A stretch of DNA of 64,000 nucleotides from the NCBI GenBank assembly GCA_944345705.1, contig CALVML010000006.1:2202-66201 (forward strand), written 5' to 3'. Source of the stretch: an uncultured Clostridia bacterium. GTDB taxonomy: Bacteria > Bacillota > Clostridia > Christensenellales > UBA1242. The translations under genes and the position numbers were made by a program. Positions 1-64,000 of this stretch are shown here, piece by piece. Within the stretch, counting starts at the first letter, position 1. Every line of letters starts with the position of its first letter. The notes beneath the pieces were generated by a model. That model was not told the origin of the DNA and did not search any database. It worked only from the letters and a program-made list of their open reading frames with translations.

Positions 1-309
1 GGCGGACAAAATAAAGACTGCAAGTTTGATGAAATCTTTAATAAGAAACTGAATTTTGAAGCGATTTTATGCTTTGGTCAAAGTGGAGCGGAAATCTATG
101 AATGTGCAAAAAGTTATGGCTATAGTCCGCTTCTGTTTCCGACTATGAAATCGGCAAGTTATTATGCAAAGAACAATGCCGAAAGTGGACAAAAAATACT
201 GCTTAGTCCTGCCTGCGCAAGTTTTGATGAGTTTGCATCCTATGCGGTGCGCGGTGAAGTTTTTAAGGAGATAATGTTTGGAACATTTGAAAAAATCGAA
301 ATGTCTTAA
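1..309 (+). CDS. murD: MurD (UDP-N-acetylmuramoylalanine--D-glutamate ligase), C-terminal fragment cut by the window edge
   Basis: Frame 1 is open from base 1 to TAA 307-309. The tail ...GQKILLSPACASFDEFASYAVRGEVFKE carries the conserved MurD C-terminal SPACASFD..RG..F signature. A SEDS gene follows, as in dcw clusters. Absent from the ORF track because it has no start in the window. Confidence 0.7.
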   Translation, partial: GGQNKDCKFDEIFNKKLNFEAILCFGQSGAEIYECAKSYGYSPLLFPTMKSASYYAKNNAESGQKILLSPACASFDEFASYAVRGEVFKEIMFGTFEKIEMS

Positions 310-1465
310 AGATACTATTTGGATATATGCTCTTGTTCTAGTGCTTGTCGGCTTTGGCGCACTTATGGTCTATAGTGCAAGTTTTTATAGTGCCGAGTAT
401 CATTATGGCAACCGCTATTTTTTCCTTTACAAACAGATTATGGGTATAGTCCTTGGCATTTTTGCCATGGTATTTTTTACATTTTTCGACTATCATCTCT
501 TTAAAAAATATAAATGGTGGATTGTCCTTGCTTCTTTTATTCTGCTTGTGCTTGTCTTTGTACCAGGGCTTGGCATGGAAAGTTATGGTGCAAAGAGATG
601 GGTGTCAATTTTGGGGATAAGTTTGCAACCTTCAGAGATTGCAAAATTTGCACTGGTTATCTTTACGGCCTCATATATGTCCGCGAGTCACGATAAGGTC
701 AAGACTTTTAAAGGGCTTCTTCCTGTTCTGTGTGTGGGCGGAGCAATGTGCGTGCTTATCATGCTTGAGCCATCGATGAGCGTGACAATGTGCATTGCTT
801 TCGTCACTCTTTTTATGCTAATAATTGGTGGAATGAGCAAAAAACACACTCTTATGTTTTGCATTCCTGCCTCTTGTGCCGTTCCACTCCTAATTGTGCT
901 TGAGCCATATAGACTTAAAAGACTTTTGGCTTTCATCGATCCATGGGCATCTCCTCAGGGAGAAGGATTTCAACTTATTCAATCTCTCTATTCTCTAGGT
1001 GACGGCGGACTTTTCGGTGTCGGACTTTTTAATTCCAGACAAAAATATCTATTTCTTCCATTTGCCGAGTCAGATTTTATCCTTTCGATAATAGGTGAAG
1101 AAATAGGGTTTGTGGGTGTAACAATTCTTATTTTAATCTTTTTTATGCTGGTCTATAGATTGATTAAGATTGCGCTTGGTGCAAAAGATAGGCTTGGGGC
1201 ACTTCTTGCAAGCGGTGTTGCCTTTATCATTGGCGTACAGACAATGTTAAACATAGCAGTTGTTACAGGTTCAATTCCGCCTACTGGACTTCCGCTTCCT
1301 TTCATTTCTAGTGGTGGCACTTCGGTTTCAGTATTTATGGCGGGCGTTGGGATATGTCTTAACATACTTAGACAAAGTCAAGGACAAGATTACAAAGTAA
1401 TAAAGCCTTTTTCAAGCAAGCGATTAAAAAAGAGCTTAAAAAGCTCTGCAAAAAACAAAATTTAA
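278..1465 (+). CDS. ftsW: SEDS-family peptidoglycan glycosyltransferase (FtsW/SpoVE/RodA family)
   Basis: 395-aa polytopic membrane protein with ...GFGALMVYSAS near the N-terminus and PPTGLPLPFISSGGTS near the C-terminus, both typical of SEDS proteins. TTG start overlaps the murD end. Positional equivalent of spoVE after murD in B. subtilis. Confidence 0.85.
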   Translation: MEHLKKSKCLKDTIWIYALVLVLVGFGALMVYSASFYSAEYHYGNRYFFLYKQIMGIVLGIFAMVFFTFFDYHLFKKYKWWIVLASFILLVLVFVPGLGMESYGAKRWVSILGISLQPSEIAKFALVIFTASYMSASHDKVKTFKGLLPVLCVGGAMCVLIMLEPSMSVTMCIAFVTLFMLIIGGMSKKHTLMFCIPASCAVPLLIVLEPYRLKRLLAFIDPWASPQGEGFQLIQSLYSLGDGGLFGVGLFNSRQKYLFLPFAESDFILSIIGEEIGFVGVTILILIFFMLVYRLIKIALGAKDRLGALLASGVAFIIGVQTMLNIAVVTGSIPPTGLPLPFISSGGTSVSVFMAGVGICLNILRQSQGQDYKVIKPFSSKRLKKSLKSSAKNKI

Positions 1466-1590
1466 TCTGTTTGATTGACATTTTTAGAAAAGTATTGAAT
1501 AATAAAAATTACATGATTTTAAAATTTAAATCTCAAAAAGTTTAAATTTATTCGCAAAATAAACCATAAATTTATATAAAAAGGATAAAA

Positions 1591-2178
1591 ATGAAAGAAG
1601 TTGAAATCACTGTCAAAGTCAAAGATAGATTTGAAGATGCGATAAAGATAATAGAAAGTGAAGGATTTGTTAAAATAAGAGAAAGTCATATTAAAGATGT
1701 TTATCTATCGCAACATATAAAAGTGCTTAAAAATATAGAAAATGTGCTTAATAAAAGTGTACTTTTAAGATATCTTAAGACCGATGATAGAGAATATAAA
1801 AAAATCACATATAAGCATAAGGTATATGATAAGGATCAACTTATTGCAGAAGAAAAGATAAATTTAGCTTGTGAAGATTTAGACAAGGCTGAAAAACTTT
1901 TTAAAGCGCTTGGCTTTGAAAACTTAATAACAGTCGAATATGATTGTCCTGTATATGCTAAGGACGGTTTGGAACTCGCTTTTCAAAAGGTGAAAAATCT
2001 TGGGTTGTTGCTTGAAGTAGAAAGCAAATTAGATTTTACAAATGCAAATTATGATGACATTAAACAAGAAAAAGAGCGTCTTTTTAAGCAAATCTCACGA
2101 CTCGGTTTAGATATAGGACTGCAAAGAGATATTAAAAAGGCAAAAGAATTGATTAAAAGAAAATATAATCTTATCTGA
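1591..2178 (+). CDS. CYTH-domain protein (class IV adenylate cyclase / triphosphatase-like)
   Basis: 195 aa; N-terminal KEVEITVKVKD resembles the CYTH ExExK strand; size and alternating beta-strand pattern fit CyaB/CYTH proteins. Recognition is weak. Confidence 0.45.
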   Translation: MKEVEITVKVKDRFEDAIKIIESEGFVKIRESHIKDVYLSQHIKVLKNIENVLNKSVLLRYLKTDDREYKKITYKHKVYDKDQLIAEEKINLACEDLDKAEKLFKALGFENLITVEYDCPVYAKDGLELAFQKVKNLGLLLEVESKLDFTNANYDDIKQEKERLFKQISRLGLDIGLQRDIKKAKELIKRKYNLI

Positions 2179-2227
2179 TTTAAAATTACAACATATCATT
2201 TTTGCAAATTCATTCATATATTAATAT

Positions 2228-3505
2228 ATGGACGAATTTTTTATTGTTGGTGGAAACAAACTTTTTGGCAGTGTAAATATTGATGGCGCCAAAAATTCAC
2301 TCCTTCCTATACTTGCTGGCTGTATCTTAGTTGACGATGAAGTTTTATTAAAATCTGTGCCAAGGTATAGTGATGTACTTGCCATGATTGAGATTTTAAG
2401 ACATCTTGGCGCCAAAGTTGAGTGGCAGGGGCAAGATTTATACATAAATTGCAAAAATATTTCGGCTTGTGATGTACCCCATGAACTTGCTTGCAAAGTG
2501 CGTTCATCTATTTTTACGCTTGGTCCCATTACTGCAAGAACTGGAAAAGCAAAGGTGTCATATCCTGGTGGTTGCGATATAGGATTGCGTCCGATTGATT
2601 TGCATTTAGCCGGACTTAAGCAATTAGGTTGTAAGGTAATAGAAAAAAATGGATACATTTATGTAGATGGGCAGAAATTGCAGGCGCGAGATTATATGCT
2701 TCCCTTTGCAAGTGTCGGTGCGAGCGAAAATATCATGATGCTTGCCTCCTGTGCGAAGGGACAGACGCGCATTTTTAATCCTGCACGCGAGCCTGAGATT
2801 TGCGATCTTGAAAGATTTTTAAATGGGTGTGGAGCAAAAATTTCAGGTGCTGGCTCAAATGTCATTATGGTTGAAGGAGTAAAGAAACTTCACGGCTGTG
2901 AATTTTCTGTCATGCCTGATAGAATTGAGGCTGGCACATTTATGATTGCTTGTGCTATGTGCGAGGGTGAGGTCGAACTTAAAAATGCCATTGCAAAGGA
3001 CAATGAAAGTCTTATTGCAAAACTGCAAAAAACTGCTTGCAAAATCTATAGTGATCGTGATAGAATAGTGGTGAAAAGCAAAGGAAGGCCGATAGCCTTT
3101 GGAGAAATTGAAACTGAAGTCTATCCAGGCTTTCCGACAGATCTTCAAGCGCAGATGTGCGCCCTTGCCTCTATTTGCGATGGTTATAGTTTGATCATTG
3201 AAAATCTGTTTGAGTCACGATTTAAGCATATTGGCGAACTGCTCAAGATGGGTGCAGATATTAAGATGAAAAACGGGGTATGTGTCGTGCATGGCAAAGA
3301 GAAGATCTATGGTGCAGAAGTCACTAGTACCGACCTGCGTGGTGGGGCTGGACTTGTACTATGCGGGCTTGTTGCTGAAGGATACACAACTGTTCGAAAA
3401 GTCGACTTAATAGATAGGGGATATTTTAAACTTGAAGAAAAGTTGCGCGCTCTAGGCGGAGATATTAAAAGGATAAAGTGTGAAAAAAAAGTGGATAATT
3501 GCTAG
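2228..3505 (+). CDS. murA: UDP-N-acetylglucosamine 1-carboxyvinyltransferase MurA
   Basis: 425 aa; catalytic-loop motif KVSYPGGCDIGLRPIDLHL (active-site Cys) and EPSP-synthase-like fold repeats throughout. Confidence 0.95.
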   Translation: MDEFFIVGGNKLFGSVNIDGAKNSLLPILAGCILVDDEVLLKSVPRYSDVLAMIEILRHLGAKVEWQGQDLYINCKNISACDVPHELACKVRSSIFTLGPITARTGKAKVSYPGGCDIGLRPIDLHLAGLKQLGCKVIEKNGYIYVDGQKLQARDYMLPFASVGASENIMMLASCAKGQTRIFNPAREPEICDLERFLNGCGAKISGAGSNVIMVEGVKKLHGCEFSVMPDRIEAGTFMIACAMCEGEVELKNAIAKDNESLIAKLQKTACKIYSDRDRIVVKSKGRPIAFGEIETEVYPGFPTDLQAQMCALASICDGYSLIIENLFESRFKHIGELLKMGADIKMKNGVCVVHGKEKIYGAEVTSTDLRGGAGLVLCGLVAEGYTTVRKVDLIDRGYFKLEEKLRALGGDIKRIKCEKKVDNC

Positions 3506-4343
3506 CGGTATAGTGGTTTTTATAGTAGGGCTTTTAGTACTACTTGCCTTTACCTTATTTTCACTTAGGTCTATTAAAGTGGACTATAGGACAAGCACTT
3601 TGAATTTGACCGCCACCGAGCAAGAGATAATTGACAGTGCCGATTTTAAAATGAATACATCGGTTTTATTTCATGGCAAAAAGGGGTATATAAACAAAAT
3701 AGAGAGTGCTTTTCCTTATATTAAGGTAGTAAATATCGAAACAGTCTTTCCTTCTCGTTTTGTAATCCATGTTGCCGAGCGTGAAGAAATTTACGCGCTT
3801 GAAGGTGAGAGCGGTTATCTAATCTGTGATGACGAATTTAAGATTTTAAAGATTGAAAACTCATTTCAAAATGATGCCATCTTGCTAAATGGGGTGTCTT
3901 TTAAAGGGGTTGAGAAGGAAGGAGAATTTTTAGAGGTTGAAAACTTTCCTTTAGTATATTCATATCTATATGAAAATGGTATTCGCGCGCAGGATGCTGT
4001 AGCACTTATAGATAAAATCACTTATGGCACGAAATTTGACAGTGTACTCGGTGAAGAATTGCCATATTTTAGTCTGTCGATGGCAAACGGACAAACCTAC
4101 ACTATATTAAATTGTGAGTATGGCATTCAGAGTAAGACGCGTCTTTTTGTAGCGGTTTATGGTCAAATTTTTGACTACATTGGACAAATTATCACTCTCT
4201 ACGATGAAAACAATGAGGCATATCAAGTTACGCTAACCTATGATAATCTTAAAAATGCTGAAATTTTAATCAATAACTATTATGACTATAAGGCTCATGA
4301 TGAAAATGACTGTTATTTTTATATAATTCCTAGTGAAATATGA
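3480..4343 (+). CDS. FtsQ/DivIB-type cell division protein
   Basis: Single N-terminal TM helix (IASGIVVFIVGLLVLLAFTLF) followed by a POTRA-like region (IKVVNIETVFPSRFVIHVAERE). Sits directly upstream of ftsA-ftsZ. GTG start overlaps the murA end. Confidence 0.6.
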   Translation: MKKKWIIASGIVVFIVGLLVLLAFTLFSLRSIKVDYRTSTLNLTATEQEIIDSADFKMNTSVLFHGKKGYINKIESAFPYIKVVNIETVFPSRFVIHVAEREEIYALEGESGYLICDDEFKILKIENSFQNDAILLNGVSFKGVEKEGEFLEVENFPLVYSYLYENGIRAQDAVALIDKITYGTKFDSVLGEELPYFSLSMANGQTYTILNCEYGIQSKTRLFVAVYGQIFDYIGQIITLYDENNEAYQVTLTYDNLKNAEILINNYYDYKAHDENDCYFYIIPSEI

Positions 4344-4394
4344 TAAGTAGTTGACAAAACTTTATTTATGAGTTAAAATTTTATAGGATAATAT

Positions 4395-5513
4395 ATGAAA
4401 AATAGTGAATATGTTTTTGCAGTTGATATTGGCTCGTCAAAAATTCGCACAATGGTGGCGGGTAAAGGGCTTAATAACACCTTCAATATCAAGGGCTTCA
4501 AAGAAATTGAATATGATGGGTTTTATGAAGGGCGATTTTTAAATCAAGATAAGATTTCCCTTATTTTCGAGCAGATTATCGATGAGTTTGATATAAGAGT
4601 AGGCAGGGACATAGATAAGGTCTACATAAGTGTTCCTAGTGAGTTTTCATCAGTACATAAAACTGAAGTATCCATCAATTTTGGTGACAGACGAAAGGTT
4701 AAAAAACAGGATATCGACTCTCTTTATTATATGGCGAGTGAAAAAGGCAAGCGTGCTGACAGTGAGATAGTCAGCGTAAATGCAAACAGCTTTATCCTAG
4801 ACGATGGTCGCACAACCCTTGATCCGATAGGTGAAAGTGCGGTATCTATAATTGCTAAATTATCAATCATATATGGCGACAAGAAGTTTATCGATCTTTT
4901 TAATGGCATAGTTGCTTCTCTTGGCTTTGAAGCAATAGAGTATATCTCATCGCCTTTATCGCAGTGCCTATTTTTGCTTCCTAGCGAAAAAAGAGAAGAT
5001 CTTGCACTCCTTATTGATATTGGCGACCTTACATCATCTATCGCTTTTGTACAAGGCGATGGACTCTACGCGCTTTCAAGTTTTTCGCGCGGTGGCGGTT
5101 TTATTACAAATGACCTAAGTCAAGCCTTTGACCTATCTATGAGCGAAGCGGATAGACTTAAAAGACAAGTTGTGCTTTCGTTAAAAGGCAAGCCGACCGA
5201 TACCTATGAGCTTTTACTTGATAATGGTCAAACTATCAAGATCAGCCAAAATGCTTGCAACGAAGTTGTAGGCTATAGAATTGACGAGATGGCAGAGGTT
5301 ATCAGCAAGTGTATTAAGCTTAATACTAGGCAGTTTTCATCATATCTTCCTGTGATTTTGACAGGCTCAGGACTTTGTTTGCTTAAAGGCGGGCGAGATT
5401 ATCTTGCTAAGTGCCTTGGCAGAAATATTGAATATGGCAAGCCTGATTTGCCTGGCAAAGAAAAGCCAGAACTTGCAAGTATACTATCGCTTGTAAATAG
5501 CGCACTTGATTAG
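4395..5513 (+). CDS. ftsA: Cell division protein FtsA (actin-like ATPase)
   Basis: Actin-fold phosphate motifs VFAVDIGSSKIR and LLIDIGDLTSSIAFV; immediately upstream of ftsZ. Confidence 0.8.
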   Translation: MKNSEYVFAVDIGSSKIRTMVAGKGLNNTFNIKGFKEIEYDGFYEGRFLNQDKISLIFEQIIDEFDIRVGRDIDKVYISVPSEFSSVHKTEVSINFGDRRKVKKQDIDSLYYMASEKGKRADSEIVSVNANSFILDDGRTTLDPIGESAVSIIAKLSIIYGDKKFIDLFNGIVASLGFEAIEYISSPLSQCLFLLPSEKREDLALLIDIGDLTSSIAFVQGDGLYALSSFSRGGGFITNDLSQAFDLSMSEADRLKRQVVLSLKGKPTDTYELLLDNGQTIKISQNACNEVVGYRIDEMAEVISKCIKLNTRQFSSYLPVILTGSGLCLLKGGRDYLAKCLGRNIEYGKPDLPGKEKPELASILSLVNSALD

Positions 5514-5734
5514 TAAAGTGGCTACAAAAATCAATAAAAAGAAAAATTCGACAAAATTTTCACTCAATATATTGATTTTTTGTCTTATAGATGTTATACT
5601 ACAAATGCATAAATATTCATTTTTATTGCTTGAAATGTGAATTTATACATTTTTTCAAAAATTTTTATAAATTTGATTGCAAATTTATTCAAAACATATT
5701 ACAATATGTATGAAAAATATTCAAGGAGAACATT

Positions 5735-6931
5735 ATGGACGATTTTAAAAGAACTTCTATTGCAAAAATTAAGGTTATCGGTGTTGGCGGTGGCGGAAAC
5801 AACGCTGTCAATAGAATGATAGAAGCAGGCGTAAGCTCAGCTGAATTTGTTGCAGTAAACACTGATCAACAGACTTTGCTTGTAAGCAAGGCTGAAACAA
5901 GATTGCAGATTGGCGAGCGTTTGACTGGTGGTCTTGGCGCTGGTGCTAGACCAGAAGTTGGTCAAAAGGCTGCAGAAGAGAGTAAATCATCGATCACTGA
6001 AGTGCTAAAAGGTACAAACCTTGTATTTATCACTGCCGGCATGGGCGGTGGTACAGGTACAGGCGCCGCTCCAGTAATCGCACAGATTGCAAAGGAACTT
6101 GGAATTCTTACAATAGCAGTCATTACAAAGCCTTTCAATTTTGAAGGACAGCAGAGAGCAAAAAATGCTGAAGAAGGCGTTGAAAGACTTCGCAAATATG
6201 TAGATGCACTTGTTGTAATTCCAAATGAAAAATTGCTTGAAATCGTTCCTAAGAAAACTCCACTCAAAGAGTCATTTAGATTTGCTGATGATGTTTTAAG
6301 ACAGGGCGTTCAAGGGATTAGCGATCTTATTGTATATCCTGGACTTATCAATCTTGACTTTGCCGATGTTACAACTATTATGAAAGATAAGGGACTCGCT
6401 CACATGGGTATTGGTTATGGCAAGGGTGATAATAAAGCACTTGATGCGGTAAAACAGGCGGTTGCAAGTCCACTACTTGAAACTACAATCGAAGGCGCAA
6501 CAGGACTTTTGATCAATATCAAAGGTGGTAACGACCTTACTCAAGACGATTTAAGTGAAGCCGCTGCACTTGTAAGAGAAGTAGTTGACGACAGCTGTAA
6601 CATAATTCTCGGTACAAGCATTGATGAGAATATGCATGACGAAGTTGAAATCACTTTGATTGCTACAGGCTTCCAAAATGGTGAAGAAAAGAAGGATGAC
6701 GCGCGAAACAGCGAAATGGAAAACGCAAGATCTATAGGTAATATGGGACAAAGCCAGCCTTTCTCTGCAAGAAGCATGTTCTCAAATTATATGCAGAAGG
6801 AAAAGGAAGAGGAAAGTGCAAGACCTAATGTTCAGGTTAAAGAGTCTGACAACTTCTCATCTTCTAGAGTTGAAGTTAAATCATCTGATGTTCCACCATG
6901 GATTGAAAAGTTAAGAAGAAATAAGAAATAA
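5735..6931 (+). CDS. ftsZ: Cell division GTPase FtsZ
   Basis: [13 protein letters not shown] and the tubulin signature [15 protein letters not shown]; good RBS AAGGAGA. Confidence 0.98.
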
Positions 6932-6937
6932 GTAAAG

Positions 6938-6977
6938 ATATCAGGAAAATCTCTAAACTAGATTTCCTGATTTTTTT
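6938..6977 (+). terminator. Rho-independent terminator after ftsZ
   Basis: Hairpin ATCAGGAAA(A)TC...GATTTCCTGAT followed by a T7 run. Confidence 0.7.
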
Positions 6978-7065
6978 GTATTCATTTATAAAAAATATCT
7001 AAAAATCAAAATGTACATTGAAAAATCAAAGAGAATGTGCTAAACTATTGATAAGGAGAAATAAT

Positions 7066-7323
7066 ATGGGAATTTTGAAAACTACTTGTGATGTTGCATA
7101 TAAGATCTGCGATGGAATTTTCAGCGGACTTGGACTCGATAAGCCTATCAGTTTTTTAACTGACCTTTTTAAAACTTCTTTAACTTTTAAGGGTGGCATG
7201 TTTGATAAAAATAGAGGGAAAGGTGATGCTCTTGCAAGACAGTTGCATCGCGAAAGAATGGAAGCGGCAGCGGAAAGACAGGCTGCACTTGATGCAATGA
7301 GGCGCGATTTACAAGAACTTTAA
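7066..7323 (+). CDS. Hypothetical small protein (85 aa)
   Basis: ATG 7066 is preceded by AAGGAGA, whereas the track start at 7018 has no RBS. C-terminal Arg/Ala-rich helix (RQLHRERMEAAAERQAALDAMRRDL). No family recognised. Confidence 0.5.
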   Translation: MGILKTTCDVAYKICDGIFSGLGLDKPISFLTDLFKTSLTFKGGMFDKNRGKGDALARQLHRERMEAAAERQAALDAMRRDLQEL

Positions 7324-7641
7324 TAATAGTATCACAACTTATCATTCTTGAAAATTATAAAAACTTAATACATTTAGATTGTCTTTAAGTTGCTTTTTAG
7401 GCTATAAAGAATTATCGCTTAAAAAGAAATTAAACGACAATCTTTTTTTATCTTCAATTTTATAAATTTAAAAAGAAATTTAAAAAACTTATTCCCTATA
7501 AAAAGTAAATTTTGTGCAATTTTCGTCATGATTGTATAAAGCCAAAATTTTAAGGATATGTTACAATTTCTATGCAAGCGGAAGAGCGTTTCTAGGAAAA
7601 TATTTAGGTCTTTAGATTAAAATTTTTCAAAAGGAGCTGGC

Positions 7642-8439
7642 ATGGAAATCAATATAGAAATTTCATTTATAGTAAATTTTGCGCTTAATTTTTTTATATT
7701 GAAACTAGCGTCACTTTTCTTGCGAAAACAGCTTAAATTTGGCTTTATCTCGGCGTTTATCTCATCTATTATTGCACTTCTCTCGCCCTTAATAACGGCT
7801 GTTTATTTAAAAATCATCATAGCCCTTTTAACCTGTCTTTTCATGCTCTTTCTATCTTTTGAAAACAAGACTTTTAAGGAGTATTTAGTCTGTTTTCTTG
7901 TGATTGTCCTTGCAACATTTTTGTTCGGGGGCGGGTGTCTTGCGGTAGAGAGTTTTACAGGACAATTTCCGCTTTTTGTAGTTGCTATCATTGGTCTTAC
8001 TATCTATATAATTGCAAGTTCAATATGTCGATATCAAAAGCGAAAGAATATAATCGCAAACTTTACTCATTCGGTGGTCTTCAAAGATGGCGGACTTGAG
8101 TTAAAAGAAAAAGCCTTTTTAGATAGTGGCAATATGCTCTACGATAGTGTGACTAAAAAGCCGATAATACTTGTGACCTATGATGTGTTTTCACAGTTTT
8201 ATAAGGATATATCTTTCATAAAAGCATGGACTAAGCAGACTGAGGGTTTTGATATCAAGAATGGTCACTATATAAACATCAATGGTGTTGGCAAGGGTAG
8301 TCGCATGCTTGTTTTTATGATCGATGAAGTGATAGTAGATAAAGATAAGAAATTCAAAAATGTTATGCTGGGACTTTCTTTTGCAGGCTTTGATAAAAGT
8401 TTTGGCGCGAAGGTGCTTTTGCACAGTGAACTTGTTTAA
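7642..8439 (+). CDS. spoIIGA: Sigma-E processing peptidase SpoIIGA
   Basis: N-terminal multi-TM region plus a C-terminal aspartic-protease-like FLDSGNMLYD motif; immediately upstream of sigE as in all sporeformers. Confidence 0.85.
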   Translation: MEINIEISFIVNFALNFFILKLASLFLRKQLKFGFISAFISSIIALLSPLITAVYLKIIIALLTCLFMLFLSFENKTFKEYLVCFLVIVLATFLFGGGCLAVESFTGQFPLFVVAIIGLTIYIIASSICRYQKRKNIIANFTHSVVFKDGGLELKEKAFLDSGNMLYDSVTKKPIILVTYDVFSQFYKDISFIKAWTKQTEGFDIKNGHYININGVGKGSRMLVFMIDEVIVDKDKKFKNVMLGLSFAGFDKSFGAKVLLHSELV

Positions 8440-8450
8440 GGAGAGAATTT

Positions 8451-9182
8451 ATGAATAAATTGATTTTTAAGTTGCGACTATTTTTATTTAACCTTTTTCA
8501 CAGAAAAAATTTGCTTGATGTAAAGAATATTGTATGCTATGTCTGTGGCAATGAAGAATTTTTGCCACCACTTGACAGCGATGAAGAAAATAGGCTCTTG
8601 ATATTAAAGGATAATGGCGATTTAAGTGCAACCGAAAAACTTATAGAGCATAATTTGCGTCTTGTTGCATATATTGCAAAGAAGTTTGAAAACAGTGGTA
8701 TAGAGTCAGAAGATTTGATTTCAACTGGCGCAATAGGACTTATAAAAGCAGTCAAGACCTTCAAAGTGGACAAGAATATTAGGCTTGCCACTTATGCTTC
8801 ACGCTGTATTGAAAATGAAATCTTGATGCAGATAAGAAAGACGGTAAAGATTAAAAATGATGTAAGTCTTGACAAACCGCTTTGTGATGATGGAGAGGGC
8901 AACCAACTTGTTCTATCAGATATCATACCAGCAGAAGAAGATGTTGAAACACAAGCGGTAGATAACCCTGCTGAAAAACAACTAATTGGACAACTTATAA
9001 ATAAACTGAATGCTAGAGAGCGAGAGATCATGGTACTTAGATATGGGCTTCTTGGTCATGAAGAATTGACACAGCGAGAGGTGGCAGTAAAACTTGGAAT
9101 AAGTCAAAGCTATATATCTCGTCTTGAAAAGAGAATCTTGCATGATATGAGAATAGAATTGCAAAAGCAATTGACGGTTTAA
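8451..9182 (+). CDS. sigE: Sporulation sigma factor SigE (pro-sigma-E)
   Basis: Pro-sequence followed by LPPLDSDEE..., region 2 NLRLVAYIAKKFENSGIESEDLISTGAIGLIKAV, ATYASRCIENEILM, and region 4.2 TQREVAVKLGISQSYISRLEKRIL. Confidence 0.93.
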   Translation: MNKLIFKLRLFLFNLFHRKNLLDVKNIVCYVCGNEEFLPPLDSDEENRLLILKDNGDLSATEKLIEHNLRLVAYIAKKFENSGIESEDLISTGAIGLIKAVKTFKVDKNIRLATYASRCIENEILMQIRKTVKIKNDVSLDKPLCDDGEGNQLVLSDIIPAEEDVETQAVDNPAEKQLIGQLINKLNAREREIMVLRYGLLGHEELTQREVAVKLGISQSYISRLEKRILHDMRIELQKQLTV

Positions 9183-9435
9183 GTTATTAATTTAAAGAAG
9201 ATTTATTAAAATAAATTTTAAAAAACATTCAATCTAATGCACTTAAAAAATACAAAATAAATATCAAATATAAGAAAATTAATAAAATTTAAGCAAAAAA
9301 CATCAAATTTTCAATAAAAAACATAAAATTCTGCAAAATTGTTTTAAAAACCCGCGAGTTTTATATTTTTTTGTCGAACTTGTATAGAAAGGATCTGCTT
9401 TGCGAAAGATATACCATAAAGGTAGGTCTAAGGCA

Positions 9436-10209
9436 ATGTCTTCCAAAGTTTGTATTTGTGGTGTTGATACTTCAATGCTTCCCAAGCTTAAAAACAGCGA
9501 TATGGTTGAGCTTATGGAAAGAATAAAGAAGGGGGATCGCAAGGCAAGAGATTATTTTGTAGTTGCAAACCTAAGGCTTGTACTTTCTGTCGTGCATCGT
9601 TTTGGTGGGCGTGGAGATAAGGCTGACGATATGTTTCAAGTAGGGTGTGTTGGACTTATGAAGGCAATCGACAACTTTGACGAGAAATTAAATGTCAAGT
9701 TCTCAACTTATGCGGTGCCAATGATTATTGGCGAGATACGCAGATACCTTCGCGACAACAATTCGGTACGAGTTTCAAGATCCCTTCGAGATGTTGCCTA
9801 CAAAGCCCTTCAAGCAAAGGAAGAACTTGCAAAGACAATGACGAGCGAACCGAGCATTGATGATATAGCGAGATTTACTCAGTTGCCAGCAAAGACCATC
9901 ACATTCGCACTTGATGCAATAAGCGATACCGTTTCATTAAGCGAACCTGTCTATAATGACGGCACTGATACCATACAACTGCTTGACCAGATAGCCGACA
10001 CAAAACACACTGATGAGAGTATGCATGAAAATATCTCGATAAAGGATGCAATAAAGTCATTATCATCGCGAGAGCGAGAAATACTTTTAATGCGCTATTA
10101 TGTCGGCAAAACTCAAACTGAGGTCAGTCAAGAGATAGGCATAAGTCAAGCACAAGTGTCAAGGCTTGAAAAAAATGCCCTAAAAGTAGTTAAAGATTTT
10201 TTGGTATAA
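9436..10209 (+). CDS. sigG: Forespore sigma factor SigG
   Basis: MSSKVCICGVDTSMLPKLKNSDMVELMERIKKGD... matches the SigG N-terminus. Regions 2 and 4.2 are present (TQTEVSQEIGISQAQVSRLEKNAL). ATG 9436 is chosen over the TTG at 9400. Gene order spoIIGA-sigE-sigG. Confidence 0.9.
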   Translation: MSSKVCICGVDTSMLPKLKNSDMVELMERIKKGDRKARDYFVVANLRLVLSVVHRFGGRGDKADDMFQVGCVGLMKAIDNFDEKLNVKFSTYAVPMIIGEIRRYLRDNNSVRVSRSLRDVAYKALQAKEELAKTMTSEPSIDDIARFTQLPAKTITFALDAISDTVSLSEPVYNDGTDTIQLLDQIADTKHTDESMHENISIKDAIKSLSSREREILLMRYYVGKTQTEVSQEIGISQAQVSRLEKNALKVVKDFLV

Positions 10210-10247
10210 TTTGTCATTTTTTGTAAAAATCTAGCATAGTTTAAAAT

Positions 10248-10538
10248 GTGGAAGCTACATTTTTAGAATTAAGATGCAAAGAAGTTGTAAATATTCTTGA
10301 TGGCAGAAGACTTGGCCATATTATAGATATGGTGTTCGAACTTGGCAGTGCAAGAGTACTAGGTTTTATCGTGCCCGGTGAAAAAACAGGTTGGAATATT
10401 TTTAAAAGTACAGACCAACTCTTTATTCCCTATGGCTGTGTAGTAAAGATTGGTGAAGATGCAATCCTTGTCGAACTTTCATCGCAAGGCGTGCCAACAA
10501 ATCCTTATATACTTTCTCAGAATAATAAAAAAACATGA
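10248..10538 (+). CDS. YlmC/YmxH-family sporulation protein (PRC-barrel)
   Basis: ELRCKEVVNILDGRRLGHIIDMVFE...VLGFIVPGEK matches the YlmC/YmxH pattern. GTG start. Confidence 0.7.
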   Translation: MEATFLELRCKEVVNILDGRRLGHIIDMVFELGSARVLGFIVPGEKTGWNIFKSTDQLFIPYGCVVKIGEDAILVELSSQGVPTNPYILSQNNKKT

Positions 10539-10569
10539 TTTCAAATCATAAAAAATAGCTCAAAAAACA

Positions 10570-10617
10570 AAAAAATCACGAAAATTTCGCTTTTTTAGCC
10601 TTTTTTTCGTGATTTTT
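10570..10617. terminator. Bidirectional hairpin terminator between ylmC and nrdR
   Basis: AAAAATCACGAAAA...TTTTCGTGATTTTT, with A/T runs on both sides, between convergent genes. Confidence 0.6.
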
Positions 10618-10627
10618 CATTAATTTT

Positions 10628-11071
10628 TTAATTTTCTTGCATGTTATTTATAAAATCTTTAAGTGAAGCAAAGTCTAAATTTTTAACAGCACTTGCATAT
10701 CGCACATAGGCAACAAGGTCAATCTTTTTGATCTGCGCTAAGGCAAAATCTGCAAGTTCCTGTGATGAAAGCTGTTCGATAAACCTGTTTTGAATATTTT
10801 TTTCCATGGTATGAATAAGCTTTTCAATATCTTCATCGCTTAATCCGCGTTTATGGAATGCCCACTTGACACTTTTGAAAAGTTTGTCAAAGCTGTAAGA
10901 TTGTTTTGAGCCATCCTTTTTTATTATCAAAAATGGAATTATATCTGCCTTTTCGTAGGTAGTAAATCTTCTTCCGCAAGAAAGACATTCTCGTCTTCTT
11001 CTTATTACATCATCTCCGGCTCTTGAATCAAGCACCTTGCTTTCGTTATGTCCGCAATATATACATTTCAT
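10628..11071 (-). CDS. nrdR: Transcriptional repressor NrdR
   Basis: MKCIYCGHNESKVLDSR...CLSCGRRFTTYE zinc ribbon plus an ATP-cone. Start moved to ATG 11071; the 27-aa N-terminal extension in the track is not NrdR-like. Confidence 0.92.
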   Translation of the reverse strand: MKCIYCGHNESKVLDSRAGDDVIRRRRECLSCGRRFTTYEKADIIPFLIIKKDGSKQSYSFDKLFKSVKWAFHKRGLSDEDIEKLIHTMEKNIQNRFIEQLSSQELADFALAQIKKIDLVAYVRYASAVKNLDFASLKDFINNMQEN

Positions 11072-11181
11072 AGCAATCTCCTTGACTATATGATAACATA
11101 ATTTTTTATATTTTTCAATCGATTTTTGAATTAAATAGACAAATTTTGTCATATTGAGTAAAAAATCAAATAAATTATCTT

Positions 11182-11409
11182 ATGGACAAACTCTCAAAGA
11201 TAAAAATGAATAAAAGTTACCTTTTAAATGGTTTTACAAATTCTCTTCCTTTGAAACTCAAAAGAAGACTTTTAGATCTTGGTTTTACGCGGGGAGAAAA
11301 GGTTGTATTTTGCAATAAATCGCTTTTAGGCAAGACATACCTTGTGCAAATCCGTGGGGTTATGCTTTCACTGCGCGATCAAATTGTAAAAGGGCTAATT
11401 TTAGAATAA
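11182..11409 (+). CDS. feoA: FeoA-family ferrous iron transport protein
   Basis: 75-aa SH3-like small protein directly upstream of feoB. Confidence 0.7.
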   Translation: MDKLSKIKMNKSYLLNGFTNSLPLKLKRRLLDLGFTRGEKVVFCNKSLLGKTYLVQIRGVMLSLRDQIVKGLILE

Positions 11410-11459
11410 TCTTTCAAACTTTGCTTTTTGATTAAGATTTAAAAATTTAAGGTGGTTTT

Positions 11460-13547
11460 ATGATTGATGTAATACTTGTTGGCAATCCAAATACAGGCAA
11501 GACCACTCTCTACAATACATTGACTGGTAAAAATGAACATGTGGGCAATTGGCATGGTGTAACCGTTGAAGAAAAATTTACCACATATTCTTATCAAAAT
11601 CATCAAATTCGTGTTGTAGACTTGCCCGGCATTTATCATACAACGCCGCTTAGTTTTGAGGAGAAGGTTGCCACTGACTATATCTATAACAATCGAGATA
11701 AATTAATTGTAAACATCTGTGATGCCAGTAACTTGACTCGAAATCTATATCTTACTTTAGGACTTTTGGAACTTGGCACAAATGTTATTCTTTTTGTTAA
11801 TCAGATTGATAAAAAGCCTATTCGCAAAGTTGATTATGCAAAACTTGAAAATCTTTTAGGCATAAAGATCATCTATGGCAATGCTTCACACAAGAAAGAA
11901 GTGCAAAGACTCAATCAAGCGATAGTTAACTTCCAAGTTTGTGACAATGTGAAATATAGGTTGCCATATATCAAAAATATCGATTTTTCGCCATTAAAAA
12001 CGTTAAAAAATGCAGAAAAACTGTCAATTTTCCAAAAAATTAAGCTACTTGAAGATGATGAGATGGTTAAGTCAAATCTAAATATCCAAGAAAATTTTGA
12101 CCAAGTAGAGCAGATTGCTCAGGTTAAATATAAATATATTGACGAGATAATTGGCAAATGTTGCGATAGACAATTGCGTGTCTATGGCAAGAGTAAATTA
12201 GATAAAATCTTACTTAATAGATATCTTGCGCTTCCAATATTTTTGCTTTTACTATGCATAGTGTTTTATTTGACATTCTTTTCGCTAGGCAAATTTTTGA
12301 GTGATGGGCTTGGGTTTATCTTTGATAAGATTTTATTTTCGCCGTTATCAAATTTGGTCGTTAGTAAGTTTGGGGCGGAGAGTGCCTTTACTTCACTTGT
12401 GCAAGAGGCTTTAATTGGCGGAGTTGGAAGTGTGCTTTCATTCTTGCCACAAGTTGCGCTACTATTTTTCTTTTTATCAATTCTTGAAGATAGCGGATAT
12501 CTTGCGCGAATAGCCTTTACATTTGATGATATCTTGTCGAAAGTTGGGCTTTCTGGAAAAAGTGTGTATACACTCTTGATGGGCTTTGGTTGTTCTACAT
12601 CGGCGGTGATGACCGCGCGCAATATGGAAGACAAAAACTCCAAGATTAAGACTGGTTTGCTTACTCCATATATGAGTTGTTCGGCAAAATTCCCGATCTA
12701 TACGGTGCTTGGTGGTGCTTTCTTTGGCGCAAACAATATCATTGTTATTCTTGGTCTATATATTCTCGGTGTGGTGATCGCTGTACTTTTGTCATATATC
12801 TTTGAAAAGACTTCACTTAAAAGTAAACAGCAATCTTTCATCTTGGAATTTCCGCCATATCGTGCTATGAACTTAAAAAGAGTTTTTAAACTACTATGGC
12901 AGAATATAAAGTCATTTATTACAAGAATTGCATCGATAATTGTTGCCATGAACATAGTTCTGTGGTTTTTGTCGCATTTCACAGCAAAATTGGAATTCAT
13001 ATCCTCTCAAAGCAGTTCAATTAGTCTTTTGCAGACATTTGGAATGATTTTAAGTCCTATTTTCGCTCCGCTTGGCTTCGGGAGTTGGGGAGCAGTCAGT
13101 GCATTGCTGGCTGGACTTGTGGCAAAAGAAGTCATTGTTTCGTCAATTGCAATGTTTAACGGTGTAGAGAGTGCAAATTTATCAGCTCTTCAGTCAAGCC
13201 TTCTAATCTCTACTTCGGCAGTCCATTTCTTAAGTCCTGCAAGCGCACTTTCATTTTTGGTTTTCTGTCTTCTATATTTTCCATGCGTGGCAACCTTTTC
13301 GGTACTATTAAGAGAAATCGGTTTTAAATGGACTTTGATAGGCTCTTGCATAGAATTTATGGTTGCATATTTATCTGCTTTTGTCATTTATACCTTGGCA
13401 AGATCTATAGAATATTTTGGAATGGCTCAGGTCTTGTCTATTTTGTTTGTTGCTATTTTGATTATAGTCAGCCTATTGTTCTTGCGAAGAAGATTAAAGA
13501 AAAAGGCTTGTCCTTATTCAGATCATTGCGGAAAATGTAAAAGGTGA
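11460..13547 (+). CDS. feoB: Ferrous iron transporter FeoB
   Basis: G-domain motifs GNPNTGKTTLYN, DLPGIY and NQID, followed by a polytopic permease domain. C-terminal tail KKKACPYSDHCGKCKR is Cys-rich. Confidence 0.95.
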   Translation: MIDVILVGNPNTGKTTLYNTLTGKNEHVGNWHGVTVEEKFTTYSYQNHQIRVVDLPGIYHTTPLSFEEKVATDYIYNNRDKLIVNICDASNLTRNLYLTLGLLELGTNVILFVNQIDKKPIRKVDYAKLENLLGIKIIYGNASHKKEVQRLNQAIVNFQVCDNVKYRLPYIKNIDFSPLKTLKNAEKLSIFQKIKLLEDDEMVKSNLNIQENFDQVEQIAQVKYKYIDEIIGKCCDRQLRVYGKSKLDKILLNRYLALPIFLLLLCIVFYLTFFSLGKFLSDGLGFIFDKILFSPLSNLVVSKFGAESAFTSLVQEALIGGVGSVLSFLPQVALLFFFLSILEDSGYLARIAFTFDDILSKVGLSGKSVYTLLMGFGCSTSAVMTARNMEDKNSKIKTGLLTPYMSCSAKFPIYTVLGGAFFGANNIIVILGLYILGVVIAVLLSYIFEKTSLKSKQQSFILEFPPYRAMNLKRVFKLLWQNIKSFITRIASIIVAMNIVLWFLSHFTAKLEFISSQSSSISLLQTFGMILSPIFAPLGFGSWGAVSALLAGLVAKEVIVSSIAMFNGVESANLSALQSSLLISTSAVHFLSPASALSFLVFCLLYFPCVATFSVLLREIGFKWTLIGSCIEFMVAYLSAFVIYTLARSIEYFGMAQVLSILFVAILIIVSLLFLRRRLKKKACPYSDHCGKCKR

Positions 13548-13620
13548 TTTTAAGGCAAGGTTGAATTTTGGGGAATTTTTGGGTAATGTGAATATCTTAG
13601 GGCAATAGTCATATCCTAGG

Positions 13621-13708
13621 GCAATCGGAAGCAAAATTTTTTAAAGTTTTAAAAAATTTTCGAAAACATAGTTTTCGGGTGTGCTTTAAAGCACACGCTT
13701 CCGATTGC
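13621..13708. repeat. 88-nt multi-hairpin element closed by a perfect 12-bp inverted repeat
   Basis: GCAATCGGAAGC (13621-13632) pairs with GCTTCCGATTGC (13697-13708). Inner hairpins are AAAATTTTTTAAA/TTTAAAAAATTTT, CGAAAAC/GTTTTCG and GTGTGC-TTTAA-GCACAC. The last is the same hairpin type as in the 137-bp repeat family. Confidence 0.6.
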
Positions 13709-14222
13709 AGTATTCAAAGCCAAACTTTGATCCAAAGAATAAGGCGATTTCTGTTTTTAAGTTTTTCCATAAAGAGATAGGGTATTGTAGATTTTCATAT
13801 TTATATTTAAGAAAATAAAATATTCCTAAAAATTTTTGATTATTTATAAAAAAATATGTCAAATCTATCACAAATCAAAGAAAATATGAATAATATAGAC
13901 TATGGAAAAAGAAAAGGATCAACAAAAAGAAAACGGCAAATTTAAGATAATTTGTATAAAAGCACCAAAGTGGCTTAGTTTTTTGCTTAGAAAATTCGCT
14001 TCAAAAAAGGAAGAAAAAATCGAGGCTTAAGTCTACTTGTACATAACTTAATCTATTTTAAATGTATAAATTATAGCATATTTAATGTAATGATTTTGTA
14101 ATAGTTATTATTTTTTCTATAAAATGCTATTCATTTTGCATATATGATTGATTTAATCATATATTTTTTATTTTTAAACATAATATTTTTAAATAATAAA
14201 TTATTTAAAACCCTGTGATCAT

Positions 14223-14252
14223 TTGACATGCGGGAAGGGAATTTGGTATAAT
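14223..14252 (+). promoter_or_regulatory. Sigma-A-type promoter of the surface protein gene
   Basis: TTGACA (14223-14228), 18-nt spacer, TATAAT (14247-14252). Confidence 0.6.
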
Positions 14253-14274
14253 AAAAATACAGATTGACATTAGT

Positions 14275-17200
14275 ATGGCTAATAAAAGGAGAATATGTTT
14301 GAGTAAAAAGTATTTTTTTACAATGATAATTTTACTTATCCTGTCATTATTTTCAGGTATTCTTTTATTAGAGTTTTCTACCCCTACAGAAACAAATATT
14401 TCAAACTCGCCAAATGAAAGTAATAATGAAATTACAAATGCAGCAGATATTACAATTTCTATTTACATAGACGATATTTATGGAGCTACAAGTGGTAGTG
14501 CCGGTAGCGTACATGGAACTGTGAGAACAGAAAGTGAGGACGGTACATCAAGAAGTTATTCTTCTTTTACCCAAAGGCTATCAAGATCTAATAATACATT
14601 GTCAATAGCAGTAACACGGACATCTTACTGGTGGCGTTCATTTGAAATAACCTCCTATAGTTCAGTTGTAGCAACACCAGCAGCGGATGTTAATGAAGAA
14701 AATTCTGTTGTCGTTGGCACGAATGGCGGAGGCGGGTCATATGTAGTAACTGGCTTAAATGGATTATATTTAAGATATAATTCAGGTTACTATACTCGTA
14801 ATGGTACATTCACTATGGATTTTTATTTGGAGATAGTATGCCCTTTAGATCATCAAGGAGGAAGCAGTAGTACAAGCAGAGTTACGTACAACACATATAA
14901 TCAAAAGGCTACCTCAGTTTCTAAGCCCACAAGGACGGGCTATACCTTCAAAGGATATTATACAGGAGCAAATGGAGGTGGAAGCCAGGTTATAGATGAA
15001 AATTTAAATTGGAGATGGGACAGATCTGTTTGTTATGCCACGACACTTTACGCTAGGTGGGAGCCTAAAACATATCGCGTAGACACTAATATCTTAAGTC
15101 CTAGCGATGTTCAGGACTATAATAGTGGTACAATGGCTCAAAGTTATGATGGACAAACAAAAACAGGATTGACAGATCAAGCATTTAGCGATATAAAAGC
15201 CGATACAACATTGACAATATCAAACATAGTGCCAGCGGCAGGGATGCATGTAAGTTCAATAACCGTAAATAAGGGTACAGTTTCAACTACTACCTCTAAT
15301 GGATTGATAACGGGCTGTACTTATACACTAAATCCAGGTATATTGGGTGATCCTGCAGGTAGTAGCAGTTGGGATGTTATAATATCAATAAACATGGATT
15401 GGAACGAATACAAAATTGATATAAACTTTTATAAACTAGATGGTACTACACAACAAGGTGGAACATTTGATTTATATAAGAAATTGCCAGGTGGAAGCGA
15501 AACTCTTGTTGCAAGTGAAATATCAAACGAAGTTACAGGGCAAGAATTACTACAATACGAAGGTCAATTCATATTAAAAAATTTTAAGGCAATAGAAAAA
15601 GGGGCATATGTAAATTTAAATATGAACAATGTATCGTTATCTACTCCAACTGGTGCAGGAACGATAGAGATAGTTGATAATACAATAGTTTACACAGCAA
15701 ATCAAACTGGAGAGCCAAGTGGCGGTTGGGATAATGCGATATTGATTTATACATCAACAAATCAATTAATTGCAACATTAAAATATTTAAATGGAACATC
15801 GGATGAGACTGCATCAGCTGAGTATGTGTCTAGTGGCACAAAGCTTGGTTTGCCAGAACTGAGTCGAACTGGCTATGAATTCAAGGGCTGGAGTCTAACG
15901 CCTAATAATACAGGAGTATATTATGATTCTACTACTGATTGGAATGATATAACAGTTACCACCACCAACGGAAACGGAAGTTGCAAAGTATCGGATAAAA
16001 ATGTTGGTAATATCGAGTTCACACTCTATGCGATATGGGAAGCGAATGAATACAAAATAAATTATAACTTAGCTGGTGGTAGTCATGACTCGTCACATCC
16101 AACAACAGCAACCTACCGCGATAAATATGATGAAGATAGTGGAGAAAATGATAATATAATAAATATTTCAAATCCTACAAAAAAAGGCTATACATTTACA
16201 GGTTGGACAATAAGCGGTGATGATTATGATAGTGATACAGCGATGTATGGTTTAGATACAAATAATGTAACAACTGGGTGGACTGACAAAGCTACAAAAG
16301 TCACTGCCGAATATTTTAAAAATCTTTCATCGACTAAAAATGGTACTATCACTCTTACAGCAAACTGGACAGCAAATACATATACAATAGCCTTTAATGG
16401 AAATGACAATACAGGCGGAAGTACTTCTTCAAAGAAAGCAACATATGATAGCTATGTAACACTTACTGCAAATGGATTTATAAGGGCTGGCTATGTATTT
16501 ACAGGCTGGAATACAAAGTCGGATGGAACAGGAACTCCTTATTCAGACAAGGCAACTGTAAAGAATTTGACAATCAAGGACGGCGATACAGTCACTCTCT
16601 TTGCACAGTGGCAGTCAACGATTGCGAGTGGAATAACGGAAGTTTATGAAGATGCAGGAACATATTACATAAATACAGCCGATGATCTTGCAAAACTTAT
16701 ATATACAACAGAGAGCAAAGCTGTTGGAAATGGTTTTACATTTATTCAAACGGCGAACATTGATTTAAGTAATTTGACATATTTGCCTATTGGTAGATTA
16801 AATTCATTCTCAGCAACCTATGATGGACAAGGATATACAATAAGTGGACTTAGTTCGTACAATGGAACAGACGCAAATGACAACTATCTTGAAACAAACG
16901 GCGGACTATTTGCAAATGCAGGTGGAGCGAAAATTAAAAATGTAATAATAGAGAATGCCACCATCTATGGACAGAATGCAGGAATAATAGCAGGCATTGG
17001 CAATGAAGGTACAAAGATATCAAACTGTGTTGTAAGTGGTACTGTTAATGGAACAAATGCTGGCAGTATAATCGGCAATGGTAATGGAGCGAGTATTACA
17101 GCATGTCTTGCGAAAGGCGTAAACACAGCAAGTTTTGCTGGTGGCAGTGCAAATGTAGACAGTTGTATATATGAGCTTACAGATGGCACAAGAGGGGTAA

Positions 17201-17331
17201 GTGACAGCTTTAATGATTACAGCGCTTGGGTCTATCCATCTAATTTTGCCTATCCAATGCCAAAGGCGTTTATTTGGTATCCATATCCTGAACTTAGTGA
17301 AGATAGTTTGAATACTTGGCTTGGCAAATAA
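14275..17331 (+). CDS. Large secreted/cell-surface protein with Listeria-Bacteroides (Flg_new) repeats
   Basis: N-terminal TM/signal segment. At least four repeats of the type RTGY(T/E)FKG(Y/W)...(Y/L)(Y/F)A.W. (e.g. RTGYTFKGYYT..LYARWEP, RTGYEFKGWSL..LYAIWEA, KKGYTFTGWTI..LTANWTA, RAGYVFTGWNT..LFAQWQS). C-terminal Gly/Asn/Ala-rich beta-solenoid-like repeats. Confidence 0.75.
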   Translation: MANKRRICLSKKYFFTMIILLILSLFSGILLLEFSTPTETNISNSPNESNNEITNAADITISIYIDDIYGATSGSAGSVHGTVRTESEDGTSRSYSSFTQRLSRSNNTLSIAVTRTSYWWRSFEITSYSSVVATPAADVNEENSVVVGTNGGGGSYVVTGLNGLYLRYNSGYYTRNGTFTMDFYLEIVCPLDHQGGSSSTSRVTYNTYNQKATSVSKPTRTGYTFKGYYTGANGGGSQVIDENLNWRWDRSVCYATTLYARWEPKTYRVDTNILSPSDVQDYNSGTMAQSYDGQTKTGLTDQAFSDIKADTTLTISNIVPAAGMHVSSITVNKGTVSTTTSNGLITGCTYTLNPGILGDPAGSSSWDVIISINMDWNEYKIDINFYKLDGTTQQGGTFDLYKKLPGGSETLVASEISNEVTGQELLQYEGQFILKNFKAIEKGAYVNLNMNNVSLSTPTGAGTIEIVDNTIVYTANQTGEPSGGWDNAILIYTSTNQLIATLKYLNGTSDETASAEYVSSGTKLGLPELSRTGYEFKGWSLTPNNTGVYYDSTTDWNDITVTTTNGNGSCKVSDKNVGNIEFTLYAIWEANEYKINYNLAGGSHDSSHPTTATYRDKYDEDSGENDNIINISNPTKKGYTFTGWTISGDDYDSDTAMYGLDTNNVTTGWTDKATKVTAEYFKNLSSTKNGTITLTANWTANTYTIAFNGNDNTGGSTSSKKATYDSYVTLTANGFIRAGYVFTGWNTKSDGTGTPYSDKATVKNLTIKDGDTVTLFAQWQSTIASGITEVYEDAGTYYINTADDLAKLIYTTESKAVGNGFTFIQTANIDLSNLTYLPIGRLNSFSATYDGQGYTISGLSSYNGTDANDNYLETNGGLFANAGGAKIKNVIIENATIYGQNAGIIAGIGNEGTKISNCVVSGTVNGTNAGSIIGNGNGASITACLAKGVNTASFAGGSANVDSCIYELTDGTRGVSDSFNDYSAWVYPSNFAYPMPKAFIWYPYPELSEDSLNTWLGK

Positions 17332-17369
17332 TATAGTAGAGAGAAGATAAGATAAAAAAGATATTCAAA

Positions 17370-17450
17370 ACAAAAAATCTTAACAACAAAAAAGACTTAA
17401 CAACAAAAAAGACTTAACAACAAAAAATCTTAACAAAAAAAAAGACTTAT
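17370..17450 (+). repeat. Tandem 16-17-bp repeat, about 5 copies (CAACAAAAAAGACTTAA / CAACAAAAAATCTTAA)
   Basis: Read directly downstream of the surface protein gene stop. Confidence 0.8.
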
Positions 17451-17546
17451 GACAGCGTGAAATTTATTTTTAAATTTCAAGAAAAGGAAATGCTTTGGCA
17501 TTCCTTTTGATGCCGAATAGGCATCTGTCATAAGTCTTTTTTGTTG
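17434..17546. terminator. Composite long hairpin / terminator region
   Basis: Outer arms CAAAAAAAAAGACTTATGACAG and CTGTCATAAGTCTTTTTTGTTG enclose two inner hairpins (AAAAGGAAATGC..GCATTCCTTTT and GATGCC..GGCATC). Lies between convergent genes. Confidence 0.5.
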
Positions 17547-17631
17547 CTAAGATTTGATTTATTCCTTAGATCTTTCCATTTATCTAACTTATCGAAATGT
17601 AAATTGTAATGTGTTTATTTTAAACTCTATT

Positions 17632-17838
17632 TTATAGACTTCTTTCACTATCATAAACGGCTTGATCATCTTTTTCTAGCTTTTTCATAGTATCATAAAG
17701 CATTTTCTGATAAGAGTCTAGCGTTGGCAATAGTTTGTCAGAATGTCTATAGAAAAGTGATAACTGCTCTTGTGAGAGTAAACCTAAAAATACTCTTAAA
17801 ACTTTTTCATATCTATATTCTCTTTCTTGATTGTCCAT
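17632..17838 (-). CDS. Hypothetical small protein (68 aa)
   Basis: ATG at 17838 is preceded by AGGAGA with 5-nt spacing. No family recognised. Confidence 0.45.
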   Translation of the reverse strand: MDNQEREYRYEKVLRVFLGLLSQEQLSLFYRHSDKLLPTLDSYQKMLYDTMKKLEKDDQAVYDSERSL

Positions 17839-17985
17839 AATTATCTCCTGTAGTTTCATTATATGTACATATTAGTTATATTCCAAATTATGTAAAGATT
17901 AAACTTGTCGAAGTATATCGAAAAATGTCGTTTTTATAGTCAAATATAAAAAAATAAAAAATTTTAAAAAAAATGGCAAAAAGGG

Positions 17986-18014
17986 TTGACTAATTTGTAA
18001 AAAATGCATATACT
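17986..18014 (+). promoter_or_regulatory. Sigma-A promoter of the hrcA operon
   Basis: TTGACT (17986-17991), 17-nt spacer, TATACT (18009-18014). Confidence 0.7.
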
Positions 18015-18018
18015 ATTG

Positions 18019-18045
18019 CTAGCACTTGAAATATGAGAGTGCTAA
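18019..18045 (+). promoter_or_regulatory. CIRCE operator (HrcA binding site)
   Basis: CTAGCACTT-GAAATATGA-GAGTGCTAA against the consensus TTAGCACTC-N9-GAGTGCTAA, placed just after the -10 box. Confidence 0.85.
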
Positions 18046-18068
18046 AAAAGTCGAAAATAGGGGTTGAA

Positions 18069-19070
18069 ATGGGATTATCTGAGCGAAAGAAAAAGATTTT
18101 ATGTATGGCGGTCGAGGAATATATCAAAGATTGTTCTCCTATAACTAGCGGTGGAATAAAAGACGCGACAAGCCTTGAATGCTCAACAGCCACACTTCGA
18201 AGCGAACTTAATGCGCTTGAAGCTATGGGATATTTAAGACAGTTGCATACATCGGGCGGGAGAATTCCTACTGCACAAGGATATAGGTTCTATGTAGAAA
18301 ATCTGCTCTCAAACGCTAGCTTTACAGAGAGTGAAATTGATAAAGTAGGGCAGATAATAGATTCTAAGACTAATTCGCTAAGCGAGATAGTCAGCGGTAT
18401 TGCTAAGGCGCTTAGTCAAGCGACAAATTATCCAACCGTTGTCATGGTTGATGGGCTTGAAAATCTCATTTTGACTGAATTTAAAATCATACCGCTTCTT
18501 GAGGATAAACTCATGGTGCTAATTGGCACTGTTGCAGGATATCTCACTCAAAATATAGAGGTGAAAGCAACGAGCGAAGATTGTGAAAATGCATCGATTT
18601 ATCTCACAAATCACTTTAAAGGTGAAACAATTGGAACGATGATCGACAATATTGAGCAGTTTGAAGATGGTATGCACAGTGAAATTGACGCATTTAGCGA
18701 AGTTGTCAAGACACTCATTGCGGGACTTAAAAAGTTAAACAGCCAAAAGCAATTTAATGTAAGGCGAGAAGGTAGTGCAAAGCTTCTTGAAAACAAAGAC
18801 GGCATAGAAGATGCAAAAAATGTATTAGGCGTGCTTGAGGACGAAGATAAATTGTCGGACATAATGCAGATCAAGGGGGAAGGCACGATTGAAGTCACTG
18901 TGGCTGACGAAGATGATGCCAAGTGCTCGGTTGTGAAAGCGCCTATCAAAGTTGGTGGACGACAACTTGCCTCGATTGGTGTTATTGGGCCTCAAAGAAT
19001 GGACTATGCTGGAATTGCAAGTGCGCTTAAGGTGCTGGTTGACAACTTAAACGACTTAAAAGGAGAATAG
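18069..19070 (+). CDS. hrcA: Heat-inducible transcription repressor HrcA
   Basis: LSERKKKILCMAVEEYIKDCSPITSG winged-helix N-terminus and C-terminal IGVIGPQRMDYAGI motif. ATG 18069 is preceded by AGGGG. Confidence 0.9.
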   Translation: MGLSERKKKILCMAVEEYIKDCSPITSGGIKDATSLECSTATLRSELNALEAMGYLRQLHTSGGRIPTAQGYRFYVENLLSNASFTESEIDKVGQIIDSKTNSLSEIVSGIAKALSQATNYPTVVMVDGLENLILTEFKIIPLLEDKLMVLIGTVAGYLTQNIEVKATSEDCENASIYLTNHFKGETIGTMIDNIEQFEDGMHSEIDAFSEVVKTLIAGLKKLNSQKQFNVRREGSAKLLENKDGIEDAKNVLGVLEDEDKLSDIMQIKGEGTIEVTVADEDDAKCSVVKAPIKVGGRQLASIGVIGPQRMDYAGIASALKVLVDNLNDLKGE

Positions 19071-19769
19071 ATGAGAGGAAAACATAGAGAGCGTGAAGAA
19101 AATCTTAGCGAGAGCGAAGAGGTAAAAAATCAAGACGTTTCAAACGAAGAAATGAAAGAAGAAGATAATCAAACATGCAAATGCGATGAAGGTTGCTCTT
19201 GCACAGATGACTGCAAGTGCGGCGAAGATTGCGATTGTCACAAAGGTGATAACAAGGATTGCGGACATTGCCATTGTCATGATAGCTTACAAAACGATCA
19301 ATGTGATTGTTGCGAGGAAAACCACGAAGAAGAATCTAGCAAAAAAGATTTGGCGAGCGAATATTTAAACATGGCAAGACAAATTCAGGCAGATTTTGAA
19401 AACTTTAGGCGTCACGCAATTGATGATATAAAGAAATCGCGAATAGAAGGTCAGGAGTCGGTAATAGAGGTTTTCTTGCCTTGTCTTGATACTTTTAAGG
19501 AAGCGAAGAAAAGCATAAACGATGAAAATGTGCTTAAAGGTGTGCAGATGATTGAAGATAAAATTCAAGATGCACTTAAATCACTTGGTGTGGAAAAGAT
19601 TGCCTCAGTTGGCGAAAAATTTAATCCGCATCTGCACCATGTAATTGCTGTTATGAAAGACAGCGAAAAGGACAACGATATCATACTTGATGAATATCAA
19701 GCGGGATATAAATTTAATGACAAAGTTATAAGATATGCTATGGTCTTAGTCAATAAAAAGGAGGATTAA
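19071..19769 (+). CDS. grpE: Nucleotide exchange factor GrpE with a Cys/His-rich N-terminal extension
   Basis: C-terminal GrpE core (...[13 protein letters not shown]...[14 protein letters not shown]). N-terminal about 90 aa contains [36 protein letters not shown]...CDCC. Confidence 0.9.
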
Positions 19770-19773
19770 TAAT

Positions 19774-21618
19774 ATGGGAAAAATTATTGGAATAGACTTA
19801 GGTACAACAAATTCTTGTGTTGCTGTAATGGAAGGCGGAAAGCCTACTGTTATTGCAAATGCTGAAGGGGATAGAACAACTCCTTCGGTTGTCGCTTATA
19901 CTAAAGAAGGCGAAAGACTTGTCGGCAAGGTTGCTAAAAGACAGGCAATTGTAAATGCCGAAAACACTGTACAATCTATCAAAAGAGAGATGGGTACAAA
20001 CTACAAAGTTACATTGAATGGCAAGGAATACACTCCACAAGAGATTTCTGCCATGATCTTGTCAAAACTTAAGGCAGATGCTGAGAGCTATCTTGGCGGA
20101 GCAGTAACTCAAGCAGTTATTACAGTTCCTGCTTACTTTAATGACTCACAGCGTCAAGCTACAAAAGATGCAGGTAAAATTGCAGGACTTGAAGTACTTC
20201 GTATTATCAACGAACCAACTGCTGCCGCTCTTGCTTACGGACTTGACAAGGGTGAAAACTCAAATCAAAAGATACTCGTATATGACCTTGGTGGCGGTAC
20301 TTTCGATGTATCTATACTTGAGATTGGTGACGGCGTATTTGAAGTTCTTTCAACAAATGGTAACACTCGCCTTGGTGGAGATGACTTCGATAATAGAATT
20401 ATCGACCTTCTTGTTGAAGAGTTTAAAAAGACAAACGGTATAGACCTTACAAGTGACAAACTTGCTATGCAAAGACTTAAGGAAGCGGCAGAAAAGGCTA
20501 AAATCGACCTTTCAGCTACTCCAAAAACAACAATCTCACTTCCATTTATTTCAGCTGATGCAACAGGCCCTAAACATATGAAATATGAGCTTACTCGTGC
20601 AAAATTTGACTCAATTACAGAAGATCTTGTAAAAGAAACAATCGACTGCACTGTGAGAGCACTACAAGACGCCAAACTTGACAAAAATCAAATTGACAAA
20701 GTTGTTCTCGTTGGTGGTTCAACAAGAATTCCAGCAGTTCAGGAAGCTGTTAAATCATTTACTGGTAAAGAGCCTTACAAGGGCATCAACCCTGACGAAT
20801 GTGTGGCTGTCGGTGCTGCAATACAGGCTGGCGTTCTTGGCGGAGAAGTTAAAGATGTCCTTCTTCTTGATGTTACTCCACTTTCACTTGGAATTGAAAC
20901 ACTTGGCGGAGTATTTACAAAACTTATCGAGAGAAATACAACTATCCCTACAAGAAAATCACAGATCTTCTCAACTGCTGTAGACAATCAGCCAGGAGTT
21001 GATATCCATGTTCTTCAAGGTGAAAGAGAGTTCGCAAATCAAAACAAGACTCTTGGAAGATTCCAACTTTCAGATATTCCACCAGCACCAAGAGGCGTTC
21101 CTCAAATCGAAGTTACATTCGATATTGATGCTAACGGTATCGTTAAAGTATCTGCAAAAGACCTTGGCACAAACAAGGAGCAGAATATAACAATCACTGC
21201 TTCATCAAACCTTAAGGAAGAAGATATCGAAAAGGCAATCAAAGAGGCAGAAGCTCACGCTGAAGAAGATAAGAAGAGAAAGGAACTGGTAGAAACTAAA
21301 AACCAGGCTGACAACTTAGTTTACGGTCTTGAAAAGATGCTTAAAGAAAATGGCGACAAACTCGAAGAGGCTGATAAGAAGAAGCTTGAAGAAGCAATCG
21401 AAAAAGCTAAGAAAGACTTTGAGAGTGAAGATATCGAAGTTGTTAAGAAGGCTATTGACGAACTTACAAATGTTTCAAATGGTATTGTTTCTAAGATGTA
21501 CAGTTCGGCAAACCCTAACGGAAATGCTGGTGCAAATGGTGATGCAGGCGCAAGTGATGGATCAAACGGCGACAATGGCTCAGATCCAGAAGTAGTTGTT
21601 GACGATGACAATAAGTAA
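19774..21618 (+). CDS. dnaK: Chaperone DnaK (Hsp70)
   Basis: [25 protein letters not shown] and [14 protein letters not shown] motifs. Confidence 0.98.
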
Positions 21619-21619
21619 T

Positions 21620-22108
21620 ATGAAATACCTATTGATAGTTGATGTCCAAAATGGATTTATTAATGACAAAAATAGTAAGATTGTTCCAAATATAGAAAAA
21701 TTGGTAAAATCGCTAGATTTCGATGAGATAATCGTTACTAAATTTATTAATAAACCAGACAGTCAATATTTTAAGCAATTAAATTGGCATAAAATGACAA
21801 GTTCGCCGGATATAGATTTGGCATTCAATTTACAAGATCAAGCGAAGGTGACAATTGTAGAAAAAACATCTTATTCGCTTCCACAAAATATTGTAAATTC
21901 TCTTTTTGATGAAGATGCCGAGATCTATATCTGCGGACTTGATTATTATGCTTGCGTGCTTGCGATAGGTTTTCAGTTATTTGATTTAGGATATAGCGTC
22001 AAATTTTTGATGAATGCTATCTCAACCGCAAACTCAGAGCCAATGCCAATTGAATATTTTGAGAAGATTATTAACAGAAATTTTGGCAAAGAAAGCATAA
22101 TAAAATAG
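21620..22108 (+). CDS. Isochorismatase-family cysteine hydrolase (nicotinamidase-like)
   Basis: MKYLLIVDVQNGFIND... N-terminus and IYICGLDYYACVLAIGFQLFDLGY (catalytic Cys context). ATG at 21620 lies 2 nt after the dnaK stop. Confidence 0.7.
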   Translation: MKYLLIVDVQNGFINDKNSKIVPNIEKLVKSLDFDEIIVTKFINKPDSQYFKQLNWHKMTSSPDIDLAFNLQDQAKVTIVEKTSYSLPQNIVNSLFDEDAEIYICGLDYYACVLAIGFQLFDLGYSVKFLMNAISTANSEPMPIEYFEKIINRNFGKESIIK

Positions 22109-22145
22109 ATAAAAATTCATATACTTAAAATTTTAAGGAAAAATT

Positions 22146-23267
22146 ATGGCAAATAAAGATTATTATTCAATTCTTGGGGTTGATAAAAACGCAAGTGATG
22201 ATGAGATCAAATCGGCTTATCGCAGGCTTGCAAAAAAATATCATCCAGATCTAAATAAAACTGAAGAAGCGGCGGCAAAGTTCAAGGAGATCAATGAAGC
22301 CTACCAGGTGCTTGGTGACAGTCAAAAGCGAGCAAGCTATGATCAGTTTGGCTCAGCTGATGGCAATCCATTCGGCGCAGGTGGAGGCGGTGGAGGCTTT
22401 GATGATTTCTTTGGTGGCTCTGGCGGATTTTCTGATATCTTTTCTGATATCTTCTCTGCTTTTGGCGGAAATGGAAGACGCACGCAGGTTAAAGAACGCG
22501 GTCAAGATATAAACACTCAAATCACACTTTCTTTTGAAGAAGCATGCTTTGGCTGTGAAAAAAATATCACGCTTTCTAAAATAACAAAGTGCGCTAAGTG
22601 CAACGGAACAGGTGCTAAAAATGGTAAAGAATTCTCTGTTTGTCCAGAGTGTAATGGTACAGGCAGAGTGCGCTACCAACAAAACACATTGTTTGGTACT
22701 ACTATTCGAGAAGCAGGTTGTCCGAAATGTAACGCAACAGGAAAGATTATCAAAGAAAAATGTCCAGATTGCAACGGAAAAGGCTATGAAAAATCTAATA
22801 AGACGATCAAAGTCAAATTCCCAGCTGGTATCGACAATGGTCAAACTCTGCGTATGAAGGGCGAAGGCAATGCACCAGTGCGTGAAGGAATAAATGGAGA
22901 TTTAAACATCAAAGTCAATGTCACGCCACATAAAATCTTGGTGAGAAAGGGTAATGACTTGTATATGGACTTGTATCTTCCTTTCACTACGACTTTGCTT
23001 GGTGGCAAGGTTGATATTCCTACTTTGGACGGCGTATATCAATTAAATATTCCAGAACTTACCGCATCTGGTACAGTTATGAGAATAAAAAATAAGGGCG
23101 TCAAAGTACTTAATCGAGATAGTTACGGAGATTTGCTGGTAACTATAAAAGCTGAAGTGCCAAAGAGTTTGGATAAATCTGCCAAAGCAAAACTCGAGGA
23201 CCTTGCATCTTCAATAGGTGACAATTCCTATACAAAATACAATAATTATCTAAGAAAAATGAAATAA
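22146..23267 (+). CDS. dnaJ: Co-chaperone DnaJ
   Basis: J-domain with KKYHPD, a G/F-rich linker and four CxxCxG zinc-finger repeats ([32 protein letters not shown]). Confidence 0.97.
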
Positions 23268-23283
23268 ATTAAATAGATTAAAT

Positions 23284-23327
23284 AAAGACCAAATAATGAA
23301 AAATGCTTCATATTTGGTCTTTTTTTA
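23284..23327 (+). terminator. Rho-independent terminator after dnaJ
   Basis: AAAGACCAAATA...TATTTGGTCTTT followed by a T run. Confidence 0.7.
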
Positions 23328-23377
23328 GTTAAAAATGAGCAAAATGTCAAATTTTTTTAGAAAAAACGCTAAAACAT

Positions 23378-23405
23378 TTGACATTTTGCGGGGGGGGGGT
23401 ATAAT
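23378..23405 (+). promoter_or_regulatory. Sigma-A-type promoter with a G10 homopolymer in the spacer
   Basis: TTGACA (23378-23383), 16-nt spacer ending in a G10 run (23390-23399), TATAAT (23400-23405). Confidence 0.6.
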
Positions 23406-23457
23406 AGAGTTGTCAAAAAGAGATTTGACATTGAATTTTTTAAAAAGGAGGCGAAAG

Positions 23458-24366
23458 ATGAAAGATTCAAATGTAAGAAGAAAATCGTTTTTGATTATCT
23501 GTAACATTTTACTCGCACTACTTTTACTTGTCACTACAGCTGTGACGATCACACTTGCCGTAAGCAAGTTTAGTATGAACATAGGAGGCAATATCTCATT
23601 TCAGTCAACAGATGTACAGGTAAGTGTAAGTCAAGGCTCGATTGCAAATGGTACAGTTGCAGGTGACAACAAGATGCAGGCATTTAGTGTAACACCAGAA
23701 GATGATGGCAAAACTGGCAAAGCTACATGGAGTGGACTTGAGATCAACTTTGATGGATTAGAAGACGTCACAATCACATTTACAGTGACAAACAACCATA
23801 CAGAAAACAATGTGAAGATGACACTAGGCACAACATCAACTCAAAGCAATAACATGACCATGAAAGCTACAATAGATGGACAGCAAAAGTCTAGTGTAAT
23901 CATACCAGCAAATACAGATTCAAATGACAACACAGTAGAATGTGAAATAACATTCCATATTACAGACAACAAAAAGAGTGCCAACATACAAAACTTTGCA
24001 ATCTCATGTGATCTAGAAAACACCGATGAAGAAATAGGCCACACAGTGACTTTGCAACTAACAGGAATTGAAAGTTTTTATGCATGTTTTGCCTATAAAG
24101 TAAATGGTGGAGAATACCAATATTTTAGTGGAATGGAGGATATTATACTTCAGAAAGTTGAAACTATTCAATTTTTTGGAGATTATGGTGGTTTTGTTGA
24201 AGCGAGAGCGCCAATGAAACCTGGTGATTTAAATTTAAGTATTACTTTCAGTGACTCAAGTTATGAAAAAGCAACTTGTAGTGTAGATAATATGGGGACG
24301 TCCGTAAGTAATAGTGAAATATATACAATATCAAATGATGTTACAATAAGTTTAAATTGTGATTAA
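23458..24366 (+). CDS. Membrane-anchored/secreted protein of unknown function (302 aa)
   Basis: ATG 23458 follows AAAGGAGG. N-terminal anchor FLIICNILLALLLLVTTAVTITLAV, then a Thr/Asn-rich beta-type extracellular region. The upstream part of the track ORF (23335-23457) covers the promoter and is not coding. Confidence 0.6.
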   Translation: MKDSNVRRKSFLIICNILLALLLLVTTAVTITLAVSKFSMNIGGNISFQSTDVQVSVSQGSIANGTVAGDNKMQAFSVTPEDDGKTGKATWSGLEINFDGLEDVTITFTVTNNHTENNVKMTLGTTSTQSNNMTMKATIDGQQKSSVIIPANTDSNDNTVECEITFHITDNKKSANIQNFAISCDLENTDEEIGHTVTLQLTGIESFYACFAYKVNGGEYQYFSGMEDIILQKVETIQFFGDYGGFVEARAPMKPGDLNLSITFSDSSYEKATCSVDNMGTSVSNSEIYTISNDVTISLNCD

Positions 24367-24460
24367 TCTTAAATCAAAAAACACACGAATTTTGAATTGA
24401 ACCCTAAATGGACAACTTTAGGCTGTTTAATCCAAACTGATCGTGTATTTTTTTAATTAT

Positions 24461-25159
24461 TTAATTTTTAGTAAAATAGTTTACAAGGGTTAGTAAAGTT
24501 AGGCTTGCTGTGTCACAGCGTAAAATTCGCGAGCCGAGTGATGTGGTGATGACTTTTCTTTGACAAATCTGGGTGGCTTCCTTTTCGCTAAAACCGCCTT
24601 CAGCACCGACAATCAATGCAATGTTATCAAAACTTGAAATTTTTGCAAAATCATAATACTCTTTGCTTTTTTCATAAGCAAAGATCACACAGTCAAATTT
24701 AGATAATTTATCTAGCATTTTGTCAAAGGATAAAATGTCATTTGCCGAGATCAGTTTACTACGCTCACATTGTTTGCAAGCGGTCATGATTTGTGAAAAA
24801 AGTCTTTCTTTTTTTAGTGGCATATTCGCAGAATATTCACTTTTGAAAAAATATAGATCACTCACGCCAAGTTCTATTGATTTTGCAACGATTTTATCAA
24901 AATAATCTTTTTTTGGTAACATTTGAAAAAGGGTGATGTGTTTATTAGGATTGCTTTTATTTTCTTGAATATCGTCTATATCACAAATGCATCTATCTTT
25001 TAAAATAGATTTTATAGTACAGTAATAGTCATTGTCATCACTGATACAGGCGATAAGTTTATCACCTTCGCTCATTCTCAGCACTTTTTTGAGATGAAAA
25101 AACTCATCCTCTAAAATAATTATTTCATTTCCCTTTTTTTCGCCAAAAAATCTTCTCAT
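24461..25159 (-). CDS. rsmE: 16S rRNA (uracil1498-N3)-methyltransferase RsmE
   Basis: MRRFF... N-terminal PUA-like region and C-terminal SPOUT motif IALIVGAEGGFSEKE...LGSRILRCDTA. Confidence 0.85.
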   Translation of the reverse strand: MRRFFGEKKGNEIIILEDEFFHLKKVLRMSEGDKLIACISDDNDYYCTIKSILKDRCICDIDDIQENKSNPNKHITLFQMLPKKDYFDKIVAKSIELGVSDLYFFKSEYSANMPLKKERLFSQIMTACKQCERSKLISANDILSFDKMLDKLSKFDCVIFAYEKSKEYYDFAKISSFDNIALIVGAEGGFSEKEATQICQRKVITTSLGSRILRCDTASLTLLTLVNYFTKN

Positions 25160-25289
25160 GAATTTATTATAGCATGATTTTAATATATTTAAAAATAATA
25201 ATTTAATTTTCCTTTATATTTGCGATTTAGCAAAAAAACATATTTTTAATAATAAATTTAAGTTTTTTTTGATTATTTATTGTAATTTT

Positions 25290-25595
25290 CTATTTTCTGC
25301 CATTGCATCTTGATAGAAGATAGCCTGCAAAGAAATAGAATGCGCGGTTATCTATATTACATACAGGGTTCGGTGGCGAGCAAGGCGGAAAATTTGGCTG
25401 GCAGGGACATGAAAAGTCGCAACTTGGCTGGCAATGAAATGAAAAATCGCAATTAGGTGGTGGGGCGCAATGTGGCGGAGGAAAACAGTTTTGGCATGGA
25501 TTTGAAAATGTCCAATTGCCTAAAAATCTATTACAGCCACAGGGACTACAAAGATCAATGAAAGCGCCTTGGCGATATCTTGTGTTTATAAGCAT
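25290..25595 (-). CDS. Cys/Pro-rich small protein (101 aa), possible spore coat/structural protein
   Basis: 16 Cys and many Pro, with internal repeats (CDFSFHCQPSCDFSCPCQPNFPPC). RBS AAAGGAGAAA lies upstream of the ATG. Function is inferred from composition only. Confidence 0.45.
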   Translation of the reverse strand: MLINTRYRQGAFIDLCSPCGCNRFLGNWTFSNPCQNCFPPPHCAPPPNCDFSFHCQPSCDFSCPCQPNFPPCSPPNPVCNIDNRAFYFFAGYLLSRCNGRK

Positions 25596-25694
25596 TTTTT
25601 TCTCCTTTTGTATTTAAGTAAATTTTTTTTCAAATTTTTGTTTGTCAATATTATTTATTATTAAAAGTCGAATTTTTGTAAGTGTGTAGTAAAT

Positions 25695-25778
25695 ACTATG
25701 TGATGGTGTGCAAATAGCACACAAATTCGACAGAATTTATTAAAATTTTATGACAATAAAATTTTAACATCACATAGT
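25695..25778 (+). repeat. Solo 84-nt core copy of the structured repeat family seen at 44.6 and 46.3-46.8 kb
   Basis: ACTATGTGATG-[GTGTGC AAAT AGCACAC]-AAATTCGACAGAATTTAT-[TAAAATTTTATGA CAA TAAAATTTTA]-ACATCACATAGT. An 11-bp closing inverted repeat, ending 2 nt before the ykvI-like start codon. Confidence 0.8.
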
Positions 25779-25780
25779 AT

Positions 25781-26809
25781 ATGAATATGACAGTCATTAT
25801 ATCGACTTTGACAATCGCAAGTGTAATCATAGGGTCGGGCTTTATTAGTGGCAAGGAAATTACCACTTTCTTTTCACGCTTTGGGACCATCTCATTTGCT
25901 TGTATTATCCTTGCATTTGCAATTTATTTTTTTACAATCAAGCTTATTCTAATTCACGCATCAAAGATTTTAGATAGGCTTTCTTCTTCTCGTCTTGCAA
26001 GCATCTCTAGCTTGATTATATCAATAGTCATTACAAGTGCGATGTTTGCAGGACTTATGAAGGTTTTACAATTTCATTTTGTCTTTAATTTACTAATCTT
26101 ATTTATCATTATAATCGGAGCAACTTTTGTTTTCAAAAGGGGGCTGAAAGCACTTTCGAAAATAAATCTTTTTTTTACGGGTACGAGCATCTTGATTTTT
26201 TCCTTTTTAATTTTTTCAAGGCTTGGAGATAATATTGTTACGCTAAAAAGCAGTATTTTCGCGCCTATTTACTCGCTACTCTATGTTGCTCTCAATCTTT
26301 CGCTTTCGATTGTCATCATTGCAAGCATTGGCAAGAAGCTTTCGTCAAGACAAAAGACACGAGTGGCATTTCTGTCGGCACTCGTGCTTTGTTTACTTAT
26401 CTTCATAGTAAATATTGTTTTGCTTCAAAATCAGTCGCTTTTAGGTCAAGATATGCCCATTTTGTCACTCTTTAGTGGCGGGGCAAGGATAGTCATGCAA
26501 ATAATTATCTTCATAAGTTGTTTGACTTCCATTTACTCACTTGTATTTTCAACTTCTGTTTCTTTGCGAGGGCTGTGCAAAAATGAATTTATAAATTTTG
26601 GAGTGAGTATAATTTTGCCACTGTTTATAGGTTTGATTGGCTATGGCGTCATAATTGACTATGTCTATCCTATTATCAGCGTGCTTAGTGTAATAGTACT
26701 AATCGATCTACTTTTTATACCTTTTTTCAAGCGGACTAACAAGAAAATACATTCCAGCGGCAAGGATACAAAGAAGGGTGATGCTTGCCATAACGATATC
26801 AAGTTTTAG
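25781..26809 (+). CDS. YkvI-family polytopic membrane protein (putative transporter)
   Basis: About 10-11 TM segments. N-terminal IGSGFISGKEITTFF resembles the YkvI family motif. Confidence 0.5.
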   Translation: MNMTVIISTLTIASVIIGSGFISGKEITTFFSRFGTISFACIILAFAIYFFTIKLILIHASKILDRLSSSRLASISSLIISIVITSAMFAGLMKVLQFHFVFNLLILFIIIIGATFVFKRGLKALSKINLFFTGTSILIFSFLIFSRLGDNIVTLKSSIFAPIYSLLYVALNLSLSIVIIASIGKKLSSRQKTRVAFLSALVLCLLIFIVNIVLLQNQSLLGQDMPILSLFSGGARIVMQIIIFISCLTSIYSLVFSTSVSLRGLCKNEFINFGVSIILPLFIGLIGYGVIIDYVYPIISVLSVIVLIDLLFIPFFKRTNKKIHSSGKDTKKGDACHNDIKF

Positions 26810-27520
26810 AATTTGACTTCCGTAATTGATAAGATAGCCAAGTCCAGCCTTACTTGAAAGGTATTCGCCCATAATCGTACCCACCCAACTCATGCCGACA
26901 TTGATTTTCAGTACCGATATGAATTGTGGAAGGGAGTTAGGCAGGATGAGTTTAAATAATATTTGGAATTTATTTGCATGCATTGATTTCATTAGAAGCA
27001 GTTTATCGCTATCACAAGAAATGAATGCATTTAGCATTGAGATTATTGTCAGTACCACGCATATCAGGATACACATCACAATTGTTGCGCCTGTGCCTGA
27101 ACCTACCCAGAAGATAATCATTGGACCTAGTGCAATCTTTGGCAAAGAATTGAGAATGATTAGGTATGGCTCCATCATTCGCCTTAATTTTTCGCTCCAC
27201 CAAAGTATTATCGCAATTACCACGCCGATTACAGTAGCAAGGGCAAAACCTATCAAGGTTTCATAGAGTGAAGTCCAAATATGGATCCAAAGATTTCCGC
27301 CCTTTGCAAGATCTATGATGGTTGTGACAATTCTTGATGGACTTGAAAAGAAAAAGGGATCAAGGACGCCGGCAAAAGCAAGCAGCTCCCATAGTCCAAT
27401 AAATATTGCAAAGATTGCTAGCTGTCCAAAAAGGACAATGACCTTATCTTTTCGTATTTTCTTTAAATAATCTTTTCTTGCTTTAGAGTAGTTTATAATT
27501 TTTTTCTTTTTGTTTTTCAT
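26708..27520 (-). CDS. ABC transporter permease (NitT/TauT, SsuC-like family)
   Basis: BPD-type permease with an EAA-like loop region. Start set to ATG 27520 (MKNKKKK...), which overlaps the ATPase stop as TAATG. Confidence 0.75.
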   Translation of the reverse strand: MKNKKKKIINYSKARKDYLKKIRKDKVIVLFGQLAIFAIFIGLWELLAFAGVLDPFFFSSPSRIVTTIIDLAKGGNLWIHIWTSLYETLIGFALATVIGVVIAIILWWSEKLRRMMEPYLIILNSLPKIALGPMIIFWVGSGTGATIVMCILICVVLTIISMLNAFISCDSDKLLLMKSMHANKFQILFKLILPNSLPQFISVLKINVGMSWVGTIMGEYLSSKAGLGYLINYGSQILKLDIVMASITLLCILAAGMYFLVSPLEKRYKK

Positions 27521-28275
27521 TAGACGAGATTTCTCCAAATCATTTCAAAATATTTGCCAAAATCTTTATCCTCTCTCTTTGCAAGTGGGCTTGCGCCTTC
27601 AAAGTTTATTTCATATATTTCCTTTACATGTGCTGGACGCTTTGATAGCACAATGATTTTGTCGGACATACTGAGTGCCTCTGAAATATCATGCGTGACT
27701 AAAAGTGCTGTTTTATTTTCGCTTTTGATTATCTCATACACGTCATCACAAACCTTAAGTCTTGTTTGAAAATCGAGTGCCGAAAAGGGCTCATCAAGAA
27801 GAAGCAGGGCTGGATTTAATACAAGTGTACGAATAAGTGCCACGCGCTGACGCATACCACCGCTCAGTTGTCGAGGCTTTTTGTTTTTGAAGGGGTAGAG
27901 ATCATATTTCTTAAGCAGACTTTCAGCAAAAGCGAGAGATTTTTCATCTTTATGCTTTTTTTGAATTTCTAGACCTAAGATGATATTTTGCCAGATTGTA
28001 CGCCATTCAAATAGATGGTCGCGCTGGAACATATATCCAATTCTATTATCATGCTTTTTGACTTTTTCGCCGTTTATAAGGATTTCGCCAGACGAACAGT
28101 TTAAAAGTCCGCAAGTAAGCGACAGTATGGTTGTTTTTCCACAACCACTAGGCCCTACGAGTGATGTGAACTGCTTTTCTTTAACTGAAAAGTCCACATT
28201 TTCAAGTGCCTTGACTTCGTTTTCCTTGGTCTGATAGAAATATGAAACATTTTTAAATTCTAGCAAGTTATCCAT
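27520..28275 (-). CDS. ABC transporter ATP-binding protein (NitT/TauT family)
   Basis: Walker A GPSGCGKTT, signature LSGGMRQRVAL, Walker B LLLDEPFSALD. Confidence 0.92.
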   Translation of the reverse strand: MDNLLEFKNVSYFYQTKENEVKALENVDFSVKEKQFTSLVGPSGCGKTTILSLTCGLLNCSSGEILINGEKVKKHDNRIGYMFQRDHLFEWRTIWQNIILGLEIQKKHKDEKSLAFAESLLKKYDLYPFKNKKPRQLSGGMRQRVALIRTLVLNPALLLLDEPFSALDFQTRLKVCDDVYEIIKSENKTALLVTHDISEALSMSDKIIVLSKRPAHVKEIYEINFEGASPLAKREDKDFGKYFEMIWRNLV

Positions 28276-28409
28276 GTTGACCTCTACAATATCAGTTTAG
28301 ATTTTGGAAAGGAAAATGTGACTATTTTTAAAAATTTGGCAGTGAAGGTTGAAAGCGAAAAAATCCTATCCTATAATTTTGCCATAAGTTGCAAAGGGGA
28401 GTGAAATAA

Positions 28410-28700
28410 GTGGATGATGAAGATAAATTAAGAAAAGCACTACTCAAGAAAGCACTTGGATACAATGCTGACGAAGTGGTCGAAGAATATACTTTTGATG
28501 ACGAGGGCGCGCTAAAGTTGTCAAAAAAGAAGGTCACAAGCAAGCACTATGGTCCAGATATCAGTGCGGTCAAAGTGCTTCTAGAGAGATTTTACAAGAG
28601 TTATGAAGACAAGATATCCGCTTTTGATGATGAGGAGCTTGAAGAAGAAAGATTGCGACTTATAAAAGCACTTAAGGAGAGTGAAAATGGAAATAAATGA
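28410..28700 (+). CDS. Phage small protein, possibly small terminase subunit / DNA-binding
   Basis: 96 aa, GTG start. ...LKKALGYNADEVVEEYTFDDEG...KKKVTSKHYGPDISAVKVLLERF resembles N-terminal regions of small terminase-like phage proteins. Sits just upstream of the portal-like gene. Confidence 0.35.
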   Translation: MDDEDKLRKALLKKALGYNADEVVEEYTFDDEGALKLSKKKVTSKHYGPDISAVKVLLERFYKSYEDKISAFDDEELEEERLRLIKALKESENGNK

Positions 28701-28902
28701 GTGTAAAACCAAAACTAAATGCGATTTTTATGGTTGTAATAACCTTGCAAAATATACATTTTCAACTAAAGGACTGATTAAAAGAGATCTGTGTTTTTGC
28801 GAAGAATGTCTTGAAGGAATGTATCAAGCGATAGCAAAGCTTAAGACTCCAAAGTCAATCAAAAGTCCGTTTAAACTAAATAAAAGGAACATTGTTAAAT
28901 GA
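28687..28902 (+). CDS. Small Cys4 zinc-ribbon-like phage protein
   Basis: MEINECKTKTKCDFYGCNN...LCFCEECLEG. ATG 28687 lies 6 nt after AGGAGA. Confidence 0.45.
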   Translation: MEINECKTKTKCDFYGCNNLAKYTFSTKGLIKRDLCFCEECLEGMYQAIAKLKTPKSIKSPFKLNKRNIVK

Positions 28903-30746
28903 AAAAGGAAGAAGAAAAAATTGTAAATGAAGTGCTTGCCGATTTTAAAGAGCGAGCAGAAAAACGAAAGAGTCTTGACCTTATCTGGCAGGTAAACATG
29001 AATTTTTTAATGGGCAATCAATATTGCAATATTGGCTATGGCGGAAACCTAGAAGAAAGCGAAAGACAATATTTTTGGCAAGAGCGAGAGGTGTTTAATC
29101 ATATTGCACCAACTTTCGATATTCGATATGCAAAACTTACCAAAGTGGACACCGAGATAAACATTTTGCCTTCGACTAATGACGAGCGAGATGTAAAATC
29201 TGCAAAAGTTTCTAAAAAGATAATAAAATCTATCAAAAACAAATTGAAATTGCAATCTATTATCGCGCAGGGCATAAAATGGAGCGAAGTTTGCGGTACT
29301 TGTTTCTATAAGATCACTTGGAATAGTGATAAGGGACAGGTGGTTGGTCTAGATGAGGGCGGACGCCCTGTGAGAAGCGGAGAAGTCGAAGTAAGTGTAG
29401 TCAGTCCTTTTGAAATCTATCCTGACAATCTTGTCACTGAAAAACTTGAAGAATTGCAAAGCATAATTCATGCAAAAGCATATTCTACAGAGGAAGTCAA
29501 AGCCATGTTTGATGTGACAGTAAAAGGACAAGATGTCAATGTCTATAGTCTTGATAGTGTCAATTCGAGTATAGGCGGTCTTGGCTTCAATGGCACAATG
29601 CCGAAGATGATTGAAAGCAGAAAGAGTGACAGCGTCTTAGTGATAGAAAGATATAATAGACCAAACGCCACCTATCCAAATGGCAGACTTACAATAGTTG
29701 CAGGTGACAAGCTTGTATATGACGGCGATCTTCCATATAAAATTGGAAGTGATGACGAGCGTGATTTTCCTTTTGTCAAACAAACAGCGATAGATGAGCC
29801 AGGCTCATTTTTCGGCACAAGCATAATTGAAAGATTGATACCTGTTCAGCGCGCATACAATGCAGTTAAAAATCGAAAACATGAGTTTATCAATAGGCTC
29901 TCTATGGGAGTTTTGTCTGTCGAAGATGGTTCAGTCGATCTTGACAACTTGGAAGACGAGGGCTTGAGTCCTGGTAAAATCTTGGTGTATAGGCAGGGTT
30001 CAAGCGAGCCTAAATATCTTCAAGGTGAAAGTTTGCCAAATGGACTCAGTGATGAAGAAAATGCCTTGCTTGAAGAATTTAATAAGATAAGTGGAGTCAA
30101 TGATATATTGAATTCAAGTTCGCTGTCATCAAATATAAGTGGAACAGCACTTGAATTATTGATTTCACAGGATGAAGAACGCCTTAACGCCTCTATAGAA
30201 AGCATAAGAGGCGCAAATATCGAGATTGCACGCAAAATATTGAAACTTTACAAGCAATATGCAATTTTTCCGCGACTTGCACGAATTGTTGGCGAAAATG
30301 GACAAGTTGAACTATTTTACTTTTCATCGTGCGACATCTCAAGTGATGATGTTGAAATAGAAAATGTATCAAGTGGGCTTAGCAGTATGACGCAAAGACG
30401 AGAGATGATCTTCTCACTGCTTGAGAAGGGGATTTTTAACGATGAAAATGGTCAATTGTCAAGCAAGATGAAGTGCAAGATATTTGAGATGCTTGGCATG
30501 GGCAATTGGGAAAGTGCCCAAGACTTAAACGAGTTACATATCAAAAAGGCGGGAAGCGAAAACCTAAAGATGCTCGACGGAGTCAACTGCAAGGTCAGTG
30601 AGATTGACGAAGATAATCTACACATCAACGAGCATATTGCATTTATGCTTGGCAGTGACTATGAAAAGATGTCAATGAAAAATGCAAATCTCGAGCGGGT
30701 ATTTTTAGAACATATCCGCGCTCATAAACAAAAAATGGAGGGATAA
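28899..30746 (+). CDS. Putative phage portal protein
   Basis: 615 aa. N-terminal ...LIWQVNMNFLMGNQY... (the W..N..F..G.Q pattern common in portal proteins). Size and position before scaffold/capsid genes fit a portal. Confidence 0.55.
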   Translation: MKKEEEKIVNEVLADFKERAEKRKSLDLIWQVNMNFLMGNQYCNIGYGGNLEESERQYFWQEREVFNHIAPTFDIRYAKLTKVDTEINILPSTNDERDVKSAKVSKKIIKSIKNKLKLQSIIAQGIKWSEVCGTCFYKITWNSDKGQVVGLDEGGRPVRSGEVEVSVVSPFEIYPDNLVTEKLEELQSIIHAKAYSTEEVKAMFDVTVKGQDVNVYSLDSVNSSIGGLGFNGTMPKMIESRKSDSVLVIERYNRPNATYPNGRLTIVAGDKLVYDGDLPYKIGSDDERDFPFVKQTAIDEPGSFFGTSIIERLIPVQRAYNAVKNRKHEFINRLSMGVLSVEDGSVDLDNLEDEGLSPGKILVYRQGSSEPKYLQGESLPNGLSDEENALLEEFNKISGVNDILNSSSLSSNISGTALELLISQDEERLNASIESIRGANIEIARKILKLYKQYAIFPRLARIVGENGQVELFYFSSCDISSDDVEIENVSSGLSSMTQRREMIFSLLEKGIFNDENGQLSSKMKCKIFEMLGMGNWESAQDLNELHIKKAGSENLKMLDGVNCKVSEIDEDNLHINEHIAFMLGSDYEKMSMKNANLERVFLEHIRAHKQKMEG

Positions 30747-30747
30747 A

Positions 30748-31464
30748 ATGGAAGAAGAATTTAGAGAACAACCGACGACGGAACTGGCAACCGCTTTAGA
30801 CCGAGCAAATGAGAATAGTGCTGAAAGTGTGGTCGGCTCTCAAGAAAATCTAGGAAAATTCAAATCTGCAAGTGCGTTATACGAGGCCTATAACAATCTT
30901 CAGTCTGAATTTACTAGAAAATGTCAGCTTTTAAGTGAACTACAAAAAGAAAAAACAGGGCAAGAAAACAAAGATGACTATAAGGCAAATGATGATCAAT
31001 CTGCGCCTGCAAGTCAAGACGAAGAAAAATCCAAATTGCAAACCGACAATCTTGAAAAGACCGATTTGCAAGCTGGCGACTTTGAAAAAAGCCAAAGTGA
31101 AATGCAAGCCTCTCTTGCCGAGTTCCTTTTAAGTCATAAGGAAGCTGAAGGTTTTATTGATGAGATTAAAGAAAAGATCTCTCAAGGCAATCAAAATCAA
31201 AATCCTTTTGAAAGTGCGTGGGAAAGCGTAATGCTAGCTCACTTAAAGTCACAAGACCCGAGCGACGTAATTGTAAATCAATATGTAGCTAGTGATGAAA
31301 GGATAAAAAACAAGATAATTCAAGACTATCTATTACAATTAAATGAAGGAAAGCCACCAAAAACGCTATCTTCAAACAGTGGACAAAGGTTGTCTAGTGT
31401 AATTCCTGACAATCCTTTGACACTTGAAGATGCTAAAAAACTTGTTGGCAAAATGTTTAGTTAA
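30748..31464 (+). CDS. Putative capsid scaffolding protein
   Basis: 238 aa, highly acidic, helical/low-complexity, located between the portal-like and capsid-like genes. Confidence 0.45.
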   Translation: MEEEFREQPTTELATALDRANENSAESVVGSQENLGKFKSASALYEAYNNLQSEFTRKCQLLSELQKEKTGQENKDDYKANDDQSAPASQDEEKSKLQTDNLEKTDLQAGDFEKSQSEMQASLAEFLLSHKEAEGFIDEIKEKISQGNQNQNPFESAWESVMLAHLKSQDPSDVIVNQYVASDERIKNKIIQDYLLQLNEGKPPKTLSSNSGQRLSSVIPDNPLTLEDAKKLVGKMFS

Positions 31465-31628
31465 AATAATTATTTAGCGTTAATTTTTATTAATTTAATA
31501 AAAAAATGCAAAAAAATCGCAAAAAGTTTAAAAAAATCATAAAAAATGCGATATTTTAATTATTTTCAACAAACGAAAATTAAAAACAGAAAATAAAAAA
31601 TCTAAAGATTTTTAAAAAAGGAGAAAAT

Positions 31629-32849
31629 ATGGTTACATTACAAACAGCAGAGAGTGCACTTAAAAATGTCTATCTTGGCGTTGTCGCAAACCAACTCAAT
31701 GTCAAGGCAAATCCACTCCTTGCTAAAATCAAACAATCTACTAAAGATGTATGGGGTAAGGAAGTAAGAAAACTTGCTCCTTTCGGTATCAATGGTGGAA
31801 TTGGTGCAGGTAGTGAAACAGACGCCCTTCCATCATCTTCTGCAAACAGCTATGTACAGTTTGTTGCAGACCTAAAAAACCTTTATGGTAAAATCGAGTT
31901 GTCAGATAAAGCAATAAGAGCATCTGCAAACAACATCGGTGCTTTTGTAAATTTACTTTCTGATGAAATGGAAGGACTTGTAAAAGCAAGTTCATTCAAC
32001 CTTGGCAGAATGTTATATGGAGATGGCAGTGGACTTCTTGCAACTGTCAAATCACATGCCTCTAAAGTTATTACTTGCGACAAGGTTAACAACATGATCG
32101 AAGGAATGCTTATCGATGTTTACAACACATCAAGTACAAAAGTTAATACAAATCCGCTCAAGATCGTATATGTTGACAGAGTAAATAATACTGTGACTTA
32201 TGAGTCTAGCGAAACTCTTACTATAAACGAAAACTTTACTCTCTATGTTCAAGGCTCTAAAGGCTATGAGATTTCTGGTCTTGGCAAGATCTTCTCAAGC
32301 GATGACACTATCTATGGCGTAAGCAGGACAGCTCATCCTTGGCTTAAAGCATACACTTCATCTAGCGAAACAGAGATCTCTGATATCTTAATTCAAGAAG
32401 CAATTGACTTTTTGGATATGAATGTTGACAGTCAAATCAACTTTATTGCCTGCTCAAGTCAAGTTCGCCGTGCATATCAAGAGTACCTTGGAGCATACAG
32501 AAGAAATATCGAAGTTATGACTCTTGATGGTGGATACAAGACAATCTCTCACAACGGCATACCTGTTGTTGCTGACAGATTTGTAGACAATGACACTATG
32601 TATCTATTAAATACAAATGATTTCACATTACATCAACTTTGCGATTGGAAGTGGCTTGAAGGCGAAGATGGAAGAATTTTAAAACAAAATCAAGGCTATC
32701 CAACTTACAGCGCAACACTTGTAAAATATGCAGAACTTATCTGTGATAAGCCATGCGGACAGGCAAAGATTTCCAAAATCAAATCTACTGTAACAAATCC
32801 ATTCCAAACTACAGTAAATGTTACAAATAGCGACGGAGAAACTGCTTAA
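31629..32849 (+). CDS. Putative major capsid protein
   Basis: 406 aa with a strong RBS AAAGGAGAAAAT, preceded by a phased A-tract region. Position after the scaffold gene and size are typical of major capsid proteins. Confidence 0.5.
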   Translation: MVTLQTAESALKNVYLGVVANQLNVKANPLLAKIKQSTKDVWGKEVRKLAPFGINGGIGAGSETDALPSSSANSYVQFVADLKNLYGKIELSDKAIRASANNIGAFVNLLSDEMEGLVKASSFNLGRMLYGDGSGLLATVKSHASKVITCDKVNNMIEGMLIDVYNTSSTKVNTNPLKIVYVDRVNNTVTYESSETLTINENFTLYVQGSKGYEISGLGKIFSSDDTIYGVSRTAHPWLKAYTSSSETEISDILIQEAIDFLDMNVDSQINFIACSSQVRRAYQEYLGAYRRNIEVMTLDGGYKTISHNGIPVVADRFVDNDTMYLLNTNDFTLHQLCDWKWLEGEDGRILKQNQGYPTYSATLVKYAELICDKPCGQAKISKIKSTVTNPFQTTVNVTNSDGETA

Positions 32850-32874
32850 TTATTTGTAAATAAAAGTAAGGGGT

Positions 32875-32903
32875 AAGGCAAAAAATTAAAAATTTTTTGC
32901 CTT
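32875..32903 (+). terminator. Hairpin after the capsid gene (weak terminator candidate)
   Basis: AAGGCAAAAAATT-AAA-AATTTTTTGCCTT, with no trailing T run beyond the stem. Confidence 0.35.
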
Positions 32904-32904
32904 T

Positions 32905-33156
32905 CAGACTGTAGACAAACGGCGCGACCGAAAAATTATAAGTAATTTTTCTTGCATCGTATCGTCAAAGGCTACGCTTATGTCAAGTTGTTAAAACAAC
33001 TTAGACTTTAACGCTCTCCTTTTACTCTCCCCATAAATGCAAAAGCATTTACGGGGTACCCCAAAATAAAACGCTCAAAACCAGTCATTTAGGTATACTA
33101 AACTCCTGGCTTTGAGCATTTTTCGAGCCTTGCCTCGCTTGTTTTTCTACAGTCTG
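32905..33156 (+). ncRNA. Candidate structured RNA / MITE-like element (about 250 nt) within the phage-like module
   Basis: Closing inverted repeat CAGACTGTAGA(C)AAAC ... G(T)TTTTCTACAGTCTG. At least five internal hairpins (GAAAAATTA/TAATTTTTC, AAGTTGTT/AACAACTT, CCCCATAAATGC/GCATTTACGGGG, GCTCAAA.CCAG/CTGG.TTTGAGC, TTTAG/CTAAA). Visibly more GC-rich than its flanks. No ORF. Confidence 0.4.
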
Positions 33157-33284
33157 TTAATTCGTCAAAACTTTAATAATTTTTTCTTTAATTTAATAAA
33201 AATTTCAAAAAAAACAGCGATTTTTTTAAAAAAATATGCGATTTTTTGAAAAACAAAAGATATTTTTGCAAAGGAGTTATATTT

Positions 33285-33602
33285 ATGAAACATTTGATTG
33301 AAGTGACAAGCGATACCTTCTATATCTGTCAAAGACTTAAAGATATAGACAAAGATTACTATATTCTTTTTAATTTGACCAGTAAAAAGTTCGAAGTTCA
33401 CGTGCGCGGTCAAGGCAAGAATAGTTATGCGTTTACCGTTCCTTTCGACACACTAGACGAGCGTACACTTTTCTATGCAAGGAAGACCAGAAGAGAGCGC
33501 ATGGACAGGCTCATTGCAGAAATAGAAAGAGAAAATGAAAAATATTATGAGAGAGCGATAAAAGAAGGAGTAGATAAGATAAAGGAGGCTCTATGTCAAT
33601 AA
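33285..33602 (+). CDS. Hypothetical phage-module protein (105 aa)
   Basis: ATG 33285 lies 8 nt after AAAGGAG. No family recognised. Confidence 0.5.
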   Translation: MKHLIEVTSDTFYICQRLKDIDKDYYILFNLTSKKFEVHVRGQGKNSYAFTVPFDTLDERTLFYARKTRRERMDRLIAEIERENEKYYERAIKEGVDKIKEALCQ

Positions 33603-34147
33603 AAGATATAATAATTCTTGCCTGTAGTTTTACCGAAAATGAAGAGCTTAAAGAGGCACTTTCCTCAAATACTGCAAGCCTTGATGAAAAGCAGGCAGAT
33701 CTTGTCAATATGTTTGTCGAGTGCTTTAATTTGATAGCAAACGAAATCGCCAGTGACTATATTCCGCATTATGAGCGTGAAACTTATGTCACCAATGATT
33801 TCAAGATCAACTATTCGAGTTTTTCGACTGTTCCGCTTAAAATCGTTTCGGTAGTTGATAAAAATGGTCACAAAGTGCGCTTTAAAGCATTTGATGACTA
33901 CTTAATGGCACTTGCAAGCGAAGTGACCGTCACCTATCTATCTCAGCCTGAAGAAAAGGGGTTAAATGATAGTGTTGCTAGCGTTATTCCAATGCGGATC
34001 TATGCCTATGGTATGGCGAGAGAATACTATCTTATGCAAACTCTCTATGAAGAGGCGGATATATGGCAAGAGCGTTTCGTACAAGCGCTCCAGTCGCTTT
34101 CGCGCAGGAAAAATGAAACAATGATGCCTGCTAGGAGGTGGCTATAA
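33593..34147 (+). CDS. Hypothetical protein, possibly head-tail adaptor/connector
   Basis: 184 aa, overlaps both neighbours (translational coupling). Position after the capsid gene and a helical N-terminus resemble gp6-like head-tail connectors. Weak. Confidence 0.35.
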   Translation: MSIKDIIILACSFTENEELKEALSSNTASLDEKQADLVNMFVECFNLIANEIASDYIPHYERETYVTNDFKINYSSFSTVPLKIVSVVDKNGHKVRFKAFDDYLMALASEVTVTYLSQPEEKGLNDSVASVIPMRIYAYGMAREYYLMQTLYEEADIWQERFVQALQSLSRRKNETMMPARRWL

Positions 34148-35622
34148 TGAGTTATGCCGATAAGATCAAAAGCAAGGAAAAAGAGTTTAGATTTAGTCTT
34201 TTTGCGTCAAATTCAGCAAAAAACAGTGATGAACTTGAAAAAGTCGGACTTACAAAAGAAAAATATAACCTGATTTGCTCTGACGGTTCGCTTAAGTCTG
34301 GCTATGGTTTTGCCGACTTAAAGATGCCGACAAGCGAAACAGACCTAGACAGTGAAAGTGTGGTTGATTTTCGTGGCGACTCTGTCAAAGCCATCTGGAA
34401 ACTCAAGTGGTTTGATGTGAGCGCAGACACCAACAAATACTATCTTTTCTACTTTAATGATGAAGGATATATTTGTTATGACAATATGTTTGGCGTGCGA
34501 GTGACTTCGTTTATTGTGCCAAACACTTTCACGCAAACGCCTTTTTGCGCCTATTATCGCAAAGGCACTCAAGACGCACTGCTCCTGTCAGGTGAAGGGG
34601 ACAGTTTGACCGTGCTTACAGGCGGATCAAACGAGAAAAATGAAGACGCGCCCGAGATTATATCAATTTGCGTATATTCAGACAAACTCTTTGCAATCAC
34701 TGCCAGCGATAGAGCGTCACTGATCTATACTGACGATATAGAGATTTTGAATTTCACTGACGAAAAGACTGCAGAACTTGATTTTGGTGATGAGCGTGGA
34801 AACTTGCAAAGACTTATCTCTTTCAATGACTATCTTTACATTTTCCGCGATTATGGCATAACAAAACTATCGGTGTATGGAACGAGCGAAACCTTTGCCG
34901 TAAATCATCTTTATCATAGTGACAGCTACATATATCCAAACTCGATCTGCCTAAATGGCGAGGATGTTTACTTTTTAAACTGCAATGGACTAAAGAAATT
35001 TAACGGAACAAGCGTAAGCGATCTTGATCTCGATGGCTTTGACCTGATAAAAGATATAAATCAAGCAAAATGCTATGCCTCGATCTATGACGGCAAGTAT
35101 TATCTTGCGTGCAGGGGAAAGGTCAGCGGTGACGGTGTAGGGTGCGAGAATAATACTCAAGGCTACACGAATAATATGCTTTTTGTCTATGACATCTTGA
35201 CAAAACAGACCGACATTGTCCGTGGTATTGATATCAATATGCTTTTGACTTTCAATAACCCTTTTAAATCAAAACTGCTGGCTTGCTTCAATGGCTCAGA
35301 TTTAATAGGAAAGGTTGGTCAGCTTTCTAAAGATGGCAAATTTTTCTCAAGTCCAATAAAGAAATATTGGAAAAGCACTTGTACCGACTTTGGCTATCCA
35401 AATGCAAGCAAACGGGTGTCATCTTTCAATATCAAAAGTCTTTATGTTTGCAAGGTGAGGATTGTCAGCGATAAGGATAGTAGAGAGTTCGAGATAGGTG
35501 GCAATAGTGACTTGCAAAAGATTAAAGTAAACCTAAGAGGCAATGAATTCTATTTTGAAATTACAAGCGAAGATTTGGTGGATATCAGTAATTTTGTTGT
35601 AAATGTGAGTGTTAAAGAATGA
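34147..35622 (+). CDS. Hypothetical 491-aa structural-module protein (beta-rich)
   Basis: ATG 34147 overlaps the preceding stop (TAATG) and follows AGGAGG. No motif recognised. Confidence 0.5.
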   Translation: MSYADKIKSKEKEFRFSLFASNSAKNSDELEKVGLTKEKYNLICSDGSLKSGYGFADLKMPTSETDLDSESVVDFRGDSVKAIWKLKWFDVSADTNKYYLFYFNDEGYICYDNMFGVRVTSFIVPNTFTQTPFCAYYRKGTQDALLLSGEGDSLTVLTGGSNEKNEDAPEIISICVYSDKLFAITASDRASLIYTDDIEILNFTDEKTAELDFGDERGNLQRLISFNDYLYIFRDYGITKLSVYGTSETFAVNHLYHSDSYIYPNSICLNGEDVYFLNCNGLKKFNGTSVSDLDLDGFDLIKDINQAKCYASIYDGKYYLACRGKVSGDGVGCENNTQGYTNNMLFVYDILTKQTDIVRGIDINMLLTFNNPFKSKLLACFNGSDLIGKVGQLSKDGKFFSSPIKKYWKSTCTDFGYPNASKRVSSFNIKSLYVCKVRIVSDKDSREFEIGGNSDLQKIKVNLRGNEFYFEITSEDLVDISNFVVNVSVKE

Positions 35623-35718
35623 AACTTGTATATCTAGACACTATTGACAGGATCAATCGAGAGAGATTTCAAAGGGAGATAGAGATTGCAAAAAAGTTAA
35701 TTGTCAAGGAGAAGTAAA

Positions 35719-35943
35719 ATGGATTTCTGGGCAGAACTTGTCAAAATCATTGTCAGCAATGGCATATTTGCAATGCTCTTTGTATTCTTGTTTTTCTATC
35801 AACTTAAAGATAGTGCAAAAAGAGAAGAGTCATATAAACAGACAATCGAGTCACTAACCGATCATTTGGATGTGCTCGAGCAGGTGCGTGATGAAATACG
35901 CGAACTGAAATCTCTTGTTACAGGGGGAGAAGATGAAGAATAA
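35719..35943 (+). CDS. BhlA/UviB-family holin-like protein
   Basis: MDFWAELVKIIVSNGIFAMLFVFLFFYQLKDSAKREE... parallels the BhlA pattern (GPFAVLFCWLLFYVMKTSKERE) followed by a coiled-coil tail. Confidence 0.7.
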   Translation: MDFWAELVKIIVSNGIFAMLFVFLFFYQLKDSAKREESYKQTIESLTDHLDVLEQVRDEIRELKSLVTGGEDEE

Positions 35944-36262
35944 AATAAAATCTTATGGTTTTTGGACAGCTCTTGCTGGTGCTGTGGTCGTGCTTGTCAA
36001 TGCACTAGGGCAGATGTTTGGCTTTTCAGTAGATAATGAAATAATCACAAATGTGATTATGTCGATTGCAGGGCTTCTTGTTGTGCTTGGCGTGGTAACA
36101 ATGCCAAAAGGTGACAGCAATCAGCAGGAAGGGAAGAGCGAAGAAACAGACGCAGAAAGCAAAGAAATAGACGCAGAAAGCGAAAGTGAAACGCTTTTTC
36201 TTGCTGAAGACGAGAAAGACCTTAGCACAGAAAATGATCAAAAAGCAAAGCCAAACGAATAA
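35933..36262 (+). CDS. Phage holin (phi LC3-like family)
   Basis: MKNKIKSYGFWTALAGAVVVLVNALGQMFGF...IAGLLVVLGVV: two TM segments plus a charged C-terminal tail. Overlaps the preceding holin gene. Confidence 0.6.
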   Translation: MKNKIKSYGFWTALAGAVVVLVNALGQMFGFSVDNEIITNVIMSIAGLLVVLGVVTMPKGDSNQQEGKSEETDAESKEIDAESESETLFLAEDEKDLSTENDQKAKPNE

Positions 36263-36341
36263 TTTTTGGTGCTTAGTATGTTTTGCTGGGTTATTAAATT
36301 TTTTCAGTGGGAAACACAAAGATCAATAGAAATTTTTGAAT

Positions 36342-36380
36342 AAAAAAGGGGGACAATTTTGTCCCCCCTTTTATATTTTT
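36342..36380. terminator. Bidirectional Rho-independent terminator
   Basis: GGGGGAC-AATTTT-GTCCCCC flanked by an A run and a T run, between convergent genes. Confidence 0.8.
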
Positions 36381-36460
36381 GCAAATTTTAATGATTTTTG
36401 CTTGCAATTTGTACTTTTTTTGCGAACATATTTGCATTAAATGTCTTTATGTTGAATTCC

Positions 36461-38569
36461 TTAGTCATAATCAGGACCAGTGTCTGTAAGTCCGCCCCAA
36501 AGAGCGCCAGCATAGAATTTGTATCTGTTTGGAGTTGTGTCACTTTTGCGCTTTAACACCTTGAATGTTACTTCAAGATAGTCACAGCCTTCTGCGCCAC
36601 CAAACATATCTGAATTAAATCTTCCTGAAAGGTAGGTATAACCATCTGGAATTTGTTCGTTGTCAAGTTCACTTGAGCCTGGCTCTACAATTTCATAGTA
36701 TTTTCTTACATCCGTTGTTCCAACAAGTACGAGTGGGTCTTCGCTTATAAGCAGACTTGCTGAATATCCATTTTTACCTACGTCTGTCATAAGTACTCCA
36801 TCACCTATGTCTGTCTTGAAAGCTCCAAGTTCAATATCTACTCCGCCAAAGTATATTCCGCTGTAGTGGTCTTCTGGTGCACCTGTTTCTTCGGCATCCA
36901 TACTCTTGCCACCTGTTCCATCTGGCCAGTCCCAATATACATTTTCTTGATCCCACGGCCCATCATACACTCTTACCTGCATTGACTCAAGTACGGTGAG
37001 TGTGTCTGTCGAGTTGTTGTAATAGTTAAGGTCAACGATTATGTCAAGATATTCTTCTCCATAGACGCCTTCAGTTGTGCCGTCAAGGCCAGAGTCATAT
37101 TTGAGTGCAATTCCAACTCCGTCAACACTTACTTCTTCTTTAACCATAAATACGATCGATTGATATTCATAAGGTCTGATCTTGTCAGCGGAGTTCTCTT
37201 GTCCAGGTACTGCAAAACTAGAGTCAGAATATACATTGTTTGCAACGCCAGCATATTCCATTACTTCAGATGCAGGGAACCTTTGGTCAATTGTGACATC
37301 ACCGCCTTCATCACTGCCAATTGAAACTTCATTGCACACGTTTTTGATTATGTTTGCAACTGTGCCTTCATAATCTCTGCCAAGTTCAATGCTGTCTGGC
37401 GTAGTGTCAAATTCATAAGAATAAGAATATTCTCCGTTTTCATCTACTGTGACAACTTCGGTGACATTTTCATATCTAGAAAATATGTCCGCATTGTCGA
37501 CCACATCTTTGCCGATAATGTTGTCAAGCACCCACGCCTCAATCTTTTCAATTTGACGATCGGCAAGCCCTACGAAAGAGCCGAGAATTTGAAAGTTTTC
37601 TTTTGCTCTTTCAAGTGCAGAGTCTACATTGTCGTATCCTGTCACTTGCACATTAGGCGCGCCATCACTTGCAAAGGTGACGGTAACCTGTGCTGGCTCT
37701 AAGTCCACAGCATAGCAATAGATTGCATATTCAAGCGCCTTAACAAAGTCAGAATATTCTTGATCCTCAGTTTCGTAAGCGTTTTCAGTGCCGAGATAGT
37801 AATTCATAAGACTTTCAGATGTAGCAGTAAATGTATTGTTTGCATAATAAGTTCCTACTCTATCTTTAAAAACAGCTTCTCCTGATAGATCATAAGGGGC
37901 AAAAATAGTATCATTTATTATCACATTTGTTAGATATAATACATTCAAGGACATACCACTTTCATAGGTTAAGTATGCATTCGTATTAACTGTATCTTCT
38001 CCCACATTTAACCATTTCATATCATAAGGTGCACCCCAGTTCCAAGCAAGTGAGGTGTCCGCACCGACAATTTGATATTGTTGTGGCAGACTTTGTGATA
38101 TAGTCAAATCTTCATCGCTTATGCTACTATTATTGACAATTTGTCTACTTGTTACAGTGCCTTCAGTATTGACTTGATAACGCATACTATCATAAAGATA
38201 AGGTAAGTTGTTTTCAATATCAAAGTTTGGATTGTTGGATTGAACAATTGCTGGCGTATTATCTATATTTGTATCAGCGATTCCATAAATACTATATAGA
38301 TAATTAATAATTCCCCATGCATATTGGCCATAATAATCATTTGTACCACCATCAGTCGCACCAGAGCCTTCATCATAGTTATAGTTGTCAGGGCGATAAA
38401 GCACTTTTGTGCCGTAAAGACTTGATGATGTGATGGTTTCAGGATCACTTTCTTCAAAGTCATCAAGTTCAGCAAATTCATCACAACCTGAAAGTAATGC
38501 AAGTGCAGGGAATATGCACAGCATCAATAGACAGATTATTCTAAAGATAACAGTTTTTTTCTTTTTCAT
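36461..38569 (-). CDS. Large lipoprotein of unknown function (702 aa)
   Basis: Signal peptide with lipobox ALALLSGC. Acidic, Tyr/Asn/Asp-rich extracellular domain. Confidence 0.7.
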   Translation of the reverse strand: MKKKKTVIFRIICLLMLCIFPALALLSGCDEFAELDDFEESDPETITSSSLYGTKVLYRPDNYNYDEGSGATDGGTNDYYGQYAWGIINYLYSIYGIADTNIDNTPAIVQSNNPNFDIENNLPYLYDSMRYQVNTEGTVTSRQIVNNSSISDEDLTISQSLPQQYQIVGADTSLAWNWGAPYDMKWLNVGEDTVNTNAYLTYESGMSLNVLYLTNVIINDTIFAPYDLSGEAVFKDRVGTYYANNTFTATSESLMNYYLGTENAYETEDQEYSDFVKALEYAIYCYAVDLEPAQVTVTFASDGAPNVQVTGYDNVDSALERAKENFQILGSFVGLADRQIEKIEAWVLDNIIGKDVVDNADIFSRYENVTEVVTVDENGEYSYSYEFDTTPDSIELGRDYEGTVANIIKNVCNEVSIGSDEGGDVTIDQRFPASEVMEYAGVANNVYSDSSFAVPGQENSADKIRPYEYQSIVFMVKEEVSVDGVGIALKYDSGLDGTTEGVYGEEYLDIIVDLNYYNNSTDTLTVLESMQVRVYDGPWDQENVYWDWPDGTGGKSMDAEETGAPEDHYSGIYFGGVDIELGAFKTDIGDGVLMTDVGKNGYSASLLISEDPLVLVGTTDVRKYYEIVEPGSSELDNEQIPDGYTYLSGRFNSDMFGGAEGCDYLEVTFKVLKRKSDTTPNRYKFYAGALWGGLTDTGPDYD

Positions 38570-38664
38570 AACTTTATTTTATCCTAAATTTATCTAAAAA
38601 TCAATTTATTTAATGTATTTTAATATATTTTAACAAAAAAATGGCAATTTCTGCCATTCTTTTT

Positions 38665-39834
38665 TTAACATAATTCAACATTGTAATCGTCATCAAAATA
38701 ATAGTTGTAGGTTGCAAGGTTTTGAGAATACTCATTTGCCTGTTCAATCTTTTCACCAGCAAAAGTATATTCAGTTGATTGAGATGTAGTTGTATATTTT
38801 CCTTCTTGAATATTGGCAATAATATCTTTAGGATTAACAGTAGATGCTTCTGCTCTTAAAGTGTATTTTTGGATACCATTATTTGTAATTTGATAAACTG
38901 TAATACTACTGTAATATATTCCATTATTTGCTACAGGAGTTCCGATACTGCACCAAATATCACCTTCAAGGGCGTTGTCAGCATCAATTGTTTGTATTAC
39001 AGTTTTGCCAAGGTCGGTGTTGTTTTCAATATCTTTCAAGGCAATTTCTGAATCTCTATAAGCAACAGAATAAGTAGCATCAGTTGCATTTCCTTTAATA
39101 ATATCTTGTACTGAATATGCTTGATTAAATGTTACTTTTCCAACTTTAAAATATCGAGTTGTGTCTGTATCATAGTATACTTTTACTTGTAATTCTTTTA
39201 TTTGATTATTATTGCTATTTGTAATCATCCATTCAGTGCTTGAAATATCATCAGCAGTGCCATTTCTTCCAATAAATTGTTTTGCTAAACTTTCCAAATG
39301 TGTTTCATTTAAGATTTGAGTAAACTCGTCAGCAAAATAGTTGATTTCGTCAACTTCGTCAACTTTGTCAATACTATCTGGAATGTCTTCATCACCAGGA
39401 TTTTCAGGATCGCCTGGATTTTCAGGATCATCTGGATCGGTAGGGTCAGAAGGGTCAGGATCGATAACAGGATCATCCGGATCAATGACAGGGTCATCAG
39501 GATCAATAACAGGGTCATCCGGATCAATAACAGGATCATCCGGATCAATAACAGGGTCATCAGGATCAATAACAGGGTCATCAGGATCAATAACAGGGTC
39601 ATCAGGTTCGTCTGGAAGAGGATTAACAATTCCTGGATCGTCTATGCTTGGATCGTCTTTATCAGGGTTACAACTTGATGTGCAACCTGCAAAGATAGAG
39701 ATAAGGCTTGCAATTAGAAGAACAGTAGCAATTTTAGCAAGTTTGTTTTTCTTGTGACTTTTTACAATGCCTCTATTTTTTTTCTTCTTTGTTTCAACTT
39801 TTGTTTCAACTTTTTCGAATTCGTTGTTTTCCAT
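38665..39834 (-). CDS. Lipoprotein with (DPDDPVI)x7 tandem repeat linker
   Basis: ATG 39834 lies 6 nt after AGGAGG. Lipobox SIFAGC. Seven heptad repeats, then a beta-rich C-terminal domain. Confidence 0.7.
   Translation of the reverse strand: MENNEFEKVETKVETKKKKNRGIVKSHKKNKLAKIATVLLIASLISIFAGCTSSCNPDKDDPSIDDPGIVNPLPDEPDDPVIDPDDPVIDPDDPVIDPDDPVIDPDDPVIDPDDPVIDPDDPVIDPDPSDPTDPDDPENPGDPENPGDEDIPDSIDKVDEVDEINYFADEFTQILNETHLESLAKQFIGRNGTADDISSTEWMITNSNNNQIKELQVKVYYDTDTTRYFKVGKVTFNQAYSVQDIIKGNATDATYSVAYRDSEIALKDIENNTDLGKTVIQTIDADNALEGDIWCSIGTPVANNGIYYSSITVYQITNNGIQKYTLRAEASTVNPKDIIANIQEGKYTTTSQSTEYTFAGEKIEQANEYSQNLATYNYYFDDDYNVELC
39457..39607 (-). repeat. In-frame 21-bp tandem repeat (about 7 copies)
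   Basis: GGATCAATAACAGGGTCATCA/C units on the + strand encode DPDDPVI on the - strand. Copies differ only at synonymous positions. Confidence 0.9.
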
Positions 39835-40049
39835 AAACAACCTCCTTAAATTTTTTTATTGCAATAACAAATGCATATTTCTACATTTATTATAGCAGAT
39901 ATAAATTAAATTTCAAGTGCTTTTTTAAAATTTGTCAAAATATTTTATGCTTTTACTCGCCATATTTGAATTTGGTTTAGTTTCTCCATCAATTCAAATT
40001 CTAATGTGTAAATATAGTTAATTTCATGCTGTCGGTTTGAGTTTTGCAC

Positions 40050-40143
40050 GGGCTGGCGAATGGCACGTTTCGTACCTGAGCCTTGCCGTATGGCAAGGCG
40101 GGGCAGGTTTTTAGCTGGCTAAAAAGCTGCAATTCGCCAGCCC
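40050..40143. repeat. 94-nt GC-rich three-hairpin element closed by a perfect 12-bp inverted repeat
   Basis: GGGCTGGCGAAT (40050-40061) pairs with ATTCGCCAGCCC (40132-40143). Inner hairpins are GCCTTGCC-GTAT-GGCAAGGC and CAGGTTTTTAGC/GCTAAAAAGCTG. Lies in the divergent intergenic region before comEC. Confidence 0.55.
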
Positions 40144-40208
40144 AAAGTAAATACAACAAATTTGGCAAATCAATTGAAGAAAAAGCAAGAAAATGTTAAA
40201 ATACTAAA

Positions 40209-42317
40209 GTGAATATACAAAGGTTTGTCAATTTTCGATGGATATTCTATCCTTTTCTTGCCTGTCTATTTGGAGTGATTGTTGCGGGCAGGCTTTTTGC
40301 AAGTTCAATTGAAACCTTAATAATTGCGATTATATTTTTAAGTGTGCTGGCTGGTTTTCTTATATGGAAGAGGAAATACAAAATAATGCTCGCGTTATTT
40401 CTATCATGCTTCATAGGTTGCGGGTTATATTTTATAGGCTATTTTACTACAAAGCCGACTGACTATCAAGGGCAGGTGGCAGTCACTGGCAGAGTCAGTG
40501 ACAGCTTTGAAGAAAACGACTATGACTATGTTGTAATACTTGATAGTGTCACCATTGACGGCAAAGCGGAGAAGAACATAAAGGCATACATATCAAAGGG
40601 CGGACAAAAGGTATCAGTTGGAGACACCATTACATTTGAAAGTGAGATTGAGTCCGTTGATGTATTTACTCTCGGTTCATTCAATAGTGACTACTATAGA
40701 AACGGAGTTGGATACACAGCCGAGATTGCCAGCAAGGACCTTGTGATACTAGAAAGTGGGAAGGTGTGCATAGACGAGCAGATTCGCATGGCGATCAAAG
40801 AAAAGTTATATGAGAATATGACGCATGACAGTGCTTCTATTTCCTATGCTGTTCTTTTCGGCGACCAGTCGGGTATATCCTTTGAGATAAAGGGAGCCTA
40901 TCGCGATTCAGGCATAATTCATCTTTTAGCGGTATCCGGACTCAACATAAGTTTTTTAATAGCAATCATATTTGGTGGTCTAAAACTTTTAAAGTGCAAT
41001 AGATATGTAAATTTTGTTTTGACTTCCTTTATAATCATATTTTATTGTGTACTTTGTGGTATGACGCCGTCAGTCTTGCGAGCAGGGTTTATGGGTATCA
41101 TTATGATCATTGCCATGCTGTTTGGCAGGCGGTATGACTCACTCAATGCAATGGGCGTGGCTGGGTTTACAATACTTTTAATCAGTCCGCTTTCAGCCTT
41201 TGATGTAGGGTTTTTGATGTCTATTGCTTGCGTATGCGGAATAATATTGCTATATCCATTATTTTACAAATTTTTTGCCAAATTCTGTCCTAATTTAATT
41301 GCGCAGTACCTATCGATGTCTTTTTCGGCACAAGTGACCATATTGCCATTTTTGGCACTCTTTTCATCACAATTCAATCTTCTATTCTTTATGATCAATT
41401 TGATTGTTGTGCCACTTTTCTCGATTTTATATCCATTCCTTGTGTTTATGTCAGTGATAGTCTTTATCTTGCCATTTTTATCGCCACTTTTCAAACTTAT
41501 AGACTATGGTATGCAGCTTGTATTGATAATAGCAGGCATTTTTGCAAACTCATCACTTGTCGTCAACTTGTCGCCAATGTCGTTTGGAGTGATGTGCTTT
41601 TTCTTCCTGTTAATATTTGTGCTTGGGCAGTTTTTTATGGCAAAAAAGATAAGCAAGTGGGTGCTTTCTTGTGTGCTTATCATGGCGCTTTCGATAAACT
41701 ACGGCTTTTCCTATTTTGCTTCTAAAATGCAGGCGGGTGTATGCGTTTTGACAAGTTATGGCGATCAAGCGGTGATATTACAAAATACTTCAGGCGAAAG
41801 ATTGCTTGTTGGACAGACTTACATACTTTCTCGCTATATGAATAATCACAATGTCAAAAACTTTGATGGCTATGTTGCGTTTGAGTCTTTGACAAGCGGA
41901 CGCATTGAATACTTAAGTCAATACAATATCACAAGTTACATCGCACGCGAGGGTGACGAAAGCTATGGCAGCGTATTAGTAACGACCGAAAACGAACCTA
42001 TTAAACTTGGCGATTTTATCATATCTTATCTTGTCGTAGGGGATGATATTCTTGGAGTGCAAGTATATTTTGACGAAATAATGGTTTTTGTTGCAAATGA
42101 TGATGAAAGTGGATATAATATAGATTATTACAACTCTGTCTTTGACGCATTTCCGCCGTCACTCGTGGTGGCGGGCGAAAACGATATGCTTTGCAACGGA
42201 AATTACATATCATATTCAAGATATAAAAACGATTATTCGACCTTTGACTTTGCCTCTGATGGCAACCTGTATTTCAAACTTGATGGTCAATATTTCATTA
42301 TAAGGGGGCTTGATTGA
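40209..42317 (+). CDS. comEC: DNA internalization-related competence protein ComEC/Rec2
   Basis: DUF4131-like N-terminus and a competence domain with IIHLLAVSGLNISFL. The C-terminal domain lacks an HxHxDH motif. Confidence 0.85.
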   Translation: MNIQRFVNFRWIFYPFLACLFGVIVAGRLFASSIETLIIAIIFLSVLAGFLIWKRKYKIMLALFLSCFIGCGLYFIGYFTTKPTDYQGQVAVTGRVSDSFEENDYDYVVILDSVTIDGKAEKNIKAYISKGGQKVSVGDTITFESEIESVDVFTLGSFNSDYYRNGVGYTAEIASKDLVILESGKVCIDEQIRMAIKEKLYENMTHDSASISYAVLFGDQSGISFEIKGAYRDSGIIHLLAVSGLNISFLIAIIFGGLKLLKCNRYVNFVLTSFIIIFYCVLCGMTPSVLRAGFMGIIMIIAMLFGRRYDSLNAMGVAGFTILLISPLSAFDVGFLMSIACVCGIILLYPLFYKFFAKFCPNLIAQYLSMSFSAQVTILPFLALFSSQFNLLFFMINLIVVPLFSILYPFLVFMSVIVFILPFLSPLFKLIDYGMQLVLIIAGIFANSSLVVNLSPMSFGVMCFFFLLIFVLGQFFMAKKISKWVLSCVLIMALSINYGFSYFASKMQAGVCVLTSYGDQAVILQNTSGERLLVGQTYILSRYMNNHNVKNFDGYVAFESLTSGRIEYLSQYNITSYIAREGDESYGSVLVTTENEPIKLGDFIISYLVVGDDILGVQVYFDEIMVFVANDDESGYNIDYYNSVFDAFPPSLVVAGENDMLCNGNYISYSRYKNDYSTFDFASDGNLYFKLDGQYFIIRGLD

Positions 42318-43258
42318 AAACTTTAAAACAAAGACTAAAAAGCGGACTTGACAATTTCTATCTTCTTCAAGGCGAAGATAGTTATTTGTATGATAGGGCA
42401 CTTTCGATGATTAAAAAAGCTTGCAACATTTCCTTTCCTGATTTTAATTATCAGTTTTTTGACGATGAAAATTTTTCGGCAAACGCCCTTCGAGCAAGCC
42501 TCGAAAGTATGCCTTTCTCAGACGAAAAAAGATTGTCTGTTGTAAAAAACGTTGAAAAATTATCTGAAAACGACAAAAAAATCATCATATCCTATTGCGA
42601 AAATCCGCTTTCTTCAAGCGTGCTTGTGGTTTGCGACTATGCAAATAAATTTGATTTTTTAAAGCCCTATTCGCAGTTTGTAGATTGCAAACGCTTTGAT
42701 TATGCACTCGCAAAGGCAATTATTGTAAATGATTTCGCAAAATACAACAAGAAGATAAGCGAAGAGGCGATCACTGCTCTGTATGACAGTTGCAATGGCT
42801 ATCTTTCAAAGATTTCGCTTGAAATACAAAAAATATCCGCCTACCTTGGTGATGAGGAGTTTGTTACAAAACAGGTTGTCGACAACTTGACCAGCAAGGA
42901 TAGCGAATATATGGTTTTTGAACTTACTGAAAGTCTAGGCGCGAAGAAAACAAGTCGGGCAATCGAACTTTTAAACCTTATGCTTAAACAACAAGGACTT
43001 TTGGCTCTCATTACAAATCATTTTCGAAGACTATTTTTTATTTCCATTTCAGATCAAGACAACAAAACGCTTGCAAATCTTCTCGGTGTCAAGGAGTATG
43101 CAGTTGCCAAAATGCGCACGCAAGTTAAAAACTTTTCAAAAGTGCAACTTAAAAAGATCTATTCTCTCCTTGAAGAAGTTGATTATATGATAAAAAGTGG
43201 TGCAATGCTACAAGATACAGCATTAAATTATCTCGTCTTTTCAATACTTAATATATGA
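42314..43258 (+). CDS. holA: DNA polymerase III delta subunit HolA
   Basis: 314 aa. N-terminal ...FYLLQGEDSYLYDRAL... pattern and the conserved comEC-holA synteny. Start overlaps the comEC stop. Confidence 0.8.
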   Translation: MKTLKQRLKSGLDNFYLLQGEDSYLYDRALSMIKKACNISFPDFNYQFFDDENFSANALRASLESMPFSDEKRLSVVKNVEKLSENDKKIIISYCENPLSSSVLVVCDYANKFDFLKPYSQFVDCKRFDYALAKAIIVNDFAKYNKKISEEAITALYDSCNGYLSKISLEIQKISAYLGDEEFVTKQVVDNLTSKDSEYMVFELTESLGAKKTSRAIELLNLMLKQQGLLALITNHFRRLFFISISDQDNKTLANLLGVKEYAVAKMRTQVKNFSKVQLKKIYSLLEEVDYMIKSGAMLQDTALNYLVFSILNI

Positions 43259-43299
43259 TAAGGATATAACAAGGACAAAACTTAAATTACAATTTACAA

Positions 43300-43500
43300 A
43301 AATTCAGTGAAAATTTCATATAATATCTAGTCAGAATTTTTAAAAAAATCTAGTAAAATTTCAAGGAAAGTCTACCAAGTTTTAAATAAGAAATTGGCTC
43401 AGATTTTCAATTTGACTTTGCTCACTTAAATATAGAAATTTGTCAGATTTTAATTTATGTTTGGCTAGTTTTTAATAAGATAATTAGCCGTTTTTTCATA
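43300..43500 (+). repeat. Iteron-like array: about 8 degenerate direct repeats at roughly 21-22-bp spacing
   Basis: Recurrent (C)TAG/CAG-N-(A/T)TTTT(C/A)A cores at about 43309, 43335, 43355, 43377, 43402, 43445, 43466 and 43489. Confidence 0.5.
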
Positions 43501-44060
43501 AAAGCCTTATCAAGACTAATAAATTTATTTTTTCGAAATTAAGCAAACATAATTTAAAAATTTAAAACAGCATAGTTATGTTTTCATAACAATGTTATAT
43601 TTTTAGTTATTATTACCGAAAGAGAGTAGCTAAGTAACTTTTTCGAGCGCAAACTATTGCTTGTTTTCTTGTAGTTTGGTAATTCTTTGATATCTATTTG
43701 ACTTTACATAAAATCAAATTAAAACTAGCATAGTTATTAAAACATAATTATGCTAATTTTTAGATATGATTACTTTGATCTTTAAGTGCTTTAAGTATAT
43801 CTTTGCATGTATTTATTGTGAGAATATGATATTGTATTTTTAAGTAATCATAGATAATAATGCAGAAAAAAAATATCATTTGCTTTAATGTGCCGAGATT
43901 TTGAATATTTTGTGAAGCCGATCATGCATACTAATTCTGTTTTTTATTTTATCAAGTGTAGTTGAAAACTTACATAGTTATAAAAACATGACTATGTATA
44001 TCATTATCATCATCATTAAATGATTTTATAAACAATTTTAAAGCGTTGGAGGGTTAAATC

Positions 44061-44178
44061 GAAGTAAAACTTGCAAACTTATTTTGAAAAATATAGAGTT
44101 GAGAGAATTTATGAATTTAGTTTTTGACTCTACACAAAACTGATTTAAAACTTACATAGTTATGAAAACATAACTATG
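44061..44178 (+). repeat. About 118-bp direct repeat, copy 1
   Basis: GAAGTAAAACTTGCAAACTTATTTTGAAAAATATAGAGTTGAGAGAATTTATGAATTTAGTTTTTGACTC... ending in the palindrome. Near-identical copy at 44386-44502. Confidence 0.85.
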
Positions 44179-44385
44179 CTAGCTTTTAGTTATACTATGT
44201 TTTTTAGTTATGATTTCCGCAAGAGAGTGGTTAAGCCACTTTCTCGAGCGCAAGCTATTAACTGTTTTTGCTGGATAGTTATTAAAACATAACTATGTAA
44301 TATTATTAAATTTAATCTTTTAATGCACGAAATTTAATCTTTATTAAGCAAATTTGAAACGTTTTTTTGGTAGGGGGGGGGAACT

Positions 44386-44502
44386 GAAGTAAGCCCTGCA
44401 AACTTATTTTGAAAAATATGGAGTTGAGAGAATTTAAGAATTTAGTTTTTGACTTTACATAAAATCGATTAAAAGTAGCATAGTTATGAAAACATAACTA
44501 TG
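44386..44502 (+). repeat. About 118-bp direct repeat, copy 2 (preceded by a G9 tract at 44373-44381)
   Basis: GAAGTAAGCCCTGCAAACTTATTTTGAAAAATATGGAGTTGAGAGAATTTAAGAATTTAGTTTTTGACTT... ending in the palindrome. Confidence 0.85.
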
Positions 44503-44639
44503 TTACTTTTTTTATTTAGATATTTTGTTTTTAGTAATTTTGATGTAAGGTTTATCTATGGCAGTTAGTATGTAAAATTTCAAAAAAAGATATTGTTCGT
44601 ATAATATATTTGCTTTTTAATATGGATCTTTATTAAATT

Positions 44640-45018
44640 TATATTATCGGAAGCCGAACTTGCTTGCAAGGGTGAGGCTGATGGTTATACATACTATGTG
44701 ATGAGTATGCGTTAGCATACAAATTCGCCAGAATTTATAAAATTTTATGATAATAAAATTTTAACATCACTTAGTTTATATTATCGGAAGCCGAACTTGC
44801 TTGCAAGAGTGAGGCTGATGGTTATACATACTGTGTGATAAGTATGCGTTAGCATACAAATTCGCCAGAATTTATAAAATTTTATGATAATAAAATTTTA
44901 ACATCACATTGTTTATATTATCTGAAGTCGAACCAAGCGTGACGAAGTCGCATTTGAGTGAGACTGATGGTTATACATACTGTGATGGACATAATTTATT
45001 GTGTTTTTGCGTTTAGTA
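44640..45018 (+). repeat. Tandem array of a 137-bp structured repeat (2 full units + 1 divergent truncated unit)
   Basis: Units start with TATATTATCGG at 44640 and 44777 and with TATATTATCTG at 44914. Each unit holds hairpins CTTGC-TT-GCAAG, GTATGC-GTTA-GCATAC and TAAAATTTTAT..ATAAAATTTTA, within an ACTATGTGATG/CATCAC.TAGT closing repeat. Confidence 0.9.
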
Positions 45019-45066
45019 ATAACTTATAAGCCTTTCATAAATGTAGACATCGACATCAGTTTTCAT
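45013..45066 (-). CDS. Candidate 17-aa micro-ORF (MKTDVDVYIYERLISYY)
   Basis: ATG at 45066 lies 5 nt after AAAGGAGA, stop TAA at 45013-45015. Divergent from the XRE gene. No conservation evidence is available. Confidence 0.25.
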   Translation of the reverse strand: MKTDVDVYIYERLISYY

Positions 45067-45120
45067 ATTCATCTCCTTTTTGTTATTACCTATATCTAAT
45101 TATACATATTTTAAATATTT

Positions 45121-45148
45121 TTGCAAATAATTTCAATAGATGTAATAT
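45121..45148 (+). promoter_or_regulatory. Candidate promoter of the XRE gene
   Basis: TTGCAA (45121-45126), 16-nt spacer, TAATAT (45143-45148). Confidence 0.4.
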
Positions 45149-45183
45149 GCATACTTTAATTCTTAATAATGTAAAATAAATGC

Positions 45184-45507
45184 ATGAAAGAAATTGATAA
45201 AAAATACATAGGTCAAAGAATTGCAACTCTTAGAAATGCAAAAAAGATATCAGCTAGAAATATGAGTTTAGATTTAGGGCAGAGTAGTGAGTATATAAAT
45301 CAAATAGAAAACGGCAGGAATTTTCCGTCACTAGAGGGGCTTTTAAATATTTGCGAATATTTTAATATTTCTATTGCCGAATTTTTTGATGAACAAAATA
45401 CCTATCCTTTGCAATATAAACAACTGATTTCACAATTAAACAAGTTAGACAATAGTGAACTTGATCTCATCATCGAATTAGTAAAATTAATAACAAAAGA
45501 TAAATAG
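45184..45507 (+). CDS. XRE-family helix-turn-helix transcriptional regulator (107 aa)
   Basis: IGQRIATLRNAKKISARNMSLDLGQSSEYINQIENGRNFPSLEGLLNICEYFNISIAEFF is a classic HTH_3/Cro-C1 domain. Confidence 0.85.
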   Translation: MKEIDKKYIGQRIATLRNAKKISARNMSLDLGQSSEYINQIENGRNFPSLEGLLNICEYFNISIAEFFDEQNTYPLQYKQLISQLNKLDNSELDLIIELVKLITKDK

Positions 45508-45576
45508 ATAAAATAAAACAGATATTTGTTAGTTTTCAAATTAAAAATAATTAAAATAAAATCATTTTAAATTAAA

Positions 45577-45610
45577 AACAACATAGTTATTAAAACATAA
45601 CTATGTTGTT
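45577..45610 (+). terminator. Seventh palindrome copy acting as terminator of the XRE gene
   Basis: AACAACATAGTTAT-TAAA-ACATAACTATGTTGTT followed by TTTTGTTTT, about 70 nt after the stop codon. Confidence 0.65.
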
Positions 45611-45824
45611 TTTGTTTTATTAAGTTGTTTGATTTTTGACAGATAATGATTGATTTAGTGTATTTACAGTTACAAGTGGAACAATTTTTTAAATGTTCAA
45701 AAATAAATATTTTTGGTGAAATCAAAAGAAGTCGTCTTTAGGAGAATTCGATTTTGTCATAATTTGCCAGTTTTTTAGTTTTGCATTATTGTTTATTCAA
45801 AATGGATTTTTCTTTAAATATCTC

Positions 45825-45871
45825 TCTTACAATAGTAAGAATTGATTATTTTTTTTTTTACTATTGTGAGA
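45825..45871 (+). promoter_or_regulatory. Operator-like inverted repeat with a T11 tract upstream of the second XRE gene
   Basis: TCTTACAATAGTAA (45825-45838) pairs with TTACTATTGTGAGA (45858-45871) with one mismatch. T11 run at 45849-45859. Confidence 0.45.
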
Positions 45872-45881
45872 AAATAACGTC

Positions 45882-46088
45882 ATGAACAACAAATTTAAAG
45901 AAATTCTTAAATCATTAAGAATAGAAAACAATGTTACTCAGCCACAACTTGCTACCGCAATAGGAGTAAGCAATGGTTTAATAAGTCTATGGGAAAATGG
46001 CTTGCGTGAACCGACAATGTCGAATTTGATCGTGCTAGCCAAATTTTTTCATGTAAGCATAGACTATTTAGTTGGGCTTGAAGATTAA
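45882..46088 (+). CDS. XRE-family helix-turn-helix transcriptional regulator (68 aa)
   Basis: LKSLRIENNVTQPQLATAIGVSNGLISLWENGLREPTMSNLIVLAKFFHVSIDYLVG is an HTH_3 domain only. Confidence 0.85.
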   Translation: MNNKFKEILKSLRIENNVTQPQLATAIGVSNGLISLWENGLREPTMSNLIVLAKFFHVSIDYLVGLED

Positions 46089-46268
46089 GATGATTTCTGC
46101 ATACCTGTATTAAAACATTTTTATTAACATATATAACATTATCAAATTTTAAATCTTTTGATTTCAAATATATAATACCAAAAAAGAAAAGACAATGTCA
46201 AACCATTTCTTACATTTGTAAGAATTTTTTTATAATATTAAAAAGTGATAGGGGGGGGAATAATATAT

Positions 46269-46838
46269 ACTATGTGATGTTAAAATTTTATGATCATAAA
46301 ATTTTAATAAATTCTGGCGAATTTGTATGCTAACGCATACTTATCACATAGTATGTATAACCATCAGCCTCACCCTTGCAAGCAAGTTCGGCTTCCGATA
46401 ATATAAACAATGTGATGTTAAAATTTTACTATCATAAAATTTAATAAATTCTGGCGAATTTGTGTGCTAATGCACACTCATCACATAGTATGTATAACCA
46501 TCAGTCTCACTCAAATGCGATTTTATCGCGCTTGGTTCGGCTTCCGATAATATAAACAATGTGATGTTAAAATTTTACTATCATAAAATTTTATAAATTC
46601 TGTCGAATTTGTGTGCTAACGCATACTCATCACATAGTATGTATAACCATCAGCCTCACCCTTGCAAGCAAGTTCGGCTTCCGATAATATAGACTATATG
46701 ATGTTAAAATTTAAGCAAGTTAAATTTTAAATTTGCTAAACGCAAAAACACAATAAATTGTGTTCATCACAGTATGTATGACCATCAGTCTCACTCAAAT
46801 GCGATTTCATCGCGCTTGGTTCGACTTCCGATAATATA
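46269..46838 (-). repeat. Inverted-orientation tandem array of the same structured repeat (4 units, 137-149 bp)
   Basis: On the + strand: units at 46269-46405, 46406-46554, 46555-46691 and 46692-46838 (divergent). They are the reverse complement of the 44.64-kb units. Preceded by a G8 tract at 46251-46258. Confidence 0.9.
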
Positions 46839-46909
46839 AAAACTGTATAAGTATATAAAAAATATGATCTTATCATTTTTTTATTATAATCTTAACTGAA
46901 AACATTTAT

Positions 46910-48553
46910 TTATAGGTTGTTTTCGTGGTCAGGGGGCAGTTGTTTTATGCTCTGTCTTTCTTTTTGACTTAAAATTTCGGCGAGCTGGCTTTCGAGTTTT
47001 TGCTGAGATTTTGCTTCTTTTTGGTCTTCATTTTTTAAAAGTGTGTGGATATGTTTGATTTCTTCATCAAGTTTTTGATGGTATGTTTGATAGAATAAAG
47101 ATACTTCTTGTTCGCTAAAATTATCCATTAAAAAGTTTTCAGTGAAGGCGTCGATCAACTTCTCAAGTATTTGCATTTGATAAGATTTTTGATAATCTGG
47201 CGACCTTTCTACTTCATCAGATGCAAGTTTGACTTTTGTGTCGATAAGATCGTTAAGAATTGCATTTTTATCGAAGGACTTTTCTATGGTTTCTATAAAG
47301 CTGTCATACTTGCATAGGGCTTTGAGATTTTCATCGATGGCAGGACCGTTTTTCTTTGATACAGCCGTGCGTCTTCTATAAAAACTAGCGTGAGTGTCAA
47401 TTTTTATGTCTTTTTTGTCGCCCTCTAGATATATGCAATATTTTCCGTTATCGAAGAGTAAAAAATCATATTTATTATTATTTGTGTTTAAAAAATATTG
47501 TCCTATTGCATGAGAGGGTGAGAATTCATCTTGAAAGGCTTGAAATTTGTTTTGTGTAATAAAATCAAGTGTGGCAGAATCTGCTGTAACAAACTGCAAT
47601 TTGTTGTTTACTATCTCCACATAACCATAGTCGCAGGTGAATATTATTTTAGAAAAAGTCTTGTTCAATAAGTTATGAGTTTGAAAAAGAATTTTATCTT
47701 CCAGTTGCGCTAATTGTATTTGGACATTTTGATCAAAAAACTGTGTTCTTTTATGGGTTTCAATGTCTTTCGCTCTCTTTTCTTTATCTTTTTGTTTTGC
47801 TTCTTGCAAAAATTTATCAACATATTTGCTGTATAAATCTTCGAGCAACTCATTTTCTTCCTGCAGTTGACTTTCGCTTAAAGTGTTTCGAAGTTTTTGA
47901 TAGTAGGCTTGAAAGGCCTCTTTTTGTGCATACTGCGATCTTGTAGGATATGGAGTAGTTGTGAATTCTGCTAAAGACAAAGCAAATTTTTGTCTTATAT
48001 ATTTAGTTATAGTATCTTTATTATATCCTGTATGTTCCTTTAAGCACTGCAGGGTGTACTTTTTCGATTGTAGATAGCTTTTTGCCTTATTATAGATATT
48101 CTCGTATTGATCTTTTGAAACTTGCCCAGTAGAATTTTTGTCTATATAATTAACTTGGCTTGCGTTTAGGTTTTGTAGAAATAACCAGCCTGTTCTATCT
48201 ATGCAGATCGACAAATTTCGTTCTTTATTTTTAAATAATTCAAGATAAAAATCGTTGTCGACGCTTCTTATAAAAAGCTTGCCTGTCTTTTTAAAACTAT
48301 CTAAATCGTCATCAATGACATATCGATTAAAGCAATCAAGATAAGCTTGGCTTGTTCTTTCATAAAATGAGATATTATCCAAAGAAAAAGGTGTTGTTTC
48401 AAGCATAATCACTCCATGCTCGCTATAGTCAAGTAAAATAGAGTTTGAAAAAGGTTGATATATTCCGTATGGATAGTAAACTTTGTCTTGTTTATAACAA
48501 AGTTTGCCTTTTAATAATTCCGCCAGCTTTTTTTCAGTTTTGCTTTGTGCCAT
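46910..48553 (-). CDS. Hypothetical 547-aa protein, paralog B of a tandem pair
   Basis: Shares colinear blocks with the upstream gene (YYQKLRNTLSESQLQEENELLEDLY vs FYEKLRATLSQEELDRENNLLEKSY; FTCDYGYVEIVNN vs YTCNYGYAYINN; LLFDNGKYCIYLEGD vs LLYSNDEYCIYIADR). No known catalytic motif recognised. Confidence 0.7.
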   Translation of the reverse strand: MAQSKTEKKLAELLKGKLCYKQDKVYYPYGIYQPFSNSILLDYSEHGVIMLETTPFSLDNISFYERTSQAYLDCFNRYVIDDDLDSFKKTGKLFIRSVDNDFYLELFKNKERNLSICIDRTGWLFLQNLNASQVNYIDKNSTGQVSKDQYENIYNKAKSYLQSKKYTLQCLKEHTGYNKDTITKYIRQKFALSLAEFTTTPYPTRSQYAQKEAFQAYYQKLRNTLSESQLQEENELLEDLYSKYVDKFLQEAKQKDKEKRAKDIETHKRTQFFDQNVQIQLAQLEDKILFQTHNLLNKTFSKIIFTCDYGYVEIVNNKLQFVTADSATLDFITQNKFQAFQDEFSPSHAIGQYFLNTNNNKYDFLLFDNGKYCIYLEGDKKDIKIDTHASFYRRRTAVSKKNGPAIDENLKALCKYDSFIETIEKSFDKNAILNDLIDTKVKLASDEVERSPDYQKSYQMQILEKLIDAFTENFLMDNFSEQEVSLFYQTYHQKLDEEIKHIHTLLKNEDQKEAKSQQKLESQLAEILSQKERQSIKQLPPDHENNL

Positions 48554-48562
48554 ATTTCTCCT

Positions 48563-50170
48563 TTAAAGTTCATTTTTATGATATATTTCTTGCTCAAAGT
48601 TTTTATTATAAATTGTCTTAGCCTTTTCTTCAAGGGCTTGTTCGTCAAATGTTTGTTTATGATTTTTATTTTGAGAGTAGGTTTTGATAGATTTTTCAAT
48701 TTCTTGATTTAATTCTTTATAAAAATTTTCTATCTCATCATTTTGGCAGTATTGTGTTAAATATTCAGAGATAAAAGATTGGGTTAATAGTTTATATTGT
48801 TGTTTGTCATAGTCATTTAAGTTGTCGATATCAATTATAAAACCGAGTTCGCGCATTTTGTCTTTAATAAGTTGCTCTTTCAATTTTTCAATAATTGAAG
48901 CGGTATTATATTTCTTTTTTAAGTTTTCTTTAAGTGTATATATAAAATAGTTAAAACTTGTAAGTTGTTGTAATGTTTGGTCATCAAGTTGTGTGTCGTT
49001 CACTGCGCCATCGTTTTTAAGATATGAATCAAAAAAATGTTTTTTTGTAGAACAACAGATACTTAAAAAAGGATTTTCATTCTTTCTATCAGCGATATAT
49101 ATGCAATACTCATCATTGCTATATAGCAGTATAGTGCAGTTGTCAGAATAACACGACTTGTATCTTTCACCTACGGCATCAAGTTGCGAAAATTCACTCT
49201 CTATTGAATGCCATTTTTTTATTTCTTTATCATCAAGATTAGATTTACTTGATGTTTCAAGACAGAGCCCTAAGTTATTTATATATGCATAGCCATAATT
49301 ACAAGTATACAATGGATATACAATGTCATTAAAAATATCGTTTTCTCTTATGCAGGGTTTTTCGTCAAAATCTTGATAGGTATCCATTTGGCTTAAATAT
49401 TCAAGTTGATTTTTTCTTGATTCTTGTAATCTTTCTTTTAAATTTTCAATTGTATCTGTTTGTTCCTTTTGTTTTAAAGTAATTTCTGCTTTATATGACT
49501 TTTCTAATAAATTGTTTTCCCTATCAAGTTCTTCTTGAGAGAGAGTTGCACGCAATTTTTCATAAAAGATTTTTATTAGTTCAAATTTTTTTTCATCTTT
49601 ATAGACAGTATCAAACTTTATGTTGGCAAGCAAATTAGCGTATGCTTCTCGCGTAGAGACTAAAAGATTTTCTTTTGTATAGCCAATAAATTTCTTTATT
49701 TCATCTAAAGCTGAAACTTGAGACTTTAAACAGTTTTGAAACATATCAACAGCATCTTTTGTTCTTAAAGAATTTGTTAAAAACTCTTGTTTTTCTTCTT
49801 TTGTAGCATCTTTAATTTCAAACTCTTGTCGATTTACAAGTTTAATATGTCCAAATTGAGATAATACAAAAGAGATTTTATTTTGATAGTTATATAATTC
49901 ATAGAAATACATTTTTGCATAATTGCCTGAGGTTATAATATTATCGCTTTTTTCAAATTCGTCAATTATGTCATCTATAACTATTCCATCAAATTGTTTA
50001 ATATAATACTCATCATCTCTCAAATATGTAAAAATAGAAAAGATCATATCTGATACTTTAATAACTCCATATTTATTTGCTTCCACGATGATTCGGTAAG
50101 ACTCGTCTGACATTATCATTTTACCCAAACTTGCATCTATTAGCTTCTGTTCATATTTTCCTATTGCCAT
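48563..50170 (-). CDS. Hypothetical 535-aa protein, paralog A of a tandem pair
   Basis: See paralog B. The gap to the downstream gene is 9 nt (operon). RBS AGAGG. Very AT-rich coding sequence. Confidence 0.7.
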   Translation of the reverse strand: MAIGKYEQKLIDASLGKMIMSDESYRIIVEANKYGVIKVSDMIFSIFTYLRDDEYYIKQFDGIVIDDIIDEFEKSDNIITSGNYAKMYFYELYNYQNKISFVLSQFGHIKLVNRQEFEIKDATKEEKQEFLTNSLRTKDAVDMFQNCLKSQVSALDEIKKFIGYTKENLLVSTREAYANLLANIKFDTVYKDEKKFELIKIFYEKLRATLSQEELDRENNLLEKSYKAEITLKQKEQTDTIENLKERLQESRKNQLEYLSQMDTYQDFDEKPCIRENDIFNDIVYPLYTCNYGYAYINNLGLCLETSSKSNLDDKEIKKWHSIESEFSQLDAVGERYKSCYSDNCTILLYSNDEYCIYIADRKNENPFLSICCSTKKHFFDSYLKNDGAVNDTQLDDQTLQQLTSFNYFIYTLKENLKKKYNTASIIEKLKEQLIKDKMRELGFIIDIDNLNDYDKQQYKLLTQSFISEYLTQYCQNDEIENFYKELNQEIEKSIKTYSQNKNHKQTFDEQALEEKAKTIYNKNFEQEIYHKNEL

Positions 50171-50348
50171 TATAAACCTCTATACAAATAGTACCATAAT
50201 TTTTAAAAAAGTCAATAAAGAATAAATATAATTATTTCTTAATAAAATTATATTTTAAATTTCTATAAAATATTTTTTAGTAATAAGAAGTACAATTTCT
50301 ATTTGCAATTTTTGATAAAATATGCTATTGTTAAAGTTAGGAGATAAA

Positions 50349-51662
50349 ATGTACAAGCCAATTGTTGCCGTTGTTGGCAGACCAAATGTCGGCAAAAGCA
50401 CTTTCTTTAATAGGGTGTGCGGCAGGAGAATAAGTATAGTTGATGACACGCCGGGCGTTACGCGCGACAGGCTTTATGCTGAAGCAAATTGGCAGGGTTA
50501 CACCTTTTCACTTGTGGATACTGGCGGTATTGATAGGACAAGCAGTGATGAGTTTCAAAATGACATAAAACAGCAGGCAATCCTTGCAATTCAAGAGGCA
50601 GATGTCATTGTGTTTATGGTTGACGGCAAGAGCGGTCTTACAACAAACGACTTTGAAGTTTCACGCATTTTGCATAAGTCAAATAGGCCTATTGTGCTTG
50701 TCGTAAACAAACTCGATAATTTTGAAATAGAAAACACCTATGAGTTTTATAATCTTGGCCTTGGTGATCCTTATCCACTTTCACTTGCGCAAGGAAAGGG
50801 GCTAGGCGATATCTTGGACGAAATTGTAAAACACTTTAAGGATATTGATTTAGAAAAGGAAGATATAAATGCCATAAAAGTTGCAATCGTTGGCAGACCA
50901 AATGTCGGCAAAAGTTCTCTCATCAACAGGCTGGTCAATAAAGAGCGAGTTGTAGTCAGCGATATTGAAGGCACAACGCGTGACAGCGTATATGTTCCAT
51001 TTAGATATGATAGACAAGATTTTGCTCTCATTGATACGGCAGGACTTCGCAAACAAAAGGTTGTGGATAATGGCACTATTGAGTCCTACAGCGTGCTTCG
51101 CACTATGAGCGCAATAGACGATTGCGATATTGCACTTATTGTGGTAGATGGGGGAAAGGATAAGATAACAGAACAAGATGTCAAGGTGGCGGGATATGTC
51201 CATGAAAGTGGAAAACCTTCAGTTATAGTTGTAAACAAGTGGGACATTAAGAGTAGAGATAAAAACTCCTATTTAAAGATGCTCCAAAGTGAACTATCCT
51301 TTATGAGTTACTTTAATGTGGTCTATGTTTCAGCATTGACAGGAGAAGGACTTGGACAGATCATGAAGCAGGCTCTAATAAGTTTCCAAAACGCATCAAA
51401 ACGCATACAAACAAGCGTGCTTAATGATTTTCTTCATGAAGCAATCTTGTATTTTGAGCCTCAAGCTCGAAGCGGAAATAGGGCAAAGATAAAATACATT
51501 ACTCAAACTTCCACCAATCCGCCAACTTTCGTAATCTTTGTCAATGACGCAAAACTAATAAATTTTTCTTATAAGCGATATTTAGAAAATAAACTAAGAG
51601 AGAGTGTGGACTTTTCTGGTACACCGATTAAGCTTGTTTTCAAGGGAAAAGGAGATGAATAA
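50349..51662 (+). CDS. der: Ribosome-associated GTPase Der (EngA)
   Basis: Two tandem G-domains (GRPNVGKSTFFNR and GRPNVGKSSLINR) plus a KH-like C-terminus. ATG 50349 follows AGGAGA. Confidence 0.95.
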   Translation: MYKPIVAVVGRPNVGKSTFFNRVCGRRISIVDDTPGVTRDRLYAEANWQGYTFSLVDTGGIDRTSSDEFQNDIKQQAILAIQEADVIVFMVDGKSGLTTNDFEVSRILHKSNRPIVLVVNKLDNFEIENTYEFYNLGLGDPYPLSLAQGKGLGDILDEIVKHFKDIDLEKEDINAIKVAIVGRPNVGKSSLINRLVNKERVVVSDIEGTTRDSVYVPFRYDRQDFALIDTAGLRKQKVVDNGTIESYSVLRTMSAIDDCDIALIVVDGGKDKITEQDVKVAGYVHESGKPSVIVVNKWDIKSRDKNSYLKMLQSELSFMSYFNVVYVSALTGEGLGQIMKQALISFQNASKRIQTSVLNDFLHEAILYFEPQARSGNRAKIKYITQTSTNPPTFVIFVNDAKLINFSYKRYLENKLRESVDFSGTPIKLVFKGKGDE

Positions 51663-51677
51663 AAAGTGATTGATATA

Positions 51678-52766
51678 ATGTATTTCATACTTGTTGCCTT
51701 TATATCATATTTTCTTGGCACTATAAATTTTTCCAAGATTCTCTCTTGGTATGTAAAACATAAGGATATAACAAAGATGGGCAGTGGCAATCCAGGGACA
51801 ATGAATATGCTTCGTTCCTATGGTTTTGGCATTGCTTTCGCAACATTTTTAGCAGAAGTTATCAAATCAGGACTTACCTGCCTTGTTTTTAAATTGATTT
51901 TTCCACAATACGATCAAGTCATATATTTCGTGTGTGCGATATTCTTGCTACTCGGCAACAATTTTCCTGTATGGTCTAAGTTTAAGGGTGGCAAAGGCGT
52001 TGCAACCTTTGCAGGTGTCTTTTTATTTTCAAATCTTTGGTATGTGGCACTTGCATGGTTTGTCATTTGCTTCATACTCTTTATGTTTATCGAATATGCA
52101 AGCGTAATTTCTTTCACGTATATTGGCGGACTTTCTATCGCTTATACAATATATGCTTTTGTAAGCCAAATCTATTATGCATGGCTTGTAGTTGCAATCA
52201 TTTGGGTTATGTATTTGATTATGCTTGCAAGACATCATGCAAACATTAAAAGGCTGTTTACTCACACTGAAAATAAAATTGATTTCAAAGCAAAACTTGC
52301 AAAAGTCTTCAAGCATAAAAAAGGCGAAATAATTATTGATGAAGAATTTGTTGAGCATGCACCTGAAGCAGAGATAATTGTGACGCAACTCGAGAAAAAA
52401 GAAGAAAAACAAGAAGAGCAAGTGGATGAAATCGTAGAGAGTAGAGATGCGGAAAGTATAGATCTCGTTGAAGATGAAAGTGCAAATGATGATATCATAA
52501 TTGATGATGATCAAGGTACTATTTTACAAGAAAACAGCGTTGAAAATACTGAGCTAGAGAAGATGTTAAAAACTAAGCAAGAAGAAATAAATTCACAACC
52601 TATATCGTCAAATGAAAGCGGAATATCTAATTCGTTTGACAGTGACATATTAAGAGACAATGACGACCAAATCAATAGTCAAGATGAAATAAACAAAGAT
52701 GTTGCCGACGATGGCACACATATAGATCAATCACACAATACTAATGTTGACAGTGATAGTAAATAG
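51678..52766 (+). CDS. plsY: Glycerol-3-phosphate acyltransferase PlsY with an approximately 160-aa acidic C-terminal extension
   Basis: GSGNPGTMNMLR and KGGKGVAT motifs in the N-terminal ~200 aa. The C-terminal half is Glu/Asp/Ser/Asn-rich and low-complexity. An alternative GTG start lies at 51666. Confidence 0.85.
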   Translation: MYFILVAFISYFLGTINFSKILSWYVKHKDITKMGSGNPGTMNMLRSYGFGIAFATFLAEVIKSGLTCLVFKLIFPQYDQVIYFVCAIFLLLGNNFPVWSKFKGGKGVATFAGVFLFSNLWYVALAWFVICFILFMFIEYASVISFTYIGGLSIAYTIYAFVSQIYYAWLVVAIIWVMYLIMLARHHANIKRLFTHTENKIDFKAKLAKVFKHKKGEIIIDEEFVEHAPEAEIIVTQLEKKEEKQEEQVDEIVESRDAESIDLVEDESANDDIIIDDDQGTILQENSVENTELEKMLKTKQEEINSQPISSNESGISNSFDSDILRDNDDQINSQDEINKDVADDGTHIDQSHNTNVDSDSK

Positions 52767-52833
52767 CGATATTTTTGCAATAACCGCTTATGCTAAGGTC
52801 TGAAGATGTTGAATAGTTATAATTGATTAGTTC

Positions 52834-52864
52834 AAAACACATTCATGAAGTTGAATGTGTTTTT
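52834..52864 (+). terminator. Rho-independent terminator after plsY
   Basis: AAAACACATTCA-TGAAGT-TGAATGTGTTTT. Confidence 0.65.
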
Positions 52865-52980
52865 CGTTTAGGCAAATTCAAATGGTGATTTTAAAGAAGA
52901 ATTCTAAGTTGGTTTTCATTTGCATGAAGACTTTTCTTTATTAAAAAAGGCTAATACAAAGCTTTCAAAATATATATTTG

Positions 52981-53009
52981 GAATATCGAAAGGTTTGCCA
53001 GCATAAATT
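52981..53009 (+). promoter_or_regulatory. Candidate sigma-E-type promoter of spoIVA
   Basis: GAATATC (-35, consensus kmATATT), 14-nt spacer, CATAAATT (-10, consensus CATACAmT). spoIVA is sigma-E dependent in B. subtilis. Confidence 0.4.
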
Positions 53010-53034
53010 ATCTTGTCGCATAGGAGGCATAATT

Positions 53035-54510
53035 ATGGAAAAATTCCAAATTTATGATGATATTAAAACTCGTACTAATGGAGACATATATATCGGGGTT
53101 GTTGGTCCTGTCAGGGTTGGCAAATCAACATTTATTACGCAGTTTATGAAGAAATTAGTACTTCCTAATATCACTGAAAAGAATTCAAAAGAAAGAACTA
53201 TTGACGAACTTCCGCAAAGTGCCGATGGCAAGACTATCATGACAACTCAGCCACGCTTTGTGCCGAATGAAGCTGTTTCAATCCAAGTTTCTGGCGCAGA
53301 TATGCGTGTAAGAATGATTGACTGTGTTGGTTACCTTGTCAACGGTGTCATGGGACATATTGAAGATGACAAACCTAGGCTTGTCAAAACACCTTGGTCA
53401 GAAGAAGAACTTCCTTTTGAGCAGGCGGCAGAACTAGGCACAAACAAGGTCATCAATGAACATTCTACAATAGGCATCGTGCTTACAACTGATGGTTCAG
53501 TGACAGAAATTCCACGTTCAAACTATATAGAAGCAGAGGAGCGTGTAGTGCAGGAGATGAAATCATGCGGAAAACCATTTGTAATGGTGTTAAACTGCAA
53601 GTCGCCTTCGTCAAGTGAAGCCAAAAAACTGTCAAATTCACTTGCTGAGAAATATGGAGTGCCTGTAATTGCCTTGAACGCACTTGAGCTTAAAGATGAA
53701 GATGTTGATAAAATATTTGAGAAAATCTTGATGGAATTCCCTGTTTCATCAATTCAAATAAGAATGCCAAACTGGCTTTGCGCACTTGACTATAACAATG
53801 AAATAATCAGCGAAATTGCAACTGAAATGAGAAGAATTGGTGCAAATATGATCAAACTTAGTGACGCCGATAAAAATCATATTGCCTTTGAAGAAAGCGA
53901 AAATTTTGACCCTATTACCATCTCAGCTGTCAATGCAGGCAACGGTGTTGTCGAATTTGATGTCATTCCAAAGGCAGACCTATTCTATAAAGTACTTTCA
54001 AGTCAGTGCGGATACAATATCAAAGATGACTTTGCACTTATCAGCTATATCAAACAACTAGGCAAAGCCAAAGTTGAATATGACAAGGTTAAGGATGCAC
54101 TTGAGCAAGTTAAGCAGACAGGATATGGTATTGTTGAACCAAAACGTGATGACTTAGAACTTGGCGAACCTGAAATAATTAGACAGGGTGGAAGATATGG
54201 CGTTAAGATTAAGGCAACAGCTCCAAGTTTGCATATTATGAGAGTTGATGTTGAAACAGAAGTTACACCACTTGTTGGCACTGAAGACCAAAGCCAAGAC
54301 CTTGCTAAAAATATTGTAGAGCAGTTTGAACAAGATCCTGTTGCGCTTTGGGATACAAATATTCTAGGTAAGAGCCTATACTCGCTTGTTGGCGACAATA
54401 TAAATTCTAAGATAGTGACTATGCCAGTTGAGGCTCAACGCAAGATGAGAAAGACTCTCTCCAGAATTGTCAATGAAGGTAAGGGCGGAGTACTTTGCAT
54501 ACTGCTATAA
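53035..54510 (+). CDS. spoIVA: Stage IV sporulation protein A (SpoIVA, coat basement-layer ATPase)
   Basis: MEKFQIYDDIKTRTNGDIYIGVVGPVRVGKSTFI (Walker A) and full-length similarity to the SpoIVA pattern. ATG 53035 follows AGGAGG. Confidence 0.93.
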   Translation: MEKFQIYDDIKTRTNGDIYIGVVGPVRVGKSTFITQFMKKLVLPNITEKNSKERTIDELPQSADGKTIMTTQPRFVPNEAVSIQVSGADMRVRMIDCVGYLVNGVMGHIEDDKPRLVKTPWSEEELPFEQAAELGTNKVINEHSTIGIVLTTDGSVTEIPRSNYIEAEERVVQEMKSCGKPFVMVLNCKSPSSSEAKKLSNSLAEKYGVPVIALNALELKDEDVDKIFEKILMEFPVSSIQIRMPNWLCALDYNNEIISEIATEMRRIGANMIKLSDADKNHIAFEESENFDPITISAVNAGNGVVEFDVIPKADLFYKVLSSQCGYNIKDDFALISYIKQLGKAKVEYDKVKDALEQVKQTGYGIVEPKRDDLELGEPEIIRQGGRYGVKIKATAPSLHIMRVDVETEVTPLVGTEDQSQDLAKNIVEQFEQDPVALWDTNILGKSLYSLVGDNINSKIVTMPVEAQRKMRKTLSRIVNEGKGGVLCILL

Positions 54511-54619
54511 AAAATTGAAAGTGTATAAAAATTTATAAAATTTAACAAAAATGCTAAAAATTTTCAAAAAAATACAAAAATTCAGTCGATTTTGATAAAT
54601 TTTTAATAAATTTAATAAA

Positions 54620-54655
54620 AAAGCGAACTTTTTATGAAAAGTCCGCTTTTTATTT
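54620..54655. terminator. Bidirectional hairpin terminator between spoIVA and the DUF4116 gene
   Basis: AGCGAACTTTT-TATG-AAAAGTCCGCT (one mismatch), flanked by A and T runs. Confidence 0.55.
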
Positions 54656-54667
54656 TTGACCTCAATA

Positions 54668-55555
54668 CTATTCTTTTTCTCTTTCCAATTTTGCAACTTT
54701 TTCTTGATACAGGGCTTGAAATTCAGGTTCGTTTCTTACGTTTTTGTCAACAAAACGCAAAGCTTTCTTTGGGTCCTGTGCCTTGTTAAAAACCATTACT
54801 ATAAAATCGTAATCAAGCTTATCCTCATAAGGAGTAAATTCAAAAAGATTATCTCCGCCTCTTTCATAAGCAAAGTCAAAAAAATCTGGATCATATCGCA
54901 AATCATCTGATGCAAATTGAAATACCCTAAAGTCCTTATCAATTGCAGCCTTCATTATTTCCTCGTCATTGCTATAATATCTGCCAAGTTGAGCAGATAT
55001 TGTTTCGTTCCAAAACTCAGGATTACGATGAGAAAAATCAGGACTTTCTTCAACAAGTTGCATATAATTTGGATCTTTTAATATCTTCAATAAATCTTCT
55101 CTATCTACTTGTGGTTCTGTCCAGGCATTCAGCATGGCATCTCTGTATGAATGTCTACTGCAAATACCACAACCACGTTTAGCATTTATAAATTTAGAAA
55201 AATCTGGATCTTTTTGTAATTCATCTGATGCATATTGAAGCATTGTAGGGTCTTTCTTAACTGCAACCAGCATGATATTCTTGTTATTTTTTATATTATC
55301 TGATGCATATTTAACTATTGTAGGGTCTTTACAGGCTGCAGCCTGCATTACTTCCTTGTCATCGTTATAATATTTGAAAAGTTGAACAGATATTCTTTCA
55401 TTCCAAAACTCAGCATTCCTATGTGAAAGATCAGGACTTTCTTCAACGAGTTGCGTATAATTTGGATTTTGTAATATTTGTAATAATCTTTCTCTTTCCA
55501 TTTTTGGTTGTGTTAATGCCGTCATCATAGCATTTCTATATGTCAGTTTGCTCAT
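54668..55555 (-). CDS. DUF4116 repeat protein with internal duplication
   Basis: Repeats of the type ...KDPTIVKYASDNIKNNKNIMLVAVKKDPTMLQYASDELQKDPDF... The two halves of the protein are clearly homologous. Confidence 0.65.
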   Translation of the reverse strand: MSKLTYRNAMMTALTQPKMERERLLQILQNPNYTQLVEESPDLSHRNAEFWNERISVQLFKYYNDDKEVMQAAACKDPTIVKYASDNIKNNKNIMLVAVKKDPTMLQYASDELQKDPDFSKFINAKRGCGICSRHSYRDAMLNAWTEPQVDREDLLKILKDPNYMQLVEESPDFSHRNPEFWNETISAQLGRYYSNDEEIMKAAIDKDFRVFQFASDDLRYDPDFFDFAYERGGDNLFEFTPYEDKLDYDFIVMVFNKAQDPKKALRFVDKNVRNEPEFQALYQEKVAKLEREKE

Positions 55556-55724
55556 AATTTTCTCCTCTATATTTTCATTATACTTGGGTGAGGGTAATTG
55601 TCAAGTACTTTTTTTAAAAAACATGCTTATTATTGGTTTTGATAAATTTTTATATATGAATTTAAGTTTTTAATTTTAATATTTAATTTACTTTAAAGGA
55701 AAAATTTGGTATCATATATTTACT

Positions 55725-57932
55725 ATGGAATTTGACGAAAAAATTTTAAATGAAGAGCAGTTGCAACCACTCAAACAGACAGAAGGGGCAGTGCTTGTAA
55801 CGGCAGGAGCAGGCAGTGGAAAGACCAGACTTTTGACTTATCGTGTTGCCTATCTTATAGAAGAAAAAGGGATTTCGCCTTACAATATTTTGGCGATTAC
55901 TTTTACCAATAAAGCATCAAATGAGATGAGAGAGCGTTTAATTCAAATGTTGCCACTTGCAAATGAGATTTGGATATCGACTTTTCACTCAATGTGTGCC
56001 AAAATGCTAAGAAGAGATATTGACAAAATGCCACCATTCACGCGTGACTTTTCTATATATAGTGAAAGTGAAAGTGAAAAAGTCTTAAAGGAAGTCTGTA
56101 TTGAACTCGGTCAAGATGATGACAAGTTTAGAAAGCGAGCACAATATCATTTGTCAAATTACAAAAATGGTGTGCAAGAATTAGATGAATATCTTTCTTC
56201 TCATGAAGATGAATATAGTATGGACAAGATCGGCAATGCGATAAGATTGTATCAAGAAAAGTTGAAAAAATACAACGCGCTCGATTTTGACGATCTTCTT
56301 CAAAAGACCGTACAACTTTTTGAAATGTGTCCGCAGGTGCTTTCCTATTATGCAAACAGATTTAGATATATTTTAGTTGACGAATTTCAAGATACCAACC
56401 TTATTCAATACAAACTCGTCAAGATGCTTGCAAGTGTGCATGGCAACATCTTTGTTGTCGGCGATGAAGATCAGTGCATATATTCATGGCGGGGAGCAAA
56501 CTTTCAAAACATATTCAACTTTAAACGTGATTTTAAAGACGTGCACGTCTATAAACTTGAAAGAAATTATCGGTCAAGCAAAGAGATAATACAGATAGCC
56601 AACAATGTCATAAAGAACAATCGACAGCGTCTTAATAAAAATATGTGGACGGATAAAGAAGAGGGCGAAAAACCCATTCTTTACAACGCGGTCGACGAGC
56701 GAGATGAGGCGCTTTTTGTTGCCAAAACAATTGAAAAGCTAAAAAGTCAAGGCTATAACTATAAGGATATGGCTGTACTTATGCGCATGAACTCACTCTC
56801 GCGAAATTTTGAAGAGGCATTTTTGTCTTATAACATTCCGCATAGAATTTTCGGTGGCTTCAAATTCTATGAGCGTGCCGAGATAAGAATTGTAATTGGC
56901 TACCTTCGTCTTTTTACAAATCCAAAAGACGATGTTTCATTTGCTCGTATAATAAACTTTCCAAAGCGCGGAATAGGTGATGGAACGCTTGCTCGCCTTG
57001 CTCAAATTGATCCTGATAAATCATTGCTTGAAAATGCTTTATCACCAGAATTTACGCAAAATCAAGCAATTTTTAAGAAATTTGCCGATTTTGTTGCGAT
57101 TTTTAAGAAATTATCTATAGAAAAACAAAATCCGATCTCAAAATTTGTTGAAAAAGTTATCACCGAATTTAAGATCAAGAGTGCTTTTAACATCAAAGAT
57201 GAAGAAGATTTGAATAGGATATATAATATAGAACAGTTTATTCAATCTGTACGCGAGTATGAAGCGCTCAATCCTGACAGCACACTATCAGATTTTCTTG
57301 AAAGCATTACACTGTATTCCGATAATGATCAAATAGGTCAAGAAGGTCAGGTGACAATTGCGACAGTACACGCTGTTAAAGGCCTTGAATTCAAAGTGGT
57401 GTTTGTTATAGGGCTTGAAGAAGGTGTTTTTCCTATTTCAAGAGCGCTCAATTCAAATTTTGAGCTTGAAGAAGAGCGCCGGCTTTGCTATGTGGCTTTG
57501 ACTCGAGCAATGGAAAGGCTTTATCTAACTTATGCCTCAAAAAGATATCTATATCGTGAAAGTCAATTTGAGGTGCCTAGTAGATTTTGTAGAGAGATTG
57601 GACTTTTATCTCTTGAAAGACCAAAACCAAGAGTCAATGTCGATAGATTTAATTATGAAGATAGCTATAAACAAAATATACCAAATAGAATTGTAAATTA
57701 CAACAAAGTTGAATTATGGAATAAAAATATACTAAGTGAGAAAAAGGAAGAATACAAACCTAAAAAAGATGTGAGCATATATCAAGTAGGACAAAAAGTT
57801 GAACATCCAAAATTTGGAGAAGGTATTATATTACAAATTTCATCTGATCATCTAGTTGGCGATATTGACTTTGAGAATTTCGGTAAAAAGAGTTTAATGC
57901 TAGAACTTGCACCTTTGACTATAATCGAATAA
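55725..57932 (+). CDS. pcrA: ATP-dependent DNA helicase PcrA (UvrD family)
   Basis: AGAGSGKTRLL (motif I), DEFQDTN (motif II), VGDEDQCIYSWRGA, TVHAVKGLEF. Conserved pcrA-ligA synteny. Confidence 0.95.
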   Translation: MEFDEKILNEEQLQPLKQTEGAVLVTAGAGSGKTRLLTYRVAYLIEEKGISPYNILAITFTNKASNEMRERLIQMLPLANEIWISTFHSMCAKMLRRDIDKMPPFTRDFSIYSESESEKVLKEVCIELGQDDDKFRKRAQYHLSNYKNGVQELDEYLSSHEDEYSMDKIGNAIRLYQEKLKKYNALDFDDLLQKTVQLFEMCPQVLSYYANRFRYILVDEFQDTNLIQYKLVKMLASVHGNIFVVGDEDQCIYSWRGANFQNIFNFKRDFKDVHVYKLERNYRSSKEIIQIANNVIKNNRQRLNKNMWTDKEEGEKPILYNAVDERDEALFVAKTIEKLKSQGYNYKDMAVLMRMNSLSRNFEEAFLSYNIPHRIFGGFKFYERAEIRIVIGYLRLFTNPKDDVSFARIINFPKRGIGDGTLARLAQIDPDKSLLENALSPEFTQNQAIFKKFADFVAIFKKLSIEKQNPISKFVEKVITEFKIKSAFNIKDEEDLNRIYNIEQFIQSVREYEALNPDSTLSDFLESITLYSDNDQIGQEGQVTIATVHAVKGLEFKVVFVIGLEEGVFPISRALNSNFELEEERRLCYVALTRAMERLYLTYASKRYLYRESQFEVPSRFCREIGLLSLERPKPRVNVDRFNYEDSYKQNIPNRIVNYNKVELWNKNILSEKKEEYKPKKDVSIYQVGQKVEHPKFGEGIILQISSDHLVGDIDFENFGKKSLMLELAPLTIIE

Positions 57933-58121
57933 AAAGTCTTTAATTGGTTTAAAATCCAGACTGCAAGGGCAAAGACAATGTAAAAATTAAAAACTAAAGA
58001 AAATTTAAAATCATCAAATTTTTAAAAATATAAGTAAAAAATGCAAAAAAACAATAAAAAATCTTAAATTTTTCGATTTTTTAGTAAAATATTTGTCAAT
58101 TTTTAATAAATGGAGTGATAA

Positions 58122-60086
58122 ATGGACGAGAAAGAAAACAATATCAAACTTATGCAAGAACTTATCAGCGAGATTGATAAGCACAACTATAATTATTATG
58201 TTTTAGACAATCCTACCATATCGGACAGCGAGTATGATAAACTTTACTACAGCCTTGTCGATCTTGAAAAAGAAACAGGTATTATTTTGCCAAACTCTCC
58301 AACTCAAAGGGTTGGCGGAGATGTGCTTGATAAGTTTGAAAAGAAAAGACATGTTGTGCCACTCTATTCGCTAAGCAAGGTACGTGATTTTGATGACCTT
58401 ACTAAGTGGGTGCGTGATATGCTTAAATTAAGTCCGCACACAAAGTTTGCTCTTGAATATAAATTTGATGGACTTCAAGTAGTCATTGAATATGATAATG
58501 GCAATTTTGTGAGTGCGACTACTCGCGGAAATGGTACGATAGGCGAAGATGTTTCCTTGCAAGTTAAGACTATCAAATCAGTGCCACTTTCAATTGACTA
58601 CAAAGGCAGGTTGATTGTGCAAGGCGAATGCATGATGACAAACAAAAACTTTGAGATATATAATAGGACAGCCGAAGAAAAACTGAAAAATCCTAGAAAT
58701 GCGGCAGCGGGCGCTGTAAGAAATTTAGATCCAAAGCAGACTGCAAAACGCAACCTTGACTATTTCTGCTACAGCATATTGTATTGTCCTGAAAGGCATT
58801 TTGATACGCAGGAAGAAATGCATGAATTTTTACAGCAAAATGGCTTTCAAACAGGGGACTATTTTAAAATATGCAATGATGAAAATGAACTTATTGCAGA
58901 AATTGAAAAGGTTGATAAGATAAAATCTGGACTTGATGTAATGATAGACGGAATGGTCATCAAAATAAATGATACAAAATATAGAGATGAAATCGGCTTT
59001 ACAGCAAAATTTCCTAGATGGGCAATGGCATACAAATTTGCAGCGACTGAAGCGACAACTCGCTTAAAAAGTGTTACATGGCAGGTTGGTCGAAGTGGCA
59101 GAGTGACTCCTATTGCAAATTTAGAGCCTGTCGAGCTTGCTGGTGCTACCATCAAACGTGCAACGCTTAACAATATAGACGATATACGCAAAAAAGATAT
59201 TTATGAAAACGCCATGGTCTTTATGAGAAGAAGCAATGAAGTTATTCCAGAAATCATGGGGCTTGCATCGAAAGACGAGAACTCGAGAAAAATTGAAATT
59301 CCCTCTCACTGTCCTTCTTGTAACAGCCTTTTGGTGCAAAAAGGACCACTCCTTTTTTGCGAAAATCACTATGGCTGTCGCGAGCAAATTATAGATAGAC
59401 TTTCTCACTTTTGCAGTAGAAATGCATTCAATATTGAAGGCGTTTCTGAAAAATCGATAGAGGCGTTTTATGAAAAATTAGAGGTTACTAAAGCAAGCGA
59501 TCTATTCTTGCTCAAAGAAGAAGATCTATTAAAACTTGAAGGTTTTAAAGAAAAAAAGGCAAAAAATATGATAAATTCAATAGAAAACAGCAAAATTATT
59601 GAATTAAATCGCTTTTTGTTTGCTCTCGGCATCATTGAAGTTGGCAGTAAAACTGCTCGTGATATTGCAAGTCATTTTAAAACACTTGCTGATATTAAGA
59701 ATGCAAGTTTAGAAAGTCTTGCCGAGATCGAAGATGTCGGGAATATAATTGCTCAAAACATATTTGATTTCTTCCGCGATCAAGAAAATCTGCAGGAAAT
59801 AGATAGACTATTTAAATTAGGTGTCAAAATAAAAGAAGTCCAAACTGATCAAAAGAGCGATATTTTAAAGGGAAAGACTATAGTAATAACAGGCACATTA
59901 TCAAGACCAAGGGCAGACTTTGAGAGAATGATTGAAGCTCATGGCGGAAAATCAAGCAGTAGTGTATCGGCAAAGACTGATTTCCTATTGCTCGGCGAAA
60001 ATGCAGGCTCAAAACTTGAAAAGGCAAAATCTCTAGGAATTAAAATTCTATCTGAACAAGACTTCTTAAAACTTATTAATGAATAG
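58122..60086 (+). CDS. ligA: NAD-dependent DNA ligase LigA
   Basis: Adenylation motif EYKFDGLQV, Cys4 zinc finger CPSCNSLLVQKGPLLFCENHYGC, HhH repeats and a C-terminal BRCT domain. Confidence 0.97.
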   Translation: MDEKENNIKLMQELISEIDKHNYNYYVLDNPTISDSEYDKLYYSLVDLEKETGIILPNSPTQRVGGDVLDKFEKKRHVVPLYSLSKVRDFDDLTKWVRDMLKLSPHTKFALEYKFDGLQVVIEYDNGNFVSATTRGNGTIGEDVSLQVKTIKSVPLSIDYKGRLIVQGECMMTNKNFEIYNRTAEEKLKNPRNAAAGAVRNLDPKQTAKRNLDYFCYSILYCPERHFDTQEEMHEFLQQNGFQTGDYFKICNDENELIAEIEKVDKIKSGLDVMIDGMVIKINDTKYRDEIGFTAKFPRWAMAYKFAATEATTRLKSVTWQVGRSGRVTPIANLEPVELAGATIKRATLNNIDDIRKKDIYENAMVFMRRSNEVIPEIMGLASKDENSRKIEIPSHCPSCNSLLVQKGPLLFCENHYGCREQIIDRLSHFCSRNAFNIEGVSEKSIEAFYEKLEVTKASDLFLLKEEDLLKLEGFKEKKAKNMINSIENSKIIELNRFLFALGIIEVGSKTARDIASHFKTLADIKNASLESLAEIEDVGNIIAQNIFDFFRDQENLQEIDRLFKLGVKIKEVQTDQKSDILKGKTIVITGTLSRPRADFERMIEAHGGKSSSSVSAKTDFLLLGENAGSKLEKAKSLGIKILSEQDFLKLINE

Positions 60087-60140
60087 AATATTTCTGAATT
60101 ATTAAAAAGATTGTTTTTAAGAAACTTTTATCTAATAAAA

Positions 60141-60174
60141 GGCTTGCCTTGTGGCAAGCCCTTTCAATTTTTTT
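60141..60174 (+). terminator. Rho-independent terminator after ligA
   Basis: GGCTTGCC-TTGT-GGCAAGCC followed by CTTTCAATTTTTTT. Confidence 0.8.
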
Positions 60175-60255
60175 ATTATTTATGCATATATATGTAAGAT
60201 AATAACGCAAAAATATTAAAAATTCAAGTTGACATTAATTTATAGTTAAAATTAA

Positions 60256-60284
60256 TTGACTATTTTTGTAAAAAATGTTACAAT
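60256..60284 (+). promoter_or_regulatory. Promoter of the RiPP operon
   Basis: TTGACT (60256-60261), 17-nt spacer, extended -10 TGTTACAAT (60276-60284). Confidence 0.65.
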
Positions 60285-60332
60285 ATAATTGATAATTTAT
60301 GTAAATTAAATTATCTAGAAGGAGGAGGGAAA

Positions 60333-60437
60333 ATGAAAAAGGCAAAAAAAATCACTAGAATTAAAATCGACAATTTAATTGATAATAGTCGTTTTGCAAA
60401 AGGTGATGGTTGGTCTAAAACAGACAATGCTTATTGA
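60333..60437 (+). CDS. RiPP precursor peptide, streptide-like KxxxW family (34 aa)
   Basis: MKKAKKITRIKIDNLIDNSRFAKGDGWSKTDNAY. RBS GGAGGAGG lies 5 nt upstream. The stop overlaps the radical-SAM start. AKGDGW equals the streptide core motif. Below the ORF-track size cutoff. Confidence 0.75.
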   Translation: MKKAKKITRIKIDNLIDNSRFAKGDGWSKTDNAY

Positions 60438-61770
60438 TTTATATCAATTAAGAGAAGGCATCATAGTGCGCCTTGAATATTTTGGTGGAATGATAATAGA
60501 CATAGTTAATAATGCCTATTATCAAATACCAAAATATGACGCATTAGTTTTATTTTGCTTAAAATATGAAAATAATATCAATGTAATTATCAATGAAATA
60601 TTAACCAAATTAGACATAAAAAAAGAAACATTTGATTGCAATTTATATGAAAAAGAAAATTTCATAGTCAAAATAAGTCAAAAAAATAATATTCATCGTG
60701 ATAATTTAAACTTATATTTATATATTAAAGATATTTTAAATAACATTGAAAATATAAATCACTTATCAGCGCCTTTAAATATATCCATTTATCCTTCTTT
60801 TTCCTGTCAAGCAAATTGCAATTTTTGTTATGTTAAAAATTATTGCAAAGACGATCATAGAATCATGCAGTTTCATGTTTTAAAAAAACTTATAGACGAT
60901 ATTGAAAGATTACAAATACCTTATGTTTCAATTTTGGGTGGTGAACCACTTTTACTGCCATATATAGAAGAGTTATTAGATTATATGTCAAAGAAACGCA
61001 TTATTTTCAATATAACAACGAATGGTTGGTTGTTAAATGAAAAAGTTATGTATTATATAAAAAAATTTAAAAATATTAATTTGTCAATTTCTTTACAAAG
61101 TATTGATAATTATCATACATTAGCAACAAAACTTAATTATAAAGAGATAATAAACAATATAAAAAATACTAGAGGCAATTGCAGAATTAATACTGTATAC
61201 ATAAATCAAACTTTCGAACAATTAGAAAAACTTGTTGATTTTGTTTATAACGAGGGAATAAAAACCTTTACATTGGCACTATATAATAATGTTAAATTGA
61301 ATCCAAAAGAACAAAATAATAATCACATAAAATTTTTAAACGCAAAACAGCATTTAAATAAATACATTAAAAGTAAACACTACGATATTGACTTTCGTGC
61401 AGAAGGCTGTTTACAGTATTTATTTGAGCAAAAAGTCAAAATAATTCCAAAAACGGATATAGAAAAAATTTTTACAAAGTGTGAGGCAGGTAATTTAAAA
61501 CTTGAAATTATGCCTAACGGAGATACAATCGGTTGCATGGCACTAGATAATAATTTTTTTAAAAGTGGAAATATTTTTGATAACAAATTAGAGGATATAT
61601 GGAATCATGATGAGAAGTTAAATTTATTAAGAAACTCACTATGTAAAGTAAGCGAGTGTAAAAACTGTAAATATTATTCTTTCTGCAATGGTGGATGTAC
61701 TGCGCAAAGATTTTTAACGAATAAGAATTTTGAAAAAGTAAAGGATGGAAGATGTTTAAAGAAAGCATAA
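60427..61770 (+). CDS. Radical SAM/SPASM peptide maturase (KxxxW cyclic-peptide type)
   Basis: CxxxCxxC cluster SCQANCNFCY, ILGGEPLL, and a C-terminal SPASM motif CKNCKYYSFCNGGC plus upstream CEAG..GC. ATG 60427 is chosen because the track start at 60379 lies inside the precursor ORF in another frame. Confidence 0.85.
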   Translation: MLIDLYQLREGIIVRLEYFGGMIIDIVNNAYYQIPKYDALVLFCLKYENNINVIINEILTKLDIKKETFDCNLYEKENFIVKISQKNNIHRDNLNLYLYIKDILNNIENINHLSAPLNISIYPSFSCQANCNFCYVKNYCKDDHRIMQFHVLKKLIDDIERLQIPYVSILGGEPLLLPYIEELLDYMSKKRIIFNITTNGWLLNEKVMYYIKKFKNINLSISLQSIDNYHTLATKLNYKEIINNIKNTRGNCRINTVYINQTFEQLEKLVDFVYNEGIKTFTLALYNNVKLNPKEQNNNHIKFLNAKQHLNKYIKSKHYDIDFRAEGCLQYLFEQKVKIIPKTDIEKIFTKCEAGNLKLEIMPNGDTIGCMALDNNFFKSGNIFDNKLEDIWNHDEKLNLLRNSLCKVSECKNCKYYSFCNGGCTAQRFLTNKNFEKVKDGRCLKKA

Positions 61771-63449
61771 ATTTTGAAGAATATAAAAAATTCAAAGCAA
61801 AATTTGAGTGTTTTGTTTTAGATGAGCAGTGGAGATATTCTCTAATGTTTGATTGTTTTTTAAGTGACAAAGTGAGAAATGAGACAACTAGAATGATAGA
61901 TTTTTTTACTGCTAATCCAAGGCCTAGTGATGTTTCAAAATATTTAAATTATTTAAGAAAAGAAGGTTTAAATCTTTTATATGAAAGTCAAAAACAAAAA
62001 GATGTAAGGCATTCTTGGGCAGAAGTGAGAGAATCTTATGCGTATTATGGATTAATTGAAGTTATAACAGAGGGCTCTAGTTATAGTGAAAATTTAATAG
62101 GCGAATTACAAGAAATTTATGGCGATAAGTATTTAACTGTGTTATCGGAAATCGACAATTCATCTCCATCAAAACTTACCAATTTCTCACAAAATAGTAA
62201 TGTAAATTTGTTTGATAATAATGATACGGTAAATAAATATTTGCTATTAAAAAAATGGCAAGACGAGCAAAATATATATCATAATAAAAAATTATATCCT
62301 ATTTTTTCAAAGTATAGAGATGAATTTAAAAAAGAATATGTAGCACGATATGGTGAAGTTGAATGTAGTGCTAGAGAGATGCTAGTATTGTCAGATTTGA
62401 GAGAACAATCAATTTTGCCTATTGACACATTAGCAATTTGGATAGATATTGGACTCGGAAATGAGTTAACAACAGTTATAGGTGGAAAAAATTATGGACT
62501 TGCACTATTAAAACAACACGAGCTTAATATTCCTAATACTTGGACTTTAACTTTAAATTCAAACTTAGATGAAAATTTTATACAAAATTTACCTTCAAAA
62601 TTTAATTATGCAATTCGTAGTTCTGCAAACGGCGAAGATGGTCAAAAAAATTCATTTGCTGGAATGTTTGATACAATTTTAGATGTTAATAAAAGTGATA
62701 TTTTAAATGCTGTCAATAAGGTTAAATATTCTTGCCAAAATTCTCGTGTTGCAGCATATATACAAAAATTTAATCTTCAACAACCAGAAATGTCCATTGT
62801 AATTCAAGAATTTATTCCTGCAGATATTTCAGGGGTATGGCTTGGCAGGGAAGAAAATTCTGGTATACTCGAGTGGGTAAATGGCAGCGGAGATCAGCTA
62901 GTATCTGGCACAATAACGCCAACAACTGAAATGATAAATTATAAAGCTGATATAAATAGTTTAAAGATAAACGGAAAGTATGTTGGAGATATTTTATTAT
63001 CATATCAAAAGAAAGTGGGCAAAATTTGTGATTTTGAATTTTGTATCAAAGATGATATATTGTACATGTTACAATATCGCCCTGTAACAGAAATTATTAC
63101 ACAACAAAGTGAAAATGATAATAGTAAAGTCAACGGAACGCCTGCATCAAAGGGAGTTGTCGAAGGTGAAGTTTGCTTTTTAGAAGATGTAGATGATATT
63201 GATAAATTTAAACCAAATACCATCCTGTTGACATATTATACCGATCCTGACTGGACAGAGGCTTTAGTGAGAGCAAAAGCAATAGTGACAGCAGAGGGCG
63301 GATTTCTATGTCATACAGCTATTATTGCAAGGGAACTAGGTATTCCTTGCATTACAGGAATAGGAAAGAAAAATTTAAAAAAATTAGCGAAATGCAAACA
63401 AATTGTGGTTAACGGAAATACTGGTGGCATAAAAGAATTGCATAATTAA
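61752..63449 (+). CDS. PEP-utilising-enzyme family protein (PPDK_N ATP-grasp + C-terminal mobile His domain), putative peptide-modifying phosphotransferase
   Basis: VIGGKNYGLALL...IPNTW...AIRSSANGEDGQKNSFAGMFDT...SIVIQEFIPADISGVW...GSGDQLVSGTITP (PEP/pyruvate-binding ATP-grasp). GTPASKGVVEGEV...ILLTYYTDPDWTEALVRAKAIVTAEGGFLCHTAIIARELGIPCITG (swivelling His domain). Start overlaps the rSAM gene by 19 nt. Confidence 0.8.
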   Translation: MFKESINFEEYKKFKAKFECFVLDEQWRYSLMFDCFLSDKVRNETTRMIDFFTANPRPSDVSKYLNYLRKEGLNLLYESQKQKDVRHSWAEVRESYAYYGLIEVITEGSSYSENLIGELQEIYGDKYLTVLSEIDNSSPSKLTNFSQNSNVNLFDNNDTVNKYLLLKKWQDEQNIYHNKKLYPIFSKYRDEFKKEYVARYGEVECSAREMLVLSDLREQSILPIDTLAIWIDIGLGNELTTVIGGKNYGLALLKQHELNIPNTWTLTLNSNLDENFIQNLPSKFNYAIRSSANGEDGQKNSFAGMFDTILDVNKSDILNAVNKVKYSCQNSRVAAYIQKFNLQQPEMSIVIQEFIPADISGVWLGREENSGILEWVNGSGDQLVSGTITPTTEMINYKADINSLKINGKYVGDILLSYQKKVGKICDFEFCIKDDILYMLQYRPVTEIITQQSENDNSKVNGTPASKGVVEGEVCFLEDVDDIDKFKPNTILLTYYTDPDWTEALVRAKAIVTAEGGFLCHTAIIARELGIPCITGIGKKNLKKLAKCKQIVVNGNTGGIKELHN

Positions 63450-63472
63450 TAAAATAAGAATAGAATATAGAT

Positions 63473-63540
63473 AGGTAGCAAGTTAACATTTATTTTGACA
63501 GCACTTTTTAACCGATGCTACCTTTTTTTTGCTAATCAAT
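63473..63540 (+). terminator. Terminator of the RiPP operon
   Basis: AGGTAGCA...TGCTACCT followed by a T8 run. Confidence 0.6.
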
Positions 63541-63585
63541 TTTGTCGCAATTTATTTTTATTTGCACCCTATTAAAAACTTGGTA

Positions 63586-63615
63586 TTGACAATTCGCTGT
63601 TGTTGGTTTAAAATA
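63586..63615 (+). promoter_or_regulatory. Promoter of the downstream membrane protein gene
   Basis: TTGACA (63586-63591), 18-nt spacer, TAAAAT (63610-63615). Confidence 0.5.
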
Positions 63616-63643
63616 TGCAGTGTTATTACAAGGAGTTTTATTA

Positions 63644-64000
63644 TGCAGGACAAGAAAATTATGTTTGATTTTGAAAAGTTTGATCCAAAAACACAAAAAC
63701 TACTTAATCATTTTAAAGAAAAAGTTTCTTCTTTAGGAAACTATGAACTTTATTCTTTGTATAAAAAAACAACAAACAAGGTCTACAAGCTTGCTCAAAA
63801 TTTGCACTCACAATCTTTTAAGCAAAATGTCGGGTTTACTTTTTTCTTGACTTGTCCTGTTTCTATGGGGTTATCACTTGGTTTGCTTCCTGAAGGCACA
63901 ATTAAAAATGTCGTCTTTGGTTTGACTACGGTTGCCTATCTTGTGACTGGTTGTCTTACAGCATATCAATATAATAAATGCGAAAAAGCAAAAGAGAAAT
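63644..64000 (+). CDS. Hypothetical membrane protein, N-terminal fragment (runs off the window)
   Basis: ATG 63644 follows AAGGAG. The frame is open to the window end (119 codons). Two hydrophobic segments (VGFTFFLTCPVSMGLSLGLL, VVFGLTTVAYLVTGCL). Not in the ORF track because no stop is present. Confidence 0.5.

Follow-up and report, generated by a model that had tools for sequence, protein, structure and literature searches.

The 64,000-nucleotide window analysed here (uncultured Clostridia bacterium, GCA_944345705.1 CALVML010000006.1:2202-66201) encodes a precursor peptide, a radical-SAM/SPASM (rSAM) maturase and a dikinase-type phosphotransferase in one operon which, judged by sequence comparison, is a distinct subclass of the streptide-like (KxxxW) clusters. 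There is about an even chance that the three genes form a self-contained RiPP operon of the streptide kind, in which a Lys-Trp crosslink is introduced into the peptide and a phosphoryl group is then transferred to it by the dikinase.

The three-gene unit is bounded on its 5′ side by an intrinsic-terminator-like hairpin (60141..60170, plus strand; GGCTTGCC-TTGT-GGCAAGCC with a T-rich tail; stem of 8 bp with 6 GC pairs in the terminator scan), which ends ligA, the upstream neighbour (ORF 58122-60086; Pfam in L093). A sigma-70-type promoter-like site at 60256..60284 on the plus strand (TTGACT, a 17-nt spacer and a TG-extended TACAAT; 10/12 consensus positions) is a plausible, unproven promoter for the precursor operon, and is to be read with the 32 promoter-like matches found across this AT-rich window, which represent no enrichment over shuffled sequences (26 +/- 5.6). 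It is followed, all on the plus strand, by a strong ribosome-binding site (GGAGGAGG, 60321..60328), the precursor gene of 34 aa (MKKAKKITRIKIDNLIDNSRFAKGDGWSKTDNAY, 60333..60437), the maturase gene of 447 aa (60427..61770) and the dikinase-type phosphotransferase gene of 565 aa (61752..63449), with overlaps of 11 nt between precursor and rSAM genes and 19 nt between rSAM and dikinase genes. The rSAM gene was taken to start at ATG 60427; an alternative in-frame ATG at 60406, chosen by gene callers, gives 454 aa. At the 3′ end, a terminator-like hairpin (63473-63523, plus strand; 8-bp stem AGGUAGCA / UGCUACCU) is followed by T8 (63523-63530), the whole element spanning 63473..63530; the hairpin has a long, partly structured loop and modest stability (-15.2 kcal/mol, z = -1.9), and because of the long loop it was not picked up by the consensus terminator scan. 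The gene 3′ of the operon has a promoter-like site of its own at 63586-63614. Promoter, ribosome-binding site, 34-codon ORF, both overlaps and the hairpin with T8 had all been named in a preliminary description of the locus, and every one of them was found in place.

Besides ligA on the 5′ side, the operon is flanked on the 3′ side by genes for two proteins of unknown function (179 and 188 aa), and no HTH or Rgg/SHP regulator, peptidase or exporter/transporter gene was found among the neighbours. Searches of all window ORFs gave no match to an M16 peptidase, the window held no phosphatase, lyase or exporter pointing to the fate of a phospho-peptide, and Rfam and tRNA scans of it found nothing. 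The absence of Rgg/SHP, peptidase and exporter genes noted earlier thus stands for the window operon; as regards the peptidase it is limited to this species, M16 genes being present in many relatives. On the evidence of SpoIVA, encoded at 52978-54510 (649 bits vs a cutoff of 460), the host is a sporeformer, as had been proposed.

In the precursor, a Lys-rich leader is followed by the SRF-AKGDGW core (KxxxW), which is conserved, and by a 7-residue tail, which varies, so that FAKGDGWS places Lys and Trp at KxxxW spacing near the C-terminus. The small ORF is, on comparative sequence grounds, a real gene beyond chance, because a precursor-like ORF is conserved 5′ of homologous rSAM genes in every lineage examined, each with a GGAGG-type ribosome-binding site ahead of it, and because its codons differ from those of the closest different sequence (L095) synonymously in 9 cases and nonsynonymously in 4. 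A read-through of its TGA stop under genetic code 4 was ruled out, long housekeeping ORFs being intact under code 11. Lys and Trp of KxxxW were invariant in 17/17 distinct precursors, 13 of which adjoin a dikinase gene and 4 of which lie in transporter-type loci. The sole family match of the window peptide was TIGR04079 (25.2 bits, E = 1.3e-5; below the curated cutoff of 35 bits). Streptide is AKGDGWKVM (PMC7564271), and the window core AKGDGW equals its residues one to six, in agreement with the identity claimed before.

The maturase comprises an N-terminal RRE-like region, a CQANCNFC radical-SAM cluster motif and a SPASM region (Pfam: Radical_SAM, 73.7 bits; SPASM, 36 bits), in the last of which eight Cys residues (C328, C352, C370, C411, C414, C420, C424 and C443) were invariant in a 21-sequence alignment. 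Its best NCBIfam family was TIGR04080 (155.3 bits, the best among 57 matched and ~55 bits over the next), to which residues 6-443 align at profile positions 2-438 of 440, at a score that does not reach the curated equivalog cutoff of 500 bits; its relatives score 148-298 bits on the same model and form a gradient towards the streptococcal model. The best PDB sequence was the Lys-Trp crosslinking enzyme SuiB, 5v1q (E = 6.2e-40, 140 bits vs 52 for the next), whose chain residues 24-457 align with residues 8-443 of the maturase, the N-terminal peptide-binding region included, and the second best was CteB (E = 4e-13). By these comparisons the maturase is StrB/SuiB-like. Since both NCBIfam scores, that of the precursor and that of the maturase, lie far under their curated cutoffs, a crosslink other than Lys-Trp may be formed. 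The proposal of a streptide-like KxxxW RiPP operon is thus borne out by the precursor match and by the full-length TIGR04080 and SuiB matches, the shortfall against the cutoffs (25 vs 35 and 155 vs 500 bits) being the part of the KxxxW model search that did not go its way, and the system is, as far as such profiles tell, a relative of the streptide family and not an annotated member.

The third protein is divided into an all-helical region (residues 1-225), an ATP-grasp domain (~230-450, PPDK_N) and a phospho-His swivel domain (460-565) with the motif GGFLCH521TAIIAR. The latter two were matched by PF01326 PPDK_N (105.5 bits vs a cutoff of 27) and PF00391 PEP-utilizers (76.3 bits); H521 was invariant in GGFLCHTAIIAR (30 sequences), as were the motifs RSSAxxED, QxRPVT and GGxLxH in the dikinase family alignment. 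An AF2 model (pLDDT 88.5) was matched by Foldseek to PPDK 1kbl (E = 2.5e-16) and to rifampin phosphotransferase (E = 3e-14). From these motifs and this fold the third protein looks catalytically competent. It has no PEP/pyruvate-binding TIM barrel, the 565-aa chain ending at the swivel domain without a third Pfam domain, and ATP is therefore its expected phosphoryl donor; the label 'PEP-utilising' given to it before is contradicted by this composition. Only the terminal domains align with rifampin phosphotransferase in 5fbs, and the score against the corresponding model NF041857 was 113.6 bits vs 999.

Residues 1-225 are, according to the structural models, a novel all-helical domain. A profile search with this N-domain against PDB sequences gave no match (best E-value 0.31), nor did a Foldseek search of its confident stand-alone model against the PDB (best E-value 0.5), so that neither comparison points to a ligand. 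Among 1.84 billion representative clusters the domain turned up in only 62, nearly always in the same architecture. Viral contigs gave generic PPDK-like matches only, all without the N-domain, and the dikinase family is therefore not phage-borne.

The trio of precursor, rSAM and dikinase genes recurs in uncultured gut Bacilli and Clostridia with 13 distinct precursor variants. The rSAM and dikinase genes stay adjacent even where rSAM identity falls to 31-38%. Their 19-nt overlap was exact in 16/17 distinct cases, and the ATG of the dikinase gene falls inside rSAM-gene codons for a conserved Arg-Cys. An rSAM/SPASM gene was located within 5 kb of 33/48 distinct dikinase-family proteins. It is hardly credible that a fragment of a housekeeping PEP synthase or PPDK, as third gene, merely adjoins a streptide-like pair: its best NCBIfam names do read 'phosphoenolpyruvate synthase', but at scores far under the cutoffs (161 vs 598 bits), the PEP/pyruvate barrel is absent, the dedicated N-domain has the narrow distribution given above, and the conservation of adjacency and overlap over 31%-100% rSAM identity effectively refutes it by linkage. 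The kinase-like third gene had been described as a partner of the pair, and its adjacency is not accidental. The pairing of dikinase or PEP-utilising enzymes with RiPPs or radical-SAM peptides was found in no paper in the literature search, and no dikinase-type partner is mentioned in the WprB paper or the RaS-RiPP review.

The surroundings of the trio vary. An M16 (HxxEH) peptidase gene follows the dikinase gene as a fourth gene in L001, L003, L004, L006 and L095, a small His/Cys protein gene lies upstream in some dikinase-type relatives, and the window and L008-type loci have no peptidase gene. An exporter was found in none of the 13 dikinase-type KxxxW loci, and a quorum-sensing regulator was likewise absent from them. 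The metagenomic relatives L106-L109 have the classical streptide layout, in which the precursor and rSAM genes stand between a regulator (Rgg or HTH) and an exporter (ABC or MFS); as such layouts exist, the window operon, which has neither of the two, is a distinct variant. Other members of the dikinase family lie at other rSAM peptide clusters, adjoin YcaO, ThiF/APH or S41 peptidase genes, accompany unrelated precursors of an ELKPEMTQCRI type and a Cys-rich type, or travel with PP2C, HAD and NUDIX hydrolases. For 14/48 dikinase-family proteins no rSAM or recognisable precursor was present within ~7 kb; in an unbiased genome scan the stand-alone fraction was ~40%, giving a third to two fifths overall. 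Such stand-alone genes fit immunity or a stand-alone role equally well as tailoring.

In the proposed pathway, the StrB/SuiB-like enzyme would, by homology, bind the 34-aa precursor and form a C-C crosslink from Lys to Trp inside AKGDGW (K23-W27), a chemistry likewise taken over from its homologues; the bond expected of the KxxxW family runs from Lys C-beta to Trp C7. The ATP-grasp domain of the translationally coupled third protein would then load a phosphoryl group onto the swivel His521, and the His domain would pass it to the peptide, which the helical N-domain, specific to the family, may hold. This would yield either a phospho-peptide or an intermediate activated for elimination or cyclisation. 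In many relatives the product would be trimmed by the M16 (HxxEH) peptidase; in the window species, release, and export if any, would proceed via host functions, because none of the nearby genes codes for a dedicated peptidase, regulator or exporter. Dikinase chemistry on the peptide is unproven and is read from gene linkage and domain content.

As to the target, phosphorylation had been suggested for Ser, Thr or Tyr of the C-terminal ...WSKTDNAY. This is unlikely, because the tail varies between precursors and is missing from some of them: the L008, L014 and L099 precursors end at Trp, and the tail is only K, N or KK, without a hydroxyl residue, in L016, L020, L100, L101, L103 and L004. The tail was rejected as a dikinase target accordingly, as was the Asp of KGDGW as a conserved one, L004 reading KGKQW. 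The motif [S/C][R/H/F/Y]FxKGxxW was kept in 13/13 distinct dikinase-type precursor variants, and position -4 relative to Lys held Ser or Cys in 13/13 of them and A, A, S and A in the transporter-type precursors, a correlation behind which stand only two or three independent lineages. The best candidates for the acceptor would be this Ser/Cys four residues ahead of the crosslinked Lys (S19) or a group on the macrocycle.

The third protein might instead act on the finished or incoming crosslinked peptide, in the manner of rifampin phosphotransferase, neutralising it or turning it into a phospho-prodrug, so that it would serve self-immunity and not biosynthetic tailoring. We consider this unlikely. 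The closest characterised two-domain relatives do include the antibiotic-inactivating rifampin phosphotransferase, the roughly one third of the family without a peptide cluster resembles orphan immunity genes, and the hydrolases in other family clusters could later strip the phosphate. However, the tight 19-nt coupling to the maturase, often joined by the M16 peptidase, points more to a biosynthetic complex, no toxicity is known for streptide itself, and with an exporter in 0/13 dikinase-type loci a secreted toxin is not evident.

The same missing exporter and quorum-sensing regulator, both of which the transporter-type KxxxW relatives possess, would suit a cofactor or metabolite logic of the PQQ or mycofactocin kind, in which the peptide is a scaffold, the rSAM enzyme links Lys to Trp, the small crosslinked unit is cut out by a peptidase (M16 in loci that have it) and the dikinase phosphorylates it to give an intracellular small molecule and not a secreted signal. 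The PqqA/PqqE/PqqF pattern combines a short peptide, a C-C crosslink made by an rSAM/SPASM enzyme and a peptidase of the M16 type, and it is matched by the five loci with an HxxEH gene 3′ of the dikinase. Against this quite improbable account, the window and L008-type loci lack the peptidase, an oxidoreductase or other downstream enzyme is absent, and the association of the family with unrelated EMTQCRI-type and Cys-rich-type precursors argues for a generic peptide-directed role.

Extending the preferred reading, crosslinking followed by phosphoryl transfer, to the whole family, we tentatively suggest, as a possibility that is more doubtful than not, that the ~570-aa helical-N-domain proteins are an unrecognised RiPP-modifying class and the first His-swivel dikinases on ribosomal peptides. 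They would act on at least three precursor families (KxxxW, ELKPEMTQCRI and Cys-rich) and may target a shared [Ser/Cys]-[Arg/His]-hydrophobic motif; the product of the KxxxW clusters without exporter and regulator would be a Lys-Trp macrocycle that is phosphorylated or activated by phosphate, its role possibly intracellular or cofactor-like rather than quorum-sensing. Work on streptide-type peptides has until now treated them as streptococcal products that are exported and controlled by quorum sensing; here, among sporeformers of the gut and uncultured Bacilli, the streptide core and maturase have been re-wired into a compact operon with permanent dikinase-type coupling and no regulator or exporter. 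If the dikinase does modify the peptide, both the enzyme class and its chemistry, swivel-histidine phosphoryl transfer that phosphorylates or activates a peptide, would be new to RiPP biosynthesis, and the unique N-terminal domain would be a genome-mining handle, which already points to uncharacterised radical-SAM, YcaO and ThiF clusters of the gut microbiome. The system is small, with three genes and a 34-aa substrate.

Compared with known systems, the third protein shares the ATP-grasp and phospho-His swivel domains of rifampin phosphotransferase (RPH; 5fbs, 5hv1), PEP synthase, PPDK, phenylphosphate synthase and PigC/RedH, together with the conserved RSSAxxED, QxRPVT and GGxxxH motifs and the expected mechanism, from ATP to His-phosphate to acceptor oxygen. 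It differs from them in its unrelated 225-aa N-terminal helical domain, its length of only 565 aa and its missing PEP/pyruvate barrel, and from RPH also in lacking the rifampin-binding domain that separates ATP-grasp from His domain. We know of no His-swivel dikinase with a ribosomal peptide, the acceptor presumed here, as its substrate. ATP-dependent phosphorylation of precursor side chains, final or for elimination, is otherwise found with lanthipeptide LanL/LanKC, class V LxmK and phosphorylated lasso peptides, whose kinases to our knowledge have protein-kinase, APH or HPr-kinase folds and none an ATP-grasp domain with a swivel His. The PQQ (PqqA/E/F) and subtilosin (SboA/AlbA/AlbE-F) clusters resemble the relatives of the window operon in their short peptide, rSAM/SPASM crosslinker and M16-type zinc peptidase; they have no dikinase and crosslink different residues, and the window itself is without an M16 gene. 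With the streptide system StrA/StrB/StrC of S. thermophilus (and SuiB and AgaB), the window shares a short precursor with C-terminal KxxxW and identical AKGDGW, a ~440-aa rSAM/SPASM maturase that has an RRE-like region at its N-terminus and is colinear with TIGR04080 and SuiB, and the position of the precursor gene directly 5′ of the maturase gene. The Rgg/SHP regulator and StrC-type transporter of that system have no counterpart in the window, where the third gene encodes a dikinase-type phosphotransferase; the leader is Lys-rich, unlike the streptococcal one, and a sporeformer or an uncultured gut member of the Bacilli/Clostridia takes the place of Streptococcus thermophilus as host.

Inspection of open reading frames and motifs in the window recovered every element named for the operon region in the preliminary description. 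The upstream neighbour, ligA (58122-60086), is ended by a clean intrinsic-terminator-like hairpin (60141-60160), and is followed by a promoter-like site consisting of TTGACT, a 17-nt spacer and TG-extended TACAAT (60256-60284), a ribosome-binding site (GGAGGAGG, 60321-60328), and a 34-codon precursor ORF encoding MKKAKKITRIKIDNLIDNSRFAKGDGWSKTDNAY (60333-60437). The TGA stop of this ORF was judged genuine because genetic code 11 leaves long housekeeping ORFs uninterrupted. The radical-SAM/SPASM gene (rSAM; ATG 60427 to end 61770) overlaps the precursor ORF by 11 nt and is in turn overlapped by 19 nt by the ORF of a 565-aa protein, hereafter the dikinase (61752-63449), downstream of which lies a long-loop hairpin followed by U8 (63473-63530; -15.2 kcal/mol, z = -1.9). 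The operon promoter and terminator matches are plausible and statistically unexceptional in the AT-rich DNA of the window. Gene callers placed the rSAM start at the in-frame ATG 60406 instead of 60427. This ATG lies out of frame within the Asp-Gly codons GAT GGT of the core KGDGW (60402-60412), and the same out-of-frame ATG is the gene-caller start at 6001 in L001 and L003 (L numbers denote homologous loci from other genomes or metagenomes, each with its own coordinates); the same bases thus encode part of the conserved core and supply a possible start codon for the maturase.

The only NCBIfam match of the precursor was TIGR04079 (KxxxW-cyclized peptide pheromone; 25.2 bits, E = 1.3e-5), so that the proposed family was recovered at a score below its 35-bit cutoff. 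Streptide is AKGDGWKVM, with a ring between the first Lys and Trp (PMC7564271), and the stretch AKGDGW is, as had been noticed, identical in the window peptide. Conservation of the small ORF was borne out by a homologous ORF upstream of every homologous rSAM gene fetched, each with its own GGAGG-type ribosome-binding site. Thirteen distinct precursor variants adjoin the rSAM-dikinase gene pair, ending for example in ...NSRFSKGDGWPKTDNV (L001), ...NSRFSKGDGWKKGIKSNKNEK (L003), ...CSRFGKGKQWKK (L004), ...SSCHFSKGDGW (L008), ...DCHFKKGDGWKVKKSKKSKK (L015), and ...SCFFSKGDGWK (L020). Comparison of precursor codons between the window and L095, the closest non-identical cluster, gave 9 synonymous and 4 nonsynonymous differences, which indicates purifying selection on the precursor. 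There is little doubt in our view that the window locus is a genuine KxxxW-type RiPP operon.

The rSAM contains the Pfam domains Radical_SAM and SPASM, and was aligned with the streptide maturase model TIGR04080 at 155 bits (residues 6-443 on profile positions 2-438 of 440), ahead of the next NCBIfam family, the mycofactocin maturase (101 bits); the expected maturase model was therefore ranked first, at a score short of its equivalog cutoff of 500 bits. The nearest solved structure by sequence was SuiB (5v1q, E = 6e-40), over the full length including the N-terminal region, followed by CteB (E = 4e-13). Relatives of the rSAM scored 148-298 bits on TIGR04080 in a gradient towards the streptococcal enzymes, and CxxxCxxC and eight additional Cys residues were invariant in 21 rSAM sequences. 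From the TIGR04080 and SuiB matches, the score gradient and the invariant Cys residues, the window rSAM probably joins Lys to Trp in the manner of StrB and SuiB; its sequence has diverged from the streptide maturase family, of which it is a relative without being an annotated member.

The dikinase was matched in Pfam by PPDK_N (105 bits) and the PEP-utilizers mobile domain (76 bits), with no third domain, and its NCBIfam matches (PEP synthase, rifamycin phosphotransferase, PigC/RedH and others) were all far under their cutoffs. Sequence matches in the PDB were restricted to the ATP-grasp and swivel domains of PEP synthase and of the Listeria rifampin phosphotransferase. An AlphaFold2 model built from 30 sequences (pLDDT 88.5, pTM 0.86) comprised an all-helical domain (1-220), an ATP-grasp domain (about 221-450), and a swivel domain (460-565), and Foldseek returned PPDK (1kbl, E = 2.5e-16) and rifampin phosphotransferase (5hv3, E = 3e-14). 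The motifs RSSAxxED, QxRPVT and GGxLxH521 were invariant, so the dikinase appears catalytically competent, with ATP as the expected phosphoryl donor and His521 as the expected carrier. The PEP/pyruvate-binding barrel is absent, and the earlier term "PEP-utilising" accordingly names a family and does not predict a function. The N-terminal domain, modelled alone with pLDDT 89.5, resembles nothing in the PDB, the best sequence match having E = 0.31 and the best fold match E = 0.5; it was found by phmmer in only 62 clusters among 1.84 billion representative proteins, almost always as the N-terminal part of a protein 545-640 aa long, and is an obvious candidate for a substrate-binding module.

Co-occurrence of rSAM and dikinase, suggested earlier as a check, was borne out in a set of 48 distinct dikinase family members from all fetched loci. 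Seventeen of them directly follow a KxxxW-type rSAM, another 16 have a different rSAM/SPASM gene less than 5 kb away, 14 are without any rSAM/SPASM gene within about 7 kb, and one locus was too short to judge; in an unbiased genome scan seeded on the dikinase, an rSAM was nearby in about 55% of loci. The rSAM-dikinase overlap is exactly 19 nt in 16 of the 17 KxxxW-type cases, because the dikinase ATG sits within conserved Arg-Cys codons of the SPASM C-terminus. A housekeeping PEP synthase, considered as an identity for the dikinase, is excluded by the architecture and this conserved coupling. Contigs with rSAM identities of 63%, 47% and 38% carry an M16 peptidase gene in addition to precursor, rSAM and dikinase, and more distant loci (31-34% rSAM identity) have the three-gene form of the window. 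The rSAM-seeded scan also yielded KxxxW relatives of classical layout (L106-L109), with precursors ending in ...DAHFAKGDGWRKTINIK, ...SARFAKGDGWKKTE, ...KSRFAKGDGWADGGAT and ...SARFAKGDGWKSKDFI. In each, the rSAM gene comes next and a transporter gene after it, for an ABC exporter in L106 and L107 and for an MFS transporter in L108 and L109; the upstream regulator, where checked, was HTH/TPR in L106 and Rgg_C in L108. None of the 13 dikinase-type loci contained a dedicated exporter or regulator, which sets them, and the window with them, apart from these classical relatives as a separate and recurring form of the streptide system. This form occurred exclusively in metagenome-assembled genomes from uncultured Bacilli, 'Tenericutes' and Clostridia of the gut. 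The missing exporter, together with the HxxEH motif of the M16 partners of relatives, would also suit a possible PQQ-like scaffold logic, in which a peptide is crosslinked by a SPASM enzyme and excised by M16.

Two dikinase paralogues occur on one contig in L015 (982-4020 and 5556-8716) and in L004; the second copy in L015 has its own short rSAM-like ORF about 3 kb upstream of the KxxxW cluster, and that in L004 (6471-7511, minus strand) is partial and follows the M16 gene in opposite orientation. In L003 (5392-5940), L006 (4061-4570) and L015 (5103-5507), a protein of about 180-208 aa is encoded just upstream of the precursor, and in L006 its ORF continues in frame into the precursor. This protein had no Pfam or NCBIfam match; its His (…IIICAHG…) and Cys (…VICLGCW…), each following a hydrophobic strand, recall clan-CD (caspase-like) peptidases, and it may be a leader peptidase.

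Other contexts of the dikinase family were also found. A second dikinase-associated precursor family, with the core ELKPEMTQCRI[V/I]QVD, precedes a tandem pair of rSAM/SPASM genes that fit no curated NCBIfam family; its Cys-Arg-hydrophobic segment resembles SRF and CHF of the KxxxW precursors. The peptide, ...ELKPEMTQCRI[V/I]QVDKK..., was seen in L022 (4447-4593), L026, L027, L028, L031, L032, L038, L039, L047 and L052, with a dikinase family member adjacent or less than 4 kb away, and L022 additionally contains a B12-type rSAM methyltransferase-like gene and an aminotransferase; these loci look like an undescribed RiPP class. Downstream of a dikinase with a C-terminal NUDIX fusion (749 aa; L011 6001-11568, also L012) come genes for a Cys-rich 44-aa peptide (…ACNNLDACGCTGNGNC), a CefB-like rSAM, a PP2C phosphatase and an APH-type kinase. 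In L061 (6508-10980) the dikinase is unfused, and the ORFs after it encode APH, a stand-alone NUDIX-like product and a member of the ThiF family. Members also occur beside a YcaO gene (L019; in L029 by sequence resemblance only) and, in L033, beside genes for an S41 peptidase and a HAD hydrolase.

That phosphate-removing enzymes turn up repeatedly beside the dikinase family speaks for the making of a phospho-intermediate or phospho-product. Accompanying phosphatases would also suit an RPH-like immunity or prodrug enzyme, a serious alternative to which homology with an antibiotic-inactivating enzyme and the many stand-alone dikinase copies also lend weight. That the window dikinase is instead a peptide-tailoring enzyme is our prediction, held with even confidence. 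Phosphorylation of Ser/Thr/Tyr in the tail, which had been proposed together with the streptide-like KxxxW operon, was not upheld as a conserved function, while the operon itself was: the segment after Trp is SKTDNAY, PKTDNV, KKGIKSNKNEK or KSIPKEKRK, elsewhere merely KK, K or N, and is lacking in L008, L014 and L099. The Asp of KGDGW was rejected as a conserved target, being substituted in L004. The only conserved nucleophile besides the crosslinked Lys and Trp is the residue four before Lys: all 13 dikinase-type precursors have Ser or Cys there, and the transporter-type ones have A, A, S and A, a correlation that is suggestive only because just two or three independent lineages are involved. 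Interchangeable Ser/Cys would fit phosphorylation followed by elimination to dehydroalanine, or alternatively the activation of a neighbouring carbonyl group by phosphate, leading to azoline-type cyclisation.

That the host forms spores, as described, was confirmed by a SpoIVA match of 649 bits at 52978-54510 and a SpoVE/FtsW protein at 278-1465. Between spoIVA and pcrA, a 295-aa protein (54668-55555, minus strand) consists of two near-identical halves; its counterpart in L093, which with L094 belongs to the window's own species and shares synteny with it, is annotated DUF4116. Downstream of the operon (63644-64000, continuing in L093 10141-11304), and likewise in L094, two uncharacterised proteins of 179 and 188 aa without Pfam matches, each with a hydrophobic, probably membrane-spanning segment, are preceded by their own promoter-like site (TTGACA, 17-nt spacer, TAAAAT; 63586-63614), and their genes are not kept beside other clusters. 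The window operon lies directly downstream of ligA (compare 58122-63449), and a stand-alone dikinase family member in L018 (6902-8725, 'Candidatus Aphodocola excrementigallinarum') directly upstream of it; the shared neighbour may be due to chance, or insertions may recur around ligA. The L095 cluster (3384-15567; 73% dikinase identity) is flanked by mobile-element-like genes (LexA/S24 repressor, sigma-70 region 4 protein, DUF3846, Toprim primase, DNA methylase), which suggests mobility of the cluster as part of an integrative element; no dikinase family member was found in viral contigs (IMG/VR).

A literature search for dikinase or PEP-utilising partners of RiPP, radical SAM or SPASM systems, in which subscription journals were incompletely covered, found nothing relevant, and the most relevant work on expansion of the StrB family mentions no dikinase partner. 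NCBIfam holds no models for the dikinase family, the group-B rSAMs, the M16 partners or the small upstream His/Cys protein. In S. thermophilus the gene order is rgg1358, strA (30 aa), strB (439 aa) and strC (363 aa, transporter) (PMC7564271). The streptide-like peptide and its maturase in the window are of this already known kind; what appears to be new is the conserved dikinase partner and the loss of regulator and exporter.

Follow-up and report, generated by a model that had tools for sequence, protein, structure and literature searches.

Sequence comparison confirms the 34-codon open reading frame (ORF) at 60333–60437 on the forward strand of the window, the whole 64 000-nucleotide stretch of DNA analysed here, as a genuine and conserved gene for the predicted precursor of a streptide-type RiPP with a Lys–Trp cross-link. 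Judged by its sequence, the precursor is a new and distant member of the streptide/KxxxW family. What is new is the operon type, in which a known kind of radical-SAM cyclase is encoded together with an uncharacterised enzyme resembling PEP synthase and rifampin phosphotransferase (RPH) in the place of the exporter. Streptide is the founding Lys–Trp cross-linked RiPP and, to our knowledge, work on it has been almost confined to streptococci under Rgg/SHP control. In the precursor StrA, Lys16 is joined to Trp20 within the sequence KGDGW by an enzyme that is strictly specific for both residues and requires the leader (PMC5491770; PMC9389541). A review from 2026 still gives the function of streptide as uncharacterised (PMC13361665).

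The ORF begins at an ATG, ends in a TGA codon (60435–60437) and encodes MKKAKKITRIKIDNLIDNSRFAKGDGWSKTDNAY, 34 residues exactly as translated in an earlier sequence-only reading of this DNA. The predicted leader comprises Met1–Phe21 (60333–60395) and the predicted core Ala22–Tyr34 (60396–60434), within which the macrocycle motif Lys23-Gly-Asp-Gly-Trp27 occupies 60399–60413 (Lys23 at 60399–60401 and Trp27 at 60411–60413). The earlier reading took Lys23 and Trp27 for the two ends of a KxxxW macrocycle in a precursor that adjoins its radical-SAM enzyme. This is borne out by the single family match of the precursor, NCBIfam TIGR04079 (KxxxW-cyclized peptide pheromone; E = 1.3e-5, at 25.2 bits under the curated cut-off of 35 bits), and by the adjacent gene, which encodes a full-length homologue of SuiB/StrB. 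It was also right that KGDGW is present in one copy only and that there is no Gly-Gly; a six-frame translation of the window contains one KGDGW, where 0.002 occurrences are expected from composition.

The surroundings of the ORF make it look like an expressed gene, with a promoter-like site of its own, a strong Shine–Dalgarno site and a terminator upstream. The Shine–Dalgarno site (AGGAGGAGGG) lies at 60320–60329 (+), with its AGGAGG core 7 nt 5′ of the ATG. A putative sigma-70-type promoter at 60256–60284 (+), consisting of TTGACT, a 17 nt spacer and TACAAT with an extended −10 TG, matches the consensus at 10 of 12 positions. The upstream gene ligA is followed at 60141–60160 (+) by an intrinsic terminator with an 8 bp stem containing six GC pairs and a subsequent T-run (−17.2 kcal/mol, z = −4.5), so that the operon would be transcriptionally isolated. 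RNA folding shows no significant structure at the junction of the peptide and radical-SAM genes, and an Rfam scan of the whole window returned no riboswitch or other RNA family, either near the operon or elsewhere.

Loci encoding relatives of the cyclase were gathered from genomes and metagenomes, and the DNA 5′ of each radical-SAM gene was read. A small ORF with K-x3-W, nearly always in the form F-x-KGDGW, is found in this position in all of the approximately 20 loci where this DNA is readable, which is the outcome expected of the homologous loci in the sequence-only reading, and such ORFs persist down to about 25–30% identity between the radical-SAM enzymes. The homologous precursors end in F/M-x-K-G-D-G-W, and nearly all of their genes are preceded by an AGGAGG-like site. 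Examples are MKKAKTITKIKIDNLIDNSRFSKGDGWPKTDNA in L001, MKKVAKRKLLDSCYFAKGDGW in L012, MKKITTIKKQSSAKVFSSCHFSKGDGW in L014 and L094, and MKKVKLAKTISCSRFGKGKQWKK in L007. In an alignment of 20 peptides Lys23, Gly24 and Trp27 are invariant and Phe21, Asp25 and Gly26 are at least 90% conserved. The L007 homologue carries KGKQW, and thus even the Asp of KGDGW is dispensable. Between the peptide genes of the window and L001 nine codons differ synonymously and four non-synonymously, and the sole protein change from Asp17 to Trp27 is A22S. The stop codons of the homologous genes are TGA, TAA or TAG at equivalent positions.

The tail that follows Trp27 (SKTDNAY) is kept among close relatives only. Many peptides finish at the Trp itself (L012, L014 and L094) or at Trp-Lys (L009, L011, L015 and L110), and the core has no conserved hydroxyl group in the 20-peptide alignment. 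Ser28, Thr30 and Tyr34, which had been put forward as hydroxyl acceptors alongside a second Lys in the tail, can therefore be ruled out as a conserved target of the third enzyme of the operon, which is itself conserved. A Cys two residues before the Phe is restricted to precursors linked to the PPDK-like enzyme, as opposed to those linked to an exporter; the window peptide has a Ser there. A different arrangement is seen in L113, a high-GC (60%) MAG, where a 183-residue ORF at 3225–3776 lies 5′ of a StrB-like radical-SAM gene and contains three repeats of VSEDVFDRAHFAKGDGWKTM, which makes it a multi-core streptide-like precursor.

The residue two positions before the Lys is a near-invariant Phe, replaced by Met in streptococci. 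The corresponding context in StrA, which we take to be SSSM/AKGDGW with the slash at the cut, fits the Lys16/Trp20 numbering and the published peptide names. The Phe thus aligns with the residue preceding the N-terminus of streptide, and by this analogy cleavage of the leader after Phe21, between Phe21 and Ala22, is plausible. The earlier statement that no obvious leader-cleavage motif is present is accordingly doubtful.

With the streptide systems (StrA/StrB/StrC of S. thermophilus, SuiA/SuiB of S. suis and AgaA/AgaB) the window locus shares a short leader-bearing precursor, the exact KGDGW sequence, the small-x-(F/M)-A/S context before it, a cyclase homologous to SuiB over its full length and the position of the peptide gene directly 5′ of the cyclase gene. 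It differs from them in having Phe rather than Met before the core and a Lys-rich rather than an acidic leader, and in that the scores of both peptide and cyclase fall under the family cut-offs. Furthermore, the third gene is of PEP-utiliser type instead of encoding the StrC exporter/protease, the Rgg/SHP quorum-sensing module is absent from the operon, and loci of this type are hosted by uncultured Clostridia, Bacilli and 'Tenericutes' of the gut rather than by streptococci.

The second gene (60427–61770, +) encodes a radical-SAM/SPASM peptide cyclase of 447 residues, a homologue of StrB/SuiB with the Pfam domains PF04055 and PF13186 and an N-terminal RRE-like region. Its CX3CX2C motif is formed by Cys127, Cys131 and Cys134, and this motif as well as the SPASM cysteines are invariant among the relatives compared. 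The protein scores best, at 155.3 bits, with TIGR04080 (KxxxW cyclic peptide radical SAM maturase), which misses the equivalog cut-off of 500; the next best is MftC (101 bits), and WgkB and PqqE reach 61 and 52 bits, respectively. The best match in the PDB is SuiB (PDB entry 5v1q; E = 6e-40), of which residues 24–457 align with residues 8–443 of the cyclase. This alignment runs end to end and covers the N-terminal peptide-binding region together with all cluster cysteines. Since the NCBIfam scores of precursor and cyclase both lie below the curated cut-offs, the locus belongs to a distant branch of the family and its cross-link could have another regiochemistry. In a neighbour-joining tree of the cyclases the grouping of the PPDK-linked loci, as one clade or as several, is not resolved.

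The exact start of the cyclase is predicted. An ATG at 60427 gives an overlap of 11 nt with the peptide ORF, while an alternative ATG at 60406 gives an overlap of 32 nt. Public gene calls begin the enzyme at 60406 (P0001, 454 residues), which is inside the core-coding region of the precursor. Homologues outside the clade of the window start 11–14 residues before a conserved RLEFFGG sequence, in agreement with the ATG at 60427, and in the clade of the window the ATG at 60406–60408 arises from the Asp-Gly codons (GAT GGN) of KGDGW itself. With either start the overlap is real. It is confined to the clade of the window (−8 to −37 nt), and at all other loci the two genes are separated by a gap of 41–78 nt. 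The peptide gene has a strong Shine–Dalgarno site and the radical-SAM start has none. Together with the overlap this suggests that translation of the enzyme is coupled to that of the peptide at a much lower level and not in a 1:1 ratio. Of the earlier proposal that the overlap with the maturase start enforces stoichiometric co-translation, the overlap itself (11 nt with the predicted start) stands and the stoichiometry does not, the overlap being clade-specific and the radical-SAM gene being devoid of a Shine–Dalgarno site.

The third gene (61752–63449, +) overlaps the radical-SAM gene by 19 nt and encodes a PEP-utiliser-type phosphotransferase-like enzyme of 565 residues. The chain consists of a novel all-helical N-domain (approximately residues 1–245), an ATP-grasp domain (PPDK_N; approximately 250–450) and a phospho-His swivel domain (approximately 460–562). 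The ATP-grasp domain (PF01326, E = 4.4e-30) has invariant RSSAxxED and QxRPxT motifs, and the swivel domain (PF00391, E = 1.4e-21) carries the catalytic His521; the segments GGFLCH521, Arg289–Asp296 and Gln441–Thr446 are invariant in 35 sequences of the family. The AF2 model has a pLDDT of 88.7, and its top Foldseek matches are PPDK (PDB entry 1kbl) and RPH (PDB entry 5hv3). The protein finishes at the swivel domain and has no C-terminal PEP/pyruvate TIM-barrel. It scores far under the cut-offs of all NCBIfam PPS models and reaches 113.6 bits with the rifampin phosphotransferase model NF041857, for which the cut-off is 999. The RPH alignment covers the ATP-grasp and swivel domains only, the rifampin-binding domain between them being absent. 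By these sequence matches the enzyme is a member of the PEP-utiliser superfamily that falls in none of its characterised families.

The first approximately 245 residues are predicted with a pLDDT of 90 to be entirely helical. Foldseek finds no significant PDB match for this N-domain, so the fold gives no functional hint. A word-index search with the N-domain alone gave fragments only and an exhaustive phmmer search was used instead. Its 64 matches among 1.84 billion representatives place the domain solely at the N-terminus of proteins of 545–640 residues with the same architecture; shorter matches look like fragments. A scan of genomes with a PPDK-like profile is dominated by ordinary PEP synthases, and the true members are those of L014–L017 only. 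The family comprises at least 170 clusters at 90% identity, and we know of no characterised member.

The family is also encountered beside unrelated radical-SAM clusters with Cys-rich peptides (L098, L100 and L016). In L098 (1–8400) the gene is accompanied by three radical-SAM genes, an aminotransferase, a YcaO protein and a 44-residue peptide ending in ECGGNYCSDVC. In L100 (4500–10600) the PPDK-like protein carries a fused NUDIX domain; next to it are encoded a 44-residue peptide ending in ACNNLDACGCTGNGNC, a radical-SAM enzyme, a phosphatase of the PP2C type and a kinase of the APH type. The L016 member (2400–6700) lies beside two radical-SAM/SPASM genes, while that of L096 has no radical-SAM neighbour at all. 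The role of the enzyme is therefore possibly not specific for the KGDGW core, which suggests that it is either general to radical-SAM peptide pathways or not directed at peptides.

Besides the window, 14 other distinct loci carry the pair of radical-SAM and PPDK-like genes (L001, L004, L006, L007, L009, L011–L015, L094, L106, L107 and L110), always with an overlap of 19–31 nt. Across these 15 loci, referred to as type B, the third enzyme has about 580 residues. Four distinct loci (L001, L004/L005, L006 and L007) have an M16 peptidase as the fourth gene, which in L001 lies at 9040–10116; the window has none. No exporter is found in the operons of the 15 type-B loci. In the window the StrC-type exporter/protease is absent 3′ of the cyclase and is replaced by the gene with PPDK_N and PEP-utilizers domains. 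In the exporter-type (type-A) KGDGW loci L108, L109, L111, L112 and L114, which are the five with readable downstream DNA, an ABC or MFS exporter follows directly after the radical-SAM gene, as in the classical str operon. The window operon is adjoined by no Rgg/SHP regulator, its neighbours being pcrA and ligA upstream and a putative membrane protein downstream. A probable terminator, AGGUAGCA...UGCUACCU followed by U8, closes the three-gene operon at 63473–63532 (+; −15.2 kcal/mol, z = −2.2).

The third enzyme resembles RPH, PEP synthase/PPDK and PigC/HapC in combining an ATP-grasp domain with a phospho-His swivel domain and in retaining the catalytic His and the ATP-site motifs. In RPH, PEP synthase/PPDK and PigC/HapC an oxygen atom of the third substrate receives the β-phosphate of ATP. 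Phenols are phosphorylated by relatives of PEP-utiliser type, and the prodigiosin ligases PigC and HapC activate an aldehyde oxygen. For the characterised relatives, the sites of phosphorylation are oxygen atoms in small molecules such as rifampin (PMC4844700; PMC12167813). The window enzyme differs from RPH and PPDK in that it has neither the PEP/pyruvate TIM-barrel nor the rifampin-binding domain, in the order of its domains, the putative acceptor domain being placed at the N-terminus, in the all-helical fold of this domain, which matches no solved structure, and in that it is encoded in RiPP operons. A full-text literature search of incomplete coverage found no paper that links RiPPs to an enzyme of PEP-utiliser or dikinase type, and PMC11851443 draws no such link. 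The PQQ and mycofactocin systems (PqqA/E/F and MftA/B/C/E) are similar in pairing a small peptide with a SPASM radical-SAM enzyme that forms a C–C bond, in having no dedicated exporter and, as far as some related loci are concerned, in the M16-type peptidase. They differ in that the window cyclase is distant from MftC and PqqE by the scores given above, that its substrate motif is that of streptide and that the operon has no downstream oxidase or cyclase genes.

Taken together, we consider it very likely that the ORF encodes the equivalent of StrA, that the SuiB-like cyclase makes a carbacycle between Lys23 and Trp27 and that the third enzyme then handles the product. The Lys-rich leader (approximately Met1–Phe21) would be bound by the adjacent radical-SAM/SPASM enzyme. 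By homology, the latter would take a hydrogen from Cβ of Lys23 and bond this residue to the indole of Trp27 (at C7), which closes K-G-D-G-W into a carbacycle of five residues and changes the mass by −2 Da. Leader-dependent binding and formation of the Lys23–Trp27 carbacycle are well supported by the analogy with streptide. From the gene order only, which is conserved and translationally coupled, we infer that the cross-linked product would pass to the third enzyme after the cyclase has acted. There, His521 would most likely be loaded with a phosphoryl group derived from ATP and hand it to an acceptor held by the N-domain. Our preferred guess for this acceptor is the cross-linked peptide, with phosphorylation or phospho-activation of an oxygen; the acceptor atom may be provided by a carboxylate, by an oxygen of the backbone or of a side chain, or by the Ser/Cys at the second position ahead of the Phe. 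Where it is encoded (four related loci), the M16 peptidase probably removes the leader, with the cut probably after Phe21.

In its most far-reaching form, the third enzyme may represent a new class of RiPP tailoring enzymes that phosphorylate or phospho-activate radical-SAM-cross-linked peptides by way of a swivelling phospho-histidine, that serve several unrelated families of radical-SAM peptides and that take the place of export in the streptide family. We put this forward tentatively, as possible and somewhat short of probable. In that case the pathway would end in a Lys–Trp macrocycle that is phosphorylated or cyclised further, or in an intracellular metabolite derived from the peptide. 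Should the enzyme act on the peptide, RiPP biosynthesis would gain a new enzyme class and possibly a new modification, and a function could be assigned to a family of 'hypothetical PEP/pyruvate-binding proteins' with no fewer than 64 clusters at 50% identity. Should it not, the finding is the correct call of a new distant family member. The streptide motif and its cyclase occur here in uncultured gut anaerobes, in which the exporter and regulator have been dropped, a phospho-His enzyme has been gained and an M16 peptidase is sometimes added.

Several other explanations can be set against this pathway. The ORF is very short and overlaps the radical-SAM start, as would suit a chance ORF or a leader uORF that merely controls expression of the radical-SAM gene. 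However, the amino-acid motif is kept through synonymous codon changes and exactly matches a substrate motif proven by experiment, with the low chance expectation given above, and the ORF is conserved also where the two genes do not overlap. Read-through of the TGA under genetic code 4 was considered as well and rejected: homologues terminate at the equivalent position with TAA or TAG, and the long housekeeping ORFs of the window are intact under code 11. The conserved F-x-KGDGW, the excess of synonymous changes and the equivalent stops together rule out a chance ORF, code-4 read-through and a mere uORF, and we regard the chance or uORF explanation as effectively refuted by the sequence comparison and extremely improbable. 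It is distinctly unlikely that the enzyme installs a cross-link other than that between Lys Cβ and Trp C7, as WgkB does for Lys and Trp in tryglysin, and so makes a new macrocycle on KGDGW. Such a difference would be in line with the low identity to SuiB (155 bits against the equivalog cut-off of 500) and with the different chemistry of related radical-SAM subfamilies (PMC9389541, PMC11851443), but the substrate motif is the same as that of streptide, SuiB aligns over its full length with all cluster cysteines present and the WgkB score is far lower at 61 bits.

The remaining alternatives concern the third enzyme. In place of a secreted signal like streptide, an intracellular small molecule or cofactor could be excised from the Lys–Trp peptide, in the way that SPASM enzymes and peptidases yield PQQ and mycofactocin, and the dikinase-like enzyme could act on the excised product. 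This would agree with the 15 type-B operons having no exporter, compared with an ABC or MFS exporter in the five exporter-type loci, with an M16 peptidase of the PqqF/PqqL family type in four distinct type-B loci, with a tail after the Trp that is variable or missing, and with the small-molecule targets of the known PEP-utiliser superfamily enzymes (PMC4844700; PMC12167813). Nevertheless, most type-B loci, including the window, have no M16 gene, exporters may be encoded elsewhere in the genome, and the further tailoring genes typical of cofactor pathways, such as oxidases, are absent. Moreover, the Gly-Asp-Gly within the ring is conserved as in streptide, the product of which is the peptide itself, and we consider a cofactor to be unlikely. 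Alternatively, precursor and cyclase could be streptide-like while the PPDK-like enzyme has no part in tailoring the peptide, simply accompanies radical-SAM clusters and serves in self-protection, regulation or metabolism, for example by inactivating the product through phosphorylation in the manner of RPH. The family accompanies several different radical-SAM clusters and in one case none, the core lacks a conserved hydroxyl and the closest characterised relatives include a resistance kinase. Against this, every type-B locus retains the tight overlap of 19–31 nt with the radical-SAM gene, over a range of about 30–40% identity, which is typical of a biosynthetic partner, and a role of this kind seems rather unlikely to us.

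Judging from base composition and from comparison with related genomes, the operon is a low-GC, strain-variable accessory insertion downstream of ligA. Its GC content is 27.7%, and 23–25% in its first part, compared with 34.5% for the window. The closest genome identified via LigA is L182, an uncultured Clostridia MAG in which LigA and PcrA are about 96% identical to those of the window. The operon is absent from L182, and the similarity breaks exactly at the ligA stop codon (window 60087–64000 versus L182 6460–7433). The organism of the window is a spore-former (SpoIVA), and the related loci come from MAGs of uncultured gut or faecal bacteria that bear the labels Clostridia, Lachnospiraceae, Bacilli and 'Tenericutes'. 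More distant relatives have small ORFs after ligA, with rpsL-rpsG-fusA beyond these.

A few further features of the window were observed. The gene after the operon (63643–64000, +) is preceded by a near-consensus promoter-like site at 63586–63614 and runs off the window; its product appears to be a membrane protein with hydrophobic stretches and has no Pfam match. A repeat-rich region of about 1.8 kb at 43260–45100 (and 46736–46876) contains no ORF of at least 40 residues and has no Rfam match. It comprises about six copies of a palindromic unit of approximately 30 nt, AAAACNNGCATAGTTATGAAAACATAACTATG, and two to three copies of a direct repeat of approximately 130 nt, TTATATTATCGGAAGCCGAACTTGCTTGCAAG..., with possibly one more near 46800, and is followed by two small XRE-type HTH ORFs. 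Three ORFs on the reverse strand, at 36461–38569, 46910–48553 and 48563–50170 (702, 547 and 535 residues, respectively), have no Pfam match at E <= 0.001. Between spoIVA and pcrA and on the opposite strand, 54668–55555 (−) encodes a 295-residue protein with two long internal repeats containing DUF4116.

Follow-up and report, generated by a model that had tools for sequence, protein, structure and literature searches.

In streptide, the Lys-Trp cross-link is formed within the motif KGDGW (PMC5491770). In the streptide (str/sui/aga) RaS-RiPP clusters of streptococci, the gene for a KGDGW precursor is directly followed by that for a radical SAM (rSAM)-SPASM enzyme of the SuiB/StrB type, and a third gene encodes StrC, a peptidase/transporter. 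Phosphorylation is already known in RiPP biosynthesis, where it is catalyzed, for example, by class III/IV/V lanthipeptide kinases and by a lasso-peptide kinase. LanL/LanKC, the class V lanthipeptide kinases LxmK, the thioamitide enzyme TvaC and the lasso-peptide kinase PadeK are known RiPP kinases; they resemble protein kinases, APH or HPr kinase, and pass on the gamma-phosphate in a direct transfer. Acceptors known for the dikinase superfamily are pyruvate, starch, phenols, rifamycins and prodiginine precursors.

The window (the whole 64,000-nt stretch of DNA analyzed) holds a compact operon of three genes, in which a KGDGW precursor and a rSAM/SPASM enzyme directly downstream are followed, as last gene, by a dikinase-like enzyme rather than by StrC. 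Neither StrC nor a shp/rgg quorum-sensing module resides at this locus, ligA and its terminator being found upstream instead. Hosts differ as well, uncultured low-GC gut Bacillota versus streptococci, and the closest relatives feature, unlike streptide clusters, an additional M16 peptidase.

The hairpin of the ligA terminator (60141-60160) lies 5' of a promoter-like site (60256..60284, + strand; TTGACT, 17 nt, TG-TACAAT) located ahead of the operon, which in a consensus scan gave 10/12 matches and an extended -10 TG, a pattern match only. The putative end of the operon is marked by a terminator-like hairpin with a run of eight U behind it (AGGUAGCA...UGCUACCU; 63473..63531, + strand), for which an RNA fold of -13.5 kcal/mol with z = -1.9 is modest evidence. 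The unrelated gene located downstream has its own promoter-like site (63586-63614), a similarly modest result of the promoter scan. Between the two terminators no ORFs were found beyond those for the precursor, the rSAM enzyme and the dikinase, and the operon includes neither an exporter nor a dedicated immunity gene. Its G+C content is 24-31%, versus ~35% over most of the window. A Rfam search of the whole window gave no match.

The precursor, MKKAKKITRIKIDNLIDNSRFAKGDGWSKTDNAY (34 aa; 60333..60437, + strand), is preceded by the ribosome-binding site AGGAGGAGGG, and consists of a leader rich in Lys and a core with KGDGW (KxxxW). The exact KGDGW is present, in keeping with the K-x3-W pattern of streptide-type clusters, whose products bear a link from Lys C-beta to Trp C7. 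The sole match, to TIGR04079 (KxxxW-cyclized peptide pheromone), is 25.2 bits, below the cutoff of 35. The motif ..(R/H)F(S/A/K)KGDGW.. is kept in the precursors of eight other clusters. This Lys is preceded by Ala in the window and by Ser or Lys in other clusters, and in some cores Trp is the last residue. A fixed hydroxyl position was sought in precursor alignments, and no single hydroxyl residue is conserved across KGDGW cores, hence no phospho-acceptor is obvious. The streptide-type nature of the peptide had been missed by the sequence-only reading, an earlier annotation of this DNA.

The rSAM ORF is open from a TTG at 60379; comparison with the N-termini of homologs makes the ATG at 60427 the most likely start, in which case the gene would share its first 11 nt with the end of the precursor ORF, stop included. 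The enzyme (60427..61770, + strand) has Pfam matches to Radical_SAM and SPASM. In NCBIfam it best matches TIGR04080 (KxxxW cyclic peptide rSAM maturase), with an end-to-end alignment that scores 155 bits vs. a 500-bit equivalog cutoff, and its best PDB match is SuiB (5v1q; E 6e-40, residues 6-441). Judged from these matches, it is a putative StrB/SuiB-like peptide cyclase, homologous but scoring under the TIGR04080 equivalog threshold. The rSAM stop (61768-61770) and the dikinase ATG (61752) give the two genes 19 nt in common, and a ribosome-binding site, AAGGATGGA, is found just 5' of this ATG. The same 19-nt overlap recurs in all KGDGW clusters examined (9/9), at protein identities ranging from 41% to 73%. 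Identities of dikinase and partner rSAM drop in parallel (64/63, 51/47, 48/39 and 41/34 percent).

The dikinase-like ORF (61752..63449, + strand) starts with ATG and encodes 565 aa. An all-alpha N-terminal domain (residues 1-236; 61752..62459, + strand) is followed by a compact ATP-grasp nucleotide-binding domain (about residues 237-455; 62460..63116, + strand), and by a stretch comprising a linker, the mobile phospho-histidine (swivel) domain and the stop (residues 456-565; 63117..63449, + strand). The ATP-grasp domain matches Pfam PPDK_N (PF01326; 105.5 bits vs. a cutoff of 27, E 4e-30), the swivel domain Pfam PEP-utilizers (PF00391; 76.3 bits vs. 23.1, E 1e-21, residues 486-558, model positions 1-72 of 72). 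The two domains are ~30 residues apart. The protein stops 7 residues past the His domain, no Pfam match to the PEP-utilizers_C TIM barrel (PF02896) was obtained, and a RPH-type insert is absent. That the gene is real and intact follows from a protein 99% identical to its product (P0001) and from over 100 homologs of full length.

His521 (codon 63312-63314, + strand; motif GGFLCHTAIIARELGIPC), the predicted catalytic residue, is matched in PpsA (8a8e) by the His of GGRTSH, the phospho-histidine motif conserved in this family, and does not vary among 60 homologs. In the same 60-sequence alignment (A1), invariant ATP-grasp residues are GGK246, R289-S-S-A, E295, D296, D427, E429, Q441 and R443; invariance of K246, R289, E295, D296, D427, E429, Q441, R443 and H521 holds down to 33% identity. 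ATP-grasp and His residues align with the corresponding motifs of PpsA (8a8e) and RPH (5fbs), and the catalytic machinery is intact. The best Foldseek matches are PPDK (1kbl) and RPH (5hv3), with E values from 1e-16 to 1e-12; HpeI (9goj) is also found among the matches. Featuring both an ATP-grasp and a swivel domain with its His in a GGxx(S/T/C)H motif, the protein is placed by these comparisons in the dikinase superfamily (PpsA, PPDK, RPH). The sequence-only reading had described this architecture, TIM barrel missing, along with the kinship to PpsA and RPH and the translational coupling to the rSAM gene. Pfam matches bear out the first, HMM, alignment and Foldseek matches agree on the second, the overlap is real, and the motifs quoted (GGKNYGLALL, RSSANGEDGQKNSFAGMFDT, GSGDQLVSG and GGFLCHTAIIARELGIPCITG) are all found in the protein.

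Neither PpsA, RPH nor PigC/RedH accommodates the enzyme. As in PpsA and PPDK, the swivel His domain comes directly after the ATP-grasp, and nucleotide, Mg and His motifs are conserved; in contrast to them, there is no PEP/pyruvate TIM barrel at the C-terminus and the N-terminus has an extra helical domain, so that the window dikinase is not a metabolic enzyme. Assignment to PpsA was rejected (NF005057, 161 bits vs. a cutoff of 598; TIGR01418, 140 vs. 740). RPH (Listeria RPH, PDB 5hv1/5fbs) similarly combines an ATP-grasp and a swivel His without a PEP/pyruvate TIM barrel, and has a non-metabolic acceptor on a separate, largely family-specific domain, as is proposed here. By analogy, the stoichiometry expected for the dikinase would be ATP + acceptor + H2O -> AMP + Pi + phospho-acceptor. 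Yet the acceptor domain of RPH measures ~430 aa and sits between ATP-grasp and His domain, the extra domain of the window dikinase 236 aa, at the N-terminus; the two are unrelated by sequence or fold search. The ATP-grasp is ~100 residues shorter than in RPH, and RPH is a stand-alone resistance gene, the window dikinase the partner of a RiPP cluster. Membership in RPH was ruled out (NF041857, 113.6 bits vs. a cutoff of 999; no rifampin-binding insert; RPH not retrieved by a search with the N-terminal domain). The prodiginine ligases PigC/RedH and phenylphosphate synthase-type dikinases are further superfamily members with secondary-metabolite or aromatic acceptors, which differ because much larger or split into subunits, and because endowed with other acceptor domains. 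PigC and RedH were discarded as family assignments (120 bits vs. 1300 and 115 vs. 1350, respectively; 565 aa vs. an architecture of ~880 aa).

The N-terminal domain is the proposed acceptor-substrate (peptide) binding and catalytic domain. AF2 models (pLDDT 90-91) have nine helices and no beta-sheet. The novelty claimed for it in the sequence-only reading holds against Pfam (noise only, best E 0.043), PDB sequences searched with the family profile (best E 0.04, spurious), and Foldseek searches of PDB (best E 0.79) and BFVD (best E 0.66), neither of which returned a fold match. Nor did viral contigs scanned with the profile contain relatives. Among 1.84 billion proteins the domain is confined to the dikinase architecture, with 114 representatives. 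Invariant or near-invariant residues are E103, E107, Y127, D135, S140, Y163, K167, W169, Q170 and D171, and include the motif KYLxLKKWQD; E103, E107, D135, Y163, K167 and Q170 are the invariant polar residues in the alignment. In more distant homologs, mean identity to the window protein is 25% in this domain vs. 43% and 46% in the catalytic domains, a faster divergence as expected of a specificity domain. The same reading had suggested a peptide/leader recognition module, possibly with a RRE-like fold. Such a fold does not agree with nine helices without a sheet, and the Foldseek-PDB search returned no PqqD-type match. A RRE is a winged helix of ~85 aa with a three-stranded sheet; comparison by hhalign with the first 120 residues of the rSAM from the same cluster, a region aligning to the SuiB N-terminal domain, gave a probability of 0.5%.

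Nineteen distinct genomic contexts of homologs, a small sample chosen non-randomly, by length of contig, were compared. Homologs mostly devoid of rSAM and precursor neighbors had been named beforehand as the finding that would speak against a RiPP pathway; instead, a rSAM gene is adjacent in 15/19 and a candidate precursor present in 16/19. Four contexts (L015, L095, L099 and L096) lack a rSAM gene within ~5-8 kb, and three of the four also a recognizable precursor. L095 lies amid Bro-N/ORF6N phage-type genes, and L099 adjoins genes for AbiEii, a MBL-fold protein and a NERD helicase. L001, outside these four, is surrounded by mobile-element-type genes. At least four precursor families are found with the dikinase (KGDGW, GGNYC/GNGNC, SFSKSYCxGGESK and Cys-rich), and dikinase subgroups track them. 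Cores so different may also mean that the partner of the dikinase is something common to rSAM pathways, and not the core peptide. PADLOC gave no match for the dikinase, and only a generic match to pVip for the rSAM; an anti-phage defence family was thus set aside. In PHROGs the His domain matched no more than a generic 'kinase' entry.

At a probability of about 0.5, we read the enzyme as a dikinase-type ATP-dependent peptide phosphotransferase of the PpsA/PPDK/RPH superfamily, dedicated to a ribosomal peptide pathway. For substrate and chemistry we infer the following course. ATP and Mg would be bound by the compact ATP-grasp domain, and His521 of the swivel domain would be pyrophosphorylated, the gamma-phosphate being lost to water and the beta-phosphate kept on the His, as in the mechanism of the superfamily. 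The swivel domain would then dock on the N-terminal helical domain, which would stand in for what in PpsA is the pyruvate TIM barrel and in RPH the rifampin-binding domain. The N-terminal domain may hold the precursor, into whose KGDGW the StrB-like rSAM has by then probably put the Lys-Trp cross-link, and the phosphoryl group would be handed from His521 to an acceptor on the peptide. The acceptor might be the hydroxyl of a Ser/Thr/Tyr close to the ring, the carboxylate of the Asp in KGDGW, or that of the C-terminus. The phosphate may be either kept on the product (+80 Da) or used as a leaving group. The proposed reaction resembles that of the known RiPP kinases as an ATP-dependent peptide phosphorylation serving as transient activation or final modification; unlike them, the dikinase would relay the beta-phosphate through a phospho-histidine. 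The sequence-only reading had taken the RiPP itself as substrate. Gene coupling and the rSAM and precursor neighbors favor this; the four contexts without rSAM, some amid phage- or defence-type genes, leave it likely, not secure.

Phosphorylation might instead activate the peptide at a carboxylate or a carbonyl oxygen (Asp of KGDGW, Glu, C-terminus); displacement of the phosphate would then leave an adduct, or a product that is dehydrated or contains a lactam, imide or amide (-18 Da). Such a course is rather unlikely, though the first to be weighed among the alternatives. Of the NCBIfam matches, PigC and RedH count among the better ones, a conserved hydroxyl acceptor is not evident, and of the conserved functional side chains in KGDGW the Lys-Trp link leaves only that of Asp unused. 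An Asp or Glu is found near a Gly in all four precursor families, which carries little weight because both residues are common. Yet scores are far under the PigC/RedH cutoffs, and the three-gene operon has no obvious nucleophile or ligase-type partner. An analogous course has been proposed for PigC/RedH.

That the dikinase protects the cell, inactivating a mature or imported peptide by phosphorylation as RPH does its drug, is a still less probable explanation. It would suit the common superfamily, the operon devoid of exporter and immunity gene, and the orphan copies L095, L099 and L015, the mobile, phage or defence-type surroundings of which are often those of stand-alone resistance genes. 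The exact 19-nt coupling to the cyclase in every KGDGW cluster examined suggests in contrast a stoichiometric biosynthetic partner, the PADLOC search found nothing, and streptide-type peptides are not, to our knowledge, toxic.

Improbable, too, is that the substrate is a small molecule, nucleotide or protein (with a part, for example, in rSAM turnover, in defence or in the function of a mobile element), the linkage to RiPP genes resulting from co-mobilization. The contexts without rSAM or precursor may be so explained, the NUDIX fusions occurring in a subclade of the family hint at nucleotide/diphosphate chemistry, and both the low G+C content of the operon and the mobile-element-type genes around L001 would fit. 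Against it, the dikinase co-varies with precursor family and partner rSAM, the gene overlap is invariant, and the N-terminal domain is unlike known nucleotide- or small-molecule-binding folds. A role in ordinary metabolism, as PEP synthase or pyruvate phosphate dikinase, suggested by the best NCBIfam matches (PpsA models) and by the 'pyruvate, water dikinase' label that some relatives carry in sources, is refuted by the missing PEP/pyruvate TIM barrel, and a length of 565 aa vs. ~790 aa for PpsA is equally out of line.

In a full-text search of the library no literature was found on this dikinase type in RiPP pathways, and a term look-up in RaS-RiPP review or expansion papers gave no dikinase-type enzyme. 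The earlier claim that the chemistry is not established among RiPPs stands for the dikinase, not for phosphorylation as such; the novelty lies in the class of enzyme and in its partner, not in the concept of a phospho-RiPP. Somewhat short of even odds, we suggest a new class of RiPP tailoring enzymes, swivel dikinases whose orphan-fold N-terminal domain would capture rSAM-modified peptides, and phosphorylate or phospho-activate them, in a family of ~100 clusters spanning at least four unrelated precursor families in uncultured gut Bacillota. A peptide acceptor, if true, would be a new substrate class for the dikinase mechanism, as the dikinase a new enzyme type among RiPP tailoring tools. Streptide-type KxxxW peptides extend beyond streptococci to uncultured gut Bacillota, and those of the latter are predicted to bear a further modification; phosphorylated or further-cyclized streptide-like peptides would be a form never observed before. 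An orphan-fold domain with invariant polar residues is also defined.

A scan of the genome collection retrieved only five true family members among 80 loci, with patterns taken from the His domain, common to PpsA. One NUDIX-fused relative of the dikinase adjoins genes for a PP2C phosphatase and an APH-type kinase, neighbors that point to phospho chemistry on a Ser/Thr-rich peptide.

The operon is inserted between ligA, which is followed by a terminator hairpin (60141-60160), and an unrelated gene with a promoter-like site of its own. A scan for promoters yields a candidate at 60256-60284 (+) that has an extended -10. The first gene, a 34-aa ORF (60333-60437, +) with an AGGAGGAGGG ribosome-binding site ahead, encodes the precursor MKKAKKITRIKIDNLIDNSRFAKGDGWSKTDNAY, whose sole match in NCBIfam is to the KxxxW-cyclized peptide pheromones (TIGR04079; 25.2 bits vs. 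a cutoff of 35). The frame of the radical SAM/SPASM enzyme (rSAM), open as far back as TTG 60379, extends over the 3' end of the precursor gene and includes ATG codons at 60406 and 60427. The N-termini of homologs favour ATG 60427 as the likely start, which would give a gene running to 61770 (+) and an 11-nt overlap with the precursor gene. The top NCBIfam match of the rSAM is TIGR04080, the KxxxW cyclic peptide maturase (end to end, 155 bits, under the 500-bit equivalog cutoff), and its closest PDB relative is SuiB (E 6e-40 over residues 6-441). The gene of the dikinase-like enzyme (dikinase; 61752-63449, +; 565 aa) begins inside the rSAM gene, sharing 19 nt with it, and is preceded by an AAGGATGGA ribosome-binding site of its own; a hairpin and eight U come after it (about 63473-63531). 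The operon stops at this terminator-like hairpin, lacking the fourth gene of its closest relatives, and includes neither a peptidase nor an exporter gene. The G+C content falls to 24% between 60 and 62 kb and to 31% between 62 and 64 kb, vs. about 35% over most of the window, which suggests that the operon was acquired horizontally. In the homolog context L001 the orthologous cluster (2384-13746) resides among LexA-like repressor, sigma-factor, DUF3846, Toprim primase and DNA methylase genes; together with the G+C content and the insertion site, these neighbours suggest that the cluster moves on mobile elements.

Two Pfam domains are found in the dikinase, PPDK_N (105.5 bits vs. a cutoff of 27; best-matching stretch at residues 284-396, the GGK motif at residues 244-246 opening the ATP-grasp) and the PEP-utilizers mobile domain (76.3 bits vs. 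23.1; residues 486-558). The protein ends 7 residues past the latter, and no PEP/pyruvate TIM barrel is detected by Pfam. NCBIfam matches are all far under cutoff (PpsA 161 vs. 598, PigC 120 vs. 1300, rifampin phosphotransferase or RPH 114 vs. 999). In phmmer searches of the PDB, RSSANGEDGQKNSFAGMFDT, LYMLQYRPVT and GGFLCHTAIIARELGIPC align with the matching motifs of PpsA (8a8e) and RPH (5fbs), and His521 falls at the position of the His in the PpsA GGRTSH motif. The sequence-only reading, which had described a PEP-utilising enzyme with ATP-grasp and phospho-His domains and no TIM barrel, is therefore correct on these points. In an alignment of 60 family sequences, with identity down to 33%, K246 (GGK), R289, S290, S291, E295, D296, D427, E429, Q441, R443, H521 and C533 are invariant. 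From knowledge of PPDK and PpsA, and from the alignments to 8a8e and 5fbs, we take the catalytic residues to serve ATP/Mg binding. The AF2 model built from the same alignment (pLDDT 90.1, pTM 0.87) features nine helices over residues 8-233, with a compact ATP-grasp and then the swivel domain C-terminal to them; Foldseek matches the whole model to PPDK (1kbl, E 1.6e-16) and RPH (5hv3, E 1.2e-14).

A search of 5.8 billion proteins yielded 172 relatives of the dikinase. Most, at 545-600 aa, align over 95-100% of the query, which makes the N-terminal region (N-domain, residues 1-236) part of the family. Residues E103, E107, Y127, D135, S140, Y163, K167, W169, Q170 and D171 are invariant or nearly so in the 60-sequence alignment, and include the motif KYLxLKKWQD. 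The family profile of the N-domain finds nothing meaningful in Pfam or among PDB sequences. For the domain modelled alone (pLDDT 91.1), Foldseek reaches E 0.79 at best in PDB and 0.66 at best in BFVD, and TM-scores are near 0.2. The domain does not have the RRE-like fold envisaged earlier; it is also unrelated to the first 120 residues of the rSAM of the cluster, the part aligning with the SuiB N-terminal domain (hhalign probability 0.5%). The HMMER profile detects 114 proteins among 1.84 billion cluster representatives (85 with E ≤ 1e-10), all of them either whole copies or fragments of this ~550-640-aa architecture. The N-domain changes faster than the remaining domains: in more distant homologs its mean identity to the window enzyme is 25%, that of the ATP-grasp 43% and that of the His domain 46%. 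The N-domain is therefore an orphan specific to this family, and its supposed novelty holds in Pfam, PDB and BFVD alike. The conservation pattern would fit a specificity or acceptor domain. Further variation was observed in a subclade (P0029, also P0018, P0026 and P0027) whose proteins, about 745-749 aa long, carry NUDIX at the C-terminus. P0099 (494 aa, on a 4.6 kb ENA contig) joins an NRPS condensation domain in frame to the C-terminal ~160 residues of a dikinase-like protein that shares 96% identity with the window enzyme; the two parts meet at a shared ILLSYQKK, and P0099 is either an assembly chimera or a true recombinant.

Dikinase relatives were monitored in 19 distinct contexts, the window included, in a sample that favoured long contigs and is not a census. 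Nine are KGDGW clusters (window, L001/2, L003, L004-6, L011, L012, L093, L094 and L098), whose precursors all feature the motif ..(R/H)F(S/A/K)KGDGW... The rSAMs are orthologous to that of the window (31-63% identity in the 7 scored, the L001 and L098 frames being unusable), the 19-nt overlap of rSAM and dikinase genes is the same in all nine, and dikinase and partner-rSAM identities drop in parallel (64/63, 51/47, 48/39 and 41/34 percent). A fourth, overlapping gene downstream, absent from the window, encodes an M16-type peptidase in four of the nine (L001, 7730-8806; L003, 7721-8779; L093, 6727-7800; L094, 6727-7812); in the closest relatives it is about 355 aa, mostly matches Peptidase_M16_C, and is presumably the leader peptidase. 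L098 carries two paralogous family members, one (12-1685) adjoining a KGDGW precursor and a StrB-like rSAM that the gene calls split into pieces of 130 and 344 aa, the other (6001-7731) adjoining a different rSAM along with a CxCxC-rich peptide of 64 aa, with a PedC-like thioredoxin between the two.

As judged from sequence, the dikinase keeps an intact His-relay catalytic apparatus; it lacks the acceptor domains of known family members and has a conserved orphan domain with an invariant cluster of acidic and aromatic residues. Its gene is translationally coupled to that of a peptide-modifying rSAM, and varies together with the precursor family. The simplest account, to which we assign a probability of about 0.5, is phosphoryl transfer from ATP to the peptide in four steps: His521 would be phosphorylated by ATP, the swivel domain would shift to the N-domain, the peptide would receive the phosphoryl group, and AMP and Pi would be set free, as in RPH and PpsA. 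The account is weakest on the acceptor: KGDGW cores have no hydroxyl at a constant position, and the Trp is the last residue of some precursors; candidates are the invariant Asp, variable Ser/Thr/Tyr residues, and the C-terminal carboxylate. That the phosphate is merely an activating group, as proposed for PigC, is a clearly less probable account, and somewhat less probable again is a phospho-dependent role of the dikinase in immunity.

More distant members, about 35-40% identical, adjoin other rSAM systems. Cys-rich precursors (e.g. ...ECGGNYCSDVC, ...AGNGNCSDCC) are found with one to three rSAMs, with YcaO in two of three such clusters (L009 and L091) and an aminotransferase in L009. Precursors ending in SFSKSYC(F/Y)GGESK, possibly a Kxxx-aromatic variant, go with a 540-550-aa dikinase subgroup and an RsgA-like P-loop protein (L013, 10083-10196; L096, 5113-5223). 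The NUDIX-fused form in L007 (P0029; 749 aa, 6001-8250) adjoins an rSAM, a PP2C phosphatase and an APH-type kinase, its precursor being a Ser/Thr- and Cys-rich 44-aa peptide (..ACNNLDACGCTGNGNC); a second small upstream ORF has a KxxxW-like KISEW. In all, an adjacent rSAM is found in 15 of the 19 contexts and a candidate precursor in 16. L096 has a precursor but, by precomputed Pfam calls over 6 kb, no rSAM. Both are missing from L015, where the rSAM was sought also by tblastn; L095 lies amid Bro-N/ORF6N phage-type genes, with no rSAM by tblastn; the neighbours in L099 are AbiEii, an HTH protein, an MBL-fold protein and a NERD helicase, with no rSAM in precomputed Pfam calls. A substrate other than a peptide is improbable, slightly more so than the immunity role.

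The mechanistically closest known enzyme is RPH, which likewise has no TIM barrel and joins an ATP-grasp to a swivel His domain and a dedicated acceptor domain, the N-domain presumably playing the acceptor part in the dikinase. The two differ in domain order, size and acceptor domain, and the RPH membership threshold is missed widely. RiPPs are already known to be phosphorylated by enzymes of the protein-kinase-like, APH-like and HPr-kinase-like types. The earlier view that this is not an established RiPP chemistry must thus be narrowed to the enzyme type: no dikinase-type enzyme of RiPP biosynthesis was found in full-text literature, much subscription literature lying outside it, or by term searches inside two RaS-RiPP papers. 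KGDGW is the motif where StrB-type enzymes form the Lys-Trp cross-link of streptide (PMC5491770), and the precursor of the window is streptide-like, as is the predicted cyclase, a SuiB homologue scoring under the equivalog cutoff. In streptococcal clusters a protease/transporter gene comes after the rSAM gene (PMC5491770; PMC9389541); in the window the third gene is the dikinase instead. Regulation is also unlike, the shp/rgg module being absent at the window operon.

Elsewhere in the window, a stretch of about 3.6 kb (43258-46900; 26% G+C) is nearly ORF-free except for two XRE-type HTH genes (45184-45507 and 45882-46088), and has no match in Rfam. Tandem units of ~137 nt (44638-44933) recur in reverse complement at 46260-46730, where the units of the array measure 137-149 nt. 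The two make up inverted arms (about 44617-45019 vs. 46299-46846), 91-97% complementary, which flank the HTH genes. A palindromic hairpin element of ~45 nt (GCATAGTTATGAAAACATAACTATGC-like) is present in five or six copies (43560, 43718, 44144, 44275, 44468, 45571).
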